Assembly: GCA_964520325.1 (NCBI GenBank)
Contig: CAZFOB010000003.1
Span: 154,745-218,744 of the forward strand
Length of the DNA: 64,000 nucleotides
Origin: an uncultured Actinomycetes bacterium
GTDB lineage: Bacteria; Actinomycetota; JAICYB01
Reading direction: 5' to 3'
Part shown: positions 1 to 64,000 of the stretch, one piece after another
Numbering within the stretch: the first letter of the stretch is position 1
Layout: each line of letters opens with the position of its first letter
Translations under genes and position numbers: made by a program
The notes under the pieces: generated by a model
Seen by the model: the letters and a program-made list of their open reading frames with translations, nothing else
What the model was told of the DNA's origin: nothing
Databases searched by the model: none

Positions 1-477
1 GGACCGATGCCGCGTTGTCCGGACGACCCACGCGAGCTCTGGGCTGAATGGATCACGACGCCGTCGTTTCCGTGGGAGAGCGACGGCTCGCCGTGGTGGT
101 CACACCACTACCACGTCGAGTCGTTCTGGAAGAAGCGTCATCTGCGCAACGTCCTCCTCGTGCACTACGCGGACATGAAGGCCGATCTGGAAGGTGAGAT
201 GCGACGGATCGCCGATTTCCTCGGTGTCGAGATCGACGAGTCGATGTGGCCTGGGCTCGTCCACGGTGCGCAGTTCGAGACGATGAAGGCAGAGGCGAAG
301 GAGACCACCAGGATGGAGATGATCTTCGAGGGGGGCGCCGAGCGCTTCTTCTTCAAGGGAACCAACGGTCGCTGGCGGGACGTGCTCACGCCTGAGGACC
401 TCGCGCTTTACGAGAAAGCCGCGTCGAAGCTCGAACCCGAGTTGCGACGCTGGCTCGAGGGCGGCCGACTCCCGTAG
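1..477 (+). CDS. Sulfotransferase-family protein, C-terminal part (gene continues upstream of the window)
   Basis: Translation ends ...FFFKGTNGRWRDVLTPEDLALYEKAASKLEPELRRWLEGGRLP, resembling the conserved C-terminal RKG-x-GDWKN-type block of PAPS-dependent sulfotransferases. First in-frame Met at 7 but the frame is open to position 1. Confidence 0.55.
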   Translation, partial: GPMPRCPDDPRELWAEWITTPSFPWESDGSPWWSHHYHVESFWKKRHLRNVLLVHYADMKADLEGEMRRIADFLGVEIDESMWPGLVHGAQFETMKAEAKETTRMEMIFEGGAERFFFKGTNGRWRDVLTPEDLALYEKAASKLEPELRRWLEGGRLP

Positions 478-480
478 CCC

Positions 481-540
481 CGGTTAGTGCGCCGTGGTGC
501 CGGTTAGTACGCCGTGGTGCCCGTTAGTACGCCGTGGTGA
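481..540. repeat. Three tandem copies of a 20-bp unit GGTTAGT(R)CGCCGTGGTGCC in the convergent intergenic region
   Basis: Direct reading: ggttagtgcgccgtggtgcc / ggttagtacgccgtggtgcc / cgttagtacgccgtggtgaa. The last copy contains the TAA stop and final codons (TTAY*) of the minus-strand protease gene. Confidence 0.85.
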
Positions 541-1198
541 AGGTGTGCAGGTCGTGTGTGTGGAGCGAGCGCTGACGGGCCGTTCCGACGTAGTGCGTGG
601 CGCACATCGTCGCTTGGCCCGAGGTGTTCCCACAGATCAGGGAGCCGAGCCCGACACCGGGATCGTCGTAGTGGAGCGACCAGCCCGTGGCGTGTCCGAA
701 CTCGTGCGTCGCGATCGAGGTCAGATCCGGCCGTCCGGCAGGGACGGTCTTCGACGTCCCCGTGTACCAGTCCTCGGCCGAGTCGAAGAGCGTGACGAAG
801 CGGACCAGCATGCTGCCCGAGCGGCAGAGGAAGGTCGTTGCGAGGTTGTGACCCCTTCCGTCGAGCTTGCCTTTGTAGACCAGGTTCTTGCCCCGGTCCT
901 TCGCATCGCACGCGTTGCGTGACAGCGCGCTTGTGCCGATCCGGACGTAGTTAAGGGACGTTCCGGCGTTGTCCCACGCCTTGGCGCCTTCGAAGACGCG
1001 GCTCAGCCACACCCCGCTGATCGTCGAGTCGTTGTAGACGGCGACGTTGCCGCGACCGCTCGTTGCCCAAAGACCCGGGTAGAAGGGCGTCGCTTCGTGC
1101 GCCCACGCCGGGGTTGTCGCGAGGAGCGCGACGAGCACGCCGAGCATGCCGTAGAGGATGCCGTTGAGGGCTACGAGGCGATGTAGTGATCCGCGCAT
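524..1198 (-). CDS. Secreted metzincin-type zinc metalloprotease (snapalysin/matrixin-like)
   Basis: N-terminal signal peptide (…LVALLATTPAWA/HEA). Extended zinc-binding motif HEFGHATGWSLH (HExxHxxGxxH) followed by a candidate Met-turn (ATMCATHY). Confidence 0.6.
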   Translation of the reverse strand: MRGSLHRLVALNGILYGMLGVLVALLATTPAWAHEATPFYPGLWATSGRGNVAVYNDSTISGVWLSRVFEGAKAWDNAGTSLNYVRIGTSALSRNACDAKDRGKNLVYKGKLDGRGHNLATTFLCRSGSMLVRFVTLFDSAEDWYTGTSKTVPAGRPDLTSIATHEFGHATGWSLHYDDPGVGLGSLICGNTSGQATMCATHYVGTARQRSLHTHDLHTFTTAY

Positions 1199-1551
1199 GC
1201 CTCGATCCCTTCAACGAACGAGTCGTCGATGCGGACGACGCCGATGATGCGTCCCTTCGAGCGGACGACGAACGTCCCGTTCTCGGGGCTGATGTCCTCG
1301 TAGACGGTGAAGCGCTTCTCGACGACGTCATGCACGACGCTCGTGGTGCTCCTCCTCGATGACGCCTTCTCGGCCGACCGCATGAAGCTCTGTTCGACCC
1401 AGAGGTCGCCCGTGCACTCAAGACGCGTGACCGCGTTGCTCGACGACCCCGCGTTGACGCCGAGGAACACAACGCCCGCCCCGACCAGGAGCAGGGTGGC
1501 GACGAAGAGCGGGAGCCCTCGGCGCGAGCGGGTGCCAGATCCAGCGTCCAT
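1171..1551 (-). CDS. Hypothetical membrane-anchored protein, translationally coupled upstream of the metalloprotease
   Basis: 126 aa with one N-terminal TM helix (LPLFVATLLLVGAGVVFLGV) and a soluble domain. Its 3' end overlaps the protease start by 28 nt. No family recognised. Confidence 0.4.
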   Translation of the reverse strand: MDAGSGTRSRRGLPLFVATLLLVGAGVVFLGVNAGSSSNAVTRLECTGDLWVEQSFMRSAEKASSRRSTTSVVHDVVEKRFTVYEDISPENGTFVVRSKGRIIGVVRIDDSFVEGIEACADHYIAS

Positions 1552-1573
1552 ATAGACAGAGTCGGCCGCGCGG

Positions 1574-2545
1574 TTACCAGGCGTAGGCCTCCGGTGCCGC
1601 GCCGCCCGGCCCCGGGAAGATCTCGTCGAGCGTGGCGAGTGTCTCGTCGGAGAGCGTCACCTCGAGTGAGCGCATCGCACCGTCGAGTTGCTCGAGAGTG
1701 CGCGGTCCGATGATCGGAGCCGTGACCGCCGGACGCGAGTGCAGCCACGCGAGCGCGACGTCGGCCGGTTGCTCGCCGATGTCGGCGCACAGCTTCTCGT
1801 AGCGCTCGAGTTTGTCTCTCATGCGCTCGATGCGACGCGTCACCTGCTCGCTCGCGCGCCGTCCGGTCTTGGCGCCGGCGAGGGCGCCACCGAGGATGCC
1901 GCCGCCGAGCGGGCTCCACGGGATCAGGCCCAGTCCGTAGTGCTCGCAGGCCGGGACGACCTCGAGCTCGATCGTCCGCGCATCGAGGTGGTACAGGCTC
2001 TGCTCCGACACGAGCCCGACCGTGTTGCGACTCCTCGCGATCTCGCTGGCTTGGGCGATGTGCCATCCGGCGAAGTTGCTGCTGCCGATGTACGTGACCT
2101 TGCCTTGCGTGACGAGCGTCTCCATGGCTTGCCAGATCTCGTCCCACCGGGTGGTCCGGTCGACGTGATGCATCTGGTAGAGGTCGATGTGATCGGTCTG
2201 CATGCGGCGGAGACTCTCCTCGCACGCGCGCCGGATGTTCAGGGCGGACAGGCGCGAGTGGTTCGGCCACTCGGCCATCTGCCCGTAGACCTTCGTCGCG
2301 AGGACGACCTTGTCGCGCCGTCCGTCCCCCTGCGCGAACCACTTCCCGAGGATGTTCTCGGTCGTGCCGATGCCCTCGCTGCGGCCGTAGACGTTCGCGG
2401 TGTCGAAGAAGTTGATCCCGAGGTCGAGCGCTCGGTCCATGATCGAGAAGCTCGTGGCTTCGTCGGCCTGGGGGCCGAAGTTCATCGTGCCGAGGCAGAG
2501 CGGACTGACCTTTACGCCTGCGCGTCCGAGCTGGACGTAATCCAT
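1574..2545 (-). CDS. Aldo/keto reductase
   Basis: MDYVQLGRAGVKVSPLCLGTMNFG...INFFDTANVYGRSE... is typical AKR N-terminal and catalytic architecture. Full-length 323 aa. Confidence 0.85.
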   Translation of the reverse strand: MDYVQLGRAGVKVSPLCLGTMNFGPQADEATSFSIMDRALDLGINFFDTANVYGRSEGIGTTENILGKWFAQGDGRRDKVVLATKVYGQMAEWPNHSRLSALNIRRACEESLRRMQTDHIDLYQMHHVDRTTRWDEIWQAMETLVTQGKVTYIGSSNFAGWHIAQASEIARSRNTVGLVSEQSLYHLDARTIELEVVPACEHYGLGLIPWSPLGGGILGGALAGAKTGRRASEQVTRRIERMRDKLERYEKLCADIGEQPADVALAWLHSRPAVTAPIIGPRTLEQLDGAMRSLEVTLSDETLATLDEIFPGPGGAAPEAYAW

Positions 2546-2555
2546 GAAGACCTCC

Positions 2556-3770
2556 CTAGATGATCTGTTGCTCCTTGAGCCGTGCGAGTTCCGTCTCGTT
2601 TACACCGAGCAGTTCGGCGTAGACCTCGGCGTTGTGCTGACCGAGCATGGGGGCCGGACCGATCTCGAGGTCCGACGCGCTGAGGTGGATCGGATTGCCG
2701 GGGACGTCGTAGGTACCGGCCTCAGGATGCGTCATCGACACGACCATGTCTCGTCCACGCAAGTGCTCGCTCGCGAGGAGGTCACCGGTGTCGAAGACCG
2801 CGCTGCACGGCACGCCGTTGTCCTGCATGGCTGCCATGACGTCGTACTTGTCGCGTGAGACCGTCCACGCCGCGATCAGGTCGTGGACGTCGTCCCAGTT
2901 GCTCGCGCGCCAGCCCGCGCTCGCCCATTGCTCGTCACCGATGAGATCGGTGCGGTCGATGGTTTTCAGGATGCCGTCCCACATCGCGGTGTTTGTCGCG
3001 ACGATGTACGCGTAGTCGTTCGGTCCTTCGCCCGCGCATCTGTAGACGTCGGCCGTCATGTACTTGAGCGGCGCTCCGCGCCGCATGGTCGGGATGCCTC
3101 CGGTGAGGTAATGCGACAGCATCGCGACGCGCGTGAAGTTCATCACTGCTTCCTGCATCGAGAGCTCAACTCGCTGACCAACACCAGTGCGTTGCCGCTG
3201 CACGTACGCCGCGAGGATGCCGACGGCGAGATGGACGCCCGTACCGGTGTCGCCCAGCGTTACGCCGAGACGCATCGGAGCACCGTCGGCCTCGCCGTTC
3301 ACGCTCATCGCACCACCCGCTGCTTGCCCGATCATGTCGAAGCTGCGGTAACTCGCGTAGGGACCCGAGTCGCCGAACCCGCGGATGCTCGCGTAGATCA
3401 ATCCCGGATGCACAACCCTCAGCTCGTCGTAGCTGAGCCCGAGCCGCTCCATCGTTCCCAGTGCGAAGTTCTCGACGAGGACGTCGAACTGCGGCAGTAA
3501 CTTGAGGAAGAGTTCGCGTCCTTTGTCGCTCTTGAGATCGAGCGTGACGCTGCACTTGTTGAGGTTCAACAACAGGAAGTACATCGAGTCGGTCGCCGGG
3601 CCCATGCCCATCGTCCGCCCCTGGTCGCCGCGCTTGGGGTCCTCCACCTTGATGACATCGGCGCCGAGGAAGGCGAGGAGCTCGGTGCAGGCGGGGCCCG
3701 CCTCGAACTGGGAGAGGTCGAGGATCCTGATGTCCGCAAGTGCGCTATCGGTCAGATCGGCCACGCTCAC
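2556..3770 (-). CDS. CoA-transferase family III (CaiB/BaiF-type)
   Basis: N-terminus ...IRILDLSQFEAGPACTELLAFLGADVIKVEDP... and length (404 aa) match family III acyl-CoA transferases. Confidence 0.85.
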   Translation of the reverse strand: MSVADLTDSALADIRILDLSQFEAGPACTELLAFLGADVIKVEDPKRGDQGRTMGMGPATDSMYFLLLNLNKCSVTLDLKSDKGRELFLKLLPQFDVLVENFALGTMERLGLSYDELRVVHPGLIYASIRGFGDSGPYASYRSFDMIGQAAGGAMSVNGEADGAPMRLGVTLGDTGTGVHLAVGILAAYVQRQRTGVGQRVELSMQEAVMNFTRVAMLSHYLTGGIPTMRRGAPLKYMTADVYRCAGEGPNDYAYIVATNTAMWDGILKTIDRTDLIGDEQWASAGWRASNWDDVHDLIAAWTVSRDKYDVMAAMQDNGVPCSAVFDTGDLLASEHLRGRDMVVSMTHPEAGTYDVPGNPIHLSASDLEIGPAPMLGQHNAEVYAELLGVNETELARLKEQQII

Positions 3771-3787
3771 ATGGTGCCGGAAACCCC

Positions 3788-3868
3788 TTGACGGGGTAAC
3801 CTACGGTAGCGTAGGGTACGGAACCGTAGGCTACGCAACCGTAGGTTACGGCCCCGTACGTTACCCCC
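3788..3868. promoter_or_regulatory. Putative promoter/operator: TTGACG -35-like hexamer followed by 4-5 tandem 15-bp units GTAGGnTACGnnnCC, each an imperfect palindrome
   Basis: Direct reading of cccTTGACGgggtaaCCTACGGTAGC GTAGGGTACGGAACC GTAGGCTACGCAACC GTAGGTTACGGCCCC GTACGTTACCCCC. It lies between the CoA-transferase and the desaturase start (RBS AGGAGGAGG at 3893-3901). Confidence 0.5.
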
Positions 3869-3909
3869 AAGAACCCCCAGCCAAGAACCCCAGGAGGAGG
3901 TCCCACCAG

Positions 3910-4866
3910 ATGGCCATCCAGACCCGCGACGTCCCGCCGCCCTCAGAAGAGATCCGCGGTGTGTTCGAGCTCACGGCTGCTCAGCTGCGCGTCCAGCGCC
4001 GCGTCACTCTCGTGTTCACGCTCATCCCATTCATCGGTGCCGTGCTCGCCATCACCCGGCTGTGGGGGACAGCCATCAGCGTCCTCGACTTCACGCTGTT
4101 CCTGTCCTTCTATCTGGCCGCCGGCGTCGGCATCACTGTCGGCAACCACCGCCTGTTCACGCACCGCAGCTTCAAGGCCGTGCGTCCGGTGCGGATCTTG
4201 CTCGCGCTGTTCGGGTCGATCGCCGTGCAGGGGTCGACGATCCAGTGGTGTGCGACGCACCGTCGTCACCACGCCTATGCCGACCAGTACGGCGATCCGC
4301 ACTCGCCGCACCTCGCGCAGGCGGCTGGGATAAAAGGCGTGCTCCTCGGGCTGTGGCACGCGCACAGTGGCTGGCTTTTCGAGGGAAAGGCTTCGGACGA
4401 GCGGGAGTGGACGCCGGATCTCGTCGCCGACAAGGACATCTCGTGGATCAGCCGCAACTTCCTCGGACTGACGATCATCTCGTTCACGCTTCCGGCGCTG
4501 ATCGCCTTCGCGGTCACGCAGTCGTTCACCGCCGCAGTCACGGCGTTCCTGTGGGGATCGCTTGTCCGCATCTTCCTCCTGCACCACGTGACGTGGAGCA
4601 TCAACTCGATCTGCCACTTCTACGGCAAAGAGGCGTACCGCGCGAAGGATGAGAGCAAGAACGTGTGGGCGCTCTCGCCGGTGAGCTTCGGTGAGTCGTG
4701 GCACAACAACCACCACGCGTTCCAGTGGTCGGCGAAGCTGGGCTTGCGCGCATGGCAGGTCGACATGGGCTGGTACGTGATCAGCACGCTCAAGGCGCTG
4801 CGCCTCGTCCGTGACGTGAAGGTTCCAACGAAGGACCAGATGGCCAAGCGTAAGCTTCCTGCGTGA
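3910..4866 (+). CDS. Membrane fatty-acid (acyl-CoA/acyl-lipid) desaturase, DesA3-like
   Basis: Three histidine boxes HRLFTHRSF, HRRHHAY, HNNHHAF and multiple TM segments. Start chosen at ATG 3910 after a strong RBS. The longer six-frame ORF from 3502 overlaps the upstream gene and encodes the repeat array. Confidence 0.8.
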   Translation: MAIQTRDVPPPSEEIRGVFELTAAQLRVQRRVTLVFTLIPFIGAVLAITRLWGTAISVLDFTLFLSFYLAAGVGITVGNHRLFTHRSFKAVRPVRILLALFGSIAVQGSTIQWCATHRRHHAYADQYGDPHSPHLAQAAGIKGVLLGLWHAHSGWLFEGKASDEREWTPDLVADKDISWISRNFLGLTIISFTLPALIAFAVTQSFTAAVTAFLWGSLVRIFLLHHVTWSINSICHFYGKEAYRAKDESKNVWALSPVSFGESWHNNHHAFQWSAKLGLRAWQVDMGWYVISTLKALRLVRDVKVPTKDQMAKRKLPA

Positions 4867-5531
4867 CCTCGCAGAAGCCTCAGCTCGAATCGATCGACGG
4901 AGGTCGCGCCAAGGCCGCTCCGCGCAAGCGGATGTCGGGACCGGAACGCCGCGAACAGCTCATCGGTGTCGCGAAGGAGCTCTTCGCCGAACAAGGCTAC
5001 GAAGCAACCTCGGTTGAAGAGATCGCGGAGAAGGCGAAGGTCAGCAAACCCGTCGTCTACGAGCACTTCGGCGGGAAGGAAGGCATCTACGCCGTCATCG
5101 TCGACCGCGAGATCCGTTCGCTCGCCGACCGGATCAAAGCCGCACTTTCTCCAGGATCTCCCCGCCGCACGATCGTGCGCGCCGTCGATGCGTTCTTGCG
5201 CTACATCGAGGAGGAGCAGGCCGGGTTCAAGATCCTCACCCGTGACGCGCCGGTCGGAGCGAGCCGCGGCTCGTTCCCGAGCGTGCTCGACGAGATCGCA
5301 CAGGCTGTCGAAGAGCTGCTCTCAGGCGAGCTCGATGATCGCGGGTTCAGCCCCGATATCGCCCCGGTGCTCTCGCGGTGTCTCGTCGGCATGATCGCCA
5401 TGCCCGGGCAATGGTGGCTCGAGACCGGCAAACCCCGCCGGCGTGACGTCGCCGATCAGATCGTGAACATCGCGTGGAATGGTCTCGGCGGACTGCGCCA
5501 CCGACGCACGCCGCGCGGCGACCGCATCTAG
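4863..5531 (+). CDS. TetR-family transcriptional regulator
   Basis: N-terminal HTH RREQLIGVAKELFAEQGYEATSVEEIAEKAKVSKPVVYEHFGGKEGIY. GTG start overlaps the desaturase stop (GTGA). Confidence 0.85.
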   Translation: MTSQKPQLESIDGGRAKAAPRKRMSGPERREQLIGVAKELFAEQGYEATSVEEIAEKAKVSKPVVYEHFGGKEGIYAVIVDREIRSLADRIKAALSPGSPRRTIVRAVDAFLRYIEEEQAGFKILTRDAPVGASRGSFPSVLDEIAQAVEELLSGELDDRGFSPDIAPVLSRCLVGMIAMPGQWWLETGKPRRRDVADQIVNIAWNGLGGLRHRRTPRGDRI

Positions 5532-5583
5532 CGGTCACCGGATCCGTTTCACCAGATCTGCCTCGGGGAAGTTCTTCGTGACG

Positions 5584-6243
5584 ATGCGGGTTATCCGTCC
5601 CATGTCCGACGTGGTGCTTCCGGTCCTCGACGAGGCCGAAGCGCTCCCGTGGGTGCTCGGGCGCATCCCCGCCGGCTACCACGCGATCGTGGTCGACAAT
5701 GGTTCGACCGACGGCTCGCCGGATATCGCCGGGGAGCTCGGAGCGGAGGTGATCCACGAGCCGCGGCGCGGCTTCGGAGCTGCCTGCTACACCGGGCTCA
5801 TCGCGGCGAGCCACCCCGTGGTGTGCTTCATGGACGCCGACGGCTCTCTCGACCCGCTCGACCTGCCGTGCGTGGCCGACGACGTGATCGACGACTCGTT
5901 TGACCTCGTGCTCGGCGCCCGGATCGCGGATCCAGGTGCGTGGCCGCTGCACGCGAGAGTGGCCAATCGCTACCTCGCGAGGCAGATCGGCAAGCGAACA
6001 GGCATCCGATTGCGTGACATCGGTCCGATGCGGGCGACCCGTCGTCAGGAGTTGATCGACCTCGGTATCGCCGACCGGCGATTCGGCTGGCCGCTCGAGA
6101 TGGTCCTGCGCGCCGGCGCGGCCGGGTGGCGGATCGGGGAGGTTGCCGTCCCGTACCGGAAGCGGTCCGGACGTTCGAAGGTGACCGGAACCGCGCGCGG
6201 GACACTGCGAGCCGTCCGCGACATGGCACGCGTCCTGACCTGA
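5584..6243 (+). CDS. Family 2 glycosyltransferase (dolichyl-phosphate sugar synthase-like)
   Basis: ...VLPVLDEAEALPWVLGRIP...IVVDNGSTDGSPDIA...FMDADGSLDP... carries GT2 DxD/DAD signatures. Start approximate (5578-5602). Confidence 0.75.
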   Translation: MRVIRPMSDVVLPVLDEAEALPWVLGRIPAGYHAIVVDNGSTDGSPDIAGELGAEVIHEPRRGFGAACYTGLIAASHPVVCFMDADGSLDPLDLPCVADDVIDDSFDLVLGARIADPGAWPLHARVANRYLARQIGKRTGIRLRDIGPMRATRRQELIDLGIADRRFGWPLEMVLRAGAAGWRIGEVAVPYRKRSGRSKVTGTARGTLRAVRDMARVLT

Positions 6244-6884
6244 TGCGAGCGCCACGGATCATCGTGCTCGCGAAGGCACCCGTACCCGGCTTGGTCAAGA
6301 CGCGGCTGTGCCCGCCCTGCACAGAGCAGGAGGCGGCAGAGATCGCCGACGCCGCCTTGCGGGACACCTTGGACGCCGTCACGTCAGTGCCCGGATCATC
6401 TCCGACGCTCGTTCTCGACGGCGCCCCCGGCGATTGGGTCCCAAGTGGATGCCGTGTGGTCGCTCAGCGCGGCAGTAGCCACGCAGAGCGCATCGGCAAT
6501 GCGTTCCTGGACGTCGGCGGACCGAGCCTGTTGATCGGCATGGACACACCGCAAGTCACATCGAGGCTCCTGGCCGATTGCATCGACGCACTGATGAGTC
6601 CGCGCACCGACGCGGTGCTCGGAGCAGCCGACGATGGCGGGTGGTGGGCGTTAGGGCTGCGGCGCCCGATCCATGGTGCCTTCGACGGCGTGCCGATGAG
6701 CACGTCGGCGACGGGCGCGCATCAACGCCGCCGGCTGGACGAGCTCGGCTTGCGCACCACGAGTCTTGCGATGCTCCGCGACGTCGACACCGTGGAGGAC
6801 GCCATCGCCGTCGCAGACGCGGCGCCGCACACGCGTTTCGGCTCTGCCGTCAAGGCGCTGCTCTCTGTGAGGATCGACCCGTGA
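6243..6884 (+). CDS. DUF2064 / TIGR04282-like GT-A-fold protein
   Basis: MRAPRIIVLAKAPVPGLVKTRL... is the characteristic DUF2064 N-terminus. ATG overlaps the GT2 stop (TGATG). Confidence 0.6.
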   Translation: MRAPRIIVLAKAPVPGLVKTRLCPPCTEQEAAEIADAALRDTLDAVTSVPGSSPTLVLDGAPGDWVPSGCRVVAQRGSSHAERIGNAFLDVGGPSLLIGMDTPQVTSRLLADCIDALMSPRTDAVLGAADDGGWWALGLRRPIHGAFDGVPMSTSATGAHQRRRLDELGLRTTSLAMLRDVDTVEDAIAVADAAPHTRFGSAVKALLSVRIDP

Positions 6885-8035
6885 AGCTGCCCGACCCGCC
6901 GCCCGTCGGTCCATTCCGGCCCGGCGCGTTCTCCAATCCGCTCCACGACGCGCGGCTCGGTGCGTGGCTCGGGATCGCGCTCGGGATCAGCTTCACAACC
7001 TGTTTCGTCACCGGTGTGTTGTCCCATCTGATCCAGCAACCCCCGGGTTGGTTCGTGTGGCCATCGCGGCCGGCCGGGTTGTATCGCATCTCGCAGGGAT
7101 TGCACGTGGCCACGGGCATCGCGTCGATCCCGTTGCTCCTCGCGAAGCTCTGGGTGGTGTTCCCGCACTTCTGGACGTGGCCCCCCGTGCGCACGATCGC
7201 TCACGCGGTCGAACGCATCAGCCTCGTGCCTCTCATCGCCGGCGCGATCTTCCTGCTCTACTCCGGACTTGCGAACATCGGTCTGTGGTATCCGTGGCCG
7301 TTCTTCTTCCCGTCTGCGCACTACTGGGCTGCGTGGATCATGATCGGCGGGCTCGTCGTGCACATCGGAGCGAAGCTGCCGATCACGCGAGCGGCCACCA
7401 AGCGCGGAGCCGACTTGGCGCCTCGAGTGGCTGAGGGCGGACTCAGTAGGCGCCGATTCATCGGTACGGTCGCAGCCGGCGTAGGGGGCGCGACGCTTGC
7501 AACGCTCGGACAAACCGTTCGTCCACTCCGCAGGCTTGCGGTTCTCGCACCCCGCGACCCGGACGTCGGACCGCAAGGATTCCCGGTGAACAAGTCCGCA
7601 CGATCGGCAGCGGTTCTCGACTCGGCGCGCGACAAGGATTACCGCTTGCGCGTCGCCGGGGCAGTCCGTGAGCCGCTCGAGCTCACACTCGACGATCTTC
7701 GCGCGATGCCATCGCGCGAAGCGACACTGCCCATCTCCTGCGTCGAAGGCTGGAGCGCGGATGCGAGGTGGCGGGGTGTTCCGGTCCGTGATCTGCTCGC
7801 GCGAGCCGGTGCGAAGCGGGGAGCAACCGTTCGCGTGGAATCGCTTCAGGAAGCCGGACTGTACAAGGCCTCCGATCTCAACACGAGCCATGCCGGCGAT
7901 CGGGACACGCTTCTCGCGTATGAGGTCAACGGTGAGGAGCTGCACATCGACCACGGATATCCAGTGCGGCTCATCGGACCGAACCGTCCGGGGGTGATGC
8001 AGACCAAATGGGTGTCGAAGCTGATCGTCGGCTGA
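6881..8035 (+). CDS. Molybdopterin-dependent oxidoreductase (sulfite-oxidase/MsrP-like fold) with N-terminal multi-TM domain
   Basis: Several TM helices, then ...LTLDDLRAMPSREATLPISCVEGWSADARWRGVPVRDLL...LLAYEVNGEELHIDHGYPVRLIGPNRPGVMQTKWVSKLIV, the Mo-pterin oxidoreductase core. GTG start overlaps the upstream stop. Confidence 0.7.
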   Translation: MKLPDPPPVGPFRPGAFSNPLHDARLGAWLGIALGISFTTCFVTGVLSHLIQQPPGWFVWPSRPAGLYRISQGLHVATGIASIPLLLAKLWVVFPHFWTWPPVRTIAHAVERISLVPLIAGAIFLLYSGLANIGLWYPWPFFFPSAHYWAAWIMIGGLVVHIGAKLPITRAATKRGADLAPRVAEGGLSRRRFIGTVAAGVGGATLATLGQTVRPLRRLAVLAPRDPDVGPQGFPVNKSARSAAVLDSARDKDYRLRVAGAVREPLELTLDDLRAMPSREATLPISCVEGWSADARWRGVPVRDLLARAGAKRGATVRVESLQEAGLYKASDLNTSHAGDRDTLLAYEVNGEELHIDHGYPVRLIGPNRPGVMQTKWVSKLIVG

Positions 8036-8472
8036 ACGAGGCCATCGAAGCTGTGCCGGGCGGCCCTGTGTTCTGGGGCGGCGTGCTCGTGGGATGGGCC
8101 GTGATCGGGTTCGGGATCTTCGGTGCGATCACGATCGGGCGGCGCATCAACTATTCGTTCGCGATCTGGTTCCTCGGCGGTTTGCTCGTCCACGATTTCC
8201 TCGTGGCGCCCATCGTCTTCACCGTCGGGAAGGCGCTGCGACGCGTCGTTGCGGGACGGTACCGGGCGGCGATCACCGCGGCGCTCGTCGTCTCGGCCTT
8301 CTTCGTCGTGGTTTCGATCCCGTTCCTGGGCCGATTCGGGATGCGCGCCGATAACGCAACGGTGCTTCCACGCAACTACACCACCGGGCTCCTCGTCATG
8401 CTGGCCATCGTGTGGACCTTCACGGCGGCAACGATCGTGTGGACGAGGTGGGCGTGGCGACGCGAACGCTGA
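8008..8472 (+). CDS. Small integral membrane protein (4 predicted TM)
   Basis: Hydrophobic 154-aa ORF with good codon usage. Overlaps the neighbouring genes at both ends. No family recognised. Confidence 0.45.
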   Translation: MGVEADRRLNEAIEAVPGGPVFWGGVLVGWAVIGFGIFGAITIGRRINYSFAIWFLGGLLVHDFLVAPIVFTVGKALRRVVAGRYRAAITAALVVSAFFVVVSIPFLGRFGMRADNATVLPRNYTTGLLVMLAIVWTFTAATIVWTRWAWRRER

Positions 8473-9794
8473 GCACCGATCCCGAGCATCGAGTGCTTGG
8501 GCAGCGGCGCAACGTTGCCCGCACCGCCGTCGCGCTCGCCGCCGCCGCCCTCCTGATCGCCGTCACCGCGGTGTGGGGCGGCCGGCTCAACACCACCCGC
8601 GCGTTGCGCATTCATGCGGCGCCGCTCTTCGCGTACTGGAAGCCATCGTTGGCTTGGGCGACGGCCGGCGCGATCGTCCTCGCGGCGCTGGTCTGCCTGC
8701 GTGGACCGTCGGTCGCACAACGCGTGCGCTTCACACATCTGCTCCTCATCGCGACGATCGTCACCGCCGCGTGGGGACTGATGCTTGCACTCACCGACGG
8801 ATGGACGGGGGTGACCAGGGGGCCGAGCGGGCCCCACGACTACCTCGCGATCGCCGGCGCTGCCGAGAGTCCCGGAGAGTTCCTCCGAACCTTCGTCGAT
8901 CGCATCGGCTCCTACAACGTGCATGTCCGCGGACATCCGCCGGCCCTCGTCCCGATCCTGTGGTGGTTGGAGCGCATCGGCCTCGGCGGACCGGGGGCGG
9001 CCGCGGCGCTGTTCGTCGCCGGCGGCGTGAGCTCCGTTCCCGCAGTGCTGTTGAGTGTTCGGGCCGTAGCCGGGGAAGCCACCGCCCGGCGCGTCGCTCC
9101 GTTCCTGATCCTTTCGCCCGCCGCCGTGTGGATGGTGACGTCGGCCGACGCACTTTTCCTCGGCGTAAGTGCGTGGGGGGCGACCCTCGTCATCCTTGCG
9201 GCAACGACGGCTGCAACGACGGGCGCAACGACGAAGAACGCCCGCTCGGCGGCCTACGCGACCGCGGGCGGACTTCTGCTCGGGTTCGGACTCTTCCTGT
9301 CTTACGGCTCGGTGCTCGTCGCGCTGATCCCGCTGACCGTGATCGTCTCGAAGCGCCGCTGGAGCGTGCTGATCGCGGCCGGTGCCGGCGGAGCGGCCGT
9401 GATCGCGGGATCTTGGTTGCTGGGGTTCTGGTGGCCGGCCGGGCTCATCGCCACGCGCGCCGAGTACGCCGACGGGATCGCGGCCGTGCGTCCCTATGGG
9501 TATTTCGTGCTGGCCAATCTCGCCGCGTTCGCGATCGTCTGCGGACCTGCCACGGTCGCGGGGATCGCGCGCCTGCTTGATCGGAAGCTGTGGCTCCTGG
9601 TCGGCGCGGGCTTAAGTGTCGTCGTTCTCGCCAACCTGAGCGGGCTCTCGAAGGGCGAGATCGAACGCATCTGGCTTCCGTTCTGGCCGTGGATCGCCTG
9701 TGCCGCGGCCGCACTCGATCGTCCGCGCGTATGGCTCGCGCTGCAAGCCACGACGGCGATCGCGATCGAGACATTCTTCTTCACGCATTGGTGA
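8412..9794 (+). CDS. Large polytopic membrane protein, possible GT-C-type glycosyltransferase
   Basis: 460 aa with >10 TM segments. It sits between GT2/DUF2064 and an NDP-sugar epimerase, so an envelope glycosylation role is inferred from context only. Alternative GTG starts at 8448/8454. Confidence 0.5.
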   Translation: MDLHGGNDRVDEVGVATRTLSTDPEHRVLGQRRNVARTAVALAAAALLIAVTAVWGGRLNTTRALRIHAAPLFAYWKPSLAWATAGAIVLAALVCLRGPSVAQRVRFTHLLLIATIVTAAWGLMLALTDGWTGVTRGPSGPHDYLAIAGAAESPGEFLRTFVDRIGSYNVHVRGHPPALVPILWWLERIGLGGPGAAAALFVAGGVSSVPAVLLSVRAVAGEATARRVAPFLILSPAAVWMVTSADALFLGVSAWGATLVILAATTAATTGATTKNARSAAYATAGGLLLGFGLFLSYGSVLVALIPLTVIVSKRRWSVLIAAGAGGAAVIAGSWLLGFWWPAGLIATRAEYADGIAAVRPYGYFVLANLAAFAIVCGPATVAGIARLLDRKLWLLVGAGLSVVVLANLSGLSKGEIERIWLPFWPWIACAAAALDRPRVWLALQATTAIAIETFFFTHW

Positions 9795-10864
9795 TCGCAG
9801 ACGGCGTCTTTCTCGTGACCGGGGGAGCCGGCTTCATCGGCTCCTTCATCGTCGATGCACTCGTCGAGGCCGGCGCTCACGTCAGAGTGATCGATCGTCT
9901 GCTGCCGCAGGCCCACGCCCGCGCTCCGGGGTACCTCAACGAGGGGGCCGAGTACGTCTACGCCGATCTCAACGACGGCGATGCACTCGAGGGCGCCCTC
10001 GACGGGGTGACCGCCGTGTCGCACCAGGCATCGATGGTCGGACTCGGCACCGACCTCGCCGACATCACCGATTACGTCCACCACAACGACGCCGGGACGG
10101 CGGCGTTGCTCGGCGCCCTGCACCACCGCCGTTTCGACGGACGTCTCGTGCTCGGCTCGAGCATGGTCGTGTACGGCGAGGGTGGCTACGCGTGCGAGAC
10201 GGACGGGCCCGTTCGTCCATCGCCGCGTTCACGGAAGCGTTTGGAAGCCGGACGGTTCGAGCCGACATGTCCGACCTGCGATCGCGAGCTTGTCGCCGAG
10301 CCCGTTGTCGAAACGGCTCTTACCGATCCTCGTAACGTCTACGCGGCGACGAAGCTCCACCAGGAGCATCTGTGCGCAGCGTTTTCGCGCGAGAGCCGGG
10401 CGAGCGTTGTCGCGCTTCGGTACCACAACGTCTACGGCCCCCGGATGCCGCAGAGCACCCCGTACGCGGGGGTTGCGAGCATCTTCCGAAGCGCCATCGA
10501 AGCAGGCCATCCCCCGCGCGTGTTCGAGGACGGCCGACAGATCCGCGATTTCGTCCACGTTACCGACATCGCGGCCGCGAATCTCAAGGCTCTCGATGTG
10601 TCCTCGGCCCCCGGTGTCTACAACATCGCGAGCGGCGATCCGCGAAGCGTCAAAGACATGGCGGATGCGCTGGCGTCGGCTGCACGGAAGGATCTTCCGC
10701 CGATCGTCACCGGGGAGTACCGCCTGGGTGACGTCCGTCACGTGTTCGCGTCCATCGATCGGGCTAGACGCGACCTCGGCTACGTCCCTGGTGTGAGCTT
10801 CGAGGACGGCATCCGCGATTTCGCCGATGCGCCGCTGCGGGAGCCGCCGGAGCCGGCCGTGTGA
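9791..10864 (+). CDS. NAD-dependent epimerase/dehydratase (SDR family, UDP-sugar 4-epimerase-like)
   Basis: FLVTGGAGFIGSFIVDALVEAG Rossmann motif and catalytic YAATK. GTG overlaps the upstream stop (GTGA). Confidence 0.8.
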   Translation: MIADGVFLVTGGAGFIGSFIVDALVEAGAHVRVIDRLLPQAHARAPGYLNEGAEYVYADLNDGDALEGALDGVTAVSHQASMVGLGTDLADITDYVHHNDAGTAALLGALHHRRFDGRLVLGSSMVVYGEGGYACETDGPVRPSPRSRKRLEAGRFEPTCPTCDRELVAEPVVETALTDPRNVYAATKLHQEHLCAAFSRESRASVVALRYHNVYGPRMPQSTPYAGVASIFRSAIEAGHPPRVFEDGRQIRDFVHVTDIAAANLKALDVSSAPGVYNIASGDPRSVKDMADALASAARKDLPPIVTGEYRLGDVRHVFASIDRARRDLGYVPGVSFEDGIRDFADAPLREPPEPAV

Positions 10865-10900
10865 CGTCTTGCAACGGCCGGCTCCGGCGAAACTCGATCC

Positions 10901-12486
<1,586 letters not shown>

Positions 12487-12631
12487 GAGAGGAACCTCCA
12501 GAAGATGTGAACTCGTCCTACGTCCGCGGGTGCGGACGCGCTTGCAGGAACGCTAGCTTCGAGGCGGTGACCGCGAGGTTTTCATCGTCGCAGGTTAGTC
12601 GCTGGACAACGACAGATGGGGAGGAGGTCGG

Positions 12632-13214
12632 ATTGCGCGTCCCGGAGCCGGAAGTGCTCGAGTTCACAGCGGTCAAGCAGTGGGAGCGCTGGCTCGCGAG
12701 GAACCACACGACCATGCCGGACGGCGCGTGGCTCCGATTCTTCAAGAAAGCCTCGGGAAAGCAGACGTTCACGTATGCGGAAGCACTCGAAGTGGCGCTC
12801 TGCTACGGGTGGATCGACGGTCAGGGCAAGTCGGAAGGAACGGAGTCGATGCGGCAGCGATGGCTGCCGCGGCGCGCGAGGAGCTCGTGGTCGAGGATCA
12901 ACACGGCACACGCGCAACGGCTGATCGAGCAGGGACGGATGAGGCCGGCCGGCCTGGCCGAGGTCGAGCGGGCCAAGCAAGACGGCCGGTGGGCGGCGGC
13001 TTACGATCCCCCGTCCACGTCGACGGTTCCGGACGACTTCGCAGCGCTTCTCGCGAAGAACAAGAAGGCAGGCGCGTTCTTCGAAGCGCTCAACAAGCAG
13101 AACAGATACGCGATCCTTCATCGACTGCAGACCGCCAAGAAGCCCGAGACGCGGCAACGGCGCATGAAGACGTTCGTCGAGATGCTGGCGAAAGGCGAGA
13201 AGCTCCACCCCTAA
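12632..13214 (+). CDS. YdeI/OmpD-associated family (DUF1801-like) protein
   Basis: ...AWLRFFKKASGKQTFTYAEALEVALCYGWIDGQ...NRYAILHRLQTAKKPETRQRRMKTFVEMLAKGEK. Start uncertain (TTG 12632 after GGAGG), because the upstream part of the six-frame ORF overlaps amt. Confidence 0.5.
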
Positions 13215-13294
13215 GACAGATCCGGGCTTACCTGCTCCGGCTGGTCTGTTTGCCCCGAACAGCGACAGACTGAGTGTCGAGCGAGGGAGATCGG

Positions 13295-14836
13295 ATGTAT
13301 CCAGGCGAGTACGCACATCAGCACCCGGACAAGCCCGTCTTCATCATGGCCAACTCCGGTGAGGTCATCACCTACGGTGAGTACGAAGAGCGGTGCAATC
13401 GGCTCGCGCATCTGTTCCGCGACATGGGGCTCGCGCGCGGCGACCACGTTGCCTTCTTCATGGAGAACAACCCGAGGATGCTCGAGGCCGAAGGTGCGGC
13501 CGAGCGGTCGGGTCTGTACTACACGTGCATCAACTCCTACTTGGCCCCCGATGAGGTCGCCTACATCGTCAACGACTGCCAGGCGAAGGTCGTGATCAGC
13601 TCGGGGGCCAAGCGAAGCACCGCGACGGAACTCGTAGCGAACGCACCGAACGTGCAGCGGTTCCTGATGGTGGACGACACCGCACCGGGCTGGGAGAGCT
13701 ACGAGAAGGCCGTCGAGGGATACGGCAGCGACCCGATCGGCGACGAGCAGCTCGGCGCTGCGATGCTGTATTCGTCCGGAACGACGGGACAGCCGAAAGG
13801 CATCCTGCGACCACTGCCGGAGTCGCCGCCGGGCGAGAGCTTGCTCGTCATGATGTTCGTGAAGGGTCTCTTCGGTTTCCGGGAAGAACAGACCTATCTT
13901 TCACCAGCGCCGTTGTACCACTCGGCCCCCCAGGCGAGCGTCTCCGGCACCGTCCGGCTCGGTGGGACGGCGGTGATCATGGAGCGCTTCGATCCCGAGG
14001 AGTGGCTCAGGCTTGTCGAGCTGCACAAGATCACGCACTGCCAGATGGTCCCGACGATGTTCTCCCGTCTGCTCAAGCTTCCCGAAGCAACGCGTCAGCG
14101 CTACGACCTTTCCTCGCTCGAGTGCATCGTCCACGCGGCGGCGCCGTGTCCTGTTCCGGTGAAGGAAGCGATGATCTCGTGGCTCGGCCCGATCATCCTC
14201 GAGTACTACGCAGCAACCGAAGCTCACGGGGCCACACTCGTCGGCTCCGACGATTGGTTGACGCATAAGGGCACGGTCGGCCGTCCTGTCCTCGGCGAGC
14301 TGGTCATCGCCGACGACGACATGAAGCCGTGCCCGGTGGGGTCGTCCGGCACGGTGTGGTTCCGCGGCGCGACGAACTTCGAGTACTTCAACGCACCGGA
14401 GAAGACTGCGGAAACGCGCGTCGAGGACGGCACGATGAGCACCGTCGGTGACGTCGGCTACGTCGACGATGAGGGATTCCTCTATCTCACCGACCGCAAG
14501 ACCTACATGATCATCTCGGGAGGCGTGAACATCTATCCGCAGGAGACCGAGAACCTGCTCATCACACACCCCAAGGTGATGGACGCCGCTGTGTTCGGCG
14601 TACCGAACGACGATCTCGGCGAAGAGGTGAAGGCCGTCGTCCAGGTCGTCGTTGGCGTCGAGCCGGGGGCCGAGCTCGAACGGGAGCTCATCGCGTTCTG
14701 CCGCGAGCACCTCGCGCACTTCAAGGCTCCACGGACCGTCGACTTCGAAGCCGAGCTGCCGCGGCTGCCGACGGGCAAGCTCTACAAGCGGATCCTGCGC
14801 GACAAGTACTGGCAGGATCGCGACACGCGGATCTGA
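13295..14836 (+). CDS. Acyl-CoA synthetase (AMP-dependent synthetase/ligase, FadD-like)
   Basis: AMP-binding signature YSSGTTGQPKG and C-terminal ...GKLYKRILRD. RBS GAGGGAGA upstream of ATG 13295. Confidence 0.8.
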   Translation: MYPGEYAHQHPDKPVFIMANSGEVITYGEYEERCNRLAHLFRDMGLARGDHVAFFMENNPRMLEAEGAAERSGLYYTCINSYLAPDEVAYIVNDCQAKVVISSGAKRSTATELVANAPNVQRFLMVDDTAPGWESYEKAVEGYGSDPIGDEQLGAAMLYSSGTTGQPKGILRPLPESPPGESLLVMMFVKGLFGFREEQTYLSPAPLYHSAPQASVSGTVRLGGTAVIMERFDPEEWLRLVELHKITHCQMVPTMFSRLLKLPEATRQRYDLSSLECIVHAAAPCPVPVKEAMISWLGPIILEYYAATEAHGATLVGSDDWLTHKGTVGRPVLGELVIADDDMKPCPVGSSGTVWFRGATNFEYFNAPEKTAETRVEDGTMSTVGDVGYVDDEGFLYLTDRKTYMIISGGVNIYPQETENLLITHPKVMDAAVFGVPNDDLGEEVKAVVQVVVGVEPGAELERELIAFCREHLAHFKAPRTVDFEAELPRLPTGKLYKRILRDKYWQDRDTRI

Positions 14837-15705
14837 TGGCAGGCCTCAGCAAGAACCTGAGAGAGCCGGAGGAGGTGATCTCCTTCCCGAGTGCGCGTTA
14901 TGAGATCGTCGACCTCGGAGACCACACCGTCGCGTACGGCCGCCTCGAGCCAGGCTGGAGATGGTCCACCCACGTGCGTCCGGAGGTCGGCGGGCAGTGG
15001 TGCCAAGCCCACCATGTCGGCGTCATCCTCAAAGGCCGCATGGGGATCGTCTTCGTGGACGGATCGACGATGGAGGTCGGGCCTCTTGAGTGCTACGACA
15101 TCCCTCCCGGGCACGACGGCTACGTGATCGGTCACGAACCGGTCGAGTCGATCGAGTGGTCGGGGGCCCGGGCATGGGGAGGTTTCCGGTCGGGGACGTC
15201 CGGACGGATGCTCGTCACGCTGCTCATCACCGACCTCGTCGACTCGACGCCTACGGCTGCGAAGCTCGGCGATGCCGCATGGCGCGACCTTTCGTCAAGG
15301 CACTTCTCCGCGAGCCGCGACCGGCTCGACCGCTTCGGTGGACGGGAGGTGAAGACGACGGGCGACGGGATGATCGCGACCTTCGACGCGACGGCCAACG
15401 CGATCCGCTGCGCCGACGAGATCCTCCGTGTAGCGCGTGGTTTGGGAGTCGCCGCCCGGGCCGGTGTGCACGTCGGCGAGGTCGACTTCGTCGGGAACGA
15501 CGTCCGCGGCGTCGCCGTTCACGAGGCCGAGCGCATCGCCCAGATCGCCGGCGCCGACGAGGTGTTCGTGTCCGAGACGACACGCGTGCTCGCCATGACG
15601 GCCGGGCTCTCTTTCGACGACCGGGGGATGCATGCTCTCAAAGGCCTCGAAGGAGAGCGGAGGATCTTCGCCTACACGCGCGGATCCGCACCCGCGCCGA
15701 CGTGA
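14836..15705 (+). CDS. Cupin-domain / class III adenylate (guanylate) cyclase fusion
   Basis: N-terminal approx 115 aa is cupin-like. C-terminal block ...LITDLVDSTP...KTTGDGMIATF...GVHVGEV... is the class III nucleotidyl cyclase catalytic core. ATG overlaps the upstream stop (TGATG). Confidence 0.7.
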   Translation: MAGLSKNLREPEEVISFPSARYEIVDLGDHTVAYGRLEPGWRWSTHVRPEVGGQWCQAHHVGVILKGRMGIVFVDGSTMEVGPLECYDIPPGHDGYVIGHEPVESIEWSGARAWGGFRSGTSGRMLVTLLITDLVDSTPTAAKLGDAAWRDLSSRHFSASRDRLDRFGGREVKTTGDGMIATFDATANAIRCADEILRVARGLGVAARAGVHVGEVDFVGNDVRGVAVHEAERIAQIAGADEVFVSETTRVLAMTAGLSFDDRGMHALKGLEGERRIFAYTRGSAPAPT

Positions 15706-17396
15706 GCCGGACCAAGCCACTTATCGTCGCCGTCGACGACGACCCCTCGGCGCTCTCGCACATAAGCGTCGAGCTCCAGCGCCGGTACGACCGCGACTAC
15801 GAGATCGTCTACGAGACCTCGGCGCTCGCCGCGCTCGAGAAGGTCGAGCGGGCGCCGGATCGAGTCGCCATCGTGCTCGCCGATCAGTGGATGCCCGAGC
15901 TGACGGGAACGGAGCTTCTCGGGCGTGTCCGGGACCTCAGCCCCCGGACGAAGCGAGCGCTGCTCATCCGCTGGGGAGACTGGGGGGACGAACGCACGAC
16001 TGCGGCCGTCCGGGATGCCATCGGGACGGGCTCCATCGATTACTACCTGCTCAAACCGTGGAAGTCGCCGGACGAGCTCTTCCACCGTTCGATCACCGAG
16101 TACCTCTTCGAGTGGTCGCGCGCCGCCGGCACGACGTTCGAGGTGACGCTCGTATCCGATCGCTCGTCCGTGCGGGGCCACGAGCTCCGCGACCTCTTGA
16201 CGCGGAACGGCGTTCCGCATATCTACTACCCGTCGTCCTCCGCCGAAGGACAGGACGTGCTCGCTCGAGTCGGACGCACAGAAACGACCGTCCCCGTCGT
16301 CGAGCTGCTCGGGGGACGCGTGCTAGACGATCCGACGAACGGCGAGCTTGCCAACGCGCACGGCGTCGCGACCGACCTCATCGACGACACCGAGTTCGAC
16401 GTGGCGATAGTCGGCGCCGGACCGGGAGGGATGGCGGCGGCGGTCTACGCGTCGTCCGAGGGCTTGAGATCGATCGTCATAGAGAGCCACGCGATCGGAG
16501 GTCAGGCCGGGTCGAGCTCGATGATCCGTAACTATCTGGGCTTTGCCCGGGGTATCGGTGGCGCCGACCTGATGCAGCGTGCATACCAGCAGGCGTGGGT
16601 GTTCGGGACGCGGTTCCTCATGACCCGCGCCGTCACCGGCTTGCGTTGCGGGGACGACGCCCACGAGCTTCTTGTCGGCTCGGATGTGATCCGAGCATCG
16701 AGCGTCGTCCTCGCGATGGGGGTCGACTACCGGAAGCTCGATATCCCTGCGGTCGAAAGGCTCCGCGGGAGCGGCGTCTACTACGGTGCGTCCCCCGCCG
16801 AGGGGCCCCTCGTGAAGGACGGCCGCGCTTTCGTCGTGGGCGCGGGGAACTCGGCCGGGCAAGCCGCGGTCCATCTCGCGAAGTACGCGGCCGAAGTCTT
16901 GATCGTCGTCCGCGGCGCGAGACTCCAGGCGAGCATGTCTGCTTACTTGATCGATGAGATCGAAGCGTCGGCGAACATCCGCGTGCTCGCGGAGACCCAG
17001 GTTGTCGATGCGGCAGGGGAGATGAGCCTCGAAGCGATCACGCTCGAGAACGCGTCGGGAGATAGGACGGAGACAGAAGCGGACGGACTGTTCGTGATGA
17101 TCGGCGCGAAGCCGCACACGGAGTGGTTGCCGCCGGAGGTGGCCAGGGATCAGCACGGATTCGTCGTGACCGGCGGCGACCTCGTGCACGACGAGCTACT
17201 CGCAGACTGGGTGCTCGCGCGTCCGCCCTACGGGTTCGAGACGACGTTCCCCGGCGTCTTCGCTGTCGGAGATGTGCGATCCCGCTCGGTCAAGCGCGTC
17301 GCGTCCGCCGTGGGAGAGGGTTCGGCGGCGATCCAGCTCGTGCATCGATTCTTGGAGCAGCGCGAGCAGTGGCCGGCGACGCGCCGGACGCTGTAG
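15702..17396 (+). CDS. Response-regulator receiver domain fused to a thioredoxin-reductase-like FAD/NAD(P) oxidoreductase lacking the CxxC redox motif
   Basis: Receiver: LIVAVDDDP...IVLADQWMPELTG...YYLLKPW. Flavoprotein: VAIVGAGPGGMAAAVY...GQ..., a second Rossmann GAGNSAGQ, and C-terminal GVFAVGDV. Where TrxR has CATCDG this protein has YYGASPAEG. GTG overlaps the cyclase stop (GTGA). Confidence 0.7.
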   Translation: MSRTKPLIVAVDDDPSALSHISVELQRRYDRDYEIVYETSALAALEKVERAPDRVAIVLADQWMPELTGTELLGRVRDLSPRTKRALLIRWGDWGDERTTAAVRDAIGTGSIDYYLLKPWKSPDELFHRSITEYLFEWSRAAGTTFEVTLVSDRSSVRGHELRDLLTRNGVPHIYYPSSSAEGQDVLARVGRTETTVPVVELLGGRVLDDPTNGELANAHGVATDLIDDTEFDVAIVGAGPGGMAAAVYASSEGLRSIVIESHAIGGQAGSSSMIRNYLGFARGIGGADLMQRAYQQAWVFGTRFLMTRAVTGLRCGDDAHELLVGSDVIRASSVVLAMGVDYRKLDIPAVERLRGSGVYYGASPAEGPLVKDGRAFVVGAGNSAGQAAVHLAKYAAEVLIVVRGARLQASMSAYLIDEIEASANIRVLAETQVVDAAGEMSLEAITLENASGDRTETEADGLFVMIGAKPHTEWLPPEVARDQHGFVVTGGDLVHDELLADWVLARPPYGFETTFPGVFAVGDVRSRSVKRVASAVGEGSAAIQLVHRFLEQREQWPATRRTL

Positions 17397-17424
17397 TAAT
17401 CACCTTCAACCATCGAGGAGAGGC

Positions 17425-18204
17425 ATGAGCGACTACACGCTGGTGCAGAGGCAAGATCACGTGCTCGAAGTTACGATCAACCGGCCCGAGGTGATGAACG
17501 CCTTGCATCCGGCGGCCAACCGCGAGCTCGCCGAGATCTGGGACGAGTTCCAGAACGACGCGGACCTCTGGGTCGGGATCATCACGGGGGCCGGGGACCG
17601 CGCATTCTCGGCGGGCAACGATCTCAAGCATCAAGCCTCCGGCGGTGACATGAGCGGGCAGCCCGCTTCGGGCTTCGCCGGCTTGACGTCCCGCTTCGAT
17701 CTCGACAAGCCGGTCATCGCCGCGGTGAACGGAGTCGCGATGGGCGGCGGGTTCGAGATCGCTCTCGCCTGCGACATCATCGTCGCGTCGGATCAAGCCA
17801 CGTTCGCGTTACCCGAGCCACGCGTCGGCTTGGCGGCACTCGCGGGCGGGATGCAACGCCTGCCGCGCATGATCCCTCTCAAACACGCGATGGGCATGAT
17901 CCTCACCGGACGCCGGGTGCCGGCGGCCGAAGGCAAGGAGCTCGGGTTCGTTACCGACGTCGTCTCGCATGCAGCGCTGATGGATCGCGCGCGTTGGTGG
18001 GCTGCGCAGATCCTCGAGTGCTCGCCGGCCTCGGTTCGCGCGAGCAAGCAGACGGTGATGCGCAGTCTCGACATCACCGGGCTCGAGGAGTCGATGAAGC
18101 TTGGTCAGTATCCCGCGATCGGTGATCTCTTGCGCAGCGAGGACTTCATCGAAGGACCGCTTGCGTTCGCACAGAAGCGGGCTCCGCAGTGGAAGGGCAC
18201 GTAG
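17425..18204 (+). CDS. Enoyl-CoA hydratase/isomerase (crotonase family)
   Basis: ...LEVTINRPEVMNALHP...AGNDLKH...AAVNGVAMGGGFEIALACD. RBS GAGGAGAGG precedes ATG 17425. The longer ORF from 17272 is an artefact. Confidence 0.85.
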   Translation: MSDYTLVQRQDHVLEVTINRPEVMNALHPAANRELAEIWDEFQNDADLWVGIITGAGDRAFSAGNDLKHQASGGDMSGQPASGFAGLTSRFDLDKPVIAAVNGVAMGGGFEIALACDIIVASDQATFALPEPRVGLAALAGGMQRLPRMIPLKHAMGMILTGRRVPAAEGKELGFVTDVVSHAALMDRARWWAAQILECSPASVRASKQTVMRSLDITGLEESMKLGQYPAIGDLLRSEDFIEGPLAFAQKRAPQWKGT

Positions 18205-18243
18205 CCGCCGACGGCTTGCGTTGACTCCGAAACTTCGTGAGAG

Positions 18244-18414
18244 GTGGAGCAGCTCCACGATCGCTGTTGCGGGATCGATGTGCATCAAGCCGAACTCACG
18301 GCGTGCGTTCGCATCGCCGAGGGCAAGCGGTGGAGCGAGCATGTGCAGGCTTTCGGCACGACCACTGGTTGTGATCGCGGCGCAGGCCGGTCAGCGGTCG
18401 GAAGCCGTCAGTAG
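18244..18414 (+). pseudogene. Remnant of an IS110-family transposase N-terminus (56 codons, truncated)
   Basis: Translation VEQLHDRCCGIDVHQAELTACVRIAEGKRWSEHVQAFGTTTGCDR... resembles the IS110 DEDD-transposase N-terminal block (GIDV-K--L-VCV... rfgtt). It ends at TAG with no downstream continuation in any frame. Confidence 0.4.
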
Positions 18415-18569
18415 CCGTTGTCGGCCTTTCGGCCGGTCAGGGCGCGGTTTCGCACACTCACCAGGATGAACGTGAACGGCCGATAGGGGGTAGTTTCGGG
18501 GGCATCTTTCCCCGGGTCACGCCACCGGGGGCACGCACGCGGCCGATCGGAAAAGGGCTTGCGGGCGAT

Positions 18570-18760
18570 CTTCACGCGTTGCTAAGGTCAGGCGACGAGA
18601 GCGACGGTGCGAGGAAGCCGGTGAGAGTCCGGCGCGGTCGCGCCACTGTGACCGGGGAGCCAGTTCCCGAAAGCCACTGCCCGAAGGGCGGGAAGGTGCG
18701 GTGATCCGGAAGCCAGGAGACTTGGGCCGTCGCTGGAGCCCCGGACGGGACGCGTAATCT
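18570..18760 (+). ncRNA. Cobalamin (B12) riboswitch
   Basis: Contains ...GGTGCGAGGAAGCCGGTGAGAGTCCGGCGCGGTCGCGCCACTGTGACCGGGGAGC... and the B12 box AAGCCAGGAGACTTGGGCC, immediately upstream of the RBS GAGGAGG and the cbtB ATG at 18774. Confidence 0.75.
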
Positions 18761-18773
18761 CGAGGAGGTCAGC

Positions 18774-18971
18774 ATGTCGAACGCCGCACTCGCTCCCCGT
18801 ATCGCCACGTACGCCCCGTCGATCTCGCTGCGCGAGCTCTGGCCGTGGGTCGTGTTCGTGGCTTCCCTTCTCGTAGTGATGCTGTACTTCGTCGGCTCGT
18901 TCCAGGGGTTGGCTTGGCTGCACGAATTCGTACACGACGGCCGTCATCTGCTCGGCTTCCCCTGCCACTGA
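18774..18971 (+). CDS. cbtB: Cobalt transporter small subunit CbtB
   Basis: 65 aa with a single TM and C-terminal HEFVHDGRHLLGFPCH, the conserved CbtB histidine-rich tail. Confidence 0.7.
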   Translation: MSNAALAPRIATYAPSISLRELWPWVVFVASLLVVMLYFVGSFQGLAWLHEFVHDGRHLLGFPCH

Positions 18972-18983
18972 GGCAGTTTCGCC

Positions 18984-19736
18984 ATGACCAGGAACCTCCT
19001 CGTCTGCGGATTGATCGCTGGCATCTGTGCGGGACTCTTCGCGTTCGGCGTTGGTCGAGTGATCGGCGAACCGGCCGTCGATCGCGCCATCGCGTTCGAA
19101 GAACGCTCGGCGCCGCCGTCCGACGAACCCGCCGAAGCGCCCATCGTGACACGCACCGTGCAGAGCACCATCGGATTACTCACGGCAGCCATCGCCTTCG
19201 GGCTCGCGATAGGCGGCCTCTTCGCCCTGGCTTTTGGTTTCGTCTACGGCCGGGCCGGCCAAGCCGACCCCGCACGGACGGCGGCCTGGCTCGCAGCAGC
19301 TGCCTTCGTCGTCGTGTTTCTTGTGCCGTTCCTGAAGTACCCGGCGAACCCGCCCGCCGTCGGCAACCCGAACACGATCGACCATCGAACGGGACTGTAT
19401 TGGGCGATGCTGGCCGTATCGCTCGGCGGTGCCGTCGGAGCGCTTCGCTTCAGGCACTATCTGGGGTCGCGAATGTCTGGTCGAAGTGCATCGTTGTCGG
19501 CGATCGGGTCTTACATCGTCGTGGTGCTCTTCGCCGGGCTCACTTTGCCTGGTGTTCACGAGGTTCCCGGCGACTTTCCCGCGGTGACGCTGTGGGCGTT
19601 CCGGCAAGCGACGGTAGGGATACAGCTCACGATGTGGGCGACGATCGGCATCGTCTTCGGATCGCTGGCACAGCGCATCATGAAGAGATCCGATCCGCGA
19701 CTTACGCCCGCGACCGCTGGCGTCCTGGAGGACTGA
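18984..19736 (+). CDS. cbtA: Cobalt transporter subunit CbtA
   Basis: 250 aa with about 5 TM helices in the typical CbtA arrangement, directly after cbtB and under the B12 riboswitch. Confidence 0.7.
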   Translation: MTRNLLVCGLIAGICAGLFAFGVGRVIGEPAVDRAIAFEERSAPPSDEPAEAPIVTRTVQSTIGLLTAAIAFGLAIGGLFALAFGFVYGRAGQADPARTAAWLAAAAFVVVFLVPFLKYPANPPAVGNPNTIDHRTGLYWAMLAVSLGGAVGALRFRHYLGSRMSGRSASLSAIGSYIVVVLFAGLTLPGVHEVPGDFPAVTLWAFRQATVGIQLTMWATIGIVFGSLAQRIMKRSDPRLTPATAGVLED

Positions 19737-19777
19737 CGAGCCGGGGCGAAGACGCCCGCTGCCCCGGCGTCGTCGAG

Positions 19778-20959
19778 ATGCGCGAGGCCGAGGACGGGTG
19801 GCTCGCTCGCGTCCGTCTTCCGGGTGGTCGGGCTACGACCGAACAGCTTGATGCCCTCGTTTCGGTAGCGAGCTTGGGGAGTGGGCTCGTCGACATCACA
19901 CGTCGCGCCAACGTTCAGATCCGGGGCCTGTCACCCGCATCCGGGCCGGCGGCCGCTTCAACCCTCGCGGACGCCGGACTGCTGCCGTCGGTCACGCACG
20001 AGCGCCTTCGCAACATCGTAGCCAGCCCGTTCGGCGGGCGGCATCCGCAAGCCATCTGCGATACGGATGCGATCGTCGAGGAGTTGGATCGCGAGCTCTG
20101 CGCCGACGGCTATCTGCAGGCGCTCCCCGAGCGGTTCGGTTTCGGGGTAGATGACGGGAGCCGCGCCCTGGCCGATCTCGACTTCGATGTCGAGCTTGGC
20201 GCTGAGACGGGCGACGCGGGGCGGTTTCGCCTGTCGATCGGTGGTTCGCCGACGGATGTGGTCACGACGCCTTCTTGCGCCGCGAGGACCGCCTTGGACG
20301 CGGCACGCGCCTTCCTTGGCGCGCGGGAGTCATCTGGGAGCCGCGCGTGGCATGTCCGAGAGATCCCCGGCGGCGCAACCTCGATCACCGGTCGCATGGG
20401 CGCCGCGATCGTGCGGCCGTCGACTCGAAGCCCTCAGCTCGCGATCCGGCCGGGGGTCTTGACGCAGCGAGACGGTCGGGTCGCGATCACGGCCCTTGCG
20501 CCGCTCGGTCGGTTGAACGGCGACATGCTGTGTTTGCTGGCCGGGCTCGTGCGACGGTGCGCGGCCGACGTTCGGTTCTCCGCCTGGCGCACGGTAACGG
20601 TCGTCGATGTCTCAGCGCGTGAAGCGGATGGCCTCGCCGACGCCATCGCGGATCTGGGCCTTCTCTTGTCGTCCGGCTCGGGATGGGAGGATCTCACCGC
20701 GTGCGTGGGCGCCGGAGCATGCGCGAAGGCGCGGGTCGATGTTCGCGCGGCTGTTGCGCAACGGGCCGGCGAGCGCACCGATCAAGCGCCGGCCGAGCAT
20801 TGGTCGGCGTGCGAACGAAGGTGCGGAGAGCCGAAGTCCGTGCCGATCAGCGTCGCTGCGACGGACACCGGGTTGGCCGTCACAGTCTTGGGGCACGCGA
20901 TCGACGTGCCCGACACCGCGGGCGCGATCGAACACCTGGCGGATGAGAGACCGCAGTGA
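19778..20959 (+). CDS. cobG: Precorrin-3B synthase (aerobic-pathway monooxygenase, sulfite/nitrite-reductase-like)
   Basis: ...LARVRLPGGRATTEQLDALVSVA...ITRRANVQIRGL... is the CobG N-terminal signature. The first ATG is 19778, but conserved CobG residues (ARCPGVVE) are encoded in-frame upstream of it, so the true start is unresolved. Confidence 0.65.
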   Translation: MREAEDGWLARVRLPGGRATTEQLDALVSVASLGSGLVDITRRANVQIRGLSPASGPAAASTLADAGLLPSVTHERLRNIVASPFGGRHPQAICDTDAIVEELDRELCADGYLQALPERFGFGVDDGSRALADLDFDVELGAETGDAGRFRLSIGGSPTDVVTTPSCAARTALDAARAFLGARESSGSRAWHVREIPGGATSITGRMGAAIVRPSTRSPQLAIRPGVLTQRDGRVAITALAPLGRLNGDMLCLLAGLVRRCAADVRFSAWRTVTVVDVSAREADGLADAIADLGLLLSSGSGWEDLTACVGAGACAKARVDVRAAVAQRAGERTDQAPAEHWSACERRCGEPKSVPISVAATDTGLAVTVLGHAIDVPDTAGAIEHLADERPQ

Positions 20960-21582
20960 GCGACTATGTCCGGGACGGTCCCGAGATCTACCGTCGCTCG
21001 TTCGCGACGATCCGGGACGAAGCCGAGCTCGACGGCCTCGATCCAACCGTTGCACGAACCGCCGTACGCATGATCCATGCATGCGGGATGGTCGACCTTA
21101 CGTCCGACATCGACGTCTCCGACGGTTTCGCTTCCGCCGCCGTCGGTGCCCTGCGACGTGGTGCTCTGATCCTCTGTGACACCGCGATGGTGTCCGCCGG
21201 CATCACGCGGAGCAGGCTCCCGGCAGGGAACGAAGTGGTCTGCACGCTGTCGGATCCGAGCGTGCCGCAGCTGGCTGCCGTGCTCTGTACGACACGCAGC
21301 GCGGCGGCACTCGAGCTGTGGCGAGGGCGCATCGCCGGCTCACTCGTCGTGATCGGGAACGCGCCGACGGCCCTCTTCCGTTTGCTCGAGATCGTCGAGT
21401 CAACCGATGAACGTCCCGCCGCCGTCGTCGGCGTTCCCGTCGGCTTCGTCGGTGCGGCAGAATCGAAGGTCGCGCTCACACGCCACCCGTCACGGCTCGA
21501 GCATCTCGTCGTCCATGGGCGCCGCGGCGGCAGTGCGATCGCCGCGGCCGCCGTCAATGCGCTCGCAAGCGAGGATGAGTGA
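20956..21582 (+). CDS. cobH: Precorrin-8X methylmutase
   Basis: MSDYVRDGPEIYRRSFATIRDEAEL... is the CobH/CbiC family. GTG overlaps the cobG stop. Confidence 0.85.
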   Translation: MSDYVRDGPEIYRRSFATIRDEAELDGLDPTVARTAVRMIHACGMVDLTSDIDVSDGFASAAVGALRRGALILCDTAMVSAGITRSRLPAGNEVVCTLSDPSVPQLAAVLCTTRSAAALELWRGRIAGSLVVIGNAPTALFRLLEIVESTDERPAAVVGVPVGFVGAAESKVALTRHPSRLEHLVVHGRRGGSAIAAAAVNALASEDE

Positions 21583-23093
21583 ACCGGGCCACGGCATCGA
21601 CGAGCGGAAGACTGTTCGGCGTCGGACTCGGGCCGGGCGATCCCGAGCTGGTCACGCTCAAGGCGCGCCGCGTCATCGAGCAAGCCGATGTCGTGGCGTA
21701 TCCGACGGCACGCCACGGGCGGAGCATCGCGAGAAGCATCGCCGCTCCGTACCTGCGCTCCGGGCAGACCGAGATCGCGATGACGTTCCCGGTGACGACC
21801 GAGGACGTCGTCCCTCACGGAGGCTACGAGCGGGCGCTGCGTGAGTTCTACGACGATCAAGCCGAACGCCTCGCCTCGCACCTCGATGCCGGTCGAGCGG
21901 TCGTCGTTCTGTGCGAGGGTGATCCGTTCTTCTACGGCAGTTACATGTACCTCCACGAACGACTCGCGCATCGCTACGCGACCGAGGTCGTCCCCGGCGT
22001 AACGTCGTTCAGCGCCGCGGCCGCAGCGGCTGGCGTCCCCCTCGCCAAGAGCGACGACGTGCTCACGGTGCTGCCGGGAACGCTTCCACCGGAGGTGATC
22101 GCGCATCACCTCCGGACAACCGATGCGGCCGTCGTGTTGAAACTCGGACGGACGTTCGACTCGGTGCGCCAAGCCGCCGAGCGAGCCGAGGTCGGGGACC
22201 GGACCATCTATGTAGAACGAGCCAGCACGCCAGACGAACGCTTCATGATGCTGCGCGATGTCGACGGCACGATCCCTTATATGTCGCTATTGCTCGTGCC
22301 GACGGCTAACGCAACAGATACCTCCCAGCGCCACGATCGAGGCGCCGAGGTGGCCGTCGTTGGTCTCGGACCCGCTGGTCCGCAGTGGCTGACGCCCGAG
22401 GCGGCAACGGCGCTCGCGGGAGCGGACGATCTGGTCGGGTACGTGGGGTACCTCGATCGCGTGCCACCGCGCGCCGGACAACAACGCCACGAGAGCGACA
22501 ACCGAGACGAGGCAGAACGCGCGCATCTCGCGTTGAAGCTGGCGGCGTCGGGACGGCGCGTCGCCGTCGTATCCTCCGGTGATCCGGGAATCTTCGCGAT
22601 GGCCGCGGCGGTGCTGGAAGCATTCGAAGCTTGCGGTGACGAATACCGCGAGGTCGCTGTTCGCATCGTCCCGGGAGTGTCGGCCATGCAGGCCGCCGCA
22701 GCGCGGGTCGGGGCGCCGCTCGGACACGACTTCTGCGTCATCTCGCTCTCCGACCAGCTCAAGCCGTGGGACGTGGTCGAGCGACGACTCGAGGCAGCGG
22801 GGGCATCCGACATGGCCGTTGCCATCTACAACCCCGCCTCGCGAACGCGGCGCGAGCAGCTCGAGCGTGCTCGGGCGGTGCTGCTCGTCCATCGAGGGCA
22901 GGACACACCGGTAGTGGTCGCGCGCGACGTCGGCGGTAAGCAGGAGCAGATCTCGGTGTCTACACTCGCAGGCTTCGAAGCTGCATCGGTCGACATGCGG
23001 ACACTGCTGATCGTCGGCTCATCGACGACCCGAGTGGTCGATGGAGCCGACGGTACACCGCGCGTGTACACGCCTCGGAGCTACCCGGGCTAG
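21579..23093 (+). CDS. cobIJ: Fused precorrin-2 C20-methyltransferase / precorrin-3B C17-methyltransferase
   Basis: Two tetrapyrrole-methylase domains: GVGLGPGDPELVTLKA... and later VVGLGPAGPQWLTPEA.... This is the fusion arrangement known from mycobacterial cobIJ. Confidence 0.85.
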   Translation: MNRATASTSGRLFGVGLGPGDPELVTLKARRVIEQADVVAYPTARHGRSIARSIAAPYLRSGQTEIAMTFPVTTEDVVPHGGYERALREFYDDQAERLASHLDAGRAVVVLCEGDPFFYGSYMYLHERLAHRYATEVVPGVTSFSAAAAAAGVPLAKSDDVLTVLPGTLPPEVIAHHLRTTDAAVVLKLGRTFDSVRQAAERAEVGDRTIYVERASTPDERFMMLRDVDGTIPYMSLLLVPTANATDTSQRHDRGAEVAVVGLGPAGPQWLTPEAATALAGADDLVGYVGYLDRVPPRAGQQRHESDNRDEAERAHLALKLAASGRRVAVVSSGDPGIFAMAAAVLEAFEACGDEYREVAVRIVPGVSAMQAAAARVGAPLGHDFCVISLSDQLKPWDVVERRLEAAGASDMAVAIYNPASRTRREQLERARAVLLVHRGQDTPVVVARDVGGKQEQISVSTLAGFEAASVDMRTLLIVGSSTTRVVDGADGTPRVYTPRSYPG

Positions 23094-23830
23094 AGGTTCC
23101 GCCTGAGCCAGTCGAGTGCCTGGTCGACCGTGCTCACCGTGTGTGCGCTCGGACGAGCCGGTCGCCGGACGACGATCACGGGTAGTCCTCGCATCCGGGC
23201 AGCATCGAGCTTCGGTCGCGTGTACGTCCCGCCGCTGTCCTTCGTGACAAGCAGGTCGATGCGATGCTCGTCGATCAGCGCGAGCTCGCCATCAAGGACG
23301 TACGGTCCCCGGTCCAGCAGGACCTGATGCCGGCAAGGAAGCGGGAGCTCCGGTGTCTCGACGCAACGGATGAGGAACCACGCATCGGTCATGGCGCTGA
23401 ACGACGCGAGTCCTTGTCGTCCCGTTGTGAGGAACACACGGCTCCCGAGATCAGCAACGGCCGAGGCGGCATCATCCAGCGAGTCGACCCAGTGCCACCG
23501 ATCCTGCGTAGTTGGCGTCCATCCCGGTCGTTCCAATCGCACGAGCCGGATACCGGCGTCGGAACATGCCTGCGCGGCCGAAGAGGAGATGCGCTCGGCG
23601 AAGGGGTGGGTTGCGTCGACGACTGCAACAACCTCGTGATCGATGAGCCAGCGCGCGAGCGCGGTTGGTCCACCGAAGCCGCCGATGCGAACGTCGCCCG
23701 CCGGCAGTCGCGGGTTCGTCACACGTCCGGCGAGAGAGGAGACGACCGGGATGCCGGCATCGACGAGCTCGTCGGCGAGCTCACGCGCCTCGCTTGTTCC
23801 GCCCAGGACGAGGACGACGCGTTCCCCCAT
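23090..23830 (-). CDS. cobK: Precorrin-6A reductase
   Basis: MGERVVLVLGGTSEARELADEL... is the CobK/CbiJ family. Convergent with cobIJ (4-nt end overlap). Confidence 0.85.
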   Translation of the reverse strand: MGERVVLVLGGTSEARELADELVDAGIPVVSSLAGRVTNPRLPAGDVRIGGFGGPTALARWLIDHEVVAVVDATHPFAERISSSAAQACSDAGIRLVRLERPGWTPTTQDRWHWVDSLDDAASAVADLGSRVFLTTGRQGLASFSAMTDAWFLIRCVETPELPLPCRHQVLLDRGPYVLDGELALIDEHRIDLLVTKDSGGTYTRPKLDAARMRGLPVIVVRRPARPSAHTVSTVDQALDWLRRNL

Positions 23831-23836
23831 CGGCGA

Positions 23837-24628
23837 CTACGCGTCCTCGGGCGCAGCTTTATCGGCGCGCGGCGGCGCCCTGAGGAGGTAGGTGTCCATG
23901 ACCCAGCCCTTCTCCTCCCGAGCCTTGCGCCGGACCTGCTGGATCTGCTCAGAGACGTCGGAGACTCGCCCCGACACGAGGATCTCGTCTGTCGTACCGA
24001 GGTACGCACCCCAATAGATGTGCGTGTCGGGGTCGGCGATCTCCGAGAACGTGCAGTCGGCGTCGAGCATCACCACGACATCGTTGCTGCAGTCGGGGAA
24101 CCCCTCGTTCGCGAGCCGGCGGCCGGTCGTGATGTGGATGGGATCACCGACCCGGTTCAGCCCGATCCGGTGGGCGGCGGCGAGCGCCTGCACGCTCGTG
24201 ACGCCCGGCACGACGTCGTACGAGAACGCGACGTTGCCGCGCGCGGCGATGTCGGAGACGATCGCGAGCGTGCCGTCGTAGAGCGACGGATCACCCAATA
24301 CGAGGAACGCACCGCATCGATCCTCGTCGAGCTCGGTTTCGATCAGGCGCTCATAGACGTCGGCTCGCCGCCGGCGCCAGTCTTCAACGGCCGAGCGATA
24401 GCCAGGGGCCGAGCGGTCGCGCTCCGGGTCGCGCACCTCGACGAACCGGTACGACGCGTTCTCGACGTAGCGTTCGCAGATCTGTTTACGGAGGTCCACG
24501 AGGTCGTGTTTCTCACGTCCCTTGTCGACGAGGAAGAAGACGTCGGTAGCGTTGAGCGCCTTGATGGCCTGCACCGTGATGTGCTCCGGATCGCCAGGGC
24601 CGACGCCGATGATGCGGACGTGTCTCAT
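23837..24628 (-). CDS. cobF: Precorrin-6A synthase (deacetylating)
   Basis: MRHVRIIGVGPGDPEHITVQAIKALNATDVFFLVDKGREKHDLVDLRKQICERY... matches the CobF-type N-terminus. Start located at the ATG complement of 24626-24628. Confidence 0.7.
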   Translation of the reverse strand: MRHVRIIGVGPGDPEHITVQAIKALNATDVFFLVDKGREKHDLVDLRKQICERYVENASYRFVEVRDPERDRSAPGYRSAVEDWRRRRADVYERLIETELDEDRCGAFLVLGDPSLYDGTLAIVSDIAARGNVAFSYDVVPGVTSVQALAAAHRIGLNRVGDPIHITTGRRLANEGFPDCSNDVVVMLDADCTFSEIADPDTHIYWGAYLGTTDEILVSGRVSDVSEQIQQVRRKAREEKGWVMDTYLLRAPPRADKAAPEDA

Positions 24629-25392
24629 CAGGTGGTGTGCTCCGTAGTGAGTGGACGGTTGCGGGAATCCGAATAGAGGTGGCTCTCGTCGAACCCGTGG
24701 CTCGCGAGCGCTGGTCCGACGAGGATCACGGCGGTGCGGACGACGCTGGCCTCGTCCACCTGCGCCGCGATCGTCTCGAGCGTGCCGCGAAGGATCAGCT
24801 CGTCGGGCCAGCCGGCGCGAGCGACGATCGCAACTGGACAGTCGCTCCCGTAGGCGGGCTCGAGCATCTCGACGATCTCGCCGATCGCTTGCGCGCCGAG
24901 GTGGATAGCAAGTGTTGCTTGGTGGATGGCGAGAGCCGGGAGCTGTTCGCCTTCGGGCAGCGGTGTCGACATTCGGTGGTACCTCGTGAGGATCACCGTC
25001 TGCGCTATGCCCGGCAGCGTGAGCTCCTGACGCAGCGCCGCGGCTGCAGCCGCGAAGGCGGGCACACCCGGCGTGAGGTCCCACGGGATGGCGAGTGAGT
25101 CCAGACGCCGCGTCTGCTCGGCGACCGCGCTGTAGATGGACAGATCGCCCGATTGCAACCGAGCAACGTCCTCACCGTTGCTGTGCGCGACGCGCAGCAC
25201 CTCGATGATCTCGTCGAGCGTCAGATGCTGCGTGTCGACGAGTCGTGCGCCGGCGGGCGCGTGGGCGAGCACCTCCGCCGGAACGATCGATCCGGCGTAT
25301 ACGCAGACGGGACTTTCCGCGATCAGCCGCCGGCCGCGCAGCGTGAGGAGATCGGGGGCACCGGGACCGGCGCCGACGAAGTGAACCGTCAT
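24628..25392 (-). CDS. cobM: Precorrin-4 C11-methyltransferase
   Basis: MTVHFVGAGPGAPDLLTLRG... Start ATG at 25392. The longer six-frame ORF adds 17 spurious residues. Confidence 0.85.
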   Translation of the reverse strand: MTVHFVGAGPGAPDLLTLRGRRLIAESPVCVYAGSIVPAEVLAHAPAGARLVDTQHLTLDEIIEVLRVAHSNGEDVARLQSGDLSIYSAVAEQTRRLDSLAIPWDLTPGVPAFAAAAAALRQELTLPGIAQTVILTRYHRMSTPLPEGEQLPALAIHQATLAIHLGAQAIGEIVEMLEPAYGSDCPVAIVARAGWPDELILRGTLETIAAQVDEASVVRTAVILVGPALASHGFDESHLYSDSRNRPLTTEHTT

Positions 25393-26603
25393 CGCGGACC
25401 CTTCCGCACGATCCACTGGACCACCGGGAAGTGTCCGCGCCATCCGGTGAACCCTCCGATGGGCTCGGCCCCTTCGATCGAGATCCGGACGAGCTCCCCG
25501 CCGAACTTCTCGCGGGCGGTAACGAGTCGTTGCTCACCTTCGAGCGTCACGGCGTTGGCGACGAGACGCCCCGCTGTTGCGAGTCGCTCCCAGCACTGTT
25601 CGAGGAGCCCCGGCACGCTCGCGCCGCCGCCGACGAAGATCGCGTCCGGGCGGTCGAGCTCGGCGAGTGCGTCCGGAGCTTCGCCGTGCCGGATATCGAG
25701 TCGCGGCACACCGAGCTCGCGCGCGTTCCTCGCGATCCGTTCGGCCCGCAACGCGTTCGCCTCGATCGCGATCGCGCGGGCGGTCGGCTCGCAGCGCAGC
25801 CACTCGATCGCGATCGAGCCGCTGCCCGCACCCACGTCCCAAAGGAGCTCGCCGGGCAGGGGGCCGAGCGCCGCGAGGGTGATCGCGCGTACTTGTCGCT
25901 TCGTGAGCTGGCCGTCGTGTTCGTACGCCTCGTCCGGCAGGCCCGGCGTGAGCGGGAGCGATGGTGTGCCGGGATCGGTCAGACATTCGATCGCTACGAG
26001 ATACGGGGCGTCCGGCTCGTGGTTCTCCCAACGTTGCGCCGTTGTCGCGATGACGTGTTCGTCCGGCCCTCCGAGCTGCTCCAGCACGATCATCCGGCTC
26101 TGACCTAGACCGTGGACGCACAGCATGCGCGAGACATCGTCGGCCCCCGTGCGTCCATGTGTGTAGACGATCAGGCGCCGGCCCGGTTGGAGCCACCGGA
26201 CGAGCGTCTCAGACGGATGGGCAACCAGACTCACGAGATCGGCCTGGGCGCCGGCCCAGCCGAGCCGCGCGCAGGCGAGCGAGAACGCCGATGCCGACGG
26301 CAGAACGGTGAGCCGCTTCGGATCGACGCGCCGGGCAAGCGTCGCGCCGATGCCGTGCAGCATCGGGTCGCCGCTGGCGAGGACGCACGCGGGACCGATC
26401 GATCCCGCCACCAGTTCGTCCAACAGTGGATCGATGGGTGATGGCCAGCAACGACGTTCGGCGCTGGTGTTCGGAACAAGGGCCAGTTGCCGATGCGAGC
26501 CGACGAGCAACTTCGCGTCGAGGACGGCCAGCTGTGCGCGCTTGCCGAGTCCCTCCCACCCGTCGGCTCCGATGCCGACAACCGTCAGATGCGCATCCGT
26601 CAT
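25389..26603 (-). CDS. cobL: Precorrin-6Y C5,15-methyltransferase (decarboxylating), CbiE/CbiT fusion
   Basis: MTDAHLTVVGIGADGWEGL... plus a C-terminal SAM-MT half with ...LWDVGAGSGSIAIEW.... Start ATG at 26603. Confidence 0.85.
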   Translation of the reverse strand: MTDAHLTVVGIGADGWEGLGKRAQLAVLDAKLLVGSHRQLALVPNTSAERRCWPSPIDPLLDELVAGSIGPACVLASGDPMLHGIGATLARRVDPKRLTVLPSASAFSLACARLGWAGAQADLVSLVAHPSETLVRWLQPGRRLIVYTHGRTGADDVSRMLCVHGLGQSRMIVLEQLGGPDEHVIATTAQRWENHEPDAPYLVAIECLTDPGTPSLPLTPGLPDEAYEHDGQLTKRQVRAITLAALGPLPGELLWDVGAGSGSIAIEWLRCEPTARAIAIEANALRAERIARNARELGVPRLDIRHGEAPDALAELDRPDAIFVGGGASVPGLLEQCWERLATAGRLVANAVTLEGEQRLVTAREKFGGELVRISIEGAEPIGGFTGWRGHFPVVQWIVRKGPR

Positions 26604-27637
26604 GTGCAGTCCGCGAGCGCCTGCACGAGCCGCTCGTTGGCCTCGGCATCTCGCGCCGTTAGGCGGATGTGTTCCGCACGCAGGCCCGGAAATGACGCCG
26701 CCGGACGTACGGCGATCGCACGCTCTCGCAACGCCGCGACCACCGACTCGCCGTCGGCGACCTCGATCAGGCAGAAGTTGGCCGCGCCCGGCCACGTGCG
26801 GACGTTGTCGAGCCGGGAGAGGCGCGAGGCGAGATCGTCTCGTTCCTCCTGCGCGCGCACGGCTGCTGCCCTGAGCGCTTCCGGGCGCCCAGCCGCTGCG
26901 GTCAGAGCTGCAAGCGCAAGCGCGTTCGTCGACCAAGGCTGGCGAACATCACGGAGCCGCTTCGCGAGGTGCGATGGCGCCACCGCGTACCCGGCGCGCA
27001 AGCCCGGGATCGAAAGCGACTTCGTCAGGCTTCGTATCACGATCACGTCGGCGAGTCCTTCGCGCACGAGGGAGCCGGGTTCGCCGCACACCAGATCCAT
27101 GAATGACTCATCGATGACGACGATTCGACCTGGGCGACACACCGCGCGCATCACATCGGCCGGCTCGAGCCTTCCGTCTGGGGACGCCGGGTTTCCGGCG
27201 ATCACGAGATCGGCATCGGCGGGTACGGCGCCGGGTTCGAGGACGAAATCTCGTTCGGCCTCCCGAATTACACGTGTAACCGGAACGTCATGGGCTCGCA
27301 GCGCCGCCTCTGCCTCCGTGAAGGCGGGGTGTACGCACGCGGCATGTGTCGGCTTGAGCGCGGCGGGGAGCAGCCACAGCGCTTCGGCAGCGCCGTTGGT
27401 CGGAACGATCTCGTGTCGCTCACGGCCGTGCAGCGCGGCGAGTGCTGCGATGGCATCGGTGTCGTCCGGGTAACGATCAGCGTCTCGTTCGAGCGCTTCG
27501 CGCAATGCGACTCGCAGCCACTCCGGCGGTCCACCTGCGAGCACGTTCACGGCATGGTCGGTGTAGCCGTGATGAAGCTCTCCGTCGCCGTGCCGGCGCA
27601 GGTCGTCGATCCGGTCGGTCGCCGGTCGCACCGTCAT
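26600..27637 (-). CDS. cobC: Class I/II aminotransferase-fold cobalamin protein (mycobacterial CobC / Salmonella CobD threonine-phosphate decarboxylase type)
   Basis: PLP-enzyme layout with the lysine motif ...IRSLTKSLSIPGLRAGY.... Position between cobB and cobL. Start ATG at 27637. Confidence 0.75.
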   Translation of the reverse strand: MTVRPATDRIDDLRRHGDGELHHGYTDHAVNVLAGGPPEWLRVALREALERDADRYPDDTDAIAALAALHGRERHEIVPTNGAAEALWLLPAALKPTHAACVHPAFTEAEAALRAHDVPVTRVIREAERDFVLEPGAVPADADLVIAGNPASPDGRLEPADVMRAVCRPGRIVVIDESFMDLVCGEPGSLVREGLADVIVIRSLTKSLSIPGLRAGYAVAPSHLAKRLRDVRQPWSTNALALAALTAAAGRPEALRAAAVRAQEERDDLASRLSRLDNVRTWPGAANFCLIEVADGESVVAALRERAIAVRPAASFPGLRAEHIRLTARDAEANERLVQALADCT

Positions 27638-28995
27638 GCCGGCGCGTGAACGGCGAGCGACGCGGCACGGGCAAGGCGCAGTGCCGCGCCGGGGAAGGCG
27701 GCCCAATGCAGGTGGAGATAGCTCGCGTGGATCGAACCGGACACGAAGCCTTCATCTCTGACCACGCCGCGCGCTGCGAGCGTCCAGGCCGGGGTAGCCC
27801 CCTGAGCGGGCTCGACTTGCGAGTAGTGAAACTCGTGCCCGCGGAACGTTCCACCGCGGTCGGCGTAGATGCTGTCGTTCGCGGCGGTCGCTTCCCGGTA
27901 TCCCAGCGTGAGCCGTTCCGTCATGCGTCCGCGGCCATCCAGCACGCCGCACATCTCATGGCCGTCGAGCTCCGCGCAGAGGTAGAGCAAGCCCCCGCAC
28001 TCCGCAACGATCGGACGTCCCGCTCCCGCGAAGGCCTTGACGTCCGATCGGAGTGAGTCATTGGCGGCGAGCTCCTCACCGAAGACCTCCGGGAAGCCGC
28101 CGGCAAGCGTCAGCGCGCCGGCGCCGTCCGGCAGGTGCGGATCGGTGAGCGGATCGAAGGGGAGCAGCTCGGCCCCCGCGGCGGTGAGTAGCTCGAGGTT
28201 CTCCTGGTAGTGGAACGAAAACGCCGGCCCCTGGGCGATCGCGATGCGTGCGCGCGACGCCGGCGACTCAGAAGGAGCGGGATCCCAAGCCGGGCCCCCG
28301 ACATCGGGTGAGGCGCGCGCGAGCCCGACCACCGCGTCCAGATCGACGTGGGTAACGATCTCCTGCGCCAGACGGTCGAGGATCTTCTTCGTTTCGATGT
28401 CGCGCTCGTCGGCGGGCACGAGCCCGAGATGTCGTTCTGGGGCCGTGATCTGATCGTCGCGGCGAAGGGCGCCCAGCACCGGAAGGCCGAGCGGCTCGAT
28501 CGCGTCGCGCAGGAGTTGCTCGTGGAACTCGGAGCCGACGCGATTGAGGATCACGCCGGCGATCTCGAGCTCAGGATCGAAGGTGCGGTACCCGTGGACG
28601 ATCGCAGCCACCGATCGAGCCATCGACGCGGCATCGACGACAAGGAGCACCGGTGCGTGCAAGAGCTTCGCGACGTGCGCCGTCGACGCGAGCTCCCCGC
28701 GTCCCGACACGCCGTCGAACAGACCCATGACGCCCTCGATCACAGCGATGTCGGCATCGGACGTCCCGTGCCGGAAGAGTGGAGCGATGAGTTCGGGTCC
28801 GCTGAGGAACGCGTCGAGGTTTCGGCCGGGCCGGCCCGAGGCGACCGCGTGATAGGTCGGATCGATGAAGTCCGGGCCGACCTTGAAGCCTTGGACGCGA
28901 AGTCCACGCGAGCGAAGCGCGCCGATGAGACCGCACGACACCGACGTCTTCCCCGCGCTCGAGCTCGTGCCGGCGACGACGACGCGGGGGATCAC
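27634..28995 (-). CDS. cobB: Hydrogenobyrinic/cobyrinic acid a,c-diamide synthase
   Basis: ...VIPRVVVAGTSSSAGKTSVSCGLIGAL... is the CobB/CbiA ATPase N-terminus, with a glutamine amidotransferase C-half. GTG 28995 overlaps the upstream stop (GTGA). The long Arg-rich N-terminal extension of the six-frame ORF is rejected. Confidence 0.8.
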   Translation of the reverse strand: MIPRVVVAGTSSSAGKTSVSCGLIGALRSRGLRVQGFKVGPDFIDPTYHAVASGRPGRNLDAFLSGPELIAPLFRHGTSDADIAVIEGVMGLFDGVSGRGELASTAHVAKLLHAPVLLVVDAASMARSVAAIVHGYRTFDPELEIAGVILNRVGSEFHEQLLRDAIEPLGLPVLGALRRDDQITAPERHLGLVPADERDIETKKILDRLAQEIVTHVDLDAVVGLARASPDVGGPAWDPAPSESPASRARIAIAQGPAFSFHYQENLELLTAAGAELLPFDPLTDPHLPDGAGALTLAGGFPEVFGEELAANDSLRSDVKAFAGAGRPIVAECGGLLYLCAELDGHEMCGVLDGRGRMTERLTLGYREATAANDSIYADRGGTFRGHEFHYSQVEPAQGATPAWTLAARGVVRDEGFVSGSIHASYLHLHWAAFPGAALRLARAASLAVHAPA

Positions 28996-39264: not shown

Positions 39265-39440
39265 ACCTTCCCCGGGATCACGCGTCCCGAACGAAGCACT
39301 CGTGGCGGTCGAGTGTCCTGACTCCCGGATCGTCGCTCCTCCCGCCTTCCGGCCCTCTTGGCCGTGGCTTGAAGGGAATCGCTCCCCGGTTACAGTGGCG
39401 CAACCGTCCCGGATTCACACCGGGTTCCTCACGCCGCCAC
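39265..39440 (-). ncRNA. Second cobalamin (B12) riboswitch (minus strand)
   Basis: Reverse complement reads ...GGTGTGAATCCGGGACGGTTGCGCCACTGTAACCGGGGAGCGATTCCCTTCAAGCCACGGCC...GGGAGTCAGGACACTCGACC..., nearly collinear with riboswitch 1 (GCCACTG core, B12-box-like AGTCAGGACAC). It sits upstream of the ATG at 39259. Confidence 0.65.
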
Positions 39441-39487
39441 GCTGACGTCGCTACCGTACCAGACCGCCGGATAACGACCGTCTCGAA

Positions 39488-40252
39488 CTAGTGGACGACC
39501 GCGGCGATGCTGAGCGTCGTCAGCTCGATCAGCTCGATCGTTGCGCCGAACGTATCCCCGGTCACGCCGCCGAGCCATGACCGGAACGCGATCCCAGAGA
39601 GTGCCCCGACAGCGACGGCGGCTCCCGCGAGGAGAACCCCCAGACGTCCCGCGACAAGGACGGCGATCGCAACACTGATCGCCGCCGCCGCGACCGCCCG
39701 CCAGCGGGGGCTCTGCGTCAGCGACTCGCCAGCACCACCCTCCGATCGCGCGTACGGCAAGACGGCGGCCAAGACAACGGGCGCGGCGCGAGCGAGCGAG
39801 CTGGCCGCTATTGAAACAAGGACGACGTTGCCGGACTCTGTCAACGCGGTGAGCGCGGCCGCCTTGATCAACAGGCTGAGAACCAGCGCGACGACCCCGT
39901 AGGCACCGACCGCGTGGTCGCGCATGATCCCCAGCGCCCGCTCGCGTGTGTGAGCCCCCAGCGCGTCTGCCGTGTCGGCCAGACCGTCGAGATGCAACGC
40001 GCCCGTGAGCACTGTCCCGACGGCGAGCGCAATACCGGCGGCCAGCCATGGTGTCGCCCGCGGAGCGAGCGACGTGGTGACTCCACCGACGGCTGCACCC
40101 ACCCCCGCGCCGATCAGGGGGAAGAACATGCCCCCGCGTGCGACATCGAGACCGTTGAACGCAACCCGGCGACCAAGGGGGATCCGGGTCAGGAACGCCA
40201 CCGCTGCAACGAGGCCGCGGAGCTCGGTGCTAACGCTCCTACCGACCCGCAT
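39488..40252 (-). CDS. cobS: Adenosylcobinamide-GDP ribazoletransferase (cobalamin synthase)
   Basis: MRVGRSVSTELRGLVAAVAFLTRIPLG... is the CobS/CobV membrane protein family. Start ATG at 40252. Confidence 0.8.
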   Translation of the reverse strand: MRVGRSVSTELRGLVAAVAFLTRIPLGRRVAFNGLDVARGGMFFPLIGAGVGAAVGGVTTSLAPRATPWLAAGIALAVGTVLTGALHLDGLADTADALGAHTRERALGIMRDHAVGAYGVVALVLSLLIKAAALTALTESGNVVLVSIAASSLARAAPVVLAAVLPYARSEGGAGESLTQSPRWRAVAAAAISVAIAVLVAGRLGVLLAGAAVAVGALSGIAFRSWLGGVTGDTFGATIELIELTTLSIAAVVH

Positions 40253-41393
40253 CGGTGACCTGGGCCTCCTCGAACGTCGCCATCTCGTTGAGGATGGCGA
40301 TGCTGCTCGCCAGCAGAGGTAGGACCAGGGCCGCGCCGCTTCCTTCGCCCAAGCGGAGGCCGAGGTCGAGGAGTGGCTCCAGGCCAAGGGATTCGAGAAC
40401 GAGCGCGTGACCGGGTTCCGCAGAGCGATGGGAGGCGATCATCGACTCCACCGCCGGCGGCGCGATCGCGACGGCCGCGAGGGCGGCTGCGCCCGTGATG
40501 AACCCATCGAGCACGACAGGAACGCGATCGGCGGCACTGCCCAGGATCACGCCGGTCAGAAAGGCGATCTCGAACCCGCCCAGCGCCGCCAGGACCCCGA
40601 CGCCATCGCGAACGTCGACGCGGTTGCACGCCAGGCCGCGCGCGACAACGTCGATCTTGCGTTGCAGGCCGACATCGTCGATGCCGGTCCCGAGTCCGCA
40701 GACCGCGGATGGATCGGCGCCAAGGAAAAGCGCCGTCATCGCGCTCGCGGATGTGGTGTTCCCGATCCCCATCTCGCCAAGCGCCAAAACGTTGACACCC
40801 TCACCCGCGAGCTCGGAGGCCACTTCGGCCCCCGAGACGATCGCGCGGAGCGCGTGATCGCGCGTCATCGCGGGGCCGTCGACGAAGCTCCCGGTTCCGG
40901 GTCCAACACGGCGAGATCGCACTCCGTCGAGTTCCAGAGGGACGGCCACACCGGCGTCGACGACGACGAGGCGTGCATTCGTTTGTCGCGCAAGGACGTT
41001 GATCGCCGCACCTCCGGCCGCGAAGTTCATGAGCATCTGCGCTGTTACTTCTTGTGGGTAGGCGGAAACCCCCTCACGAGCAACCCCGTGGTCTCCGGCG
41101 GCGACGACGATGGCGGGGTCGAGTTTCGGAGGGACACTTCCGAGGACGGCAACGAGCTGGCAGCCGATCTCTTCTAGCCTGCCAAGGCTGCGGCGCGGCT
41201 TGGTCTTGGAATCGAACGCACGTTGCGTTCGATCGCGGATCGTCGCATCTACGGCGGTGATCCGGTTGGCCAGCTGAACCAGCTGTTTTTCGAGCGAGAT
41301 CAGCGAACGATCTCCGACAACGAGAGCGGCTGTTCGAGTTGCAGCACTCGTCCGGCAACGACGAAGAATGTGCGATCCGCTTTCTCGGCCCAT
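40239..41393 (-). CDS. cobT: Nicotinate-nucleotide--dimethylbenzimidazole phosphoribosyltransferase
   Basis: ...SLGRLEEIGCQLVAVLG...LALGEMGIGNTTSASAM... are CobT signatures. The only in-frame ATG/GTG upstream of the conserved region is ATG 41393, which overlaps cobU by 94 nt, so the start is uncertain. Confidence 0.7.
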   Translation of the reverse strand: MGRESGSHILRRCRTSAATRTAALVVGDRSLISLEKQLVQLANRITAVDATIRDRTQRAFDSKTKPRRSLGRLEEIGCQLVAVLGSVPPKLDPAIVVAAGDHGVAREGVSAYPQEVTAQMLMNFAAGGAAINVLARQTNARLVVVDAGVAVPLELDGVRSRRVGPGTGSFVDGPAMTRDHALRAIVSGAEVASELAGEGVNVLALGEMGIGNTTSASAMTALFLGADPSAVCGLGTGIDDVGLQRKIDVVARGLACNRVDVRDGVGVLAALGGFEIAFLTGVILGSAADRVPVVLDGFITGAAALAAVAIAPPAVESMIASHRSAEPGHALVLESLGLEPLLDLGLRLGEGSGAALVLPLLASSIAILNEMATFEEAQVTDAGR

Positions 41394-41839
41394 GTGGCGT
41401 TGACTTCGCCGAGCAAGTCCCGGTATCGGCGGCCGAGCGGGTGCATCGGCACGAGCCCAAGACCGACCTCGTTGCTGACAGCTAACGTGAGGCCCGGTCT
41501 GTCGCAAGCGGCAGCAGCGGCTCCGGTGGCCTCTTGTCGGACCTCGGAGTCGGTCGCCGTTTCCAATCGGTTCGAGAGCCACAGCGATAGGCAGTCGATG
41601 ATCAAGCAAGCATGCACATCGATGTCCCGGATCGCCGCTTCGAGCAGCGCCGGCTCCTCGATCGTCTGCCAATCACTCGGACGCTCGAGTCGGTGATTCG
41701 CGATCCGTATGCTCATTTCCTCGTCGCCCGCCTCACCGGTTGCGAGGAACACCACCTCACCCGCATGCCCTTCCGCGAGCTTCACCGCGAGCCGCGACTT
41801 GCCGCTGCGGGCGCCACCTAAGAACAGAGCGAGCGTCAC
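41300..41839 (-). CDS. cobU: Bifunctional adenosylcobinamide kinase / adenosylcobinamide-phosphate guanylyltransferase
   Basis: MTLALFLGGARSGKSRLAVKLAEG... carries the CobU/CobP P-loop. Confidence 0.85.
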   Translation of the reverse strand: MTLALFLGGARSGKSRLAVKLAEGHAGEVVFLATGEAGDEEMSIRIANHRLERPSDWQTIEEPALLEAAIRDIDVHACLIIDCLSLWLSNRLETATDSEVRQEATGAAAAACDRPGLTLAVSNEVGLGLVPMHPLGRRYRDLLGEVNATWAEKADRTFFVVAGRVLQLEQPLSLSEIVR

Positions 41840-42210
41840 GGGACGACCTTTCCAGTTTCTCGCGCGGCCCTGCTCAATTCAGGACAGCTGACGGGGCATC
41901 ACCGAAAGACCTCTCGAGACTTTACGCAAAGGAATGGCGGCACTCACCACGCGGCTTGCTCCGTTCTGGTCTTCGGTGGAAGCAATGCGGTCTCGAACGC
42001 GTGCGCCGACGTCTGCGTTGCGAACGCAGCCTACCGGTCCGAGCTGATCTGCGGCGCCGGCCGTGAAACCGGCTCCTACCTGCAGTTTCGTGTCGCAAGG
42101 GGTTCGCAGTCGTTCTCCGCGATTCTCGGCGTAGAGCGGGACGAATACGGGACGCCTCAAGTGATCGTTGGCGGTACCTCCTGCCACAACTTGTCTGGTG
42201 TCTAGCTTCC

Positions 42211-42588
42211 TTGCTGGTGTCCTCCTACCCGATCCGGCCCGCCGCGACGGGACCGTCACCGAGTCCGAGCACCAGTCCGAGCCCCAGCCCGGGGCCCGGC
42301 GGCGGCGGAGGTGGGAGTGCGCCGAACACGACGATGAGCTCCGGAGACCTTCGTACCACCCGCGACCGCACGCCGACGTTCCAGTTCGCGGCGAACGCCG
42401 TCAACGTGCGGTTCGAGTGCTCGACCGACGGAGCCGACTTCATCCCGTGCAGCTCGCCGTACACGCTCCGAAAGCTCAAGCTCGGAGAGCACACGTTCTC
42501 GGTCGAGGCGATCGACGCAAGCGGGCGCGCGGACCCGTCACCGGCGACGGACGAGTTCCGGGTGGTGAAACAGCGCCGCCGGCGCTGA
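42211..42588 (+). CDS. Hypothetical small protein: PS/G-rich low-complexity linker plus one Ig-like domain (possible gene remnant)
   Basis: TTG start. ...TPTFQFAANAVNVRFECSTDGADFIPCSSPYTLRKLKLGEHTFSVEAIDASGRADPSPATDEFRV resembles the F-C-DG--F--C-SP-T---L--G-H-F-V-A-D-AGN repeat common in actinobacterial secreted proteins. No signal peptide from an ATG/GTG/TTG start. Confidence 0.35.
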   Translation: MLVSSYPIRPAATGPSPSPSTSPSPSPGPGGGGGGSAPNTTMSSGDLRTTRDRTPTFQFAANAVNVRFECSTDGADFIPCSSPYTLRKLKLGEHTFSVEAIDASGRADPSPATDEFRVVKQRRRR

Positions 42589-42671
42589 CCGCGGGTTGCG
42601 CCTGGGAGTTCCCGGTTCTATCTTCTTGCATGAGGACTGCAAGTTTCTGATCTCGGACCGGGAGGTTCCTG

Positions 42672-44027
42672 ATGAAGTTCGGCATCTTCTACGAGCACCA
42701 GCTTCCACGTCCGTGGGAAGAGGGCAGCGAGCTCAAGCTGATACAGGACGCACTCGAGCAGGTCGAGCTTGCCGACCGCCTCGGCTTCGACGTCGTGTGG
42801 GAGGTCGAGCACCACTTCCTCGAGGAGTACTCACACAGCAGCGCCCCCGAGGTCTTCCTCGCGGCCGCCAGTCAGCGGACGAAGGACATCAGGCTCGGCC
42901 ACGGCATCGTGCAGACCGCTCCTGGTTACAACCACCCGGCCCGCACTGCCGAGCGCATCGCGATGCTCGACCTCGTCAGCGGTGGGCGTGTCGAGTTCGG
43001 TTCCGGTGAGTCGTCCTCGGAGGCCGAGCTCGGCGGGTTCCAGATCGATCAGGTCCTCAAGCGTGAAGCGTGGCTCGAAGGACTCGAGGTCGCGATCCGT
43101 TGCATGACCGAGGATCCGTTCACCGGCGTCGACGGCCAGTTCGTGAAGATGCCACCGCGCAACGTCGTCCCCAAGCCCGTTCAGAAGCCCCACCCGCCGT
43201 TGTGGGTTGCGTGCTCACGCCGGGACACCATCCTGCTCGCGGCGGAGAAGGGGATCGGTGCGTTGTCCTTCGCGTTCATCGATCCCGAAGAAGCTGTGCA
43301 CTGGATCTCGGACTACGAAGCGAAGCTCGAGAACGATTGCATCCCGGTCGGAAAGGCGATCAATCCGAACGTTGCGTGCGTGACGCCGATGATGTGCGCG
43401 CGTACCGAAGAGGAGGCGCTCGCGCGTGGTCTCGAAGGCGGCAACTTCTTCGGGTACTCACTCGGTCACTACTACGTTTTCGGCGATCACAAGCCCGGCA
43501 AGACCGACGTGTGGCACGAGTACATCAACAAGCGCGCCGAGCACGGCTATTCGCCGGAGGTCGCCGTCGCGCTCGAGCAGGAACGGCTCGGTGCCAAGGT
43601 TGCTTCTGGAGACACCACTGGACTGCGTGGTGCGACCGGATCGCCTGAGCAGATCCGCGAGTACTGCAAGCGCTTCGAGGACGCCGGCGTCGATCAGCTC
43701 ATCTTCGTCATGCAGGCCGGGAAGAACCAGCACGAGCACATCTGCGAGTCGATCGAGATGTTCGGCAAGGAGATCATGCCGGAGTTCAAGGACCGCGACG
43801 ACAAGCTGGTGGCGGCCAAGATGACACGCCTGGCTCCCGCCATCGACAAGGCGATGGCCCGCAAGATCGACTCCGCGCCGGCGCTCGCCGACGACTACTC
43901 GATGAAGGCGATCCCTCTGGCGATGATCGAGGCGACCAAGAACGAAGAGGGTAGGAAGTTCCTCGAGAAATTCGCCGAAGACCGCGCGAAGGGCGAACGC
44001 GACCCGACACTCGGCATCATCGGCTGA
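42672..44027 (+). CDS. LLM-class flavin/F420-dependent oxidoreductase (luciferase-like monooxygenase)
   Basis: MKFGIFYEHQLPRPWEEGSE...GFDVVWEVEHHFLEEYSHSSAPEVFLAA... is the bacterial-luciferase-fold family. 451 aa. Confidence 0.85.
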   Translation: MKFGIFYEHQLPRPWEEGSELKLIQDALEQVELADRLGFDVVWEVEHHFLEEYSHSSAPEVFLAAASQRTKDIRLGHGIVQTAPGYNHPARTAERIAMLDLVSGGRVEFGSGESSSEAELGGFQIDQVLKREAWLEGLEVAIRCMTEDPFTGVDGQFVKMPPRNVVPKPVQKPHPPLWVACSRRDTILLAAEKGIGALSFAFIDPEEAVHWISDYEAKLENDCIPVGKAINPNVACVTPMMCARTEEEALARGLEGGNFFGYSLGHYYVFGDHKPGKTDVWHEYINKRAEHGYSPEVAVALEQERLGAKVASGDTTGLRGATGSPEQIREYCKRFEDAGVDQLIFVMQAGKNQHEHICESIEMFGKEIMPEFKDRDDKLVAAKMTRLAPAIDKAMARKIDSAPALADDYSMKAIPLAMIEATKNEEGRKFLEKFAEDRAKGERDPTLGIIG

Positions 44028-44079
44028 CCGCGGTAGGCTCGGCGCCTCACGAATAAGGCCAAGAGCAAAGGAGAAAGCG

Positions 44080-44526
44080 ATGGCCGTGAAGCCGATCCCC
44101 GACGGGTACACCACCGTCACTCCGTACCTGGTTGTCGACGGTGCCGAGAAGCTGCTCGACTTCGTGAAGCAGGCCTTCGGGGCCGAGGAGCTATTCCGCA
44201 TGGACGGCCCGGACGGCACGATCGGTCACGCCGAAGTGAAGATCGGCGACTCGATCGTCATGCTCGGCAACTCGGACGGTTCCGCGAGCGGAAAGGCCAT
44301 GCCGTCGACCATCTATCTCTACGTCGAGGACGCCGACGCCACATACGGTCGCGCGATCGATGCCGGAGGTGCCTCCGTGGAAGAGCCTGCCGACCAGTTC
44401 TACGGCGACCGTCGGAGCGCCGTGCGTGACCCGCTCGGGAACCAGTGGTTCATCGCGACGCATGTCGAGGATCCGACGCCTGAAGAGATGGACGAGCGCA
44501 TGAAGGCTTTCTCGCAGCAGTCCTGA
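44080..44526 (+). CDS. VOC/glyoxalase-family protein (PhnB-like)
   Basis: ...VTPYLVVDGAEKLLDFVKQAFGAEE...GHAEVKIGDSIVMLG...DPLGNQWFIATH. RBS AAGGAGAAAG upstream. Confidence 0.8.
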   Translation: MAVKPIPDGYTTVTPYLVVDGAEKLLDFVKQAFGAEELFRMDGPDGTIGHAEVKIGDSIVMLGNSDGSASGKAMPSTIYLYVEDADATYGRAIDAGGASVEEPADQFYGDRRSAVRDPLGNQWFIATHVEDPTPEEMDERMKAFSQQS

Positions 44527-44552
44527 GAGCGCTCGGCCTCCTCGGATGCCAC

Positions 44553-47500
44553 TTAGATGGCGGGTTCGGACGACCGCTGGATCGTGAAGTACTTCGCCTG
44601 CGGGTGGTGGACGACGAGCGCGCTCGTCGACTGCTCGGGAACGAGCTGGAACTCATCGGACAGCTCGACGCCGATGCGTCCGGGGTCGAGCAGCTCGAAG
44701 AGTTGCACGTGGCCTTCGAGATCGGGACACGCCGGGTAGCCGAACGAGTAGCGCGAACCGCGGTAGCTCTGCTTGAAGATCTCGTCCATCGTCGGTCCAT
44801 CGTCGGACGAGATCGCGAGCTCGTCGCGGATGCGCGCATGCCACAGCTCTGCGAGCGCTTCGGCCATCTCGACGCCGAGGCCGTGCAGGTGGAGGTAGTC
44901 GGTGTAGTTGTCGGCCTCGAAGAGCTTCTGCGCGTGATCCGACACCTTCTGGCCCATCGTGACGAGGTGTAACGGCAACACGTCGCCGTCGGCACGGAAG
45001 AAGTCCGGGATCGAGAGCTTGCGTCCCTCGGGCTGGCGGGGGAAGCTCCACCGAACCCACTCGCTTCCGTCCTCGCGCAAGACGACCAGATCATTGCCAT
45101 CTGGACGAACGGGGAAGTAGCCATAAACCACGGCAGGCTGAAGGATCTGCTCTTCGACGCATCGCGCGAGTGCATCGCGAAGGATCCCTTCCACCTCCGT
45201 CGACAAGAACTCTGTGTATTCCTCGATCGACTGTCCCTTGCGACGTGAGTACTGCCAGCGTCCGCGGAAGAGCGCAGTGCGGTTCAGCCACTTCGCGATC
45301 TCCGGGATCGGGACGCCCTTCACCACGCGCGTTCCCCAGAACGGCGCAACGGGGACATCGACAACGACGGACACCTCGGACGACCGCTCCGTGGACGACG
45401 ACCCGCGCGCTTCGGTGCGGCTGGAGGCTTTGCGCCGAGCCGGCGCTGCCGCGATCGGTGAAACGGTCGTTTCCCCGCGCTTGAAGGCCATGATCGCGTC
45501 CATGTGGCGCAGTCCCTCGAACGCGTCCTTGCCGTAGAGCACGTCACCTTCGTAGATCTCACGGAGGTCGTGTTCGACATAGGAGCGCGTCAGGGCGGCG
45601 CCTCCGAGAAGCACCGGCGTCTGCAACTCGCGGCGATTGAGCTCCTCGAGGTTGTCGCGCATGACGAGTGTCGACTTCACGAGCAGGCCCGACATCCCGA
45701 TCGCGTCGGCCTTGTGCAGTTCGGCTGCTGTGATGATGTCGGCGATCGCCTGCTTGATCCCGAGGTTGATGACGGTGTAGCCGTTGTTCGACAGGATGAT
45801 GTCGACGAGGTTCTTGCCGATGTCGTGGACGTCGCCTTTCACCGTCGCGAGCACGAGCGTGCCCTTCCCGGCGTCGGACGTCTTCTCCATGTGCGGCTCG
45901 AGGAATGCGACGGCCTTCTTCATCGTCTCCGCCGATTGCAGGACGAAGGGGAGCTGCATCTCACCCGAACCGAAGCGGTCGCTGACGACCTTCATGCCGT
46001 TGAGGAGCCAGTCGTTGACGATCTCGAGCGCCGGCTTGATCTCGAGCGCGGCGGCGAGGTCGTCTTCGAGGCCTTTGCGCGCCGCATCGACGATGCGGCG
46101 CGCGAGTCTCTCCTCGAGCGGGAGCGCGGCGAGCTCGTCCGAGCTCGCCACCTTCGAGACCGACGCACCCTCGAAAAGCTCGAGGAAACGCGCGAGCGGG
46201 TCGTAGCCGCCTTCTCCGGAACCGCGCTTGTCGTAGATCACCTCGAGCGCCACGTCGCGCTGCTCTTGCGGGATGCGCGCGAGCGGGACGATCTGCGCAG
46301 GAGAGACGATCGCCATGTCGAGACCACGCTTGACGGCTTCGTCGAGATAGACCGAGTTGAGCACCTGGCGTCCCGCCGGGTTGAGGCCGAACGAGACGTT
46401 GGAGATCCCGAGTGTGGTGTACGTGCCGGGCAGCTCGTTCTTCACGCGCTCGATCGAGTCGAGTGTCTCGATGCCGTAGCGCCGGGCTTCTTCCATCCCC
46501 GTCGAGATCGGAAGCGCGAGCGTGTCGTAGATGACGTCGTGGGCTTCGAGGCCGGCCTCCAGGCAGACGTCGAGAAGGCGACGGCAGACGTCGAGCTTCC
46601 AGTCGGCGGTGGTGGCCTGTCCCTTCTCCTCGATCGCGCCTGCGATGACCGCCGCGCCGTACTTGCGCGCAAGCGCGAGGTTCTGCGCGAGTCGTGTCTG
46701 TGGCCCCGTGCCCTCTTCGAGGTTGATCGAGTTGAGGATCGGACGTCCCCCAAGATGCTTGAACGCCGCTTCGACAACCGGCGGCTCGGTCGAGTCGATG
46801 ACGAGAGGGAGCGTCACCTGCGTCGCGAAACGGGATGCGACTTCATCCATGTCCGGCACGCCGGCTCGTCCGGTGAAGTCGACGCAGACGTCCAGCGCGT
46901 GAGCGCCTTCTCGCACCTGATGCGACGCGACGCGTACGGTCGACTCGTAGTCGTCGGCGGCGATGAGCTCCTTGAACCTGCGCGAGCCGTTGGTGTTGCA
47001 GCGCTCGCCGATCACGAAGACCGAGTTGTCCTGGTCGAAGGGCTGCGCGGTGTAGAGGGACGCAGCGGACGGGATGAACTCGGGCGTGCGCTCTTTCGGC
47101 CGCCGATCGCGCATCGCGTCGGCGACGCCGCGGATGTACTCGGGCGTCGTGCCGCAGCAGCCGCCCACGAGCGAGACGCCGAATCCGTCCACGAAGGTCT
47201 CGAGGTGTTGCACCAACTCGTCGGGTTGCAACGGGTAGTAGGTGGCTCCGTCGCGGATCTCAGGCAGGCCCGCATTCGGCTGGACCGACACCGGCCGGCG
47301 CGAATGCCGCGTCAGGTACCGGACGTGCTCGATCATCTCGATCGGACCCGTCGCGCAGTTGAGACCGATGACGTCGATCTCGCGGTACGGCTGCAGGGCA
47401 GCGAGGGCGGCCGAGATGTCGGAACCTACGAGCATCGTTCCGGTCGTCTCGATCGTGACCTGGACGATGAGCGGGATCTTGCGTCCGAACTTCGCGAACG

Positions 47501-48017
47501 CCGTCTGGCACGCCGCGATCGCCGTCTTGATCTGGAGAAGGTCCTGACACGTCTCGATGATCAAAGCGTCGACGCCGCCTTCCATCAGCCCATCGACCTG
47601 AACGGTGTAGCTCCGTTCGAGCTCGTCGAAGGTTGCATTGCCCAGCGTCGGGAGCTTGGTCCCCGGTCCGATGCTGCCGACGACGAACCTCGGCTTGTCG
47701 GTGAAGGACGACGCCGCCTCCTTCGCGATGCGTGCGGCCGTGACGTTGAGCTCGTGGACCTTCTCCGCGAAGTCGTACTCGACCTGGACGATCTCGTTGG
47801 CGCCGAAGGTGTTCGTTTCGACGCAGTCGGCACCGGCTTCGAAGTAGTTGGCGTGGATCTGCGCGATGACGTCAGGAGAAGAGAGGTTCAGCACCTCCGA
47901 GTTGCCCTCCTGGCCCCAGTACTCGTCCAGGCTGAGATCGGCTTCGTGGATCTGCGTGCCCATGGCGCCGTCGAAGACGACGACGCGCTCACGCAAGAGG
48001 TTGAGGAGGGTTGTCAT
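44553..48017 (-). CDS. metH: Cobalamin-dependent methionine synthase
   Basis: 1154 aa. N-terminal Hcy-binding MTTLLNLLRERVVVFDGAMGTQI..., pterin-binding, B12-binding (...GDVHDIGKN...) and AdoMet-activation domains all recognisable. Confidence 0.9.
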   Translation of the reverse strand: MTTLLNLLRERVVVFDGAMGTQIHEADLSLDEYWGQEGNSEVLNLSSPDVIAQIHANYFEAGADCVETNTFGANEIVQVEYDFAEKVHELNVTAARIAKEAASSFTDKPRFVVGSIGPGTKLPTLGNATFDELERSYTVQVDGLMEGGVDALIIETCQDLLQIKTAIAACQTAFAKFGRKIPLIVQVTIETTGTMLVGSDISAALAALQPYREIDVIGLNCATGPIEMIEHVRYLTRHSRRPVSVQPNAGLPEIRDGATYYPLQPDELVQHLETFVDGFGVSLVGGCCGTTPEYIRGVADAMRDRRPKERTPEFIPSAASLYTAQPFDQDNSVFVIGERCNTNGSRRFKELIAADDYESTVRVASHQVREGAHALDVCVDFTGRAGVPDMDEVASRFATQVTLPLVIDSTEPPVVEAAFKHLGGRPILNSINLEEGTGPQTRLAQNLALARKYGAAVIAGAIEEKGQATTADWKLDVCRRLLDVCLEAGLEAHDVIYDTLALPISTGMEEARRYGIETLDSIERVKNELPGTYTTLGISNVSFGLNPAGRQVLNSVYLDEAVKRGLDMAIVSPAQIVPLARIPQEQRDVALEVIYDKRGSGEGGYDPLARFLELFEGASVSKVASSDELAALPLEERLARRIVDAARKGLEDDLAAALEIKPALEIVNDWLLNGMKVVSDRFGSGEMQLPFVLQSAETMKKAVAFLEPHMEKTSDAGKGTLVLATVKGDVHDIGKNLVDIILSNNGYTVINLGIKQAIADIITAAELHKADAIGMSGLLVKSTLVMRDNLEELNRRELQTPVLLGGAALTRSYVEHDLREIYEGDVLYGKDAFEGLRHMDAIMAFKRGETTVSPIAAAPARRKASSRTEARGSSSTERSSEVSVVVDVPVAPFWGTRVVKGVPIPEIAKWLNRTALFRGRWQYSRRKGQSIEEYTEFLSTEVEGILRDALARCVEEQILQPAVVYGYFPVRPDGNDLVVLREDGSEWVRWSFPRQPEGRKLSIPDFFRADGDVLPLHLVTMGQKVSDHAQKLFEADNYTDYLHLHGLGVEMAEALAELWHARIRDELAISSDDGPTMDEIFKQSYRGSRYSFGYPACPDLEGHVQLFELLDPGRIGVELSDEFQLVPEQSTSALVVHHPQAKYFTIQRSSEPAI

Positions 48018-48059
48018 CGCTACCGATTGTGACCGACCCTGTGCGTTTCCGGCGGCGCT

Positions 48060-48659
48060 TTAGCCGGTGCGCTCGCCGATGGCGAGCCGGACGGCATCCG
48101 AGCAGGACACCGCAGCCGCCGTCATCGGCTCTGTGCTCTTGGCGGCGCGGCTGAGGATGAAGGCTCCCTCGAGGGAGCTCAGGATGAAGATCATGAGCTC
48201 GCGTGACTTCTGGTTCGAGAGACCGGCGCCTTCGAAGCGTTTCGTCCCGGCTTGGATCCACCCCTCGAAGATCTCGGCCGTGACGATGCGAAGCGGTTCG
48301 TTGGTGCTCGCCACCTCAGCAGCAACGGTCGCGATGGGGCACGCGTCGGCATAATCCGTCATCCGCAGGTTTTCGCCAGCGGCGATGAAGCAGTTGTAGG
48401 TTCCGGCGATCATGTCGGGGGAGGCGTCCCACACCGCGTCGACCAGCGCCTGGTAGCCCTGGGCGGCGATGCGCATCGACTCGGCAGCGAGCTGCTCCTT
48501 GCCGCCCGGGAAGAAGTGGTACAGGGAGCCGAAGGGGGCACCGCTCTCTGCCGAGATCTGCTTGAGCCCGGTGCCGGGGTAGCCCTGGCGCATGAAGAGC
48601 CCTGCGCTGGTCTCGAGGATGCGCCGGCGCGTCAGCTGGCCGGACTTGCGCGTGGTCAT
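48060..48659 (-). CDS. TetR-family transcriptional regulator
   Basis: MTTRKSGQLTRRRILETSAGLFMRQGYPGTGLKQISAESGAPFGSLYHFFPGGKEQL is the HTH. Start ATG at 48659. The upstream part of the 340-aa six-frame ORF is rejected. Confidence 0.8.
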   Translation of the reverse strand: MTTRKSGQLTRRRILETSAGLFMRQGYPGTGLKQISAESGAPFGSLYHFFPGGKEQLAAESMRIAAQGYQALVDAVWDASPDMIAGTYNCFIAAGENLRMTDYADACPIATVAAEVASTNEPLRIVTAEIFEGWIQAGTKRFEGAGLSNQKSRELMIFILSSLEGAFILSRAAKSTEPMTAAAVSCSDAVRLAIGERTG

Positions 48660-48705
48660 CTCGCTATTATAGTAGAACGGTCTATCAAATAATCTAAGGA
48701 GCGCC
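48660..48705. promoter_or_regulatory. AT-rich divergent intergenic region with imperfect palindrome TAGAACGGTCTA
   Basis: tcgctATTATAGTAGAACGGTCTATCAAATAATctaaGGAGcgcc contrasts with the 70% GC background. Candidate operator and promoters for the TetR/membrane-protein divergent pair. Confidence 0.35.
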
Positions 48706-49137
48706 ATGGCCGACCGATCCCGCTCAGACAGCCTCTTGCTTCGCAACGCCGCCCTCTTCTTCGCCTTCGGGTCGATCGTCCACACCATCGACCACTTCCG
48801 CCGGGGGCCATCGAGTGTGACCCTCGCTCTGTATGTGTCGGGATGGTTCGCACTGGCGCTGGCCGCTGCTGTGATCTTCCTGATCGTCCGCGGGCACCGG
48901 CTGGCCCCCGAGCTCGCCGTCGCGTCCGGCTTCGGTCTGGCTGCGGCGTACGCGGCGTCGCACTGGCTCCCGACCTGGAGTGTCCTGAGCGATTCCTTCC
49001 TCAGCGACGGCACCGCCATGGTCTCGCGTGCCGCGTCGTTCCTCGAGATCGGGGCCGCGCTCGCCCTCGGCATCGCCGGCATGGTCGTGCTGCGGCGCAG
49101 CGTTGGTTCTTCCGACCGGCGCCCGGTCCCCGCTTGA
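48706..49137 (+). CDS. Integral membrane protein (4 TM), divergent from the TetR gene
   Basis: RBS AGGAGCG then ATG. Hydrophobic 143-aa product. No family recognised. Confidence 0.5.
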   Translation: MADRSRSDSLLLRNAALFFAFGSIVHTIDHFRRGPSSVTLALYVSGWFALALAAAVIFLIVRGHRLAPELAVASGFGLAAAYAASHWLPTWSVLSDSFLSDGTAMVSRAASFLEIGAALALGIAGMVVLRRSVGSSDRRPVPA

Positions 49138-49520
49138 ACGTGTCGAAGCTCGCGCGTCCGATGCTCGTGCTCTTCGGCGGCGGCCTTGCCGCGTTCGGCG
49201 TGCTCTTCCTGTTCTCGCCGTCCACGCTCACGCGGCTCGGGGACGTCGGATTGCCGACCGCCATCGCGACACAGGAGATCCGAGGCGTGTACGGCGGCGG
49301 GTTCGTGGGAACCGGTGCGTTCTTCGTCTATTGCGCCCGCTCGCTCCTTCGTCCCGGACTGATCGCATTGGCGTTCGTCGCCGGAGGTTTCGTCGTCGGA
49401 CGCACCGTTGGATTGATCGTGGATGGGATGCCGAACGCCCTGATCGCGTTCCTCTACGCCACCGAGATCGGCGCGACCATCGTCGCGCTTGCGGCCCTTC
49501 GCTCACCGGCAACGCGCTAA
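49134..49520 (+). CDS. Small membrane protein (DUF4345-like)
   Basis: ...MLVLFGGGLAAFGVLFLFSPSTLTRLG...GGGFVGTGAFFVYCA.... TTG 49134 overlaps the upstream stop. An alternative ATG lies at 49163. Confidence 0.45.
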   Translation: MNVSKLARPMLVLFGGGLAAFGVLFLFSPSTLTRLGDVGLPTAIATQEIRGVYGGGFVGTGAFFVYCARSLLRPGLIALAFVAGGFVVGRTVGLIVDGMPNALIAFLYATEIGATIVALAALRSPATR

Positions 49521-49827
49521 CGTCGCGTTCGTGGCCGCGAGTCGAACCAAGCGCATCATCGACTGGCTCTTCCTCGACCGCACGACCGGCCGCATCACGA
49601 TCGTGCAGTTCCCGAACCTGCCGCTCGGGATCTTCCTGATCGCGAGCGCGGTTCGATGGTTCGCTTCACCGGACGGGACGGCGGGCACCGTCGTGTCCGC
49701 GGTTGCCACCGGGGGGCTGCTCTGGTGGGCGATCGACGAGGTCGTGCGTGGCGTGAATCCATTCCGTCGCGCTCTCGGTGCATCGATCTTCGTCCTGACC
49801 GTCGTGATGATGTTCGTTCGCCTGTAG
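49489..49827 (+). CDS. Small membrane protein
   Basis: Three hydrophobic segments. Overlaps the preceding ORF. No family recognised. Confidence 0.4.
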   Translation: MRPFAHRQRANVAFVAASRTKRIIDWLFLDRTTGRITIVQFPNLPLGIFLIASAVRWFASPDGTAGTVVSAVATGGLLWWAIDEVVRGVNPFRRALGASIFVLTVVMMFVRL

Positions 49828-50047
49828 CGGCTTTCGCGGCAGGATCGGCGCAGAACGGTTCAGCGGCTGAGGCGTTGCGCCGAAACTCGGTGATGAGACA
49901 GGTTCGTGCGTCGCTCCGAAGGAGGAGCATGCAGGTGAGGACATCGGAGCGTAGCGAGTTCGACAGCAGAATGATCGGCTTTATGCTGGCCGGCATGGGT
50001 ATTGGGCATGTCAGCAGAGCATGAGTTAGGCCGATGAGGATTTACCG

Positions 50048-50584
50048 ATGAAGTTCCTCCTGAGGAAGGCAAAGCTAGACGAGGTTCCGGCTCTACAGGA
50101 GTTAATCGCCAGGTCGGCTCGGGAGCTTTGCCGCGACGACTACTCAGAGGCGCAAATTGAGGCTGCAATAGGTACGGCATGGGGCGTCGACACTGAGTTG
50201 ATTCGCGATGAGACGTACTTCGCCGTTGAGGCGGATGGCGAAATTGTGGCCTGCGGTGGGTGGAGCCGACGCAAGACGCTCTTTGGCGCCGATGCTGCAG
50301 CCGATCGGGAGTCCGAGACCCTGGATCCCACCACGGACTCCGCTCGCATCCGCGCCTTCTTTGTTCGTCCCGACTGGGCACGGCAAGGGATCGGCAACTT
50401 GCTCCTCGAAGAATGCGAGTCGGAAGCGCGTGCCCATGGCTTTCGGTCGGCGGAGCTTGTCGCGACATTACCGGGACATCGGCTCTACCAGATGTTTGGA
50501 TACGTGGGCGACGAGCGAGTCGAGTACCCGCTGACTGGGGGAATCTCGATCGAGTTCATCCCGATGAAGAAGGAAGCCATTTGA
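50048..50584 (+). CDS. GNAT-family N-acetyltransferase
   Basis: ...FFVRPDWARQGIGNLLLEECESEARAHGF... is the acetyl-CoA binding motif A (Q/RxxGxG/A). Lower-GC codon usage than the surroundings. Confidence 0.8.
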   Translation: MKFLLRKAKLDEVPALQELIARSARELCRDDYSEAQIEAAIGTAWGVDTELIRDETYFAVEADGEIVACGGWSRRKTLFGADAAADRESETLDPTTDSARIRAFFVRPDWARQGIGNLLLEECESEARAHGFRSAELVATLPGHRLYQMFGYVGDERVEYPLTGGISIEFIPMKKEAI

Positions 50585-50634
50585 ACAGGCGCAGATGCGC
50601 CTGCGGAGGCTCCGGTCGGCCTTACACTGGCCTC

Positions 50635-50874
50635 ATGACGACCGAGATCAAGTGGCAAGACCACATCGTCTCGACGCCCGACACTTTGCACGGAAAGCCG
50701 CGGTTTAAGGGCACGCGCATTCCGGTCACGGTCGTCTTGGATAACCTTGCCGGCGGCGTCAGCCGCGAAGAGATCTATGACAACTGGCCGACGTTGCCGC
50801 CAGAGGCTATCGAAGTCGCACTCGCCTACGCCGCCGAGCTGGCCCGCGAGCGCATCGTCCCCATTCCGCAATAG
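50635..50874 (+). CDS. DUF433-family protein (antitoxin-like)
   Basis: MTTEIKWQDHIVSTPDTLHGKPRFKGTRIPVTVVLDNLAGGVSREEIYDNWPTLPPEAIEVALAYAAEL matches the DUF433 consensus (GKP-I-GTRI-V--VL--L-AG). Confidence 0.7.
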   Translation: MTTEIKWQDHIVSTPDTLHGKPRFKGTRIPVTVVLDNLAGGVSREEIYDNWPTLPPEAIEVALAYAAELARERIVPIPQ

Positions 50875-50877
50875 TTC

Positions 50878-51240
50878 GTGGCGTCGCTCAAGCTCGACGA
50901 GAACATGCCGGATGCGGCTGCCGAGATCCTCCGCAGCGCAGGCCACGACGTCGCTCTGGCCAGGGACGAGGCTCTGGCCGGTGAAGACGACGACCGCCTG
51001 GCGGCCGTCGCATCGGCTGAGGGCCGCGTCCTCGTCACACTGGACGTCGATTTCGCCGACATCCGTCGTCATCCGCCTGCGGGCACGCCCGGGCTTGTCG
51101 TGATCCGCCTGCATCGACAGACAGTCGGCTTGATGCGCCGGGCGGCGATCGCGCTCGGAGACTTCCTGCTGAGCGAGCCGATCACCGGCAAGCTCTGGAT
51201 CGTCGATGAATCGCGCTTGCGCGTTTGGCCCGACTGGTAG
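50878..51240 (+). CDS. DUF5615-family PIN-like protein (toxin-like partner of DUF433)
   Basis: MASLKLDENMPDAAAEILRSAGHDVALARDEALAGEDDDRLAAVASAEGRVLVTLDVDFADI... matches the DUF5615/Mut7-C-like layout. GTG start 3 nt after the DUF433 stop. Confidence 0.65.
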   Translation: MASLKLDENMPDAAAEILRSAGHDVALARDEALAGEDDDRLAAVASAEGRVLVTLDVDFADIRRHPPAGTPGLVVIRLHRQTVGLMRRAAIALGDFLLSEPITGKLWIVDESRLRVWPDW

Positions 51241-51402
51241 CGGCGCCGCATGACTCGCGGTTGCACCCGACCGAGACTGCTTTGGCGTCGACCTCATTCC
51301 CGTTCCCTCAACTCCCGGGTGCCGGATCGCGCGAAACTGTTGGAGCGGAGCGGGCGTCGACAATGTCTCAGCGGGTGAACCGCAGAAGTCGTTAGGCGAA
51401 CT

Positions 51403-51843
51403 GTGAATGTGGTTGTCACTCCCCTTGAAGATGTCGAACGGATAGTCGCGCTTGCTCAAGAGGCTGAACACGACGGACATCAGATGGTGTCTCGTTTGAT
51501 CTCGGATCACAGGGACGGCTCGAACCGCTTCAACGCGGCAGGGGAGCGGCTGTACATCGCGGAAGCTGATGGCAGAGTGCTTGGCGTGTGCGGGCTCAAC
51601 CTCGACCCATACGTTGCCGACGCCAGCGTAGGGCGCGTCCGCCGTCTCTATGTCTCGGTAGCCCAACGCCGGCTGGGTGTTGGCTCGGTTCTGGTGGATC
51701 AAGTCGTGAGTGACGCTCGTGGCACGTTCGCGAGGTTACGACTGCGCACGTACGACCCGATCGCGGCGGCGTTCTATGTGTCCCGCGGATTCGGGCAGGT
51801 CGGGGATGATGAGTTTTGTACGCATCAGATCGCCCTGGAATGA
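51403..51843 (+). CDS. GNAT-family N-acetyltransferase
   Basis: ...LYVSVAQRRLGVGSVLVDQVVSDARG... motif A. Confidence 0.75.
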   Translation: MNVVVTPLEDVERIVALAQEAEHDGHQMVSRLISDHRDGSNRFNAAGERLYIAEADGRVLGVCGLNLDPYVADASVGRVRRLYVSVAQRRLGVGSVLVDQVVSDARGTFARLRLRTYDPIAAAFYVSRGFGQVGDDEFCTHQIALE

Positions 51844-52424
51844 ACAGGCACTGCCCACGATTCGATCGCGGCCTCGACGCGATCCTGATCGTCGAGCAGG
51901 ATGCACCGGAACTTGAGGCTTCGGCGGAGAGTCTCGGTCTCGCGAAGGTCGGAGCCGTGCCCGTCATGGTGTGGGAGAACCAGCCGCCGCCGGTCGCGAA
52001 CAGTCGCTACAAGGTCCGGATGGCGGACGAAGCGGACGTACCCATCACGAACGCTCTCGTCGCTTCGGCGTTCTCCCTGGACGAAGAGAAGGTGCAACGC
52101 GCCCTGCCGCCGTCCGTCGTGAAGAGCGGAGCCGACATCTGGGTGGTCGAGGACGAGGGTGAAGCGATCGGGACCGGGATGTTCGTCCGCCGGGGCAGTC
52201 ACGTGGGGGTCTACTGCATGGCGACGCCGGAGCGCTCACAGCGGCGGGGTGTCGGTCGGGCGGTGCTCGAAACAGGGATCGCACACTACCTCGAGCGCGG
52301 CGCCAAGACGTTCACCCTGAAAGCCTCCGAGGCCGGGTTTCACCTATACGAGCAGGCGGGGTTCGTCACGGTGGCAACACCATCGGTATTCGTGACCGCT
52401 GCATCGACACAGTTCCCGAGCTGA
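51840..52424 (+). CDS. GNAT-family N-acetyltransferase
   Basis: ...GVYCMATPERSQRRGVGRAVLETGIAHYLERGAKTFTLKAS... motif A. ATG overlaps the upstream stop (ATGA). Confidence 0.65.
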   Translation: MNRHCPRFDRGLDAILIVEQDAPELEASAESLGLAKVGAVPVMVWENQPPPVANSRYKVRMADEADVPITNALVASAFSLDEEKVQRALPPSVVKSGADIWVVEDEGEAIGTGMFVRRGSHVGVYCMATPERSQRRGVGRAVLETGIAHYLERGAKTFTLKASEAGFHLYEQAGFVTVATPSVFVTAASTQFPS

Positions 52425-52648
52425 TGATCGTTAGAGTTCGCGCAGGAATCGGGGCCAGATGTGCTTTACGCCTTCCGGCTCCAGTGAGTGGATGAGGGAC
52501 TGCGCACCCGTGATCTTCTGTCCGGTCTTGAAGTCCATCCTTCGAGTCGGGCGAAGAAAAAACCCCTCGTCCTCTCGCGCGAACCGCCCCTCCAACACAG
52601 GGACCATGACGCGACTCGCACTCCGGCCCCGTCGGTGCCGTCGCGCAA

Positions 52649-53746
52649 TCAGCTGATCGGCGACCTTTCCCTTTCGTCCAGCGCCTGCACTGTCGAACGC
52701 GAGCCGTTCGACGACACCTGAACGTCTCCGTGCGTCGTGTCCTCGGCCGCTCGATGGCGTCGGACCATCTCGCGGTCTTGGCGACGCCGAGTGCGCCATC
52801 TGCGTACACGGTCGCGCAGCAGCAACCACGCGAGCGCTGCCGCCGCAAGGAGGCCGAGCACACCGCCGACGAGCTTCCAAGGGACGAACGCAAGGTTCTT
52901 CGCCTCGCTCGAGAAGACTTTCGCTTCCTCGCCGTTGATGAACGTACGGATGTGAGCGACAGCCTGAACCCGGCCGAGCCTAGGAGGCTGGCTCCATACT
53001 CCGGAGAGCGTCGCTTTGCCATTCGGGATGACGTAGATCTCGCGTGGCGAGAGCTCGACGCTGTCGATGCGCTTGTCGTCTCGTCGCAGTTCGATCTGTC
53101 CGAGAATCGTGAATAACACGTTGCCCCGGTTCGTGATGGTCGTCTCGAAGCGGGAGCCCCCGGGAACGGCGCGCGTATTCGGCGAACTAACGCTCGCGCG
53201 TTGATCGACCTTTCCGGGAACGCGCAGCCGGACGAACAGCGCAGCTCGTGTCTCCACCGAGATCGCCTGGCTCCCATCACCGAGGTCGGCAGCGACGACC
53301 AGCGCCCCGGGATATTCCCCCGGAGCAGCGAACTCCGGTACAGAAAGCGTGAAGGGCACGGTTAGACGGCCGCGAGGGCCGATGCCTACAACGGCCTGCT
53401 CGGGATCGTCCAACGTGAGCCAATTCCCGACGGTACGCATCGTTGCGTCCCGCTGCTTGGCCGCGAGGCCACCGCCCTCAGCGGAACTCACATCGGCCGG
53501 GTAGACGTGGAGGTTGATCGGTCTGTCGGTGTAGTTGATCAGGATCGCGCCGTCGCGGACGGATGCTCCGCGCGCAAGGTCGTACGTGAAGTTGCCGTTC
53601 TTGAGCGTGGTCTCGCCATAACTCGCTGCCTTGACGCCGAACACCTTCTGCGCTGGCGCCTGCGGCGTCTGCACAGTGGCGATGGCGGGCGAGGCGACAA
53701 AGGCCGCCGCAGCCAATGCTGCGGCGGCCTTCATGACCCTCGTCAT
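52649..53746 (-). CDS. Secreted, C-terminally membrane-anchored surface protein (DUF916/DUF3324-like architecture)
   Basis: Signal peptide MTRVMKAAAALAAAAFVASPAIA, an approx 280-aa beta-rich ectodomain, a C-terminal TM helix WKLVGGVLGLLAAAALAWLLL and a basic cytoplasmic tail. Stop overlaps the start of the upstream beta-propeller gene. Confidence 0.5.
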   Translation of the reverse strand: MTRVMKAAAALAAAAFVASPAIATVQTPQAPAQKVFGVKAASYGETTLKNGNFTYDLARGASVRDGAILINYTDRPINLHVYPADVSSAEGGGLAAKQRDATMRTVGNWLTLDDPEQAVVGIGPRGRLTVPFTLSVPEFAAPGEYPGALVVAADLGDGSQAISVETRAALFVRLRVPGKVDQRASVSSPNTRAVPGGSRFETTITNRGNVLFTILGQIELRRDDKRIDSVELSPREIYVIPNGKATLSGVWSQPPRLGRVQAVAHIRTFINGEEAKVFSSEAKNLAFVPWKLVGGVLGLLAAAALAWLLLRDRVRRWRTRRRQDREMVRRHRAAEDTTHGDVQVSSNGSRSTVQALDERERSPIS

Positions 53747-55581
53747 GGCGTCGACAGGATCGAGTATTGCAGCGTGCCGCGGTAGGAGCCGGGCTGCGCA
53801 CCGGTAGGAACGACGACATGGGCGACGCTTCCGAATTGATCGAAGGTGTCTCTGGCGCCTCCCTCACCCGTAAGCAGTGTCAGCGGGGCGGAGAACGAGC
53901 CGGCGGGGTTCTGTGGGTCAACCTTGAAGGCGCTGCCGGCTCCCGCGCTAACACCCTTCGACGGAGTGATCTCACTCCCCGGGGTGAACCCGAGCCGAGT
54001 GAAGGCGACGCGCGACTCCGTTGTTGCATCAATCATGTCACTTGCCGCAACCGTGGCCGACCACGACGCTCCGGACGGCGTGGTGTTCTCGTATGAGATG
54101 TCACCGACCGAGATCGAGGTCACGGACGACCCCGGATCGATCGTCCCGAAGTCGGCGCTGTGTCGCTGCAACGCGATGGACAGGACGCCGGCCTCCTGCT
54201 CGGGCACGGTGAGACATGTCGTCTGCGATGCGCCGGTTGCGTCGCCGCATGCTCCCGGCGGCGGCGGCGGAACCTCTCCCGGCGGCGGCGGCGGCGTCGT
54301 CGACGAACCTGTGCCCATCAGCCTCACCACGGCAAAGTCTTGATCGCGACGGTCGGTCGTGCCGCCGATCACGAAGCGCCCGACATGGTCGACGACCACG
54401 GACCTCCCCTCAGAAACATTTCCTGTATTGGCGCCGCCGACGGAGATCTCGGCAGGGACGTCGTCATGGGAAACAAGCCAGAGACCCGGATCTCCGTTAC
54501 CGTCGAACCGAACCCCAACCGCCACGATCTCGCCTTCGTCCGATAGCGCGGCGTCGTTGAACAGCCCAGGATCGCGCATGCTACTTGTGGGAGATTTTCC
54601 GTCTGACGTGAGAGAAGCGTGTACGAGCCAGTATCTGTCGTCGGATGGGGGGTTCTCTCTCTCCACGACGGCCGCCCCTGCGACGAGGATCGCGTCGTCA
54701 GTCGGGAAGATACCGATCGGCTTTTCGCCACGCGAATACCCCCCCAGCTGCGGTTCAATGATGGCGCCGAACCAGTCCTGGTGCTGACCACCCTCACCGA
54801 ACCCCGAGCGATCCCACGATCCGTCGGCGTTCAGCCGCGCGATCTGCATGGCTTCGCCGAAACCCGGCTGTTGCGAAGTACCGGCGACAAGGATCTGGTC
54901 CCCTTGGAACGCCATCTCGTACAGACGAACTCGCAGTTGCGAATCGCCTCGAAACACCGTCCTGCCTGCATTGCCGAAATGCTCATCGCGTGTGCCGTTG
55001 GCGCTGAACGCATAGATGACGCCGCTGAATCCCTCGTTCTCCCACCCTTCCACGAGGATGCGATCATTCTTGTCCACGACGATCGACTCGACCTGGAAGT
55101 CGCGTGGGAGCGACTGCTTGCCCAGACTCGAGCCGAAGTCCCGATCGATGACTCCGTCGGATCTGAAGCGACCGAGGAATCCCAGACCGCCGACCACGAC
55201 CCCTCCATCGGAGTCGACCGCGATCGAAGTGATCGAGCCGGACCCCGTCGTTCCCGAAGATGCGGCCAGACCGGTTCCGCTCTGCCTTCCACCATCTCCG
55301 AATGTCGGATCCAACCTCCCACCCTCGAGATAACGAACGATCGCGTACCCATCAGCAGGGCCGAGGTATCCCCCAGCTGCGACAACGCGACTGTCTGGAT
55401 ACGTCGCGACAGCCTGCAGAGAATCGTGATCCCGACTCACGACGTCCGTCACCACTCGCCCGTCGCCTCCGAACGAAGTGTCGAGGTCCAACGCTTTCCC
55501 TTGAGCGGGGAGCGTCGTCCCGGCAACGATGAGCAAGCTCAGTAGTAGTGCAACACCGGTACAGCGTCGTCTCGTTCCCAT
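53743..55581 (-). CDS. Secreted delta-60-repeat beta-propeller protein with Pro-rich linker and WxL-like C-terminal domain
   Basis: Signal peptide, then LDTSFGGDGRVVTD... (delta-60 repeat hallmark) and repeated DxxFGxxG blades. Linker PPPPPGEVPPPPPG. The C-terminal approx 170 aa ends ...GSYRGTLQYSILSTP, resembling the terminal Y-GTL-W-L---P of WxL domains. Confidence 0.6.
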   Translation of the reverse strand: MGTRRRCTGVALLLSLLIVAGTTLPAQGKALDLDTSFGGDGRVVTDVVSRDHDSLQAVATYPDSRVVAAGGYLGPADGYAIVRYLEGGRLDPTFGDGGRQSGTGLAASSGTTGSGSITSIAVDSDGGVVVGGLGFLGRFRSDGVIDRDFGSSLGKQSLPRDFQVESIVVDKNDRILVEGWENEGFSGVIYAFSANGTRDEHFGNAGRTVFRGDSQLRVRLYEMAFQGDQILVAGTSQQPGFGEAMQIARLNADGSWDRSGFGEGGQHQDWFGAIIEPQLGGYSRGEKPIGIFPTDDAILVAGAAVVERENPPSDDRYWLVHASLTSDGKSPTSSMRDPGLFNDAALSDEGEIVAVGVRFDGNGDPGLWLVSHDDVPAEISVGGANTGNVSEGRSVVVDHVGRFVIGGTTDRRDQDFAVVRLMGTGSSTTPPPPPGEVPPPPPGACGDATGASQTTCLTVPEQEAGVLSIALQRHSADFGTIDPGSSVTSISVGDISYENTTPSGASWSATVAASDMIDATTESRVAFTRLGFTPGSEITPSKGVSAGAGSAFKVDPQNPAGSFSAPLTLLTGEGGARDTFDQFGSVAHVVVPTGAQPGSYRGTLQYSILSTP

Positions 55582-55765
55582 CCCTCGCCTCCGTTTCCTT
55601 CGCGTTCCGTCCGGTGGTCAAAGCCGTTTCCCTCGGCTTCAGGACGAAGTGTGGGGGGAGGGGGAAACCACTACATCGGTCAGGTGACCTAATCCACTCA
55701 GCGAGTTCGGTTCGTCACACGCCGAGTGGGTATTCGTGCACAGAAGGCACGTCGCCGCGCGGATC

Positions 55766-58700
55766 TCAGACGCCGCGACGCGTGGCTTCGGCTGCGAGTT
55801 CAGCTCGCGTGGACACGCCGAGCTTGCCGAAGACGTTGCGCAGATGGGCGGAGACCGTCCGCTTCGAGACGAACAGCCGCTCGCCGATCTGGGGATTCGT
55901 CAGGCCTTCGGCGACGAGGGCGACGACCTTCAGCTCGGTCGGCGTGAGGCTGTCCCACCCGGCCGGCGGACGGCGACGCGGCCCCCACCCGCGGAGAGCG
56001 AAGGCGACGGCGTCGTCGAGCTCGGTCACCTCGCCGGCGGACCAGGCGTCCGTGAATGCGTCCTCGCCCAAGCGGGAGCGCGCAGCGGCGATGTCGTCCG
56101 AGATGGTGAGGACCGGATTCGGCCTGCGGACCGTCCCCATCCGTGTGCGGGCCGAGGTCGCCGCTGCCCAGAGCCGTACGGCGTCGGCGTCGGCGCCGAC
56201 GTCCGAGCGGAGCGCAGCCGCCACATCGAGGAGGTCGGGAGCCAACACGCGGGGCCCCAAATCGCTGATGACCGTCAGCCCCTCGTGGACATGCCGTTCC
56301 GCTTCCTCTATCTCTCCCATCGCGCGAGCGGCGATGGCGCTTGCACCCAGGGTCAACGCCGTGATGAACAAAAAGGGGATCTGCGCGGGCGCGACGGTGC
56401 CAGCATCGATCGTTCGCCTGGCCTTCTCGCGATCGCCTGCGGCGACGAAGTTGATCGCTCGCAGTCCCGAGATCACGTCGCCGTACATCATCGCGACCAT
56501 GTGGAGGCCATCGGTCCGCTCGTCCGCATCTGACGCGTCGCTGCTGATCAGCGAGAACTCCTCATCCGCATCTTCGATCCGACCTTCGTCGACGGCCATC
56601 CACGCGAGGGCGAACCTGGCCATGAGCGCGACCATGGCGCGTTCAGGGGTGTCCGCATCGGCGAGCGACAACGCTCGCGCTGCGTGTTCCCGTGCTCTGG
56701 CCGAATCGCCCTTCAGCCAGAGGGCGCAGGCGAGGAAGGTCTCGGCCCTCGATGTCCACTCCGGTTCACCGGCAGCCGCGAACCACGCACGGCTGTCCTC
56801 GAGCACGTTGATCCCCGCGTCGACGTCACCGGCCTGGTACAGCGCGAAGCCGTACACCTGACGCAGCGGTTCGGCGCTGAGATTCGCCTGCTGGGCAACA
56901 GCCAGCCCTTCCCGAACGGCGGCGAGTCCGCGCTCCCCGGTGTACCCGAGGGCCTGGCCCAGGAAGTACTGGGCCTGCCAGAGCGCAGCCGGGTCGTTCG
57001 CGTCCCTCGCGACCTGGACGCTCTCTTCGAGGACCGCCACTCCCTGCGCCCGATCCACCATGCTGAGCGAGAACCCGTACCGCTGCAGGAGGTACGAGAG
57101 GTGGGACAGGTTTCCGATCTCGCGCGCAAGGGGGATCGCATCGCGCGCGAGCGTCCCGCCTTCGATGACTTCACCCTCGATGAACATCGCGTGCGCGAGC
57201 GCTGCCGACGCTGCAACTCTCGCGTGCGGCGGCGCATCGCCTGTGTCGCGCAACAGTTCATCGAGCCAGCGCCGGCCTTCACGGACCCGCATCCCTGAAC
57301 TGGTCGCGAACGAGCGTATCCAAACGTCCCAAAGCGAAGTCGCCAGACGCAGACCGGACTCGTGATGTCCATCGACGATCGCCCATTCGCATGCTTCGCG
57401 GAGGTTGTCGTACATGACGTCGATGGCGGCTCGCGTTTCCAGAGGGCCCCCTTTTCCGCCCCTCAGTTCGGCCAGCAGGTTCACTGCCCAGTCGGCGTGG
57501 AAGTCGAGATGACTCGTCGAGACGTCCTTCGCCTCGCCACTCGCAACCAAACGCTCGCGTGCGTACTGACGGATGGTCTCGAGCAATCGGTAGCTCGTAC
57601 CAGACCCGGTGTCATCCGCAACGACCAACGAACGATCGACGAGCTGGGAGAGGAGCTCGAGGACGTCCGCTTGTTGGACCTCACCACCGGACACGACATG
57701 CTCGGCCCCCGCGAGCGTGAAGGTTCCCGCGAATACGGCCAGCCGCCGAAGGACGACCTTCTGCGGGCCGGACAGCATGTCGTGGCTCCATCCGACCGAC
57801 GCCTCGAGGGTCTGCTGCCGCGCGAGCACGGTGCGCGAACCACGTCCGAGCAGGCGGAAGCGGTCGTTGATGCCTGAGGCAAGGTCACGCACGGACAACA
57901 CACGCACGCGGGCGGCGGCCAGCTCGAGCGCGAGGGGGATCCCATCGAGACGCTTGCAGATCTCCGCCACGGACGCCGCGCTCTCAGCCGTCAGCGCGAA
58001 TCCCGGCCGCGCATGCGCCGCGCGGTCGACGAACAGCCGCACGGCGTCGTATCCGAGGAGATCTTCCGGACGATCGCTCCCGTTCTCCGGAGCACGCAGG
58101 GACGGCACGCGCCACGCGACCTCGCTCTCCACGCCGACCGGCTCGCGGCTGGTCGTGATGATGTGCACGTTCGGACAGGCCTTGAGGATCGCGTCGGCGA
58201 GTCGAGCGCTGGCGTCGACGAGATGCTCGCAGTTGTCCAGAACGACGAGGGCTGCGAGACCCGACAGCCGCAGGCACACCGACTCGGTGTCGTCCCTCGA
58301 TCGATCCTCGCGAACGCCCATGGTCGTGCGGAGCGTTTGCGCTACGGCGGATGGATCGGACAGGGGGCCGAGATCACAGAACCACACGCCGTCCGGGAAC
58401 ATGTCGGGGACCAAGCGCGAAACCTCGATGGCCAGGCGCGTCTTCCCGCAGCCGCCGGCGCCTGTCAGCGTGACCAGCCGGTGCTCGCCGACGAGCCGGC
58501 GGGCCTCTTCGAGTTCGAGGACACGTCCGACGAAGCTCGTGAGGGGCACGGGGAGGTTGCCCGCGCTCGCGGGCGACGAGCGGATCGGTGGGAACCGTCC
58601 CTGAAGCGCCGGATGGGTGAGCTGGTAGGCGCGCTCGGCGCGGTCGAGATCCTTCAGCTGGTGGGAGCCGAGATCGATCAGGTCCACGCCGTCGGGAAGC

Positions 58701-59188
58701 GCGTCCTGGACGAGGTCGCGCGTCGAGGACGACAGGAGCGTCTGGCCCCCGTGCGCGAGATCGCGCAGCCGAGCCGTCCGGATGATGACCGGACCGTCAT
58801 AGCGGGACTCGTCGCGGAGCTCGACCTCGCCCGTGTGCAGCGCCATGCGGACGGCGATGGGTCCGTCCACCAGCCCGATCTGCAACGCGAGCGCCGCCGC
58901 AACTGCGTCGGACGCACGCGCGAACGCGACGACGAAGCTGTCCCCTTCGCCCTGCTCGAGAGGACGGGCGCCACCACATCGTGCGGCGACCTCGTCGATC
59001 AGGGCGTCGAGGGAGGACATGGAGGAGCGCATCTGCGCTGCCTGCTCCTCCCACGCACGCGTCGACGACTCGACGTCGGCGAGCAAGAGCGTCACCGTCC
59101 CCGACGGGAGTTGGACGGCGCGTTCGTCATTCTTCATCGCGAGTCCAGTGTGGGCCACCGCCGCATCGTGACGCAGACCGCGCACCAC
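55766..59188 (-). CDS. Adenylate-cyclase-domain / STAND NTPase / TPR / LuxR-HTH transcriptional regulator
   Basis: N-terminal class III cyclase (...VTLLLADVESST...), P-loop LTGAGGCGKTRLA, TPR-like helical region, and C-terminal LuxR HTH ...LTPTELKVVALVAEGLTNPQIGERLFVSKRTVSAHLRNVFGKLGV. An alternative start lies at ATG 59137. Confidence 0.85.
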   Translation of the reverse strand: MVRGLRHDAAVAHTGLAMKNDERAVQLPSGTVTLLLADVESSTRAWEEQAAQMRSSMSSLDALIDEVAARCGGARPLEQGEGDSFVVAFARASDAVAAALALQIGLVDGPIAVRMALHTGEVELRDESRYDGPVIIRTARLRDLAHGGQTLLSSSTRDLVQDALPDGVDLIDLGSHQLKDLDRAERAYQLTHPALQGRFPPIRSSPASAGNLPVPLTSFVGRVLELEEARRLVGEHRLVTLTGAGGCGKTRLAIEVSRLVPDMFPDGVWFCDLGPLSDPSAVAQTLRTTMGVREDRSRDDTESVCLRLSGLAALVVLDNCEHLVDASARLADAILKACPNVHIITTSREPVGVESEVAWRVPSLRAPENGSDRPEDLLGYDAVRLFVDRAAHARPGFALTAESAASVAEICKRLDGIPLALELAAARVRVLSVRDLASGINDRFRLLGRGSRTVLARQQTLEASVGWSHDMLSGPQKVVLRRLAVFAGTFTLAGAEHVVSGGEVQQADVLELLSQLVDRSLVVADDTGSGTSYRLLETIRQYARERLVASGEAKDVSTSHLDFHADWAVNLLAELRGGKGGPLETRAAIDVMYDNLREACEWAIVDGHHESGLRLATSLWDVWIRSFATSSGMRVREGRRWLDELLRDTGDAPPHARVAASAALAHAMFIEGEVIEGGTLARDAIPLAREIGNLSHLSYLLQRYGFSLSMVDRAQGVAVLEESVQVARDANDPAALWQAQYFLGQALGYTGERGLAAVREGLAVAQQANLSAEPLRQVYGFALYQAGDVDAGINVLEDSRAWFAAAGEPEWTSRAETFLACALWLKGDSARAREHAARALSLADADTPERAMVALMARFALAWMAVDEGRIEDADEEFSLISSDASDADERTDGLHMVAMMYGDVISGLRAINFVAAGDREKARRTIDAGTVAPAQIPFLFITALTLGASAIAARAMGEIEEAERHVHEGLTVISDLGPRVLAPDLLDVAAALRSDVGADADAVRLWAAATSARTRMGTVRRPNPVLTISDDIAAARSRLGEDAFTDAWSAGEVTELDDAVAFALRGWGPRRRPPAGWDSLTPTELKVVALVAEGLTNPQIGERLFVSKRTVSAHLRNVFGKLGVSTRAELAAEATRRGV

Positions 59189-59261
59189 TACATCGGCCAG
59201 ATGACGTAGAAGCGCTGTGCGCCGCTGCTCAGGGCGTTACGCCGCGTCGATGCGGTAGACG

Positions 59262-59488
59262 ACGCCCTCGTCCAGGGCCAGGACATCCAACTCGCCGTCG
59301 GCGTCCTGGCCGAAGGGCGAGATCTCGCCCGGAGCGGGCAGATCCGCTACCGCGCGCCAACAAACTTCGTCGGAACGGACACGTTCACGTACACGATCTC
59401 CGACGGAGCCGGCGGGACCGACGATGCAACCGTGACCATCGACGTCCGTTGCAGGCCATTGCCGCGCGGCCTGGGCTGCAGCAGCTGA
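59262..59488 (+). pseudogene. Orphan fragment encoding a cadherin/Ig-like adhesin repeat (no start codon)
   Basis: In-frame translation ...GQIRYRAPTNFVGTDTFTYTISDGAGGTDDATVTIDVRCRP* matches the consensus of tandem Ig-like repeats in large bacterial adhesins. No initiator and no upstream continuation. Confidence 0.3.
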
Positions 59489-59493
59489 CGACT

Positions 59494-60582
59494 TCACTCG
59501 AAGCAGACGTGGTGCGTGCGTCCTTCTTCGAGGAAGCGAAGAAGATCTGCGCCCTCCTCGACCAGCGCTGATCGCTCGACGTTCGTCAGCTTCCGGATCG
59601 GTCCGAGCACGAGCGTCGCCGTCGTCTTCTTGCGCTCGATCTTCCAGGTTCCGCAAACGAAACCGTCTACCGAGAAGCTCGACCAACCCACCGCCTCTTT
59701 GACGGGCCAGGCCTCGTAGATGATCCGGCTGCGATCGGCGTGTCCGAGGAACACGTTGTCGTAGTCGCCGAAGAAGCGTGGTGGTGCGGGTGTGTCGGCG
59801 TCCGGGAACGGTGATCCGGGGACGTCGAACAGCTCGCGTTCCTTCTCGTCGCAAAACGTCACGAGTTTCGCACGCAACCGGTCGATCAGATCGCGGTGTC
59901 CGCTGATACCCGACCAGTTGCGGAAGTCCGCCATCGTTGCCGGACCGAAGGCCGTGAGGTAGCGCAGGAACATCTGGTCGATCGACGGCCGTTTCGCGAG
60001 CGGCTTGCCGAGCCATCCTTCGACGGTCGTCCAGTACGGCCGTCCGGTTCGTCCCCACAACCCTCGGGGCGGTGTCTGCACGAGCGGGAGCGCGAACTTG
60101 ACCGCGAAGCCGAGCGCTTCGGCGTCGCGGCCGGGCCACCGCTTCAGGAGCAGCTTGCCGATCTCCGGCGTCGTCCTCGGCTGCTCTTCGAGGATCGCTC
60201 GACCGGCGTCCAGCATGTCTTGGATGTCGAGACCGGTGAGTCGCTTGCCGAAGGCCTGGCCGCTGAAGGCCCGCTCGAGGACGCGCTGGACGAGCGGACG
60301 GATCTTCCGGACGTCGCCCGATGAGACCAGATGGATGGTTGAGCGCATCAATGGAGCACGCACGACGCGCTTGTCCTCGAGCGCCCTGCTGAGCTCCATC
60401 GGGTCGAAGTCGTTCAGGCGCGTCCACATCGTGATGTATGGGTTGGACGGCTCCTGGGCTTGCACCCCGACGAGATGCTCGACGAGGTCGATGACCGGCA
60501 TGCCCACGCGAGCGAGGAGCATCTGGCGCGCGAGCAGCGAGCGATTGAGGGTGCGTCTATTGAGGGTCGGGGCAGCGGTCAT
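59494..60582 (-). CDS. Winged-helix DNA-binding protein, AlkZ/YcaQ-like (DUF1006) putative DNA glycosylase
   Basis: ...LLARQMLLARVGMPVIDLVEHLVGVQAQEPSNPYITMWTRL...VRAPLMRSTIHLV... is characteristic of the YcaQ/AlkZ family. Start ATG at 60582. Confidence 0.65.
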   Translation of the reverse strand: MTAAPTLNRRTLNRSLLARQMLLARVGMPVIDLVEHLVGVQAQEPSNPYITMWTRLNDFDPMELSRALEDKRVVRAPLMRSTIHLVSSGDVRKIRPLVQRVLERAFSGQAFGKRLTGLDIQDMLDAGRAILEEQPRTTPEIGKLLLKRWPGRDAEALGFAVKFALPLVQTPPRGLWGRTGRPYWTTVEGWLGKPLAKRPSIDQMFLRYLTAFGPATMADFRNWSGISGHRDLIDRLRAKLVTFCDEKERELFDVPGSPFPDADTPAPPRFFGDYDNVFLGHADRSRIIYEAWPVKEAVGWSSFSVDGFVCGTWKIERKKTTATLVLGPIRKLTNVERSALVEEGADLLRFLEEGRTHHVCFE

Positions 60583-60625
60583 CGAACTAGTATCGACACG
60601 TCTGGGAGCCAACGGAGGACGCAGC

Positions 60626-62515
60626 GTGGCGATGACGATGTCGATCGAGCAGGCGGTGGCGGAAGCTGATGTGCCCGTGCTGCTCGTCGCCACCGCGCAC
60701 CTGACCGGCGACCTCTCACTGCTCCGGGACGAGTTCCGTCCCGACTCCTCCAACCTCTTCGACCCGAACGCCGGTCTGTCCGAGGAAGCCATCGCTCAGG
60801 CACGCGTGCTCGCGGGCGACGTGCTGCGTCGCCACTTCGACTCAGGGACCGACCCCGCCCCGGACAGCAGTGACGCCGACCTGTACCGGATGATCGCGTT
60901 CCTCGTCGGCGAAGAGCCGATGGAGGAGTACCTTCCCGTGCTGCTCGAAGAGCTCGCACTGTCGGGGACCGATCCACGCGCGCCGACATGGCACAAGTCG
61001 GACATCGCACCGGACACCGCGTTCAGCGTCGCCGTCGTCGGCGCGGGCATGTCCGGACTCGTCGTCGCGCATCGGCTCCTGCAGGCCGGGATCGACGTCA
61101 CGATCTTCGAGAAGAACGCCGATGTCGGCGGAACGTGGCTCGAGAACACATATCCGGGGTGCCGCGTGGACGTCCCGAGCAATCTCTACAGCTACTCCTT
61201 CGCGCAGACTCCGTGGCCGGGGTTCTTCTCAGCGCAGGAGAGCCTCCTCGGCTACTTCCGGCAATGCGCGGACGATCTCGGTCTCCGCGAGCACATCCGC
61301 TTCGGCACCGAGGTCTTGTCGTGCGCCTACGACGACGAGCCCCAGATGTGGTCGCTTCGCGTCAGCACCGACGGTCGAGAGGAGATCCACGAGTGCAACG
61401 CCGTCGCGAGCGCGGTCGGTCAGCTGAACCGGCCGAAGTTCCCCGACATCGCCGGGCGCGATCGGTTCGCCGGCCGGTCGTTCCACTCGGCCCGCTGGGA
61501 GTACGACGTCGATCTGTCGGAGGCGCGGGTGGCGATCATCGGTACCGGCGCGAGCGCGGCGCAGTTCATCCCCACGGTGGGTGAGCAGGCCGGAGCTCTC
61601 ACCGTCTTCCAACGAACCGCGCCGTGGCTCGTTCCGACGCCCAACTACCACGACGGGATCCCCGACGGCGTTGCTTTCCTGCTCGATCGGGTTCCGAACT
61701 ATGTGCGGTGGGACCGGCTCTGGCTCTTCTGGCGTTCGCACGAGGGACTGCTGCCGGCTGCGCAGGTCGATCCGGAGTGGCCGGATCAGCACAAGTCGAT
61801 CAGCATGATGAACGAGTTCGTGCGGATATTCCTCACGGAGTACCTTCGCGCTGAGTTCCCGGAAGACGAGCTGTTCGAGAAGGTCGTCCCCAACTACCCG
61901 CCGATCGCCAAGCGCATCGTGCGCGACAACGGGATCTATGCGCGGACGCTGCGGCGTGACAACGTCGACCTCGTCACCGAGAGGATCGAGGAGATCACGG
62001 AGACGGGCATCCGCACTGCCGACGGCGTCGAGCACTCATTCGACGTGATCATCTACGGGACGGGGTTCCATGCCTCGAAGTTCCTGATGCCGATGGGCGT
62101 CACAGGACGAGACGGCGTCGACCTCCACAAGCATTGGGACGGCGACCCGCGCGCGTACCTCGGTCTCGTTGTCCCGCAGTTCCCGAACCTGTTCATGCTC
62201 TACGGTCCGAACACCAACATCGTGATCAACGGCAGCATCATCTACTTCTCCGAGTGCGAAGCCCACTACATCGTCGAGTCGGTCCGGATGCTGCTCGAGG
62301 ACGGCCATCGGTCGATGGAGTGCCGGACGGACGTGCACGACGACTACAACGTGCTCATCGACGACACCAACCGTCGCATGGCGTGGGGCGCGTCGACGGT
62401 GAGCACCTGGTACAAGAACGAGAAAGGCCGCATCACCCAGAATTGGCCCTTCTCGCTGCTCGAGTACTGGCAGCGCACACGCATGCCGGATCCGAACGAA
62501 TACGTCCTGCGCTGA
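60626..62515 (+). CDS. Flavin-containing / Baeyer-Villiger-type monooxygenase with approx 120-aa N-terminal extension
   Basis: FAD motif VAVVGAGMSGLVVAHRL, FMO motif ...GGTWLENTYPGCRVDVPS..., NADPH motif VAIIGTGASAAQ. GTG 60626 lies 6 nt after RBS GGAGGA. The 836-aa six-frame ORF from 60005 overlaps the divergent gene and is rejected. Confidence 0.8.
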   Translation: MAMTMSIEQAVAEADVPVLLVATAHLTGDLSLLRDEFRPDSSNLFDPNAGLSEEAIAQARVLAGDVLRRHFDSGTDPAPDSSDADLYRMIAFLVGEEPMEEYLPVLLEELALSGTDPRAPTWHKSDIAPDTAFSVAVVGAGMSGLVVAHRLLQAGIDVTIFEKNADVGGTWLENTYPGCRVDVPSNLYSYSFAQTPWPGFFSAQESLLGYFRQCADDLGLREHIRFGTEVLSCAYDDEPQMWSLRVSTDGREEIHECNAVASAVGQLNRPKFPDIAGRDRFAGRSFHSARWEYDVDLSEARVAIIGTGASAAQFIPTVGEQAGALTVFQRTAPWLVPTPNYHDGIPDGVAFLLDRVPNYVRWDRLWLFWRSHEGLLPAAQVDPEWPDQHKSISMMNEFVRIFLTEYLRAEFPEDELFEKVVPNYPPIAKRIVRDNGIYARTLRRDNVDLVTERIEEITETGIRTADGVEHSFDVIIYGTGFHASKFLMPMGVTGRDGVDLHKHWDGDPRAYLGLVVPQFPNLFMLYGPNTNIVINGSIIYFSECEAHYIVESVRMLLEDGHRSMECRTDVHDDYNVLIDDTNRRMAWGASTVSTWYKNEKGRITQNWPFSLLEYWQRTRMPDPNEYVLR

Positions 62516-62809
62516 GTGGTCATCGAGACGGCGACGTTCAAGCTTGTCGCCGATGCCGATGAGGCCGCGTTCCTCGAGGCCGACCATCGCGTGCAGACCG
62601 AGTTCATCCCGAACCACCCCGGCTTCATCCGCCGGACGACCGCGAGGGGCGTGGACGAGGAGTGGCTCACCGTCGCGTTGTGGTACTCCGAAGCAGATGC
62701 TGTTTCATCACAGGCGCTGTGGCCAACGCACGATGCGACCATCGCGTTCATGTCGTTCGTCGACGTCGAGTCCGTTCGAGTGAAGCGTTACACCGACATC
62801 GGCGGCTGA
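62516..62809 (+). CDS. ABM/Dabb-like small monooxygenase-fold protein
   Basis: 97 aa with a ferredoxin-like ABM pattern (...FKLVADADEAAFLEADHRVQTEF...WLTVALWYSEADAVSS...). GTG start directly after the monooxygenase stop. Confidence 0.55.
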   Translation: MVIETATFKLVADADEAAFLEADHRVQTEFIPNHPGFIRRTTARGVDEEWLTVALWYSEADAVSSQALWPTHDATIAFMSFVDVESVRVKRYTDIGG

Positions 62810-62810
62810 G

Positions 62811-63164
62811 TTACTGCTGGACGAGCATCACCGGGTTGCCTTCGGGATCTGTGATGGCTGCCAAGGTCGGCTGCCCGGGAAGGTCGAACGGTTCGGCGAC
62901 GATCTCTCCACCGAGCATCTTCGCGTGGTCGAGCGAGGTGCGCAGGTCCTTCACTTGGATGAAGAGCGTCACGCCGCTGCGGTCGCTCTTGCGGATGTGT
63001 CCGGCCGGACCGGGCTCGGGCCCACCGATGCCTGCGGAGATCGACATGATCGCGCCGTCGCCGATGTCCCAGTTGAAGAGCTCGCCGTAGAACGTGCGCA
63101 GCAGGCCTGGATCTGTGGCTTCGATCTCCCAGTGCACGACCGGCCGAGCCCAGTCTTGACTCAT
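62811..63164 (-). CDS. VOC/glyoxalase-family protein
   Basis: MSQDWARPVVHWEIEATDPGLLRTFYGELFNWDI...GEIVAEPFDLPGQPTLAAITDPEGNPVMLVQQ. Start ATG 63164. The upstream six-frame extension is rejected. Confidence 0.7.
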   Translation of the reverse strand: MSQDWARPVVHWEIEATDPGLLRTFYGELFNWDIGDGAIMSISAGIGGPEPGPAGHIRKSDRSGVTLFIQVKDLRTSLDHAKMLGGEIVAEPFDLPGQPTLAAITDPEGNPVMLVQQ

Positions 63165-63177
63165 GTACCGAGGGTAG

Positions 63178-64000
63178 TCACTCGCGCGAGAGGTAATCCC
63201 TGACGGCGTCGAGCGCGCGCGGCGGCAATCCAGCGCGGGGGGCCGGGCCCGTGTACGCGAGCCGCGGACGGAACGGCGTTGGGCGCCGAGCTTCCTCGAG
63301 CGCGTGCGCGATCCACCCGGCCGACTTGGCGACGAACGAGAGACACGCTCCGGAACCGGTGTCCATACCGAGCGTCCACGACACGGCTGCGAGCGCGTAC
63401 GTGAGCGTCGGAGGTCCGCCGCTGCGCTGCTCGAGCTCTCCTGCGAGCGAGGCAACGACGTCCACGCGTTCGGGCGCAGCCGAGCTCAGCGCCTCGAGCA
63501 GGACGACAGCGCGCGGATCGCCCGACCGGTACGTCGCCTTCGAGAACCCCGCGTCGATCGCCTCGGCGTCGAGCGCGTCGATGGCGCGCATCGTGCCCTC
63601 GGAAGCCGTCGTCGCCAGCGCCGACTCGAGCGCCGCGTAGGGCTTGGAGTCGGCCGCCGCCATCGCCGCCGCTACGGCCGACGCGACACCCCCGCCGTTG
63701 GACACCGTGAGTCGGGAGATCAATGCGGCGCGCGACAGCCCGTGCTCGCACGTAAGGATGAGCGCGGCATTGAGGACGCCGAGCAGTGGGGGAGTGATCT
63801 CACACGATCCGAGCTTCTGCGACAGCCTTACCGCCATACGCGGATCGGGCCCCCCGGGAAGACCGGCACCCGGAAGCGCGTCGACGAGACACGCCATCAC
63901 GTCGGAAGCTGCAGCCGTACCAGTGCGCGCGCCGTGCGCCGCGGCCACGCCTTGAGCGATGAGGCGCAGACGGTCGATCGGCTGGGCGTGCCTTCGCAAT
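63178..64000 (-). CDS. Citrate-synthase-family protein, C-terminal part (gene continues beyond window end)
   Basis: C-terminal ...SAGWIAHALEEARRPTPFRPRLAYTGP resembles the conserved citrate synthase / citryl-CoA lyase C-terminus. Open to the window edge. Confidence 0.45.
   Translation of the reverse strand, partial: LRRHAQPIDRLRLIAQGVAAAHGARTGTAAASDVMACLVDALPGAGLPGGPDPRMAVRLSQKLGSCEITPPLLGVLNAALILTCEHGLSRAALISRLTVSNGGGVASAVAAAMAAADSKPYAALESALATTASEGTMRAIDALDAEAIDAGFSKATYRSGDPRAVVLLEALSSAAPERVDVVASLAGELEQRSGGPPTLTYALAAVSWTLGMDTGSGACLSFVAKSAGWIAHALEEARRPTPFRPRLAYTGPAPRAGLPPRALDAVRDYLSRE

What the first reader, a model, noticed from the sequence alone, without database searches (positions are those of the whole stretch)
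3788..3868. Tandem array of 15-bp palindromic units overlapping the promoter of the desaturase-TetR operon
After a TTGACG hexamer come consecutive units GTAGGGTACGGAACC / GTAGGCTACGCAACC / GTAGGTTACGGCCCC, flanked by degenerate copies (CCTACGGTAGC upstream, GTACGTTACCCCC downstream). Each unit contains an inverted repeat CGTAGnCTACG. Such phased palindromes look like cooperative operator sites. The desaturase gene downstream is translationally coupled to a TetR regulator (GTGA overlap), a plausible auto-regulatory circuit responding to a lipid ligand. The spurious six-frame ORF translating this array as SVGYGTVGYATVGYGPVRY shows how regular it is.
Basis: seen in the sequence. Interest (0 to 1): 0.5.

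Follow-up and report, generated by a model that had tools for sequence, protein, structure and literature searches.

The report
Expanded TetR operator at desaturase promoter
Four evenly spaced short palindromes lie on the promoter of a fatty-acid desaturase/TetR-repressor operon; they are an enlarged version (four sites instead of the usual two) of a repressor-binding site found across Actinomycetota, so the feature is real but largely expected.

Summary
The array is real. TRF finds 4.2 copies of a 15-bp unit at 3802-3864. Alternating TACG/CGTA half-sites form a chain of 8 exact sites at 3802-3858, the only such chain in the 64-kb window; shuffles never gave 4 or more.

It is the operator of the adjacent TetR. 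In all 81 related loci with a desaturase followed by a TetR gene (Streptomyces, Micromonospora, Amycolatopsis, Kribbella, Nocardiopsis, MAGs), the same palindrome, TACG-N4-CGTA, lies upstream of the desaturase and almost nowhere else. Seventeen loci have one copy, 61 have two copies 15 bp apart, one contig has three, and only this window has four. Two desaturase homologues without a TetR gene downstream have no motif.

In this window's clade the first palindrome fills the spacer and -10 of a conserved TTGACG-17/18-TAnnnT promoter. The rest cover the predicted start site and early leader.

A Streptomyces homologue (55% identical) looks like the orthologue of SCO3129. Published EMSA and knockout work shows that SCO3129 binds and represses the SCO3128 desaturase promoter, and DAP-seq finds that binding conserved in 17 actinomycetes.

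The closest solved structure is the acyl-CoA sensor FasR.

Verdict: an orthologous member of a known circuit with a twofold expanded operator. Binding stoichiometry and ligand are inferred, not shown.

The parts
3788..3793 (+). predicted -35 hexamer TTGACG of the desaturase-TetR operon promoter
   Evidence: TTGACN-17/18 nt-TAnnnT is found at the same position relative to the first palindrome in the window and in L081, L084/L110, L087, L088, L094, L096, L108 and L111. This is a prediction only; no TSS data. The generic sigma-70 scan found nothing.
3812..3817 (+). predicted -10 hexamer TAGGGT (TAnnnT), 18 nt after the -35; it overlaps the right half-site of palindrome 1
   Evidence: inferred from conserved spacing in relatives
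3802..3813 (.). operator palindrome 1, TACGGTAGCGTA (TACG-N4-CGTA); lies in the promoter spacer and -10
3817..3828 (.). operator palindrome 2, TACGGAACCGTA; covers the predicted transcription start (about 3824)
3832..3843 (.). operator palindrome 3, TACGCAACCGTA; an extra copy relative to the canonical two-palindrome operator
3847..3858 (.). operator palindrome 4, TACGGCCCCGTA; an extra copy seen only in this window
3795..3798 (.). degenerate outer half-site GGTA (CGTA with 1 mismatch), 7 bp before the first TACG
   Evidence: read; the whole array 3793-3867 matches its own reverse complement at 54 of 75 positions, with matching ends GGGGTAAC/GTTACCCC
3862..3865 (.). degenerate outer half-site TACC (TACG with 1 mismatch), 7 bp after the last CGTA
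3892..3900 (+). Shine-Dalgarno-like AGGAGGAGG, 9 nt before the ATG at 3910
3910..4866 (+). acyl-CoA (delta-9 type) fatty-acid desaturase, 318 aa
   Evidence: Pfam FA_desaturase, 9e-15. Homologues of 317-328 aa align over the full length from residue 1; some sources name them stearoyl-CoA/acyl-CoA desaturase.
4863..5531 (+). TetR-family regulator, 222 aa; its start overlaps the desaturase stop (GTGA)
   Evidence: Pfam TetR_N, 4e-17. 55% identical to the Streptomyces homologue taken as the SCO3129 orthologue. 30-33% identical to FasR. The same 4-nt overlap is seen in L081, L108 and L109. An internal ATG at codon 24 is an alternative start, because many homologues are about 197 aa.
2556..3770 (-). 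divergent CoA-transferase family III gene sharing the 139-bp intergenic region; co-regulation is possible but not shown
   Evidence: Pfam CoA_transf_3, 3e-106. In S. coelicolor a gene of the same annotated family (SCO3130) is the third gene of the operon. No homologue is present in the other loci.

Best explanation
The array is the operator of the TetR repressor encoded at 4863-5531. It lies on the promoter of the desaturase-TetR operon, which that repressor controls.

The basic site is the 12-bp palindrome TACG-N4-CGTA (extended consensus c[c/t]TACGnnnnCGTA[g/a]g). One TetR dimer probably binds each palindrome. Most Actinomycetota have two such palindromes 15 bp apart. This genome has four in strict 15-bp phase, plus a degenerate half-site at each end, most likely through tandem duplication of the 15-bp unit.

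Palindrome 1 lies in the spacer and -10 of the predicted promoter (TTGACG 3788-3793, TAGGGT 3812-3817). Palindrome 2 covers the predicted start site. Palindromes 3 and 4 cover about +9 to +35. Bound repressor would therefore block RNA polymerase binding and open-complex formation, and would also act as a roadblock.

The repressor gene is the second gene of the operon, so the circuit is negatively autoregulated. A ligand would release the repressor. By analogy with FasR, that ligand is probably a long-chain acyl-CoA that reports membrane lipid status.

Shown here: the motif, its conservation, its exclusive link to desaturase+TetR loci, and its position relative to conserved promoter-like hexamers.

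Shown by others for the S. coelicolor system taken as orthologous: promoter binding and repression.

Inferred: one dimer per palindrome, occupancy of all four palindromes, the TSS, the ligand, and duplication as the origin.
For: - Array statistics.
- Synteny: a desaturase sits directly upstream of the TetR gene in about 70 of 80 genome loci and in metagenome relatives.
- Rigid spacing: TACG-N4-CGTA-N3-TACG-N4-CGTA in 59 of 61 instances. Information content peaks on the half-sites, while the N4 spacers vary.
- Universality: all 81 desaturase+TetR loci have at least one exact TACG-N4-CGTA upstream (17 have one, 61 have two, 2 have three [one contig fetched twice], and the window has four). The alternative register CGTA-N3/4-TACG is absent from 8 of them.
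- Specificity: chains of 3 or more half-sites occur only upstream of the desaturase in 733 kb of loci. There are 150 A-type palindromes in 742 kb, nearly all accounted for by these sites.
- Co-occurrence: desaturase homologues without a TetR downstream (L091, L098) have no motif.
- Selection on the extra copies: the four units differ at 0 of 48 core comparisons and at 22 of 42 non-core comparisons.
- Conserved promoter hexamers around the first palindrome.
- Link to SCO3129: the EMSA probe primer 3128EF maps with 1 mismatch to L080:2783, just upstream of that locus's operator at 2827-2853. The ends of the L080 TetR match the ends encoded by the SCO3129 primers, and it is 55% identical to the window TetR with an identical VSKPVVYEHFGGKEG recognition region.
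- Published repression and binding: PMC6223229. Binding conserved across 17 actinomycetes.
- FasR is the best PDB match by sequence (E 6e-26) and by fold (TM 0.72-0.78 normalised to the target; model pLDDT 73). FasR is released from DNA by C16 or longer acyl-CoA, binds three inverted repeats, and packs neighbouring dimers on one DNA in the crystal. Its co-crystal oligonucleotide contains CCGTACGTAG.
Against: - Nothing has been measured for this protein or this DNA.
- The S. coelicolor paper mapped binding only to a 150-bp probe, with no footprint, so the motif-to-protein assignment rests on conservation.
- Which register is the dimer site is not proven. The central triplet of CGTA-GGT-TACG is itself well conserved, although this may reflect the -10 hexamer.
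- The promoter and TSS are predictions. The generic sigma-70 scan found no promoter.
- In Streptomyces the promoter-like hexamers sit one unit further upstream, so the operator/promoter geometry is not uniform.
- The published inducing signal is osmotic stress, not a lipid.
- Orthology to SCO3129 was inferred through a Streptomyces sp. locus and primer sequences, not from the SCO3129 sequence itself.
- The structural model is of only moderate confidence.
Confidence: 0.8

Rival explanations
1. The regulator and function are the same, but the dimer-binding unit is the palindrome the first reader saw, (C)CGTA-N3-TACG(G). The array then holds three full sites plus flanking halves, or pairs of dimers bind overlapping sites as in QacR.
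For: CCGTA-GGT-TACGG is a perfect 13-bp palindrome, and its central triplet is more conserved than the N4 spacers. Amycolatopsis loci begin with this register.
Against: Eight desaturase+TetR loci have no exact site in this register, yet all 81 have TACG-N4-CGTA. Minimal operators such as L071 and L023 consist of that palindrome alone. Conservation of the central triplet can be explained by its role as the TAnnnT -10 hexamer in this window's clade.
Confidence: 0.25
2. The two extra units are a neutral replication-slippage product. Only the ancestral two palindromes work, and the additional copies have no regulatory effect.
For: Copy number varies among the nearest relatives: 2 in L081, L108, L109 and L111, 3 in L084, 4 in the window. 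This is as expected for an unstable 15-bp tandem.
Against: All eight core bases are intact in all four copies, while 22 of 42 non-core comparisons differ. This indicates the copies are old enough to have diverged and that the cores are under constraint. Any intact palindrome would bind the repressor regardless.
Confidence: 0.15
3. The expansion serves something other than tighter repression of the desaturase. Either it extends control to the divergent CoA-transferase III gene (2556-3770), or each unit's TAGGnT acts as an additional -10 element, creating several start sites.
For: The intergenic region is only 139 bp, and the array fills the middle of it. A gene annotated in the same family, SCO3130, belongs to the SCO3129-controlled operon in S. 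coelicolor. Every unit contains a TAnnnT hexamer on both strands.
Against: No homologous CoA-transferase is linked in any other locus. No promoter for the minus-strand gene was identified. Only the first TAnnnT has a -35 at the right distance.
Confidence: 0.15
4. The palindromes act as RNA, as a structured 5' leader (attenuator or riboswitch-like), rather than as DNA sites.
For: Units 2-4 would be transcribed if the TSS is near 3824, and they can pair.
Against: There is no Rfam match above noise (best 21.6 bits against a gathering score of 110). The leader fold is not unusual (z -0.9). Across taxa the half-sites are fixed in sequence rather than covarying. Flanking bases break pairing (T..G in Streptomyces, C..A in Micromonospora). 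In this clade half the motif lies upstream of the predicted TSS.
Confidence: 0.03
5. The array is bound by a different, possibly global, regulator and not by the adjacent TetR.
For: No direct binding data exist for this locus.
Against: The motif strictly co-occurs with the TetR gene. Binding of the likely orthologue SCO3129 to the corresponding promoter fragment is published. The window holds only one such site in 64 kb.
Confidence: 0.05

Closest known systems
SCO3129 / SCO3128-3130 operon of Streptomyces coelicolor (He et al. 2018, PMC6223229; multiDAP preprint 10.64898/2026.06.06.730586)
   Same: The gene order is the same: membrane desaturase, then TetR. The TetR is 55% identical to a Streptomyces homologue taken as the SCO3129 orthologue, with an identical recognition-helix region. 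The same TACG-N4-CGTA palindromes lie in the region covered by the published EMSA probe. The regulator is a repressor of its own operon.
   Different: This window has four palindromes instead of two. In this clade the promoter hexamers overlap the first palindrome, whereas in Streptomyces the -10 lies just upstream of the operator. The CoA-transferase III gene is divergent here rather than the third gene of the operon. The 2018 paper did not define the operator sequence. The published inducing signal is osmotic stress.
FasR of Mycobacterium tuberculosis (Rv3208; PDB 6O6N/6O6O/6O6P; PMC7382501)
   Same: It is the best solved relative by both sequence (E 6e-26, about 32% identity over both domains) and fold. 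The recognition helix is similar (VSKPVLYQHF versus VSKPVVYEHF). FasR binds several inverted repeats in one promoter and is released by long-chain acyl-CoA. Its co-crystal oligonucleotide contains CCGTACGTAG, which resembles the half-sites here.
   Different: FasR is an activator of fas-acpS and is not linked to a desaturase. It is a paralogue, not the orthologue. The ligand of the window protein is untested.
DesT of Pseudomonas aeruginosa (TetR-family regulator of the desCB acyl-CoA desaturase operon; from general knowledge, Zhang/Rock 2007, Miller 2010)
   Same: A TetR-family repressor controls an acyl-CoA desaturase through a palindromic operator, and its ligand is acyl-CoA. It is the textbook analogue for how this circuit probably works.
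   Different: It is not among the 60 best PDB sequence matches. As I recall, desT is transcribed separately from desCB and has a single palindrome; neither point was checked here. It comes from a different phylum.
QacR/CgmR-type TetR operators that bind two dimers (from general knowledge)
   Same: The canonical 27-bp operator with four half-sites resembles in size the long operators bound by two TetR-family dimers on different faces of the DNA. A spacing of 15 bp puts successive dimers about 150 degrees apart.
   Different: Stoichiometry here is unknown. Four phased sites are more than in those systems.
MadR (Rv0472c), TetR regulator of the mycolic-acid desaturases desA1/desA2 (PMC8872791)
   Same: It is an actinobacterial TetR that senses acyl-CoA and represses desaturase genes.
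   Different: Its motif is different (TCTGTGxxxxxxxGT). Its targets are soluble acyl-ACP-type desaturases, and it is not co-transcribed with them.

Membership tests
SCO3129-type desaturase/TetR autoregulated operon (Actinomycetota) | The TetR protein is orthologous to SCO3129 | tested here: met
   55% identity over 191 aa to the TetR of L080, a Streptomyces sp.. The termini of that protein (MMVAVAT......HLIGRRKS) match those encoded by the SCO3129 cloning primers (MIDAVAT, RLIGHRKS). Identity to the paralogue FasR is only about 32%. Reciprocal best hit against the S. coelicolor genome was not run.
SCO3129-type desaturase/TetR autoregulated operon (Actinomycetota) | A membrane acyl-CoA desaturase gene lies immediately upstream of, and co-directional with, the TetR gene | tested here: met
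   Desaturase 3910-4866 and TetR 4863-5531 overlap by 4 nt. About 70 genome loci and the metagenome relatives show the same order.
SCO3129-type desaturase/TetR autoregulated operon (Actinomycetota) | A conserved operator of TACG-N4-CGTA palindromes lies upstream of the desaturase (defined here) | tested here: met
   81 of 81 loci carry it; the window has four copies.
SCO3129-type desaturase/TetR autoregulated operon (Actinomycetota) | The TetR binds the promoter and represses the operon | not testable with these tools
   Shown only for S. coelicolor (EMSA, knockout) and by DAP-seq across 17 actinomycetes.
SCO3129-type desaturase/TetR autoregulated operon (Actinomycetota) | A CoA-transferase III (L-carnitine dehydratase, SCO3130) is the third gene of the operon | tested here: not met
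   In the window a CoA_transf_3 gene is divergent upstream (2556-3770, minus strand), and the gene after the TetR is a glycosyltransferase. The feature is also absent from the other loci, including Streptomyces, so it does not define the family.
FasR (TetR-like activator of fatty-acid synthase genes) | Sequence and fold similarity over both domains | tested here: met
   E 6e-26 over residues 22-210. Foldseek top five hits are all FasR, TM 0.72-0.78 normalised to the target, from a model with pLDDT 73.
FasR (TetR-like activator of fatty-acid synthase genes) | Controls fas/fab genes as an activator | tested here: not met
   The neighbour is a desaturase, not fas or fab. The sites overlap the -10 and the predicted TSS, which is repressor geometry. 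The system taken as orthologous is a repressor.
FasR (TetR-like activator of fatty-acid synthase genes) | Released from DNA by long-chain acyl-CoA | not testable with these tools
   This is an inference from homology only.
DesT-type regulator (Pseudomonas) | Sequence orthology to DesT | tested here: inconclusive
   No DesT entry is among the 60 best PDB sequence matches. A direct comparison was not run.
Structured RNA leader (any Rfam family) | A match to a covariance model at its gathering score | tested here: not met
   The best hit scores 21.6 bits against a gathering score of 110. Leader fold z-score is -0.9.
Coding tandem repeat (N-terminal extension of the desaturase) | An open frame through the repeat that is conserved in relatives | tested here: not met
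   The frame is open in the window only. L081, L084, L109 and L111 have stops, and homologues start at MAIQ....

The most novel reading that the evidence does not exclude
Operator copy number at this promoter evolves quickly by gain and loss of 15-bp units (1, 2, 3 or 4 palindromes among relatives). This may act as a tuning knob for the set-point and steepness of desaturase induction. In this genome, a filament of four TetR dimers about 65 bp long would give switch-like repression and might also silence the divergent CoA-transferase gene. That would be a natural example of regulatory evolution by operator-array expansion rather than by change in the protein.
Probability: 0.25. Interest if true: 0.45.

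Novelty: new member of a known kind. Interest (0 to 1): 0.3.

Why it matters
The analysis gives an explicit operator, TACG-N4-CGTA at 15-bp phasing, for a desaturase regulator found across Actinomycetota. The 2018 EMSA study did not map that binding site, and I could not find these motif strings in the searchable literature. It links the regulator to the FasR acyl-CoA-sensing branch of the TetR family, which suggests a testable ligand for a circuit so far described only as osmotic-stress responsive. The natural series of 1, 2, 3 and 4 palindromes is ready-made material for testing how operator multiplicity shapes repression. Beyond that, this is an expected kind of bacterial regulatory site.

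Tried and rejected
- A lead from memory, that MSMEG_1885 is a TetR next to desA3, was wrong. It is the Rv3230c-type oxidoreductase, and that operon is controlled by Rv1019 through a different 12-bp repeat.
- Searching papers for the motif strings CGTAGGTTACG and variants gave only irrelevant hits. A keyword search for desaturase/TetR/Streptomyces was uninformative. The gene-number search (SCO3128/3129) found the relevant work.
- The supplements of the DAP-seq preprint give site counts per genome for SCO3129 (1-4, and 0 in one of the 17) but no motif.
- The generic sigma-70 and terminator scan found nothing in 3600-4000.
- Rfam found nothing credible, and the RNA fold of the leader is unremarkable. 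The ssDNA fold of the array is significant (z -4.4), but that follows from its being palindromic and is not evidence of function.
- Coding repeat: rejected.
- Linkage of a CoA-transferase III gene to the operon as a general feature: rejected. There is no homologue in the other loci, and L080 has a methyltransferase and a MarR gene downstream.
- TetR relatives not next to a desaturase (L002, L006, L028, L030, L033, L065, L069) carry no palindrome anywhere in their roughly 8.5 kb. They are either paralogues or unlinked, and were not pursued.
- The organism could not be named. Cluster look-ups returned no names. The nearest relatives are soil metagenome contigs and MAGs labelled Actinomycetota.

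Full report
**Observation.** A TTGACG hexamer sits at 3788-3793. It is followed by 15-bp units, each containing CGTAGGnTACG. Tandem Repeats Finder reports 3802-3864, period 15, 4.2 copies, 81% matches. CGTAGGNTACG with up to one mismatch occurs 10 times in the window against 1.9 expected; none of 100 shuffles reached 10, and half of the hits are in the array. I then treated the array as alternating CGTA and TACG half-sites 7-9 bp apart. This gives a chain of eight exact half-sites at 3802-3858, with one degenerate half-site at each end (GGTA at 3795, TACC at 3862). No other chain of three or more exists in the 64 kb. Two hundred shuffles gave three chains of three and none longer.

**Genes.** The desaturase has the Pfam FA_desaturase domain. 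Its homologues are 317-328 aa and align from residue 1; some sources name them stearoyl-/acyl-CoA desaturase. The next gene (4863-5531) is a TetR-family regulator whose GTG start overlaps the desaturase stop (GTGA). The same 4-nt overlap is found in the closest relatives L081, L108 and L109. More distant homologues are about 197 aa and start after a gap of about 70 nt, so an internal start at Met24 cannot be excluded.

**Comparative evidence.**
- A profile of the TetR retrieved 80 genome loci from Streptomyces, Micromonospora, Amycolatopsis, Kribbella, Nocardiopsis and other genera, with 52-57% identity. The desaturase retrieved 24 metagenome loci. Exact look-ups gave further near relatives.
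- About 70 of the 80 genome loci have a desaturase directly upstream of the TetR gene.
- The region 10-180 bp upstream of the desaturase start carries the same motif everywhere. Fifty-nine of 61 instances have the rigid layout TACG-N4-CGTA-N3-TACG-N4-CGTA. The consensus is cTTACGnnncCGTAgGTTACGGnncCGTAGg. Information content peaks on the half-sites, and the N4 spacers vary.
- All 81 loci with desaturase plus TetR and enough upstream sequence have at least one exact TACG-N4-CGTA. Seventeen have one and 61 have two. One contig, fetched twice as L084 and L110, has three. Only this window has four.
- The other register, CGTA-N3/4-TACG, is missing from eight of these loci. Minimal operators such as L071 and L023 consist of a single TACG-N4-CGTA. 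I therefore take that palindrome as the basic unit.
- Chains of three or more half-sites occur once per locus, always upstream of the desaturase, and nowhere else in 733 kb. Of 150 such palindromes in 742 kb, nearly all are these sites.
- Two desaturase homologues with adequate flanks but no TetR downstream (L091, L098) have no motif. L098 sits behind a cold-shock protein gene and a terminator-like hairpin.

**Promoter geometry.** In the window and ten near relatives, the pattern TTGACN, 17-18 nt, TAnnnT is present at a fixed position. The first palindrome begins 13-14 nt after the start of the -35 hexamer. Its CGTA half-site supplies the TA of the -10 hexamer. For the window this gives -35 at 3788-3793, -10 at 3812-3817, and a predicted start near 3824. 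Palindromes 1 to 4 then fall at about -22/-11, -7/+5, +9/+20 and +24/+35. In Streptomyces, a conserved TTGCCn-16-CATACT lies immediately upstream of the operator. So the operator abuts or overlaps the core promoter in both groups, but with a shift of one unit. These are predictions: the generic sigma-70 scan found nothing, and no TSS data were available.

**Link to experiment.** He et al. 2018 (PMC6223229) showed that S. coelicolor SCO3128 (desaturase), SCO3129 (TetR) and SCO3130 (L-carnitine dehydratase family) form one transcript. Deletion of SCO3129 derepresses it. His-SCO3129 shifts a 150-bp probe upstream of SCO3128 but not the neighbouring SCO3127 promoter. No footprint or motif was reported. 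The forward primer of that probe matches L080, L077 and L074 with 1-2 mismatches. In L080 it lies 25 nt upstream of that locus's operator, so the probe spans the motif. The L080 TetR has termini matching those encoded by the SCO3129 cloning primers. It is 55% identical to the window protein, with an identical VSKPVVYEHFGGKEG recognition region. A 2026 preprint reports by DAP-seq that SCO3129 binds SCO3128 orthologues in 17 actinomycetes. It also reports binding at an acyl-ACP desaturase gene (SCO6717) and at SCO4976-4979, with about 1-4 sites per genome.

**The regulator's family and likely ligand.** The best PDB sequence matches are the three M. tuberculosis FasR entries (E 6e-26, residues 22-210, about 32% identity). 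The codes were confirmed in PMC7382501. An AlphaFold model (pLDDT 73) has FasR as its five best Foldseek hits, followed by other TetRs including the acyl-CoA-binding FadR of Bacillus. FasR binds three inverted repeats in its target promoter and is released by acyl-CoA of C16 or longer. In the crystal, neighbouring dimers sit side by side on one DNA. The co-crystal oligonucleotide contains CCGTACGTAG, which resembles the half-sites here. This makes a long-chain acyl-CoA the most likely effector, but that is inference. The only published inducing condition for SCO3129 is osmotic stress.

**What is special here.** The operator is doubled relative to the norm. The nearest relatives (TetR 82-90% identical) have two or three palindromes, so copy number changes on a short evolutionary scale, most simply by slippage of the 15-bp unit. 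The four copies differ at none of 48 pairwise comparisons of core bases and at 22 of 42 comparisons of non-core bases. This argues that the added copies are not recent identical duplicates and that their cores are constrained. A spacing of 15 bp places successive dimers about 150 degrees apart around the helix, which would allow close packing. Four bound dimers would cover about 65 bp, from the promoter spacer into the leader. Occupancy, cooperativity and any effect on the divergent CoA-transferase gene are untested.

**Rivals.**
- An RNA leader element is unlikely. There is no Rfam match, and the leader fold is not unusual (z -0.9). The half-sites are fixed rather than covarying, the flanking bases break pairing, and half the motif lies upstream of the predicted start.
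- A coding repeat is excluded. The open frame through the array is peculiar to this window.
- A different regulator is unlikely, given the strict co-occurrence with the TetR gene and the published binding data.
- Two questions remain open: whether the dimer site is the other register, and whether the extra units add promoters or serve the divergent gene.

**Verdict.** This is a real, non-random regulatory element: the operator of an apparent SCO3129 orthologue on its own desaturase operon, with four palindromes instead of two. It is a member of a known circuit. The added value is an explicit, phylum-wide operator definition, the link to FasR, and a natural copy-number series. Interest is modest.

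Noticed in passing
window 480-539: Three near-perfect tandem copies of a 20-bp unit (CCGGTTAGTACGCCGTGGTG, 95% matches). They lie between the 3' end of a sulfotransferase-domain gene (7-477, +) and the 3' end of a convergent Peptidase_M10-like gene (524-1198, -). Their function is unknown.
   Followed up: partly
window 3867-3891: An exact 11-bp direct repeat, CCAAGAACCCC, occurs twice 14 bp apart in the predicted 5' leader, between the operator array and the Shine-Dalgarno sequence. It is absent from the leaders of the close relatives L081, L084 and L108-L111. It may be a second local duplication.
   Followed up: partly
window 3502-4866: The desaturase reading frame stays open for 408 nt upstream of the ATG, through the whole array and into the opposite-strand CoA-transferase gene. 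An ORF caller could therefore mis-annotate a 454-aa protein with a VGYGT-like repeat. Relatives show this is not coding.
   Followed up: yes
window 2556-3770 (-): A CoA-transferase family III gene is divergent from the operator region. In S. coelicolor a gene annotated in the same family (SCO3130, L-carnitine dehydratase) is co-transcribed with the desaturase and TetR and is needed for salt tolerance. No homologue is linked in any other locus examined. Whether this repeated association is meaningful is open.
   Followed up: partly
L095, L097, L098 (e.g. L098:1066-1500): Desaturase homologues (59-62% identical) with no motif. In L098, with 1.5 kb of downstream flank, there is also no TetR gene; the flanks of L095 and L097 are too short to judge. 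In L098 the desaturase sits directly after a cold-shock protein gene (GTVKWF..KGFGFI..VFVH motif) and a GC-rich hairpin; L095 and L097 show the same hairpin. This suggests a different, possibly cold-linked, mode of control in that lineage.
   Followed up: partly
L012, L013, L015, L021, L024, L035, L038, L045, L050, L053, L055, L068, L071, L073, L079 upstream regions: In many Amycolatopsis, Kribbella and other loci, the sequence just upstream of the operator looks like a minus-strand tRNA gene (for example ...CCAGGATTCGAACCTG...CTGCCGATTACACTACGGCGG...). The operon there would neighbour a tRNA. This was not checked with ARAGORN.
   Followed up: no
L002, L006, L028, L030, L033, L065, L069: These TetR relatives (52-57% identical) are not next to a desaturase and have no TACG-N4-CGTA palindrome anywhere in about 8.5 kb. 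They are either paralogues with another specificity or orthologues unlinked from their target.
   Followed up: partly

Follow-up and report, generated by a model that had tools for sequence, protein, structure and literature searches.

Four co-directional genes (G1 to G4) lie on the + strand at positions 13295-18204 of the window, by which we mean the whole 64-kb stretch of DNA that was analysed, and they are backed by third-position GC. As shown in Table 1, the two middle genes encode a putative sensor cyclase and a flavoprotein of three domains, flanked by an acyl-CoA ligase gene upstream and an enoyl-CoA hydratase gene downstream. The four lengths came out identical when genes were called independently on two Logan contigs that contain this DNA. 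The junctions were re-read, and the arrangement given in a preliminary description of this DNA was found to be accurate: the TGA stop of G1 and the ATG of G2 have one base in common (TGATG), the GTG start of G3 overlaps the stop of G2 by 4 bases (GTGA), and a gap of 28 nt separates G3 from G4. A cobalamin riboswitch marks the downstream boundary of the four-gene unit. A promoter and terminator scan of positions 12400-19000 gave no signal exceeding shuffled controls. No histidine kinase was found across the 64-kb window, as had been claimed, and neither a cNMP-binding kinase nor a zf-UBP partner was found within it.

Table 1. Positions of the four genes and of the domains and segments assigned to G2 and G3.
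Feature	Position	Strand	Description or basis
G1	13295-14836	+	Acyl-CoA ligase, FadD4-like, 513 aa
G2	14836-15705	+	Probable cupin + class III adenylate cyclase, 289 aa; core part 1
Cupin-like beta-barrel sensor domain of G2 (probable), ~aa 13-109	14872-15162	+	AF2 model, Pfam matches of homologues
Cyclase homology domain of G2, aa 119-285	15190-15690	+	Alignment to Rv1900c and Ma1120, family conservation
G3	15702-17396	+	Receiver + Cys-less Grx-like + CxxC-less TrxR-like flavoprotein, 564 aa, GTG start; core part 2
Atypical receiver domain of G3, aa 8-125	15723-16076	+	Response_reg match, alignment to canonical receivers
Glutaredoxin/mycoredoxin-like domain of G3 without active-site cysteines, aa 146-226	16137-16379	+	AF2 topology, profile match
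TrxR-like FAD/NAD(P)H module of G3, aa 229-553	16386-17360	+	Pyr_redox_2, TrxR alignments
YYGASPAEG segment in place of the redox-active CxxC	16779-16805	+	Alignment to solved TrxRs
G4	17425-18204	+	Crotonase-family enoyl-CoA hydratase, 259 aa

The ligase G1 matched Pfam AMP-binding (E 5e-71) as well as AMP-binding_C, and scored 629 bits with the NCBIfam FadD4 model, under the cut-off of 850. The hydratase G4 matched Pfam ECH_1 (E 3e-60), and its scores with the DpgD and EchA19 models were both under their cut-offs. A homologue of G1 was present at none of 80 related genome loci, and a ligase upstream of the G2-G3 pair was kept only in the two nearest relatives (L083 and L085), where a GNAT acetyltransferase precedes it. 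Downstream of the pair, the hydratase was absent in relatives and was never adjacent in the 80 genome loci. G1 is a lineage-specific neighbour outside the conserved core, and G4 is a co-directional neighbour that is not conserved with the pair. A conserved four-gene operon was rejected on these grounds, and the operon with fatty-acid enzymes that had been proposed earlier could not be upheld.

Only the G2-G3 pair is conserved among the four genes. Among the 80 genome loci, 24 carry a full-length G2 orthologue (52-64% identical) that immediately precedes the G3 homologue in the same orientation, and in 20 of these the two genes overlap by 4 bp. The paired loci come from Acidimicrobiia, Gaiellales, Solirubrobacterales and Thermoleophilaceae. 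The genetic link between flavoprotein and cyclase, which the preliminary description had claimed, is thus stronger than its author could know. In further loci another cyclase-domain gene adjoins the G3 homologue, namely a membrane cyclase in 6 loci and, in 7, a LuxR-type regulator whose N-terminus is cyclase-like; at about 37 of the 80 G3-type loci, no gene with a cyclase domain lies in the neighbourhood. Viewed from the cyclase side, a G3 homologue follows only 3 of 42 evaluable metagenome cupin-cyclase loci, the 3 closest. Most metagenome cupin-cyclases have other neighbours, so an obligate cyclase partnership was rejected. The synteny of G3 homologues points to no substrate, partner protein or conserved redox-partner gene.

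We examined the domains of G2 by profile search, alignment and structure model. G2 scored 27.5 bits with Pfam Guanylate_cyc (cut-off 21.9) and 155 bits with the LipJ cyclase-domain model. Alignment to Rv1900c and Ma1120 placed the metal Asp residues at D133 and D177, the substrate Lys and Asp at K173 and D222, and the phosphate Arg and Lys at R233 and K269. Among G2 homologues, both metal Asp residues and the substrate Asp show little or no variation. The substrate Lys varies in about 7 of 30 homologues; it is kept in G2, whereas Rv1900c has Asn there. At the position of the transition-state Asn, G2 has His229, which is invariant in the family and is shared with the domain of Rv1900c (LipJ). 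The N-termini of the two proteins differ, being an alpha/beta-hydrolase in LipJ and a cupin in G2.

The cupin label for the family of G2 N-termini is probable. A Pfam scan of the N-terminus of the window copy gave no match at E 0.1, but Cupin_2 was matched by 12 of 17 homologous N-termini (53-75% identical), with a best E of 6e-6 and most matches under the gathering score. The AF2 model showed residues 13-109 to be all-beta with a pLDDT of about 90, and H46, C56, H60, H93, D94 and E107 in this region vary little or not at all across the family. Weak profile matches of the N-terminus to the cupins RemF and 3d82 were also obtained, and fold searches with G2 gave matches to the cyclase domain only. 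Of the cupin-cyclase fusion read earlier from the sequence, the cyclase half is confirmed and the cupin half is probable only. A 2004 survey of actinobacterial cyclases mentions neither cupin nor thioredoxin.

For G3, Pfam search bore out the two domains assigned to it previously, a receiver (Response_reg, 30.9 bits; cut-off 30.2) and a TrxR-fold oxidoreductase (Pyr_redox_2, E 2e-31). The loss of the redox-active CxxC held as well: in the alignments GASPAEG falls on the CA-VCDG site of 4gcm, 7aaw and 5uth, and G3 contains a single Cys overall. None of 80 G3 homologues has any CxxC, and none of 150 cluster representatives of the family has one at the canonical site. The dinucleotide motifs GAGPGG and GAGNSAG and the C-terminal FAVGDV are invariant or nearly so, and the NADPH motif HRRxxxR aligns to VRGARLQ, in which the first Arg alone remains (R404, invariant). 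GGQAGSSSxIRNYLGF and GVFYGASxxE are family-specific motifs of G3 proteins, and the three-domain length of the family is strongly conserved with a mean column identity of 71%. In the AF2 model, the invariant flavin-domain segment aa 264-286 has a pLDDT below 50. G3 scored 202 bits with TIGR01292 (TrxB equivalog; cut-off 343) and 65 bits with TIGR04018 (YpdA/Bdr; cut-off 340), and was also under the NCBIfam AhpF cut-off. The closest relatives of G3 in sequence and fold are not the YumC-type FNRs, and the protein lies nearer to true TrxR and to AhpF. The suggested likeness to YumC was not sustained, and membership in that group was rejected; YpdA/Bdr and YumC-type FNRs reached 54-65 bits against 140 for TrxRs.

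A Grx-like middle domain of G3 had been overlooked at first. Its topology in the AF2 model is beta-alpha-beta-alpha-beta-beta-alpha, and its profile matched M. tuberculosis Rv3198.1 (2lqo) with E 3e-6 and other glutaredoxins. The C-G-Y-C of glutaredoxins aligns to a consensus S-P-R-T in the family, and the invariant cis-Pro P198 aligns to the TVP motif; the domain has no Cys in G3 and most homologues. In AhpF, as in G3, a thioredoxin-fold domain precedes the reductase module. Unlike TrxB and AhpF, however, G3 has no CxxC in the reductase or in the thioredoxin-fold domain, its HRRxxxR motif is degenerate, and an N-terminal signalling domain is added. YpdA/Bdr and YumC FNRs, in contrast to G3, have neither a Grx-like nor a signalling domain.

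The receiver strings noted at the outset (the DDD pocket, LADQWMPELTG and KPW) are present, and D12/D13/D14, D61 (15882-15884) and K118 align with invariant residues of canonical receivers, D61 being the acceptor Asp. The conserved Thr/Ser at the end of beta-4, the switch residue, is Ile89 in G3, and the position holds Ile, Val or Leu in 80 of 80 clade members. Next to it G3 carries the 6-residue clade-specific insertion WGDWGD. Of 27 cyclase-coupled G3 orthologues, 17 have lost the acceptor Asp (Ala; a gap in one locus), which the window copy keeps. By these alignments the G3 receiver belongs to a degenerate receiver clade. Phosphorylation gating of G3 appears doubtful because the clade lacks the Thr/Ser, carries the insertion and has so often lost the Asp, and to call the flavoprotein phosphorylation-gated was an overstatement, although both the Asp pocket and the Lys are intact in the window copy. 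The receivers of the kinase-coupled clade are canonical, with Thr in LLTAYAD.

The same Grx-like/TrxR-like module was found with other heads. In one form a cNMP-binding domain stands in place of the receiver; the similarity of such proteins to G3 sets in where the Grx-like domain starts and runs to the C-terminus (43-50% identity over all matched stretches in the Pfam-scanned forms), and they likewise have no CxxC. In cultured bacteria of four phyla, the module carries a canonical receiver and is followed directly by a cNMP-binding histidine kinase. This kinase (cNMP_binding + HATPase_c) directly follows the receiver-type gene in Nostoc, Gloeothece, Streptomyces, Tsukamurella, Deinococcus and Caballeronia, and 4 of 6 flavoprotein-kinase junctions have GTGA or ATGA overlaps. 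G3 itself has no cNMP-binding domain. These results showed that the N-terminal signalling domain of the module is exchangeable across the family, and that each of the three forms is tied to cyclic nucleotides.

The REC-TrxR architecture is already listed, as a "Mycobacterium-like combination", in the response-regulator census of Galperin et al. 2018 (PMC5847659), and G3, with the same domain architecture, is a member of that class. The census gives the architecture only; the cysteine loss, the Grx-like domain, the cNMP-binding kinase, the cNMP-binding sister form and the cyclase coupling are not mentioned. The architecture is abundant: when the representatives of the 150 top-ranking clusters at 50% identity were classified by local BLAST, 113 clusters had it. 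In full-text literature on REC-TrxR fusions, cNMP-binding TrxR, cupin cyclases and cNMP-binding kinases, no functional study was found. The earlier remark that the module matched no described system is thus valid for function within the searchable literature and not for architecture.

Cyclic-nucleotide control of an enzyme by a fused domain has a precedent in cAMP-regulated enzymes to which a cNMP-binding domain is fused, such as the mycobacterial cAMP-dependent protein acetyltransferase. They follow the same logic, with cNMP input directly controlling an enzyme, and their layout is that of the G3 sister form. The present case differs in that the output is a flavoprotein and in that, within the window, a receiver-like domain and an adjacent cyclase take the place of the cNMP-binding domain.

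We lean towards the view that G2 and G3 form a two-gene unit, not one of four, in which a cNMP-controlled flavoenzyme is paired directly with its cyclase. G2 would be a soluble sensor adenylate cyclase, whose cupin barrel, with its invariant His and Cys, probably binds a ligand or metal and would control a class III domain of the LipJ/Rv1900c type with cAMP as the presumed product. G3 would be a regulated AhpF-like Grx-fold/TrxR-fold fusion that keeps its FAD and NAD(P)H sites and has lost all redox cysteines. Having none, it cannot be a dithiol-disulfide reductase, and it would have to pass electrons straight from the flavin to a presumed substrate. Because the heads are exchangeable and each form is tied to cyclic nucleotides, the module would be an output of cAMP signalling, with control presumably directed at the flavoprotein. 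Cyclase and flavoprotein would be made in a fixed ratio and act together in this lineage, most likely by direct contact of the pseudo-receiver-like domain with the cyclase in a putative physical complex. As an alternative mode, an unlinked cNMP-dependent kinase is possible, since the window copy of G3 keeps the acceptor Asp.

Control could also run the other way, with G3 as the sensor, its flavin/NAD(P)H state reporting redox or oxygen and its receiver-like domain switching G2, so that cAMP would report redox. The tight translational coupling of G2 and G3 agrees with this, as does the lack of a conserved redox-partner gene near G3 homologues, and the phosphorylation residues are lost in most cyclase-coupled receivers, as expected of a pure protein-contact domain. 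In three loci a gene that reads as truncated-haemoglobin-like lies between the G3 homologue and the membrane cyclase, which hints at an O2/NO context. However, G2 has a sensor domain of its own, the cupin, and in the sister forms the module is headed either by a cNMP-binding domain or by a receiver that takes its input from a cNMP-binding kinase. As these are input domains, they mark the flavoprotein as the regulated output, and we regard reversed control as unlikely.

The model put forward in the preliminary description has all four genes in one operon, whose cAMP sensor and phosphorylation-gated flavoprotein control fatty-acid activation and beta-oxidation or join in them, and is improbable in our judgement. 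The four genes are indeed co-directional, closely spaced and bounded downstream by the riboswitch, the ligase of the two nearest relatives sits upstream of the pair after the GNAT acetyltransferase, and the window receiver retains its Asp pocket and Lys. Genes for acyl-CoA dehydrogenase, crotonase, CoA-transferase and patatin also recur near G3 homologues of other clades, but such lipid-gene neighbours are confined to few related genomes, in phyla very rich in such genes. Against it also stand the ligase in 0 of 80 loci, the hydratase that is never adjacent, a receiver without the conserved Thr/Ser and no kinase within 64 kb. It is highly improbable that G3 is simply a housekeeping TrxR or ferredoxin-NADP reductase that carries a decorative N-terminus and lies beside a cyclase by chance, although source annotations read "thioredoxin reductase (NADPH)" or "FAD-dependent oxidoreductase" and TIGR01292 gave 202 bits. 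That score is below the cut-off, the whole protein has one Cys and no CxxC, FNRs lie much further away, strong conservation extends over the full length of the three domains, and the 4-bp cyclase overlap recurs in several orders.

Turning from the pair to its family, we tentatively suggest that G3-type proteins may be the output of a previously unrecognised, widespread cyclic-nucleotide branch with new non-disulfide redox chemistry. Control by cAMP or cGMP could reach them through a fused cNMP domain, through a cNMP-gated kinase and receiver or, as in the window, through a stoichiometric complex of sensor cyclase and pseudo-receiver. To our knowledge, CRP-type transcription factors aside, bacterial cAMP has few known enzymes as direct targets; if confirmed, this branch would extend the outputs of cAMP signalling to a redox enzyme. 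A further gain would be a cAMP-gated two-component system, testable in cultured Streptomyces, Nostoc or Deinococcus, together with a natural series in which a receiver, its kinase having given way to a cyclase, decays into a module for protein contact. The family is large, with more than 100 clusters at 50% identity, and spans Actinomycetota, Cyanobacteriota, Deinococcota, Pseudomonadota and Gemmatimonadota.

Because the G+C content of the window is 62-70%, third-position GC was used to sort the real genes from many spurious ORFs, and a run of four genes was identified: an acyl-CoA ligase gene (G1), a cupin and class III adenylate cyclase gene (G2), a flavoprotein gene (G3), and an enoyl-CoA hydratase gene (G4). 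The same gene lengths were given by other pipelines for two short public contigs of identical DNA. The junctions reported in the preliminary description were borne out by the sequence: the last base of the G1 TGA stop is the first of the G2 ATG (TGATG), the G3 GTG start overlaps the G2 stop in GTGA, and 28 nt lie between the G3 stop and the G4 start. G1 is an AMP-binding acyl-CoA ligase whose top model is FadD4, with a score under the FadD4 cut-off, and G4 is a crotonase under all equivalog cut-offs. The run is limited on the 5' side by a YdeI/OmdA gene ending at 13214, with a divergent amt-glnB pair farther up, and on the 3' side by a cobalamin riboswitch, which precedes cbtB-cbtA and a cobalamin-biosynthesis cluster reaching ~37740 (CobN, CobQ, CbiC, methylases), with a MetH gene beyond it.

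Features of the window and of loci with G3-type genes examined for neighbours (L-numbers)
Feature	Location	Strand	Basis or detail
G1	13295-14836	+	third-position GC; 513 aa
G2	14836-15705	+	third-position GC; 289 aa
G3	15702-17396	+	third-position GC; 564 aa; GTG start
G3 glutaredoxin-like domain	residues 146-226		AF2 topology beta-alpha-beta-alpha-beta-beta-alpha; profile match
G4	17425-18204	+	third-position GC; 259 aa
Cobalamin riboswitch	18612-18722	+	72 bits
Cobalamin riboswitch	39291-39473	-	80 bits
ORF without Pfam match	8412-9794	+	
ORF without Pfam match	50485-51702	-	
ORF without Pfam match	52649-53674	-	
ORF without Pfam match	53743-55197	-	
LuxR-type regulator	55766-59188	-	1140 aa
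FMO-like flavin monooxygenase protein	60005-62515	+	836 aa; FMO-like region from ~aa 340, behind 340 unassigned N-terminal residues
GNAT acetyltransferase gene	L083 4763-5530; L085 4759-5526		directly upstream of ligase-cyclase-flavoprotein run in two nearest relatives
Tandem G3 paralogues	L042 6001-7650; 7846-9456		Acidimicrobiales genome
UBP-type zinc-finger protein gene	L087 8107-8460; L090 6637-6987; L093 3249-3512; L048 5544-5873		
Truncated-haemoglobin-like gene	L012 7711-8073; same gene in L025, L048		120 aa; sequence inspection alone

The neighbourhoods of the closest G3 homologues were compared at 80 loci from species-representative genomes, nearly all of uncultured Actinomycetota, with a few Gemmatimonadota and one Alphaproteobacteria record; these genomes are related, so the loci are not independent events. 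At 24 of the 80 loci, again from related genomes, a full-length G2 orthologue lay directly upstream of the G3 homologue on the same strand, with a 4-bp start/stop overlap in 20 of the 24 pairs, and two more loci had a damaged or more distant G2 copy. Another cyclase-domain gene adjoined the G3 homologue in 13 further loci, coding in some for a membrane class III cyclase and in the others for a large regulator of LuxR type whose N-terminus is cyclase-like. No G1 homologue was found at any of the 80 loci, and the G4 matches were distant crotonases only, 2-5 kb off and confined to one Solirubrobacterales group. The nearest metagenomic relatives (64% identity) kept the ligase-cyclase-flavoprotein order; in the two nearest, no crotonase followed the flavoprotein gene and a GNAT gene preceded the run, while the window has no GNAT gene. 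This GNAT-ligase-cyclase arrangement recalls mycobacteria, in which FadD enzymes undergo cAMP-dependent acetylation. A third relative instead carried a CoA-transferase and a patatin gene. Since the cyclase is kept and G1 and G4 are not, the conserved unit is G2-G3, and the two lipid genes are its lineage-specific company. Thus the four genes described as a unit stand as a gene run but not as a conserved one, in which only the G2-G3 pair is kept. A reverse survey set limits on this pairing: a G3 homologue followed the cupin-cyclase in 3/42 evaluable metagenome loci, those with the cupin-cyclases most similar to G2, and dedication to the flavoprotein is a property of one sub-clade only. The tandem pair of G3 paralogues is flanked by cyclases, with a cupin-cyclase ahead of the first gene and a membrane cyclase gene overlapping the end of the second by 4 bp.

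G3 had been described as a receiver joined to a TrxR fold, and both parts are present, but a glutaredoxin-like (Grx-like) domain between them had been missed, giving three domains in total. A profile of this segment found M. tuberculosis Rv3198.1 (2lqo, E 3e-6) and other glutaredoxins, and in the alignment its consensus S-P-R-T stood at glutaredoxin C-G-Y-C, with the cis-Pro kept. The loss of CxxC noticed earlier in the TrxR-like part was also found here: GASPAEG replaces the CxxC segment, the entire protein has a single Cys, and no CxxC was present anywhere in 80 homologues or at the canonical site among the best 150 cluster representatives of the family. G3 is thus an AhpF-like fusion, resembling AhpF in joining Grx and TrxR but differing from it in that both disulfide centres are gone. 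Dithiol-disulfide exchange is ruled out as its chemistry, and YpdA/Bdr and TrxR-like FNRs offer precedent for direct flavin-to-substrate electron transfer. The FAD motif and the second dinucleotide motif are invariant in the family, and mean column identity was 71% over 35 sequences, each 55-67% identical to G3; the sequence is strongly constrained despite the lost disulfide centres. Residues 264-286 (window 16491-16559) form an invariant segment, GGQAGSSSMIRNYLGFARGIGG, opening with GGQAGSSSMIRNYLGF; its AF2 pLDDT was <50 while the remainder of the flavin domain was confident, and a possible explanation is a loop that is mobile or depends on a ligand.

An exhaustive profile-free search was performed, and family makeup was scored on the best 150 cluster representatives. 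A receiver head was present in 113, a cNMP_binding domain exactly where the receiver sits in 23, and a receiver with a C-terminal cNMP_binding domain in one; the 13 matching neither head domain were mostly short, fragment-like sequences. The cNMP-binding forms align to G3 from the Grx-like domain through the C-terminus, also lack CxxC, and, for those scanned with Pfam, are 43-50% identical to G3 over the matched stretches. The exchange of these two domains, both of them input domains, ahead of one conserved module marks it as a regulated output. In replicons of cultured bacteria, a receiver-type gene with 40-45% identity to G3 carries only the annotation 'FAD-dependent oxidoreductase', and in six organisms (Nostoc sp. 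C052, Gloeothece verrucosa, Streptomyces fungicidicus, Tsukamurella tyrosinosolvens, Deinococcus aetherius, and Caballeronia sp. NK8) it is directly followed by an 'ATP-binding protein' gene, with a GTGA or ATGA overlap in 4/6. The 'ATP-binding proteins' are orthologous to one another, each a histidine kinase headed by a cNMP_binding domain; a seventh record has a transposase separating the two genes.

In the kinase-coupled clade the receivers are of canonical type, the Thr of LLTAYAD included. At the site of this Thr all 80 members of the window's clade have Ile, Val or Leu, and their receivers carry a WGDWGD insertion. The acceptor Asp was lost in 17/27 cyclase-coupled members versus 12/43 without a cyclase nearby, counts that ignore phylogeny; the G3 receiver of the window retains D12-D14, D61, and K118. 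No histidine kinase was found within the 64-kb window, in agreement with the preliminary description, and no cNMP-binding kinase either. Some operons of receiver-type and some of cNMP-binding-type flavoproteins contain a Cys/His-rich UBP-type zinc-finger protein of 87-117 aa, which could be a partner or substrate of the flavoprotein; the 64-kb window has no zf-UBP homologue. At three loci the truncated-haemoglobin-like gene is flanked by the G3 homologue on one side and a membrane class III cyclase on the other, a hint that the context may involve O2/NO or haem reduction.

In the cyclase domain of G2, both Asp that bind metal are present, as are Lys and Asp for the substrate and Arg and Lys for phosphate binding. 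The transition-state Asn position is His, invariant in the family, as in Rv1900c. The first ~115 residues were predicted with high confidence to be all-beta; no Pfam model matched this region in the window's G2, but Cupin_2 matched 12/17 homologues and all remaining matches were within the cupin clan. H46, C56, H60, H93, D94, and E107 show little or no variation, which suggests a metal or ligand site.

In the sequence comparison, every variant ties the module to cyclic nucleotides, through a sensor domain fused to it, a kinase gated by cNMP, or a cyclase encoded next to it, and therefore G2-G3 is read as a module of cAMP signalling and flavoenzyme. A translationally coupled cyclase would, in the window's lineage, have taken the place of the kinase partner and the receiver would be undergoing decay, which together suggest direct protein contact between G2 and G3; an unlinked kinase may possibly act on the window's G3 copy. 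The main rival, considered less likely, is reverse control, in which the flavoprotein would sense redox state and drive the cyclase. The most valuable result is the comparative evidence placing the whole G3 family among the outputs of cyclic-nucleotide signalling. The earlier observation was thus confirmed, while its interpretation, a phosphorylation-gated flavoprotein wired to a cAMP sensor and fatty-acid enzymes, was right in part only. What is new here is the cyclase-coupled variant of a census-listed response-regulator architecture that is functionally unstudied in the literature.

Elsewhere in the window, four well-supported ORFs of 340-484 aa had no Pfam match at E 1e-5 or better. Residues 32-191 of the LuxR-type regulator resemble the G2/LipJ cyclase domain (BLASTP E 4e-6; LipJ model 41 bits), and a regulator of the same kind adjoins G3 homologues in seven other loci.

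What the first reader, a model, noticed from the sequence alone, without database searches (positions are those of the whole stretch)
23090..41839. A 17-gene minus-strand cobalamin supra-operon split by an internal riboswitch, with pervasive 4-nt start/stop overlaps
From cobU to cobK every gene is on the minus strand. Adjacent ORFs overlap by GTGA/ATGA/ATGGTAG at cobD/cobQ, cbiB/cobC-phosphatase, ApgM-like/cobB, cobB/cobC, cobC/cobL, cobL/cobM, cobM/cobF and cobO/ApgM-like. The only sizeable internal gap (39260-39487) holds a second B12 riboswitch. Thus cobUTS (nucleotide-loop assembly) lies upstream of, and apparently outside, the riboswitch. The 13 downstream genes (phosphatase through cobK) sit behind it. 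Together with the plus-strand riboswitch-cbtBA-cobGHIJ unit this is a compact, almost complete aerobic (cobG/cobF-containing) pathway under two-tier B12 feedback. cobF is present here, in contrast to M. tuberculosis, which has lost cobF.
Basis: partly seen in the sequence, partly recalled or inferred. Interest (0 to 1): 0.5.

Follow-up and report, generated by a model that had tools for sequence, protein, structure and literature searches.

The report
Riboswitch-controlled vitamin B12 biosynthesis gene cluster
This is an ordinary, nearly complete oxygen-dependent vitamin B12 biosynthesis cluster from an uncultured soil actinobacterium related to Gaiella, controlled by two B12-sensing RNA switches that each appear to have their own promoter; the one unexplained part is a conserved phosphoglycerate-mutase-like gene.

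Summary
The minus strand from 41839 to 23090 carries 16 cobalamin genes, not 17. Two Rfam Cobalamin riboswitches are real: 39291-39473(-) at 80.5 bits and 18612-18722(+) at 72.2 bits. The start/stop overlaps exist as described.

The "supra-operon split by an internal riboswitch" reading is only partly supported. In all 11 related loci checked, the same riboswitch sits directly before the same histidine-phosphatase-led operon, whatever gene lies upstream. In 14 of 14 riboswitch copies a rare TANNNT hexamer, which looks like a promoter -10 box, lies 21-26 nt upstream of the aptamer core. In the window it falls in the 29-nt spacer after the cobS stop. The likeliest layout is therefore three transcription units:
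- an unregulated cobUTS unit;
- a riboswitch-led 13-gene operon;
- a convergent riboswitch-cbtBA-cobGHIJ operon.

There is no terminator-like U-tract. A conserved hairpin pairs with the ribosome-binding site, so control is probably translational and spreads downstream through the overlapping genes.

All of this is a known kind of system. The one loose end is the short ApgM-like gene, which sits next to cobB in 10 of 10 cob clusters examined. It is neither a true phosphoglycerate mutase nor a HomK, and it may supply the missing L-threonine phosphate.

The parts
41919..41924 (-). TAAAGT, a candidate -10 hexamer for the cobUTS unit, 80 nt upstream of the cobU GTG
   Evidence: It is one of only two TANNNT hexamers in the 330-nt region upstream of cobU. 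No riboswitch is found there. This is a weak inference.
41300..41839 (-). cobU (adenosylcobinamide kinase / guanylyltransferase)
   Evidence: NF004469, 164.7 bits against a cutoff of 161.
40239..41303 (-). cobT (NaMN:DMB phosphoribosyltransferase). The start is uncertain: CTG at 41303 or ATC at 41300. ATG at 41393 is unlikely.
   Evidence: NF000996, 422 bits, with the profile match starting at 41282. The only canonical start, ATG 41393, would overlap cobU by 94 nt. In that stretch GC3 is 40% in the cobT frame against 70% in the cobU frame, and homologues do not align to it.
39488..40252 (-). cobS (adenosylcobinamide-GDP ribazoletransferase)
   Evidence: TIGR00317, 124.8 bits against a cutoff of 110. 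It overlaps cobT by 14 nt.
39453..39458 (-). TACGGT, a -10-like promoter hexamer for the riboswitch-led operon, 29 nt after the cobS stop
   Evidence: A TANNNT hexamer lies 21-26 nt upstream of the aptamer core in 14 of 14 riboswitch copies. Background density is 0.00045 per nt.
39291..39473 (-). Cobalamin riboswitch aptamer (Rfam limits). The closing helix is GUGGCGG (about 39439-39433) with CCGCCAC (39308-39302).
   Evidence: RF00174, 80.5 bits, E=3.2e-18. It is conserved before the orthologous gene in 11 related loci.
39262..39297 (-). Expression platform: anti-SD CUUC (39296-39293), hairpin CGGGA-CGCGUGA-UCCCG (39289-39273), SD GGAAGG (39271-39266), then 6 nt to the ATG at 39259
   Evidence: Alignments A2 and A3. 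With the proposed pairing 92.7% of cells pair, against 45-64% with slid partners, and 3 pairs show compensatory change. No U-tract or terminator.
38615..39259 (-). Histidine phosphatase, CobC-like (alpha-ribazole-P / AdoCbl-P phosphatase candidate); first gene of the riboswitch-led operon
   Evidence: PF00300, 131.6 bits. TIGR03162 scores 97.8, below its cutoff of 162.9.
37695..38618 (-). cbiB/cobD (adenosylcobinamide-phosphate synthase)
   Evidence: NF002276, 407.6 bits against a cutoff of 381. ATGA overlap.
36175..37698 (-). cobQ (cobyric acid synthase)
   Evidence: NF001989, 598.7 bits. GTGA overlap.
32432..36178 (-). cobN (cobaltochelatase large subunit); alternative start at 36190
   Evidence: TIGR02257, 1156.6 bits against a cutoff of 822.
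30532..32427 (-). Fused ChlI/ChlD-type cobaltochelatase subunit
   Evidence: TIGR02442, 603.7 bits, below its cutoff of 779. It is a single ORF.
29942..30535 (-). cobO (corrinoid adenosyltransferase)
   Evidence: NF004637, 244.1 bits against a cutoff of 185.
28992..29948 (-). Short ApgM-like metalloenzyme, 318 aa, function unknown
   Evidence: PF01676 and PF10143. AF2 model with pLDDT 95.4. Best PDB match is 2zkt, TM 0.79-0.82. Its relatives lie next to cobB in cob clusters in 10 of 10 contexts examined.
27634..28995 (-). cobB (a,c-diamide synthase)
   Evidence: NF002204, 528.2 bits.
26600..27637 (-). cobC (Rv2231c-type; L-threonine-O-3-phosphate decarboxylase family)
   Evidence: NF005915, 337.3 bits (cutoff 360). 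TIGR01140, 222.4 bits (cutoff 290).
25389..26603 (-). cobL (CbiE + CbiT)
   Evidence: TIGR02467, 146.3 bits, and TIGR02469, 111.5 bits.
24628..25392 (-). cobM (precorrin-4 C11-methyltransferase)
   Evidence: TIGR01465, 292.2 bits.
23837..24628 (-). cobF (precorrin-6A synthase)
   Evidence: TIGR02434, 364.5 bits against a cutoff of 195.8.
23090..23830 (-). cobK (precorrin-6A reductase). Its stop overlaps the stop of the convergent cobIJ (23090-23093).
   Evidence: NF005968, 324.2 bits. ORF coordinates.
18583..18588 (+). TAAGGT, a -10-like hexamer for the plus-strand unit
   Evidence: It has the same 22-nt offset from the aptamer core as the hexamer of the minus-strand unit.
18612..18722 (+). 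Second Cobalamin riboswitch. Its platform hairpin GGGA..UCUC and SD GGAGG (18764-18768) precede the cbtB ATG at 18774.
   Evidence: RF00174, 72.2 bits. Sequence.
18774..23093 (+). cbtB (18774-18971), cbtA (18984-19736), cobG (about 19733-20959), cobH (20956-21582), cobI-cobJ fusion (21579-23093)
   Evidence: PF09489 and PF09490. TIGR02435, 213.9 bits (cutoff 234.8), and NF006136, 321.5 bits. Two TP_methylase domains.

Best explanation
The region is a standard aerobic (late cobalt insertion) cobalamin biosynthesis cluster of a Thermoleophilia-type actinobacterium. It is most likely organised as three transcription units.

1. cobU-cobT-cobS has its own riboswitch-free upstream region. It would be expressed regardless of B12, which suits nucleotide-loop assembly and corrinoid salvage.
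2. A 13-gene operon runs from the histidine phosphatase to cobK. It starts from its own promoter, whose -10-like hexamer TACGGT lies in the 29-nt spacer after the cobS stop. Its leader is an AdoCbl-type riboswitch.
3. A convergent operon, riboswitch-cbtBA-cobGHIJ, is built the same way.

When B12 is abundant, ligand binding stabilises a conserved hairpin whose 3' side and flanking anti-SD tract hold the Shine-Dalgarno sequence. This blocks translation of the first gene. Nearly every downstream gene starts within or next to the stop codon of its predecessor, so lost translation of gene 1 should spread down the operon. It would do so through lost translational coupling and probably through Rho-dependent polarity on untranslated RNA.

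Shown here: gene identities, the riboswitches, the junction overlaps, conservation of the unit, the conserved hexamer, and conserved pairing around the SD.
Inferred: promoter activity, the translational mode of control, coupling and polarity, and constitutive cobUTS expression.
For: - Gene families.
- Riboswitches. None upstream of cobU.
- The same riboswitch lies directly before the orthologous His_Phos gene in L001, L002, L004-6, L081 and L084-88. The upstream gene there varies: cobS (L087), cobF-cobK (L088), thiE (L001), a divergent bluB-cobT fusion (L002, L084-86), or a divergent cobT or cobTS (L004-6, L081).
- A TANNNT hexamer lies 21-26 nt before the aptamer core in 14 of 14 copies. T, A and T are invariant while the middle three bases vary. 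Background density is 0.00045 per nt, so about 0.003 is expected per 7-nt window.
- The platform hairpin plus anti-SD:SD pairing gives 92.7% paired cells, against 45-64% for slid controls, with 3 compensatory pairs. The same design precedes cbtB.
- No U-tract terminator was found.
- Overlaps are shown and are conserved in relatives.
- No TANNNT lies within 150 nt upstream of any internal gene start of the 13-gene unit.
- Regulation through a kissing loop and the P13 hairpin that affects ribosome loading and mRNA abundance is established for cobalamin riboswitches (PMC5028336).
Against: - No transcript data exist.
- The sigma-70 consensus scan found no promoter. That scan needs an E. coli-like -35 box, which actinobacterial promoters often lack.
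- The related sequences are not independent, so the 14 of 14 count overstates the statistical weight.
- Shuffle controls for the platform helix are only modestly exceeded (37 of 500 shuffles reach the observed pairing), because most columns are invariant.
- The MFE fold of the whole leader is no more stable than shuffled sequence (z = -0.54).
- No terminator was found after cobS, so read-through transcripts that embed the riboswitch internally may well exist.
Confidence: 0.65

Rival explanations
1. One 16-gene transcript starts upstream of cobU. The riboswitch works as a true internal element of that polycistronic RNA, so cobUTS is made constitutively and the 13 downstream genes are shut off by B12.
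For: All 16 genes share a strand. Only 14 nt separate the cobS stop from the Rfam aptamer limit. No terminator-like site follows cobS. A riboswitch that sequesters the ribosome-binding site would work equally well in an internal position. L087 has the same cobS -> riboswitch order. In L088 the aptamer even overlaps the 3' end of cobK.
Against: The riboswitch-led unit also exists with divergent or unrelated upstream genes, where it must have its own promoter. The same rare TANNNT hexamer at the same offset is present in the window. The outer helix that Rfam extends towards cobS is full of non-canonical pairs.
Confidence: 0.2
2. The riboswitch acts by premature transcription termination at an intrinsic terminator. 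Operon-wide repression would then be transcriptional and the gene overlaps irrelevant.
For: Many cobalamin riboswitches of Firmicutes work this way (general knowledge). The hairpin at 39289-39273 is GC-rich.
Against: No run of U follows the hairpin; it is followed directly by the SD and the ATG. The terminator scan found nothing there. The same holds in all ten aligned relatives.
Confidence: 0.05
3. Most genes of the cluster have their own promoters, and the overlaps are only a by-product of genome compaction.
For: ATGA and GTGA overlaps are common throughout this genome.
Against: There are no intergenic spacers to hold promoters. On the coding strand inside the 13-gene unit only 9 TANNNT hexamers occur, none within 150 nt upstream of a start. 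Gene order and overlaps are conserved at about 60-85% protein identity.
Confidence: 0.05

Closest known systems
B12-riboswitch-controlled cob operons of Actinobacteria (for example M. tuberculosis PPE2-cobQ1-cobU and the Propionibacterium cbiM riboswitch; PMC8192938)
   Same: An RF00174 aptamer lies in the leader of cobalamin biosynthesis or cobalt transport genes and gives end-product repression. The genomes are high-GC and the platform lacks a terminator U-tract.
   Different: Here two riboswitches cover almost the whole pathway in two convergent operons, 13 and 5 genes long. The nucleotide-loop genes cobUTS lie outside that control. In M. tuberculosis, by contrast, cobU is behind a riboswitch.
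Aerobic cobalamin pathway clusters of Pseudomonas denitrificans and Rhodobacter capsulatus (cobG, cobF, cobN route)
   Same: cobG, cobH, cobI, cobJ, cobK, cobL, cobM, cobF, cobB, cobN, cobO, cobQ, cobC, cobD(cbiB), cobP(U), cobU(T) and cobV(S) are all present.
   Different: The chelatase partner is a fused ChlI/ChlD protein instead of CobS/CobT. cobI and cobJ are fused. No cobA, cobR, bluB, cobW, cobE or bluE/pduX was seen in the genes I annotated across the 64-kb window. An ApgM-like gene is inserted between cobO and cobB.
env8HyCbl/btuB-type regulatory domain (L5-L13 kissing loop, ribosome-binding site in or next to P13; PMC5028336)
   Same: A short conserved hairpin lies directly after the aptamer with the ribosome-binding site next to it. 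Its loop contains an invariant ACGC that could pair with the invariant GCGC of the aptamer loop.
   Different: Here the SD lies 3' of the hairpin and pairs with an upstream pyrimidine tract, rather than sitting in the loop. The kissing loop itself was not tested.
HomK (TIGR02535, BT2402), the ApgM-like homoserine phosphotransferase; and two homologues next to cobD in Bathycorpusculaceae genomes that the authors speculate make L-threonine-O-3-phosphate (bioRxiv 10.1101/2024.10.14.618325)
   Same: The window's ApgM-like protein shares the fold, the catalytic Ser, all metal ligands and the Glu after the metal-binding Asp (PDE motif). It sits in a cobalamin operon that contains the threonine-phosphate decarboxylase gene.
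   Different: It is about 80 aa shorter, with a reduced cap domain. The specificity position is Gly or Ala, not Glu as in HomK or Lys as in iPGM. It scores far below both TIGRFAM cutoffs. Its constant neighbour is cobB, not cobD.

Membership tests
Cobalamin riboswitch (Rfam RF00174) | Covariance-model score at or above the curated gathering score (31.5 bits) | tested here: met
   80.5 bits at 39291-39473(-) and 72.2 bits at 18612-18722(+).
Cobalamin riboswitch (Rfam RF00174) | Located in the 5' leader of a B12-related gene, with this position conserved in relatives | tested here: met
   The hits lie directly before the His_Phos/cob operon and before cbtB. Orthologous hits occur in 11 related loci.
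Cobalamin riboswitch (Rfam RF00174) | Binds a corrinoid and changes expression | not testable with these tools
   This needs in-line probing or reporter assays.
Translationally acting (RBS-sequestering) riboswitch | The SD pairs with a conserved anti-SD within the expression platform, and there is no intrinsic terminator | tested here: inconclusive
   92.7% of cells pair, against 45-64% for slid controls, with 3 compensatory pairs. However, 37 of 500 shuffles reach the observed pairing. No U-tract.
Single operon ('supra-operon') of 16 genes | One promoter and no internal transcription start between cobS and the phosphatase gene | tested here: not met
   A conserved TANNNT -10-like hexamer lies at a fixed offset before the aptamer in 14 of 14 copies, including 39458-39453 in the window. 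This is sequence evidence only; transcripts were not mapped.
Aerobic (oxygen-dependent) cobalamin pathway | CobG (precorrin-3B synthase) present | tested here: inconclusive
   TIGR02435 scores 213.9 bits, just below its cutoff of 234.8. The NIR_SIR_ferr domain and the conserved cbtA-cobG-cobH synteny support the assignment.
Aerobic (oxygen-dependent) cobalamin pathway | CobF (precorrin-6A synthase) and CobN (late cobalt chelatase) present | tested here: met
   TIGR02434, 364.5 bits against a cutoff of 195.8. TIGR02257, 1156.6 bits against a cutoff of 822.
CobC alpha-ribazole/AdoCbl-5'-phosphate phosphatase (TIGR03162) | Score above the curated cutoff | tested here: not met
   97.8 bits against a cutoff of 162.9. 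Only the superfamily PF00300 is met. The role is inferred from operon position.
Cofactor-independent phosphoglycerate mutase, ApgM type (TIGR00306 / NF003104) | Score above the cutoff, full-length cap domain, and Lys three residues before the metal-binding Asp (HxKxxD) | tested here: not met
   172.1 bits against a cutoff of 320. The cap segment is about 70 aa shorter, and the position is Gly or Ala in 44 of 45 members. The catalytic Ser and all metal ligands are conserved.
HomK homoserine phosphotransferase (TIGR02535) | Score above the cutoff, and Glu at the specificity position (E299 of BT2402) | tested here: not met
   136.9 bits against a cutoff of 446.3. Sequences that score as HomK have HVEAPDE, whereas this family has HV(G/A)APDE. 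I inferred which column corresponds to E299 from the K/E split between iPGM and HomK sequences; I did not align BT2402 itself.

The most novel reading that the evidence does not exclude
The short ApgM-like protein (28992-29948) represents a cobalamin-specific clade of the alkaline-phosphatase/iPGM superfamily. The clade is marked by Gly/Ala at the specificity position, an invariant PDE motif and an invariant DHGCDP motif. It would carry out the step with no assigned gene in these clusters: formation of L-threonine-O-3-phosphate for the aminopropanol linker. The reaction would be phosphoryl transfer through a phosphoserine enzyme intermediate from a non-ATP donor. That would make it a third, non-orthologous solution alongside PduX and BluE.
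Probability: 0.3. Interest if true: 0.55.

Novelty: new member of a known kind. Interest (0 to 1): 0.28.

Why it matters
The main finding matters little beyond annotation. It documents the typical B12 cluster layout of Thermoleophilia, a group of abundant but poorly studied soil actinobacteria. It also shows that the 'internal' riboswitch is better read as the leader of its own operon. Genome-based predictions of B12 producers could use this layout.

The ApgM-like gene is the part worth an experiment. The L-threonine kinase step is unassigned in most Actinobacteria. A phosphotransferase of this superfamily acting in B12 synthesis would extend the recent HomK discovery to a second pathway.

Tried and rejected
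- The MFE fold of the whole leader was uninformative (z = -0.54).
- The E. coli-type promoter scan found nothing in 38900-42700. I replaced it with a comparative search for the actinobacterial TANNNT hexamer.
- I looked for a third riboswitch upstream of cobU at E<=1 and found none.
- The genome-contig scan with CbiB showed that the window's species is not among the representative genomes (best 63-65% identity). Close-relative synteny therefore came from the look-up of encoding contigs (L087).
- I tested for a kinase-like gene that might fill the ApgM-like gene's place in Propionibacteriales cob clusters. The gaps between cobC and cobT in L018 and L040 hold cysG/cobA, a His_Phos gene and cbtA, and no kinase.
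- I checked whether nearer outgroups of the ApgM-like clade that carry Glu at the specificity position (P0160, P0268) sit in cob clusters. They do not.
- Literature searches for an ApgM-like gene in B12 clusters returned only the GapMind 2026 speculation about two archaeal homologues.
- The residue numbering given for BT2402 in that preprint appears internally inconsistent: D346/H347 match 2zkt numbering. I therefore located the specificity column by comparing sequences that score as iPGM or as HomK, not by number.
- I did not pursue the gene content of L006 and L081 downstream of cobO.

Full report
**What is there.** Rfam scanning of the whole window gives exactly two hits above gathering score, both RF00174 Cobalamin. 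One is at 39291-39473 on the minus strand (80.5 bits, E=3e-18). The other is at 18612-18722 on the plus strand (72.2 bits).

NCBIfam and Pfam scans identify every minus-strand ORF between 41839 and 23090 as a cobalamin gene. In order they are:
- cobU, cobT, cobS;
- the riboswitch;
- a CobC-like histidine phosphatase, cbiB, cobQ, cobN, a fused chlI/chlD chelatase subunit, cobO;
- a short ApgM-like metalloenzyme;
- cobB, cobC (threonine-phosphate decarboxylase family), cobL, cobM, cobF, cobK.

That is 16 genes, not 17.

On the plus strand the second riboswitch is followed by cbtB, cbtA, cobG, cobH and a cobI-cobJ fusion. This unit ends at 23093 and overlaps the stop codon of the convergent cobK by 4 nt.

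The rest of the 64-kb window holds unrelated metabolism plus metH (44553-48017). None of the flank genes I annotated is cobA, bluB, cobW or a threonine kinase.

**Junctions.** One search prints every junction.
- ATGA or GTGA 4-nt overlaps occur at phosphatase/cbiB, cbiB/cobQ, cobQ/cobN (or 16 nt with the alternative start), chlID/cobO, ApgM-like/cobB, cobB/cobC, cobC/cobL and cobL/cobM.
- cobO/ApgM-like overlaps by 7 nt (ATGGTAG), cobM/cobF by 1 nt (TGATG), and cobT/cobS by 14 nt.
- cobN/chlID are separated by 4 nt and cobF/cobK by 6 nt.

These overlaps are not a peculiarity of this cluster. Neighbouring unrelated operons in the window show them too. The same junctions overlap in the same way in relatives at 60-85% protein identity, including the 7-nt cobO/ApgM-like overlap in every locus examined.

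**Whose genome.** The closest matches are Thermoleophilia: Gaiella occulta, Conexibacter and Solirubrobacterales MAGs. The nearest relative found is L087 (GCA_973961355.1), with CobN 84% and CobQ 82% identical. It has the identical gene order, including cobS directly upstream of the riboswitch and cobF on the same strand.

**Is the riboswitch 'internal' to a supra-operon?** The unit riboswitch -> His_Phos -> (cbiB) -> cobQ -> cobN -> chlID -> cobO -> ApgM-like -> cobB... is conserved. An RF00174 hit lies directly before the phosphatase gene in all 11 related loci that cover the region: L001, L002, L004, L005, L006, L081 and L084-L088.

The gene upstream of it is not conserved:
- co-directional cobS in the window and L087;
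- co-directional cobF-cobK in L088, where the aptamer even overlaps the end of cobK;
- co-directional thiE in Gaiella;
- a divergent bluB-cobT fusion in L002 and L084-86;
- a divergent cobTS in L004-6, and a divergent cobT in L081.

Where the neighbour is divergent, the riboswitch operon must have its own promoter immediately upstream of the aptamer. I anchored all copies on the invariant GAGGAAC core. In every one of 14 riboswitch instances (12 phosphatase-operon copies and 2 cbtB copies) a TANNNT hexamer, the actinobacterial -10 consensus (my own knowledge), lies 21-26 nt upstream. T, A and T are invariant, while the three middle bases vary.

TANNNT is rare in these sequences. Its density is 0.00045 per nt, so about 0.003 is expected in a 7-nt window. 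In the window the hexamers are TACGGT (39458-39453), 29 nt after the cobS stop codon, and TAAGGT (18583-18588).

The 5' part of the Rfam alignment that reaches towards cobS is full of non-canonical pairs. The real closing helix appears to be GUGGCGG/CCGCCAC, which starts a few bases after the predicted transcription start.

I therefore read the region as two tandem transcription units, cobUTS and the riboswitch-led 13-gene operon, rather than one operon interrupted by a riboswitch. Read-through from cobUTS cannot be excluded, because no terminator-like site follows cobS.

cobUTS itself has a 330-nt upstream region with no riboswitch, even at E<=1. In several relatives cobU is fused to cobC inside the regulated operon, while bluB-cobT remains outside it. 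The partition is therefore lineage-specific.

**How the switch probably works.** After the aptamer there is no U-tract. Instead a hairpin is conserved in all ten aligned relatives: GGGA-CGCNNGA-UCCC. It is followed within 1-3 nt by the SD (GGAGG, or GGAAGG in the window) and, 6-9 nt later, by the start codon. A pyrimidine tract (CCUUCC, or CUUC in the window) lies 5' of the hairpin and can pair with the SD.

Counting this structure on the alignment gives 92.7% paired cells, against 45-64% for slid partners, with three pairs showing compensatory change. Most columns are invariant, so the shuffle control is exceeded only modestly (37 of 500). The cbtB leader has the same design.

This fits the known cobalamin regulatory domain, in which ligand-dependent docking of hairpin P13 controls ribosome loading and mRNA abundance (PMC5028336). 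The invariant ACGC in the hairpin loop could form the kissing interaction with the invariant GCGC loop of the aptamer, but I did not test this.

The riboswitch would gate translation of the first gene only. The chain of overlapping stops and starts offers a plausible route for repression to reach all 13 genes, through translational coupling and Rho polarity. Inside the 13-gene unit there are only nine TANNNT hexamers on the coding strand, and none lies within 150 nt upstream of a gene start. This is weak but consistent evidence for one long transcript.

**The ApgM-like gene.** This is the only component without an assigned role.
- It is 318 aa and carries the Metalloenzyme and PhosphMutase domains.
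- The AlphaFold2 model is confident (pLDDT 95.4).
- Its closest solved structure is the Pyrococcus horikoshii ApgM-type phosphoglycerate mutase 2zkt (TM 0.79-0.82, 24% identity).
- The nucleophilic Ser and all metal ligands (D9, S53, D224, H228, D266, H267, H276) are invariant or nearly so in 45 family members.
- The cap region is about 70 residues shorter than in 400-aa relatives.
- It scores far below the cutoffs of both TIGR00306 (ApgM) and TIGR02535 (HomK).

A 2026 preprint shows that TIGR02535 proteins (HomK) form O-phosphohomoserine, probably with a non-ATP donor. It proposes a Glu/Lys specificity residue and speculates that two archaeal homologues next to cobD make L-threonine-O-3-phosphate (10.1101/2024.10.14.618325).

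I ran an exhaustive HMMER search and aligned 99 representatives. The column three residues before the metal-binding Asp is:
- Lys in true iPGMs (2zkt, 3kd8, P0239);
- Glu in sequences that score as HomK (P0183, P0200, P0233);
- Gly or Ala in 44 of 45 members of the cob-associated family.

The cob-associated family keeps the HomK-like Glu after the Asp (PDE motif) and has its own invariant DHGCDP motif.

All ten genomic contexts examined for this clade are cob clusters with the gene next to cobB, down to members only about 40% identical. Two outgroup sequences with Glu at the specificity position are not in cob clusters.

The cluster already has a CobC-like phosphatase but no gene for making threonine phosphate. 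The best guess is therefore a threonine phosphotransferase. The missing Glu and the open cap would equally allow a bulkier phospho-substrate such as AdoCbl-5'-phosphate. I put the threonine-phosphate reading at about 0.3.

**Minor points.**
- cobT has no canonical start at the expected place. ATG 41393 would overlap cobU by 94 nt, in a stretch whose GC3 is 40% in the cobT frame against 70% in the cobU frame. Homologues do not align there.
- cobG likewise has its conserved CPG motif upstream of the first canonical start.
- In both cases the upstream TGA is preceded by C. That gives a CTGA overlap, so CTG-initiated coupled translation is possible. Two cases are not statistically meaningful.
- The statement that M. 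tuberculosis lacks cobF is in the literature (PMC8192938).

**Verdict.** This is a real, well-described feature of a known kind: a riboswitch-controlled aerobic B12 cluster typical of its lineage. The 'split supra-operon' idea is better replaced by tandem operons, each with its own promoter. Novelty is low for the cluster and moderate for the ApgM-like gene.

Noticed in passing
window 28992-29948 (-); relatives in L001, L002 and L084-L090: A short (about 318 aa) ApgM-like metalloenzyme clade is found next to cobB in cob clusters in 10 of 10 contexts examined. The catalytic Ser and metal ligands are intact. The iPGM/HomK specificity position is Gly or Ala instead of Lys or Glu. Its function is unknown, and it may make L-threonine phosphate.
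   Followed up: yes
window 41300-41303 and 19733-19736: cobT and cobG both lack an ATG, GTG or TTG at the position required by their conserved N-termini. In both, a CTG overlaps the upstream gene's TGA (CTGA). This suggests non-canonical CTG starts used in coupled translation, or long unconserved N-terminal extensions.
   Followed up: partly
window 23090-23093: The two convergent riboswitch-controlled operons end with overlapping stop codons (cobIJ on the plus strand, cobK on the minus strand). No room is left for terminators, so the transcripts probably overlap as antisense at their 3' ends. The same arrangement is seen in relatives, for example a 13-nt overlap in L001.
   Followed up: no
L002 502-648, L084 280-353, L085 263-401 and L086 484-629, compared with window 39291-39473, L001, L087 and L088: The orthologous riboswitch before the same operon comes in two forms. 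The long form has the peripheral extension and scores 75-82 bits. The short form lacks about 45 nt of it and scores 33-42 bits. This may reflect a change of aptamer class and ligand preference at one locus.
   Followed up: no
L002, L084, L085, L086 and L088: Relatives carry gene fusions absent from the window. CobU is fused to the CobC aminotransferase inside the regulated operon (L002, L084-86). BluB (nitroreductase-like DMB synthase) is fused to CobT. None of the genes I annotated in the window is a bluB.
   Followed up: partly
L088 1627-1806: The riboswitch aptamer begins 15 nt inside the 3' end of the co-directional cobK gene. The promoter and leader of the downstream operon therefore overlap coding sequence.
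   Followed up: no
L004 2520-2599 and 5354-5495; L006 2510-2589 and 5353-5494: In two Solirubrobacterales MAGs, a c-di-GMP-I riboswitch and an AdoCbl-variant riboswitch (RF01482) lie a few kb from the divergent cobTS genes. I did not examine what they control.
   Followed up: no
window 44553-48017 (-): B12-dependent methionine synthase metH lies 2.7 kb from cobU. It is separated from it by a luciferase-like monooxygenase and a glyoxalase-family gene. No riboswitch is associated with it.
   Followed up: no
whole window and related loci: TANNNT hexamers are strongly depleted, about one per 2.2 kb per strand. In these genomes they are therefore unusually informative markers of candidate promoters.
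   Followed up: partly

What the first reader, a model, noticed from the sequence alone, without database searches (positions are those of the whole stretch)
52649..55581. Csc-like cell-surface pair in a high-GC genome: delta-60 beta-propeller with WxL-like C-terminus plus a DUF916-like anchored protein
Two overlapping minus-strand genes encode (i) a 612-aa secreted protein with delta-60 repeats (LDTSFGGDGRVVTD...), a polyproline linker and an approx 170-aa C-terminal domain ending GSYRGTLQYSILSTP, and (ii) a 365-aa protein with signal peptide, beta-rich ectodomain, a single C-terminal TM helix and a basic tail. This mirrors the WxL / DUF916-DUF3324 (Csc) surface-complex logic described in low-GC Gram-positives, which is not a typical actinobacterial feature. 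The locus borders the low-GC GNAT/TA islet, which raises the possibility of horizontal origin.
Basis: inference. Interest (0 to 1): 0.58.

Follow-up and report, generated by a model that had tools for sequence, protein, structure and literature searches.

The report
Divergent WxL-type surface-anchoring gene pair
Two overlapping genes in an uncultured actinobacterium encode a secreted beta-propeller protein and a membrane-anchored partner that are very distant, so far unannotated relatives of the WxL / WxL-interacting-protein surface-display system of lactic acid bacteria, and the same pair is conserved in many Streptomyces, Acidimicrobiia and Chloroflexota.

Summary
Two minus-strand genes overlap by 4 bp. 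P1 (612 aa) has a signal peptide, a delta-60 propeller, a proline linker and a 170-aa C-terminal module. P2 (365 aa) has a signal peptide, two beta-rich domains, a TM helix and a basic tail.

Pfam's WxL, DUF916 and DUF3324 models do not hit either window protein. Family profiles do show homology. The module family matches canonical WxL domains (hhalign 94%, E 1e-7; controls below 1.5%). P2's first domain matches DUF916/PGBD (95.7%) and the solved EfmWxLIP1 structure (E 1.5e-6). P2's second domain is not DUF3324; it is CARDB/DUF7507-like.

The module defines an unmodelled family of about 100 representative clusters. It always ends the protein with "...GTLQYTITG", so Tyr-Thr-Ile replaces the second Trp-x-Leu motif. 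It occurs alone or behind beta-propellers. In 20 of 20 testable genome loci (15 Streptomyces, also Acidimicrobiia and Chloroflexota) the partner gene follows directly.

So the Csc/WxL analogy holds. The claims that it is atypical for actinobacteria and horizontally acquired do not. I read it as a minimal two-gene variant of a known system: a membrane partner that holds propeller cargo on the cell surface. That function is inferred, not shown.

The parts
53743..55581 (-). P1 gene: 612-aa secreted cargo protein (signal peptide, delta-60 beta-propeller, Pro-rich linker, C-terminal WxL-like module)
   Evidence: ORF. TIGR02608 scores 91.6 bits, above the cutoff. The exact protein is in NCBI and Logan without a name.
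55498..55581 (-). P1 signal peptide, about residues 1-28 (MGTRRRCTGVALLLSLLIVAGTTLPAQG). The cleavage site is inferred.
   Evidence: This is the only hydrophobic segment of P1. Read directly from the sequence.
54316..55497 (-). Delta-60 repeat / DUF5122-type beta-propeller cargo domain (about residues 29-422)
   Evidence: TIGR02608 E 2e-26 in 5 stretches. PF17164 DUF5122 E 5e-4.
54256..54315 (-). Pro-rich linker (GTGSSTTPPPPPGEVPPPPP)
   Evidence: Read directly from the sequence.
53746..54255 (-). C-terminal 170-aa WxL-like module. Motif 1 is G-A-S-W-S-A-T-V-A-A-S, motif 2 is Y-R-G-T-L-Q-Y-S-I-L-S-T-P at the C-terminus.
   Evidence: 103 representative relatives. AF2 model pLDDT 94.4, all-beta. 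hhalign to canonical WxL 94%, E 1.3e-7. Motif statistics.
53743..53746 (-). ATGA stop/start overlap between P1 and P2 (translational coupling inferred)
   Evidence: The same junction type is seen in relatives: a 4-nt gap in Streptomyces and a 4-nt overlap in the P0002 contig.
52649..53746 (-). P2 gene: 365-aa WxLIP-like type I membrane protein
   Evidence: ORF. Family profile against the solved EfmWxLIP1 structure, E 1.5e-6 to 3.5e-6. hhalign to canonical WxLIP 96.5%.
53678..53746 (-). P2 signal peptide, about residues 1-23 (…VASPAIA|T). The cleavage site is inferred.
   Evidence: Hydrophobic N-terminal segment. Sequence.
53213..53647 (-). P2 domain 1: DUF916 / WxLIP_PGBD-like Ig domain (about residues 34-178). 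It keeps the F-x-Y-D-L strand and the VP…PG-E-Y-P-G motif.
   Evidence: PF06030 E 0.2, but covering positions 15-119 of the 121-position profile. Homologs reach 36.6 bits, above the cutoff. Domain-wise hhalign 95.7%, E 8.9e-9.
52880..53212 (-). P2 domain 2: CARDB/DUF11/DUF7507-like Ig domain with an N-x-G-N-V motif (about residues 179-289). It is not detectably DUF3324.
   Evidence: hhalign to the canonical HBD gives 0.15%. 7 of 13 members hit DUF7507 weakly, and none hit PF11797 or any PDB chain.
52817..52879 (-). P2 transmembrane helix (about residues 290-310, WKLVGGVLGLLAAAALAWLLL)
   Evidence: Hydropathy. It aligns to the canonical WxLIP TM helix.
52652..52816 (-). P2 basic cytoplasmic tail (RDRVRRWRTRRRQDREMVRRHR…)
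   Evidence: 14 K/R in the last 54 residues.
55766..59188 (-). Upstream same-strand STAND-type regulator (AAA_22, TPR, GerE/LuxR HTH). It is a possible regulator of the pair; the association is soft.
   Evidence: Pfam. Homologs lie next to the pair in the Acidimicrobiia and Chloroflexota loci L005, L016 and L018, and an AAA_16-TPR-GerE gene is in L004. None is found in the Streptomyces loci.

Best explanation
This is a minimal two-gene, translationally coupled surface-display unit of the WxL / WxL-interacting-protein (WxLIP, Csc) type.

Both proteins are exported by Sec. P2 stays in the membrane through its C-terminal helix, with the basic tail inside the cell, and projects two Ig-like domains into the wall zone. 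Its N-terminal DUF916/PGBD-type domain binds the C-terminal WxL-like module of P1. This probably works as predicted for canonical WxLIP-WxL pairs, where a beta-strand or hairpin from the partner completes the module's beta-sandwich, possibly together with peptidoglycan contacts. That holds P1's delta-60 beta-propeller on the cell surface without a sortase.

Shown here: the gene structure, the homology of the module to WxL and of P2 domain 1 to PGBD, the strict synteny of the two genes across phyla, and the role of the module as a portable C-terminal tag for many propeller types.

Inferred only: the physical P1-P2 interaction, strand complementation, peptidoglycan binding, and what the propeller binds.
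For: Gene pair and topology:
-.

The module as a family:
- 103 representative clusters at E<=1e-3 and 71 at E<=1e-10. The module is always at the extreme C-terminus. 32 members are small stand-alone proteins and 48 are large fusions, as with small and large WxL proteins.

Module homology to WxL:
- hhalign 94.0%, E 1.3e-7, over 143 columns spanning the domain. It aligns 'GvLsI..FG', the Trp motif and the terminal 'VP..Y.gTL.[WY].[LI]..P'.
- The control against WxLIP gives 1.4%, and 20 column-shuffled controls give at most 0.4%.
- The bridging Streptomyces protein L003_439 keeps a 'GWSL' motif. It scores 95.8% to the module family and 86.6% to canonical WxL, against a 0.09% control. It also hits PF13731 at E 0.0016.
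- Motif spacing is 92-111 residues, against 85-118 in the canonical set.

Partner homology to WxLIP:
- Family profiles hit the solved EfmWxLIP1 structures 9i25_C and 9i1y_A at E 1.5e-6 to 3.5e-6.
- PGBD-only hhalign gives 95.7%, E 8.9e-9, with cross-controls at 0.2% and shuffled controls at or below 0.8%.
- 18 of 24 partners hit PF06030 at E<=0.01, and two pass the curated cutoff.

Synteny:
- Loci were found solely through the module's C-terminal DNA pattern, and 20 of 20 with downstream DNA carry the partner gene directly downstream on the same strand.
- The junction is a 4-nt gap or a 4-nt overlap.

Structure and literature:
- The AF2 module model has pLDDT 94.4 and is an all-beta sandwich.
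- That fits the published AF2 prediction that a WxLIP strand completes the WxL sandwich (PMC10599100).

Cargo:
- Across 49 large representatives the cargo is mostly beta-propellers of at least 8 Pfam families.
Against: - No curated HMM (PF13731, PF06030, PF11797) reaches significance on the window proteins themselves. The module profile hits no PDB chain, and only 2 of 46 modules touch PF13731, best E 0.0035.
- The literal dual Trp-x-Leu signature is not kept. Motif 1 is W-S-[A/V/T] and motif 2 is Y-T-I.
- P2 domain 2 is not DUF3324.
- There is no second (small) WxL-like gene and no LPXTG gene, although the published definition of a WxL cluster requires at least 2 WxL proteins.
- No complex prediction or experiment was possible, so the interaction and the anchoring role rest on homology and synteny.
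- In one locus (L004) a stand-alone module gene is followed by an NHL-propeller gene rather than a partner gene.
Confidence: 0.68

Rival explanations
1. The C-terminal module is an independent carbohydrate-binding (CBM-like) or lectin domain. P1 would then be a freely secreted propeller protein that binds an environmental or cell-wall polysaccharide by itself. P2 would be a co-transcribed but functionally separate COG1470-type membrane protein.
For: - UniRef calls the Streptomyces partners 'COG1470 family protein'.
- In L004 a stand-alone module gene is not followed by a partner gene.
Against: - Module-partner adjacency with a 4-nt junction is strict, 20 of 20 loci across three phyla. That is hard to explain without a joint function.
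- Specific profile-level homology links both proteins to the two components of one known interacting system.
Confidence: 0.15
2. The module and partner form, or prime, a polymer. This would be a donor-strand-exchange fibre or sheath built from module-bearing subunits, analogous to chaperone-usher pili or archaeal cannulae, rather than a 1:1 anchor. P2 would act as the membrane-bound base or chaperone.
For: - One third of family members are stand-alone modules of about 200 aa.
- The published AF2 models show strand insertion from WxLIP into WxL.
Against: - No extra N-terminal donor strand is evident in the module.
- Most loci encode only one module protein, so there is no separate major subunit.
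- No usher-like or sortase gene is nearby.
Confidence: 0.07
3. The resemblance to WxL/WxLIP is convergent or generic beta-sandwich similarity. On this view the pair is an unrelated actinobacterial surface or membrane system of unknown function.
For: - Identity to canonical proteins is only about 14-15% in the hhalign alignments.
- Curated HMMs miss the window proteins.
- The second partner domain is unrelated to DUF3324.
- The canonical profiles were built from only 9-12 plasmid-borne sequences.
Against: - Reciprocal cross-controls and shuffled controls score at or below 1.4%, against 94-96% for the true pairings.
- Independent HMMER evidence links the partner profile to the solved EfmWxLIP1.
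- Intermediate Streptomyces sequences pass Pfam's PF06030 cutoff or bridge to WxL.
- Both components, their order of domains, the extreme C-terminal position and the gene linkage all match at once.
Confidence: 0.1

Closest known systems
WxL gene clusters of Lactobacillales/Bacillales (Csc clusters of L. plantarum; Elr operon of E. faecalis; E. faecium loci A-C): small WxL + large WxL + WxLIP (DUF916-DUF3324-TM) ± LPXTG protein (PMC1534035, PMC9772566, PMC10599100)
   Same: - The secreted cargo protein carries an anchoring domain of about 170 aa at its very C-terminus.
- That domain has two conserved aromatic motifs at similar spacing (92-111 against 85-118 residues) and the ending Y-x-[GST]-T-L-x-[W/Y]-x-[L/I]-x-x-x-P.
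- The adjacent gene encodes signal peptide, DUF916/PGBD domain, a second Ig domain, a TM helix and a basic tail, and is of similar size (365 aa against 337-365 aa).
- The module occurs both as small stand-alone proteins and fused to large cargo.
- Profile-level homology holds for both components.
   Different: - Only one module gene per locus, so the published 'at least 2 WxL' cluster definition is not met, and there is no LPXTG gene.
- The second motif is Tyr-Thr-Ile rather than Trp-x-Leu, and the first motif lacks the Leu.
- The partner's second domain is CARDB/DUF7507-like, not DUF3324.
- The cargo is a beta-propeller (delta-60, FG-GAP, Kelch, NHL, Vgb-lyase-like) rather than an Ig, LRR or beta-helix adhesin.
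- The hosts are free-living high-GC Actinomycetota and Chloroflexota, not gut commensals.
- Pfam and NCBIfam models do not detect it.
Streptomyces proteins that NCBI names 'WxL protein peptidoglycan domain-containing protein' (for example P0005 from Streptomyces sp. NRRL B-3229, with its upstream 439-aa neighbour in locus L003)
   Same: - The partner architecture is the same. P0005 aligns to P2 at phmmer E 9.5e-15, 33% identity, and passes the PF06030 cutoff.
- The upstream gene ends in a WxL-like module that scores 95.8% against the window's module family.
   Different: - The L003 module keeps a canonical 'GWSL' first motif and ends 'LTLTLS'.
- Its cargo is not a propeller (weak Ig-like hits only).
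- An extra 157-aa secreted protein is present in that locus.
- This subfamily is partly annotated, whereas the window's subfamily is named only 'FG-GAP/VCBS repeat protein' plus 'hypothetical protein / COG1470 family'.
Donor-strand-complemented pilins and fibres (chaperone-usher pili, archaeal cannulae CanX)
   Different: There is no sequence homology, no usher or chaperone, and no evidence of polymerisation. This is a resemblance of mechanism only, and it is inferred.

Membership tests
WxL domain (Pfam PF13731) | Significant match to the curated PF13731 HMM | tested here: not met
   No hit for P1 or its isolated module, even at E<=10. Only 2 of 46 family modules hit, best E 0.0035. The bridging Streptomyces protein scores E 0.0016, 18.9 bits, below the cutoff of 25.
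WxL domain (Pfam PF13731) | Remote homology at profile-profile level to bona fide WxL domains | tested here: met
   hhalign 94.0%, E 1.3e-7, 143 columns. Controls are at or below 1.4%, and shuffled controls at or below 0.4%. The bridge sequence scores 95.8% and 86.6%.
WxL domain (Pfam PF13731) | Two Trp-x-Leu motifs (PMC9772566) | tested here: not met
   Motif 1 is W (44/46)-S/T-[A19, V17, T6]. Motif 2 is Y (45/46)-T (44/46)-I (36/46). In the window these are WSA and YSI. Position and spacing are conserved, but the literal residues are not.
WxL domain (Pfam PF13731) | Domain always at the extreme C-terminus of a signal-peptide-bearing protein, with small stand-alone and large cargo-fused forms | tested here: met
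   The gap to the C-terminus is 0-5 residues in nearly all of about 100 representatives. 32 are small and 48 are large.
WxL domain (Pfam PF13731) | Non-covalent binding to peptidoglycan or the cell surface | not testable with these tools
   This needs cell-fractionation or peptidoglycan pull-down experiments.
WxL domain (Pfam PF13731) | Same three-dimensional fold as canonical WxL domains | tested here: inconclusive
   The module model is confident (pLDDT 94.4). However, no WxL domain is in the PDB and the AlphaFold database libraries were unavailable.
WxLIP (DUF916/PF06030 PGBD + DUF3324/PF11797 HBD + TM helix) | N-terminal DUF916 / WxLIP_PGBD domain | tested here: met
   The window protein alone scores E 0.2, but over positions 15-119 of the 121-position profile. 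The family profile hits the solved EfmWxLIP1 at E 1.5e-6. hhalign PGBD against PGBD gives 95.7%. 18 of 24 family members hit PF06030, and two are above the cutoff.
WxLIP (DUF916/PF06030 PGBD + DUF3324/PF11797 HBD + TM helix) | Second domain is DUF3324 / WxLIP_HBD | tested here: not met
   No PF11797 hit in any member. hhalign of domain 2 against the canonical HBD gives 0.15%, the same as the cross-controls. The domain-2 profile does not hit EfmWxLIP1 chains. The best Pfam match is DUF7507 (7 of 13 members) and CARDB.
WxLIP (DUF916/PF06030 PGBD + DUF3324/PF11797 HBD + TM helix) | Signal peptide, two tandem Ig-like ectodomains, a single C-terminal TM helix, and a size of about 320-380 aa | tested here: met
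   365 aa. Hydropathy shows an N-terminal segment and a segment at about 290-310, followed by a basic tail. The full-length alignment to canonical WxLIP includes the TM helix.
WxLIP (DUF916/PF06030 PGBD + DUF3324/PF11797 HBD + TM helix) | Physical interaction with the cognate WxL domain (strand insertion) | not tested
Only synteny (20 of 20 loci) and homology support the interaction.
WxL gene cluster as defined by Hassan et al. 2023 (PMC10599100) | At least one WxLIP and at least two WxL genes within four genes of each other | tested here: not met
   There is only one module gene in the whole 64-kb window and one per related locus, even with a sensitive search (hmmsearch --max, E<=10).
WxL gene cluster as defined by Hassan et al. 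2023 (PMC10599100) | Accompanying small LPXTG protein (frequent, not essential) | tested here: not met
   No LPXTG-type ORF is found in the window or in the actinobacterial loci. The same regex recovers 4 of 5 canonical LPXTG neighbours.
Delta-60 repeat proteins (TIGR02608 / DUF5122 beta-propeller) | Match above the curated cutoff of TIGR02608 | tested here: met
   91.6 bits against a cutoff of 76.5, E 2e-26, 5 repeat stretches.

The most novel reading that the evidence does not exclude
The 'QYTITG' module plus the PGBD-CARDB-TM partner is an unrecognised branch of the WxL/WxLIP system that spans Actinomycetota and Chloroflexota. In this branch a membrane-anchored partner captures beta-propeller cargo through strand complementation. 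If so, WxL-type anchoring would be an ancient, general surface-display mechanism of monoderm bacteria that does not need sortase. It would not be a host-adhesion speciality of gut Firmicutes. It would also supply a portable C-terminal tag for displaying proteins on Streptomyces.
Probability: 0.5. Interest if true: 0.6.

Novelty: new variant of a known kind. Interest (0 to 1): 0.45.

Why it matters
WxL/WxLIP systems have been described almost only in Lactobacillales and Bacillales and are interpreted as host-adhesion or virulence devices. One review counts 91% of known WxL sequences in Firmicutes (PMC9772566).

A conserved, divergent version in soil and environmental Actinomycetota (including many Streptomyces) and in Chloroflexota changes that picture:
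- It would widen the system to other monoderm phyla.
- It would decouple the system from animal hosts.
- It would give a function to a family of about 100 protein clusters that current Pfam and NCBIfam models miss. These are now annotated only as 'FG-GAP/VCBS repeat protein' plus 'hypothetical protein'.

It also identifies a compact two-gene cassette (C-terminal tag plus membrane partner) that could be tested as a surface-display tool in actinomycetes. The minimal 1:1 arrangement would be a simple model for testing the proposed strand-complementation mechanism. The biological role of the propeller cargo remains unknown.

Tried and rejected
- **Direct Pfam/NCBIfam scans of the window proteins.** Only delta-60 was significant. 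WxL, DUF916 and DUF3324 were not.
- **Single-sequence AF2 of full-length P1.** The model was unusable at pLDDT 34, which wasted one of the two structure jobs.
- **Pairwise BLAST of the module against the Streptomyces L003 protein.** Not significant. Only profiles see the relationship.
- **Module profile against PDB sequences.** No hit.
- **The search for related loci with alignments A2 and A4.** Both failed because no stretch was conserved enough. I replaced them with a degenerate DNA pattern for 'TLQYTITG-stop'. That pattern biases the locus sample toward Streptomyces-type endings and excludes the window's own 'QYSILSTP' ending.
- **C-terminal motif as a sorting signal (LPXTG or PEP-CTERM-like).** Rejected. 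No TM helix follows it, and it forms the last strand of a confidently folded domain.
- **Recent transfer from low-GC Firmicutes.** Rejected. There is only a modest GC3 dip (0.71-0.76 against about 0.82), and all relatives are from high-GC lineages.
- **Promoter and terminator scan.** Uninformative.
- **L002 '484-aa variant' of P1.** This is only a different start call on identical DNA.
- **Literature search.** It found no description of actinobacterial WxL-like systems.


Full report
**1. Observation**

They share an ATGA stop/start overlap.

P1 has the following parts:
- One N-terminal hydrophobic segment, which is a signal peptide with inferred cleavage after AQG28.
- A delta-60 repeat region that passes NCBIfam's curated cutoff. 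TIGR02608 scores 91.6 bits against 76.5, E 2e-26, in five stretches.
- The linker TTPPPPPGEVPPPPPG.
- A 170-residue C-terminal domain ending GSYRGTLQYSILSTP.

P2 has a signal-like N-terminus and a beta-rich ectodomain. It has one further hydrophobic helix at about residues 290-310, followed by an Arg-rich tail.

MetH in the same window has its best named relatives in 'Actinomycetota bacterium' MAGs at 65% identity or less. Unnamed metagenomic relatives reach 89%. The organism is therefore an uncultured actinobacterial lineage with 66.6% GC.

**2.

Applied directly to the window proteins, these tests fail:
- PF13731 (WxL) gives no hit, even at E<=10 on the isolated module.
- PF06030, which Pfam now names WxLIP_PGBD, gives E 0.2.
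- PF11797 gives no hit.

The weak PF06030 match does cover positions 15-119 of the 121-position profile. P2's homologs form a graded series: P0004 at E 1.7e-4, P0003 at E 3.7e-3, and Streptomyces P0005 and P0006 at 36.6 and 35.4 bits, above the 27.3 cutoff. P0005 and P0006 match P2 at phmmer E 9.5e-15 and 3.7e-11. NCBI already names them 'WxL protein peptidoglycan domain-containing protein'.

**3. The partner protein P2**

A profile of P2 plus six homologs hits the solved structures of Enterococcus faecium WxLIP1 (9i1y_A, 9i25_C) at E 3.5e-6. A 24-member profile hits them at E 1.5e-6.

I harvested nine canonical WxLIP and twelve canonical WxL proteins from annotated Firmicute plasmids. hhalign then gave these results:
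- Full-length partner family against canonical WxLIP: 96.5%, E 9.5e-10.
- First domain alone against canonical PGBD: 95.7%, E 8.9e-9.
- Cross-controls: 0.2%. Column-shuffled controls: at most 0.8%.

The most conserved canonical PGBD strand (…YFDL…) aligns with P2's GNFTYDL.

The second ectodomain shows no relationship to DUF3324/HBD:
- hhalign gives 0.15%.
- No member hits PF11797.
- Its profile does not hit EfmWxLIP1.

It carries an N-x-G-N-V motif, and 7 of 13 members weakly match DUF7507, with CARDB and DUF11 also appearing. P2 is therefore a PGBD-type WxLIP relative with a different distal domain.

**4. The C-terminal module of P1**

A word-indexed search found only two relatives, both stand-alone proteins of about 200 aa. 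The exhaustive profile search found 103 representative clusters, 71 of them at E<=1e-10.

In nearly all of them the module is the last thing in the protein. It ends with a near-invariant Y-x-G-T-L-Q-Y-T-I-T-G-COOH. 32 members are small stand-alone proteins and 48 are large fusions. This is the same small/large split that defines WxL proteins (PMC9772566).

Neither Pfam nor NCBIfam has a model that detects it.

With the 46-sequence alignment, AF2 gives a confident all-beta model (pLDDT 94.4, pTM 0.83).

The module family matches canonical WxL domains at 94.0%, E 1.3e-7, over 143 columns. Controls against WxLIP give 1.4%, and 20 shuffled controls give at most 0.4%. The match is to the small-type WxL profile (92.6%).

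The alignment pairs three features of the module with their canonical counterparts:

| Module | Canonical WxL |
|---|---|
| G-V-L-S-I…F-G | G-x-L-s-i…FG |
| G-x-x-W-S-x-T-V-A-A-T | G-W-x-L-x-V |
| V-P…G-S-Y-x-G-T-L-Q-Y-T-I | V-P…Y-x-s-T-L-t-W-x-L-x-x-x-P |

A Streptomyces protein next to P0005 (L003_439) keeps 'GWSL' and bridges the two groups. It scores 95.8% to the module family and 86.6% to canonical WxL, against 0.09% for the control. It also hits PF13731 at E 0.0016.

The literal dual Trp-x-Leu signature is not kept. Motif 1 is W-S-[A/V/T] and motif 2 is Y-T-I, at a spacing of 92-111 residues against 85-118 in the canonical set.

**5. Linkage and distribution**

A degenerate DNA pattern for 'TLQYTITG-stop' found 21 species-representative genomes: 15 Streptomyces, 2 Acidimicrobiia, 2 Chloroflexota and 2 unclassified MAGs.

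In all 20 loci that include downstream DNA, a P2-like gene lies directly downstream on the same strand. The junction is a 4-nt gap in Streptomyces and a 4-nt overlap in the window and in its nearest relative.

There is one module gene per locus, only one in the 64-kb window, and no LPXTG gene.

RefSeq names the Streptomyces proteins 'FG-GAP/VCBS repeat protein' and 'hypothetical protein'. UniRef names the partner 'COG1470 family protein'. The system is therefore widespread but not annotated as such.

Across 49 large representatives the cargo is mostly beta-propellers of many families: Vgb-lyase-like, FG-GAP, delta-60/DUF5122, Kelch, NHL, Reg_prop, PD40 and lactonase.

A STAND-type AAA-TPR-LuxR regulator like the one upstream of P1 also neighbours the pair in the Acidimicrobiia and Chloroflexota loci, but not in Streptomyces.

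**6. Mechanism**

The best-supported reading is a minimal WxL/WxLIP-type surface-display unit. P2 is a type I membrane protein whose PGBD domain captures the C-terminal module of P1. This probably happens by completing the module's beta-sandwich with a strand, as AF2 predicts for canonical pairs (PMC10599100). The delta-60 propeller is then held at the cell surface. The tight junction suggests coupled translation and 1:1 stoichiometry.

Homology, architecture and synteny are shown. Interaction, peptidoglycan binding and the propeller's ligand are inferred.

The rivals are scored lower, mainly because of the specific reciprocal profile matches and the strict synteny:
- An autonomous CBM-like module with an unrelated partner.
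- A donor-strand fibre.
- Generic beta-sandwich convergence.

**7. Horizontal origin**

P1 and P2 have somewhat lower GC3 (0.71 and 0.76) than core genes (about 0.82-0.86), similar to the adjacent GNAT genes. The region may therefore be accessory. Nothing points to a Firmicute source, because every detectable relative is from a high-GC lineage.

**8. Verdict**

The Csc/WxL analogy is substantively right for the module and for the DUF916 domain. It is wrong for DUF3324, wrong on rarity in actinobacteria, and unsupported on horizontal transfer.

This is a new variant of a known kind of system: a two-gene cassette, Trp-to-Tyr and Leu-to-Ile changes in the second motif, propeller cargo, a CARDB-like distal domain, and hosts in environmental monoderm phyla. 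Interest is moderate.

Noticed in passing
window 18612-18722 (+) and 39291-39473 (-): Two cobalamin riboswitches (Rfam RF00174, 72 and 80.5 bits) lie in the same window as a B12-dependent methionine synthase MetH (44553-48017, -).
   Followed up: no
window 50048-52424 (+): Three GNAT acetyltransferase genes (50048-50584, 51403-51843, 51816-52424) flank a DUF433/DUF5615 toxin-antitoxin-like pair (50635-51240). GNAT1 and GNAT2 have GC3 of 0.66-0.69 against about 0.82 in core genes, so this is a small accessory islet next to the pair.
   Followed up: partly
window 55766-59188 (-); L005:145-3171, L016:4632-6233, L018:3357-4943, L004:426-3161: A large STAND-type regulator (AAA_22/AAA_16 + TPR + GerE HTH) sits next to the module/partner pair in the window and in the Acidimicrobiia and Chloroflexota loci, but not in the Streptomyces loci. 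It may be a lineage-specific regulator of the pair.
   Followed up: partly
L024:3047-4635 (Streptomyces gardneri) and L014:1171-2399 (Streptomyces sp. NPDC000410): In these two genomes the module gene (L024) or the partner gene (L014) is split over two overlapping reading frames. This suggests a frameshift pseudogene or a sequencing error.
   Followed up: no
L004:4777-6706: A stand-alone 206-aa module protein (P0008, the closest relative of the window's module) is followed by an NHL-repeat beta-propeller gene cut off by the contig end, not by a WxLIP-like gene. Module and propeller may be encoded separately there.
   Followed up: no
L003:5993-8969 (Streptomyces sp. NRRL B-3229): This is a second actinobacterial subfamily. 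A 157-aa secreted protein and a 439-aa protein with a 'GWSL…LTLTLS' module precede a PF06030-positive partner. In sequence it lies between canonical WxL and the window's module family.
   Followed up: partly
window 54220-54255 (-), P1 residues 443-456: Two cysteines (GACGDATGASQTTC) bracket the start of the module, which may form a disulfide loop. Only 3 of 46 family modules have such a pair, and 28 have no Cys at all.
   Followed up: partly
window 59494-60792 (-): An AlkZ-like DNA glycosylase gene (PF06224, E 5e-79) lies just beyond the regulator. It appears unrelated to the finding.
   Followed up: no
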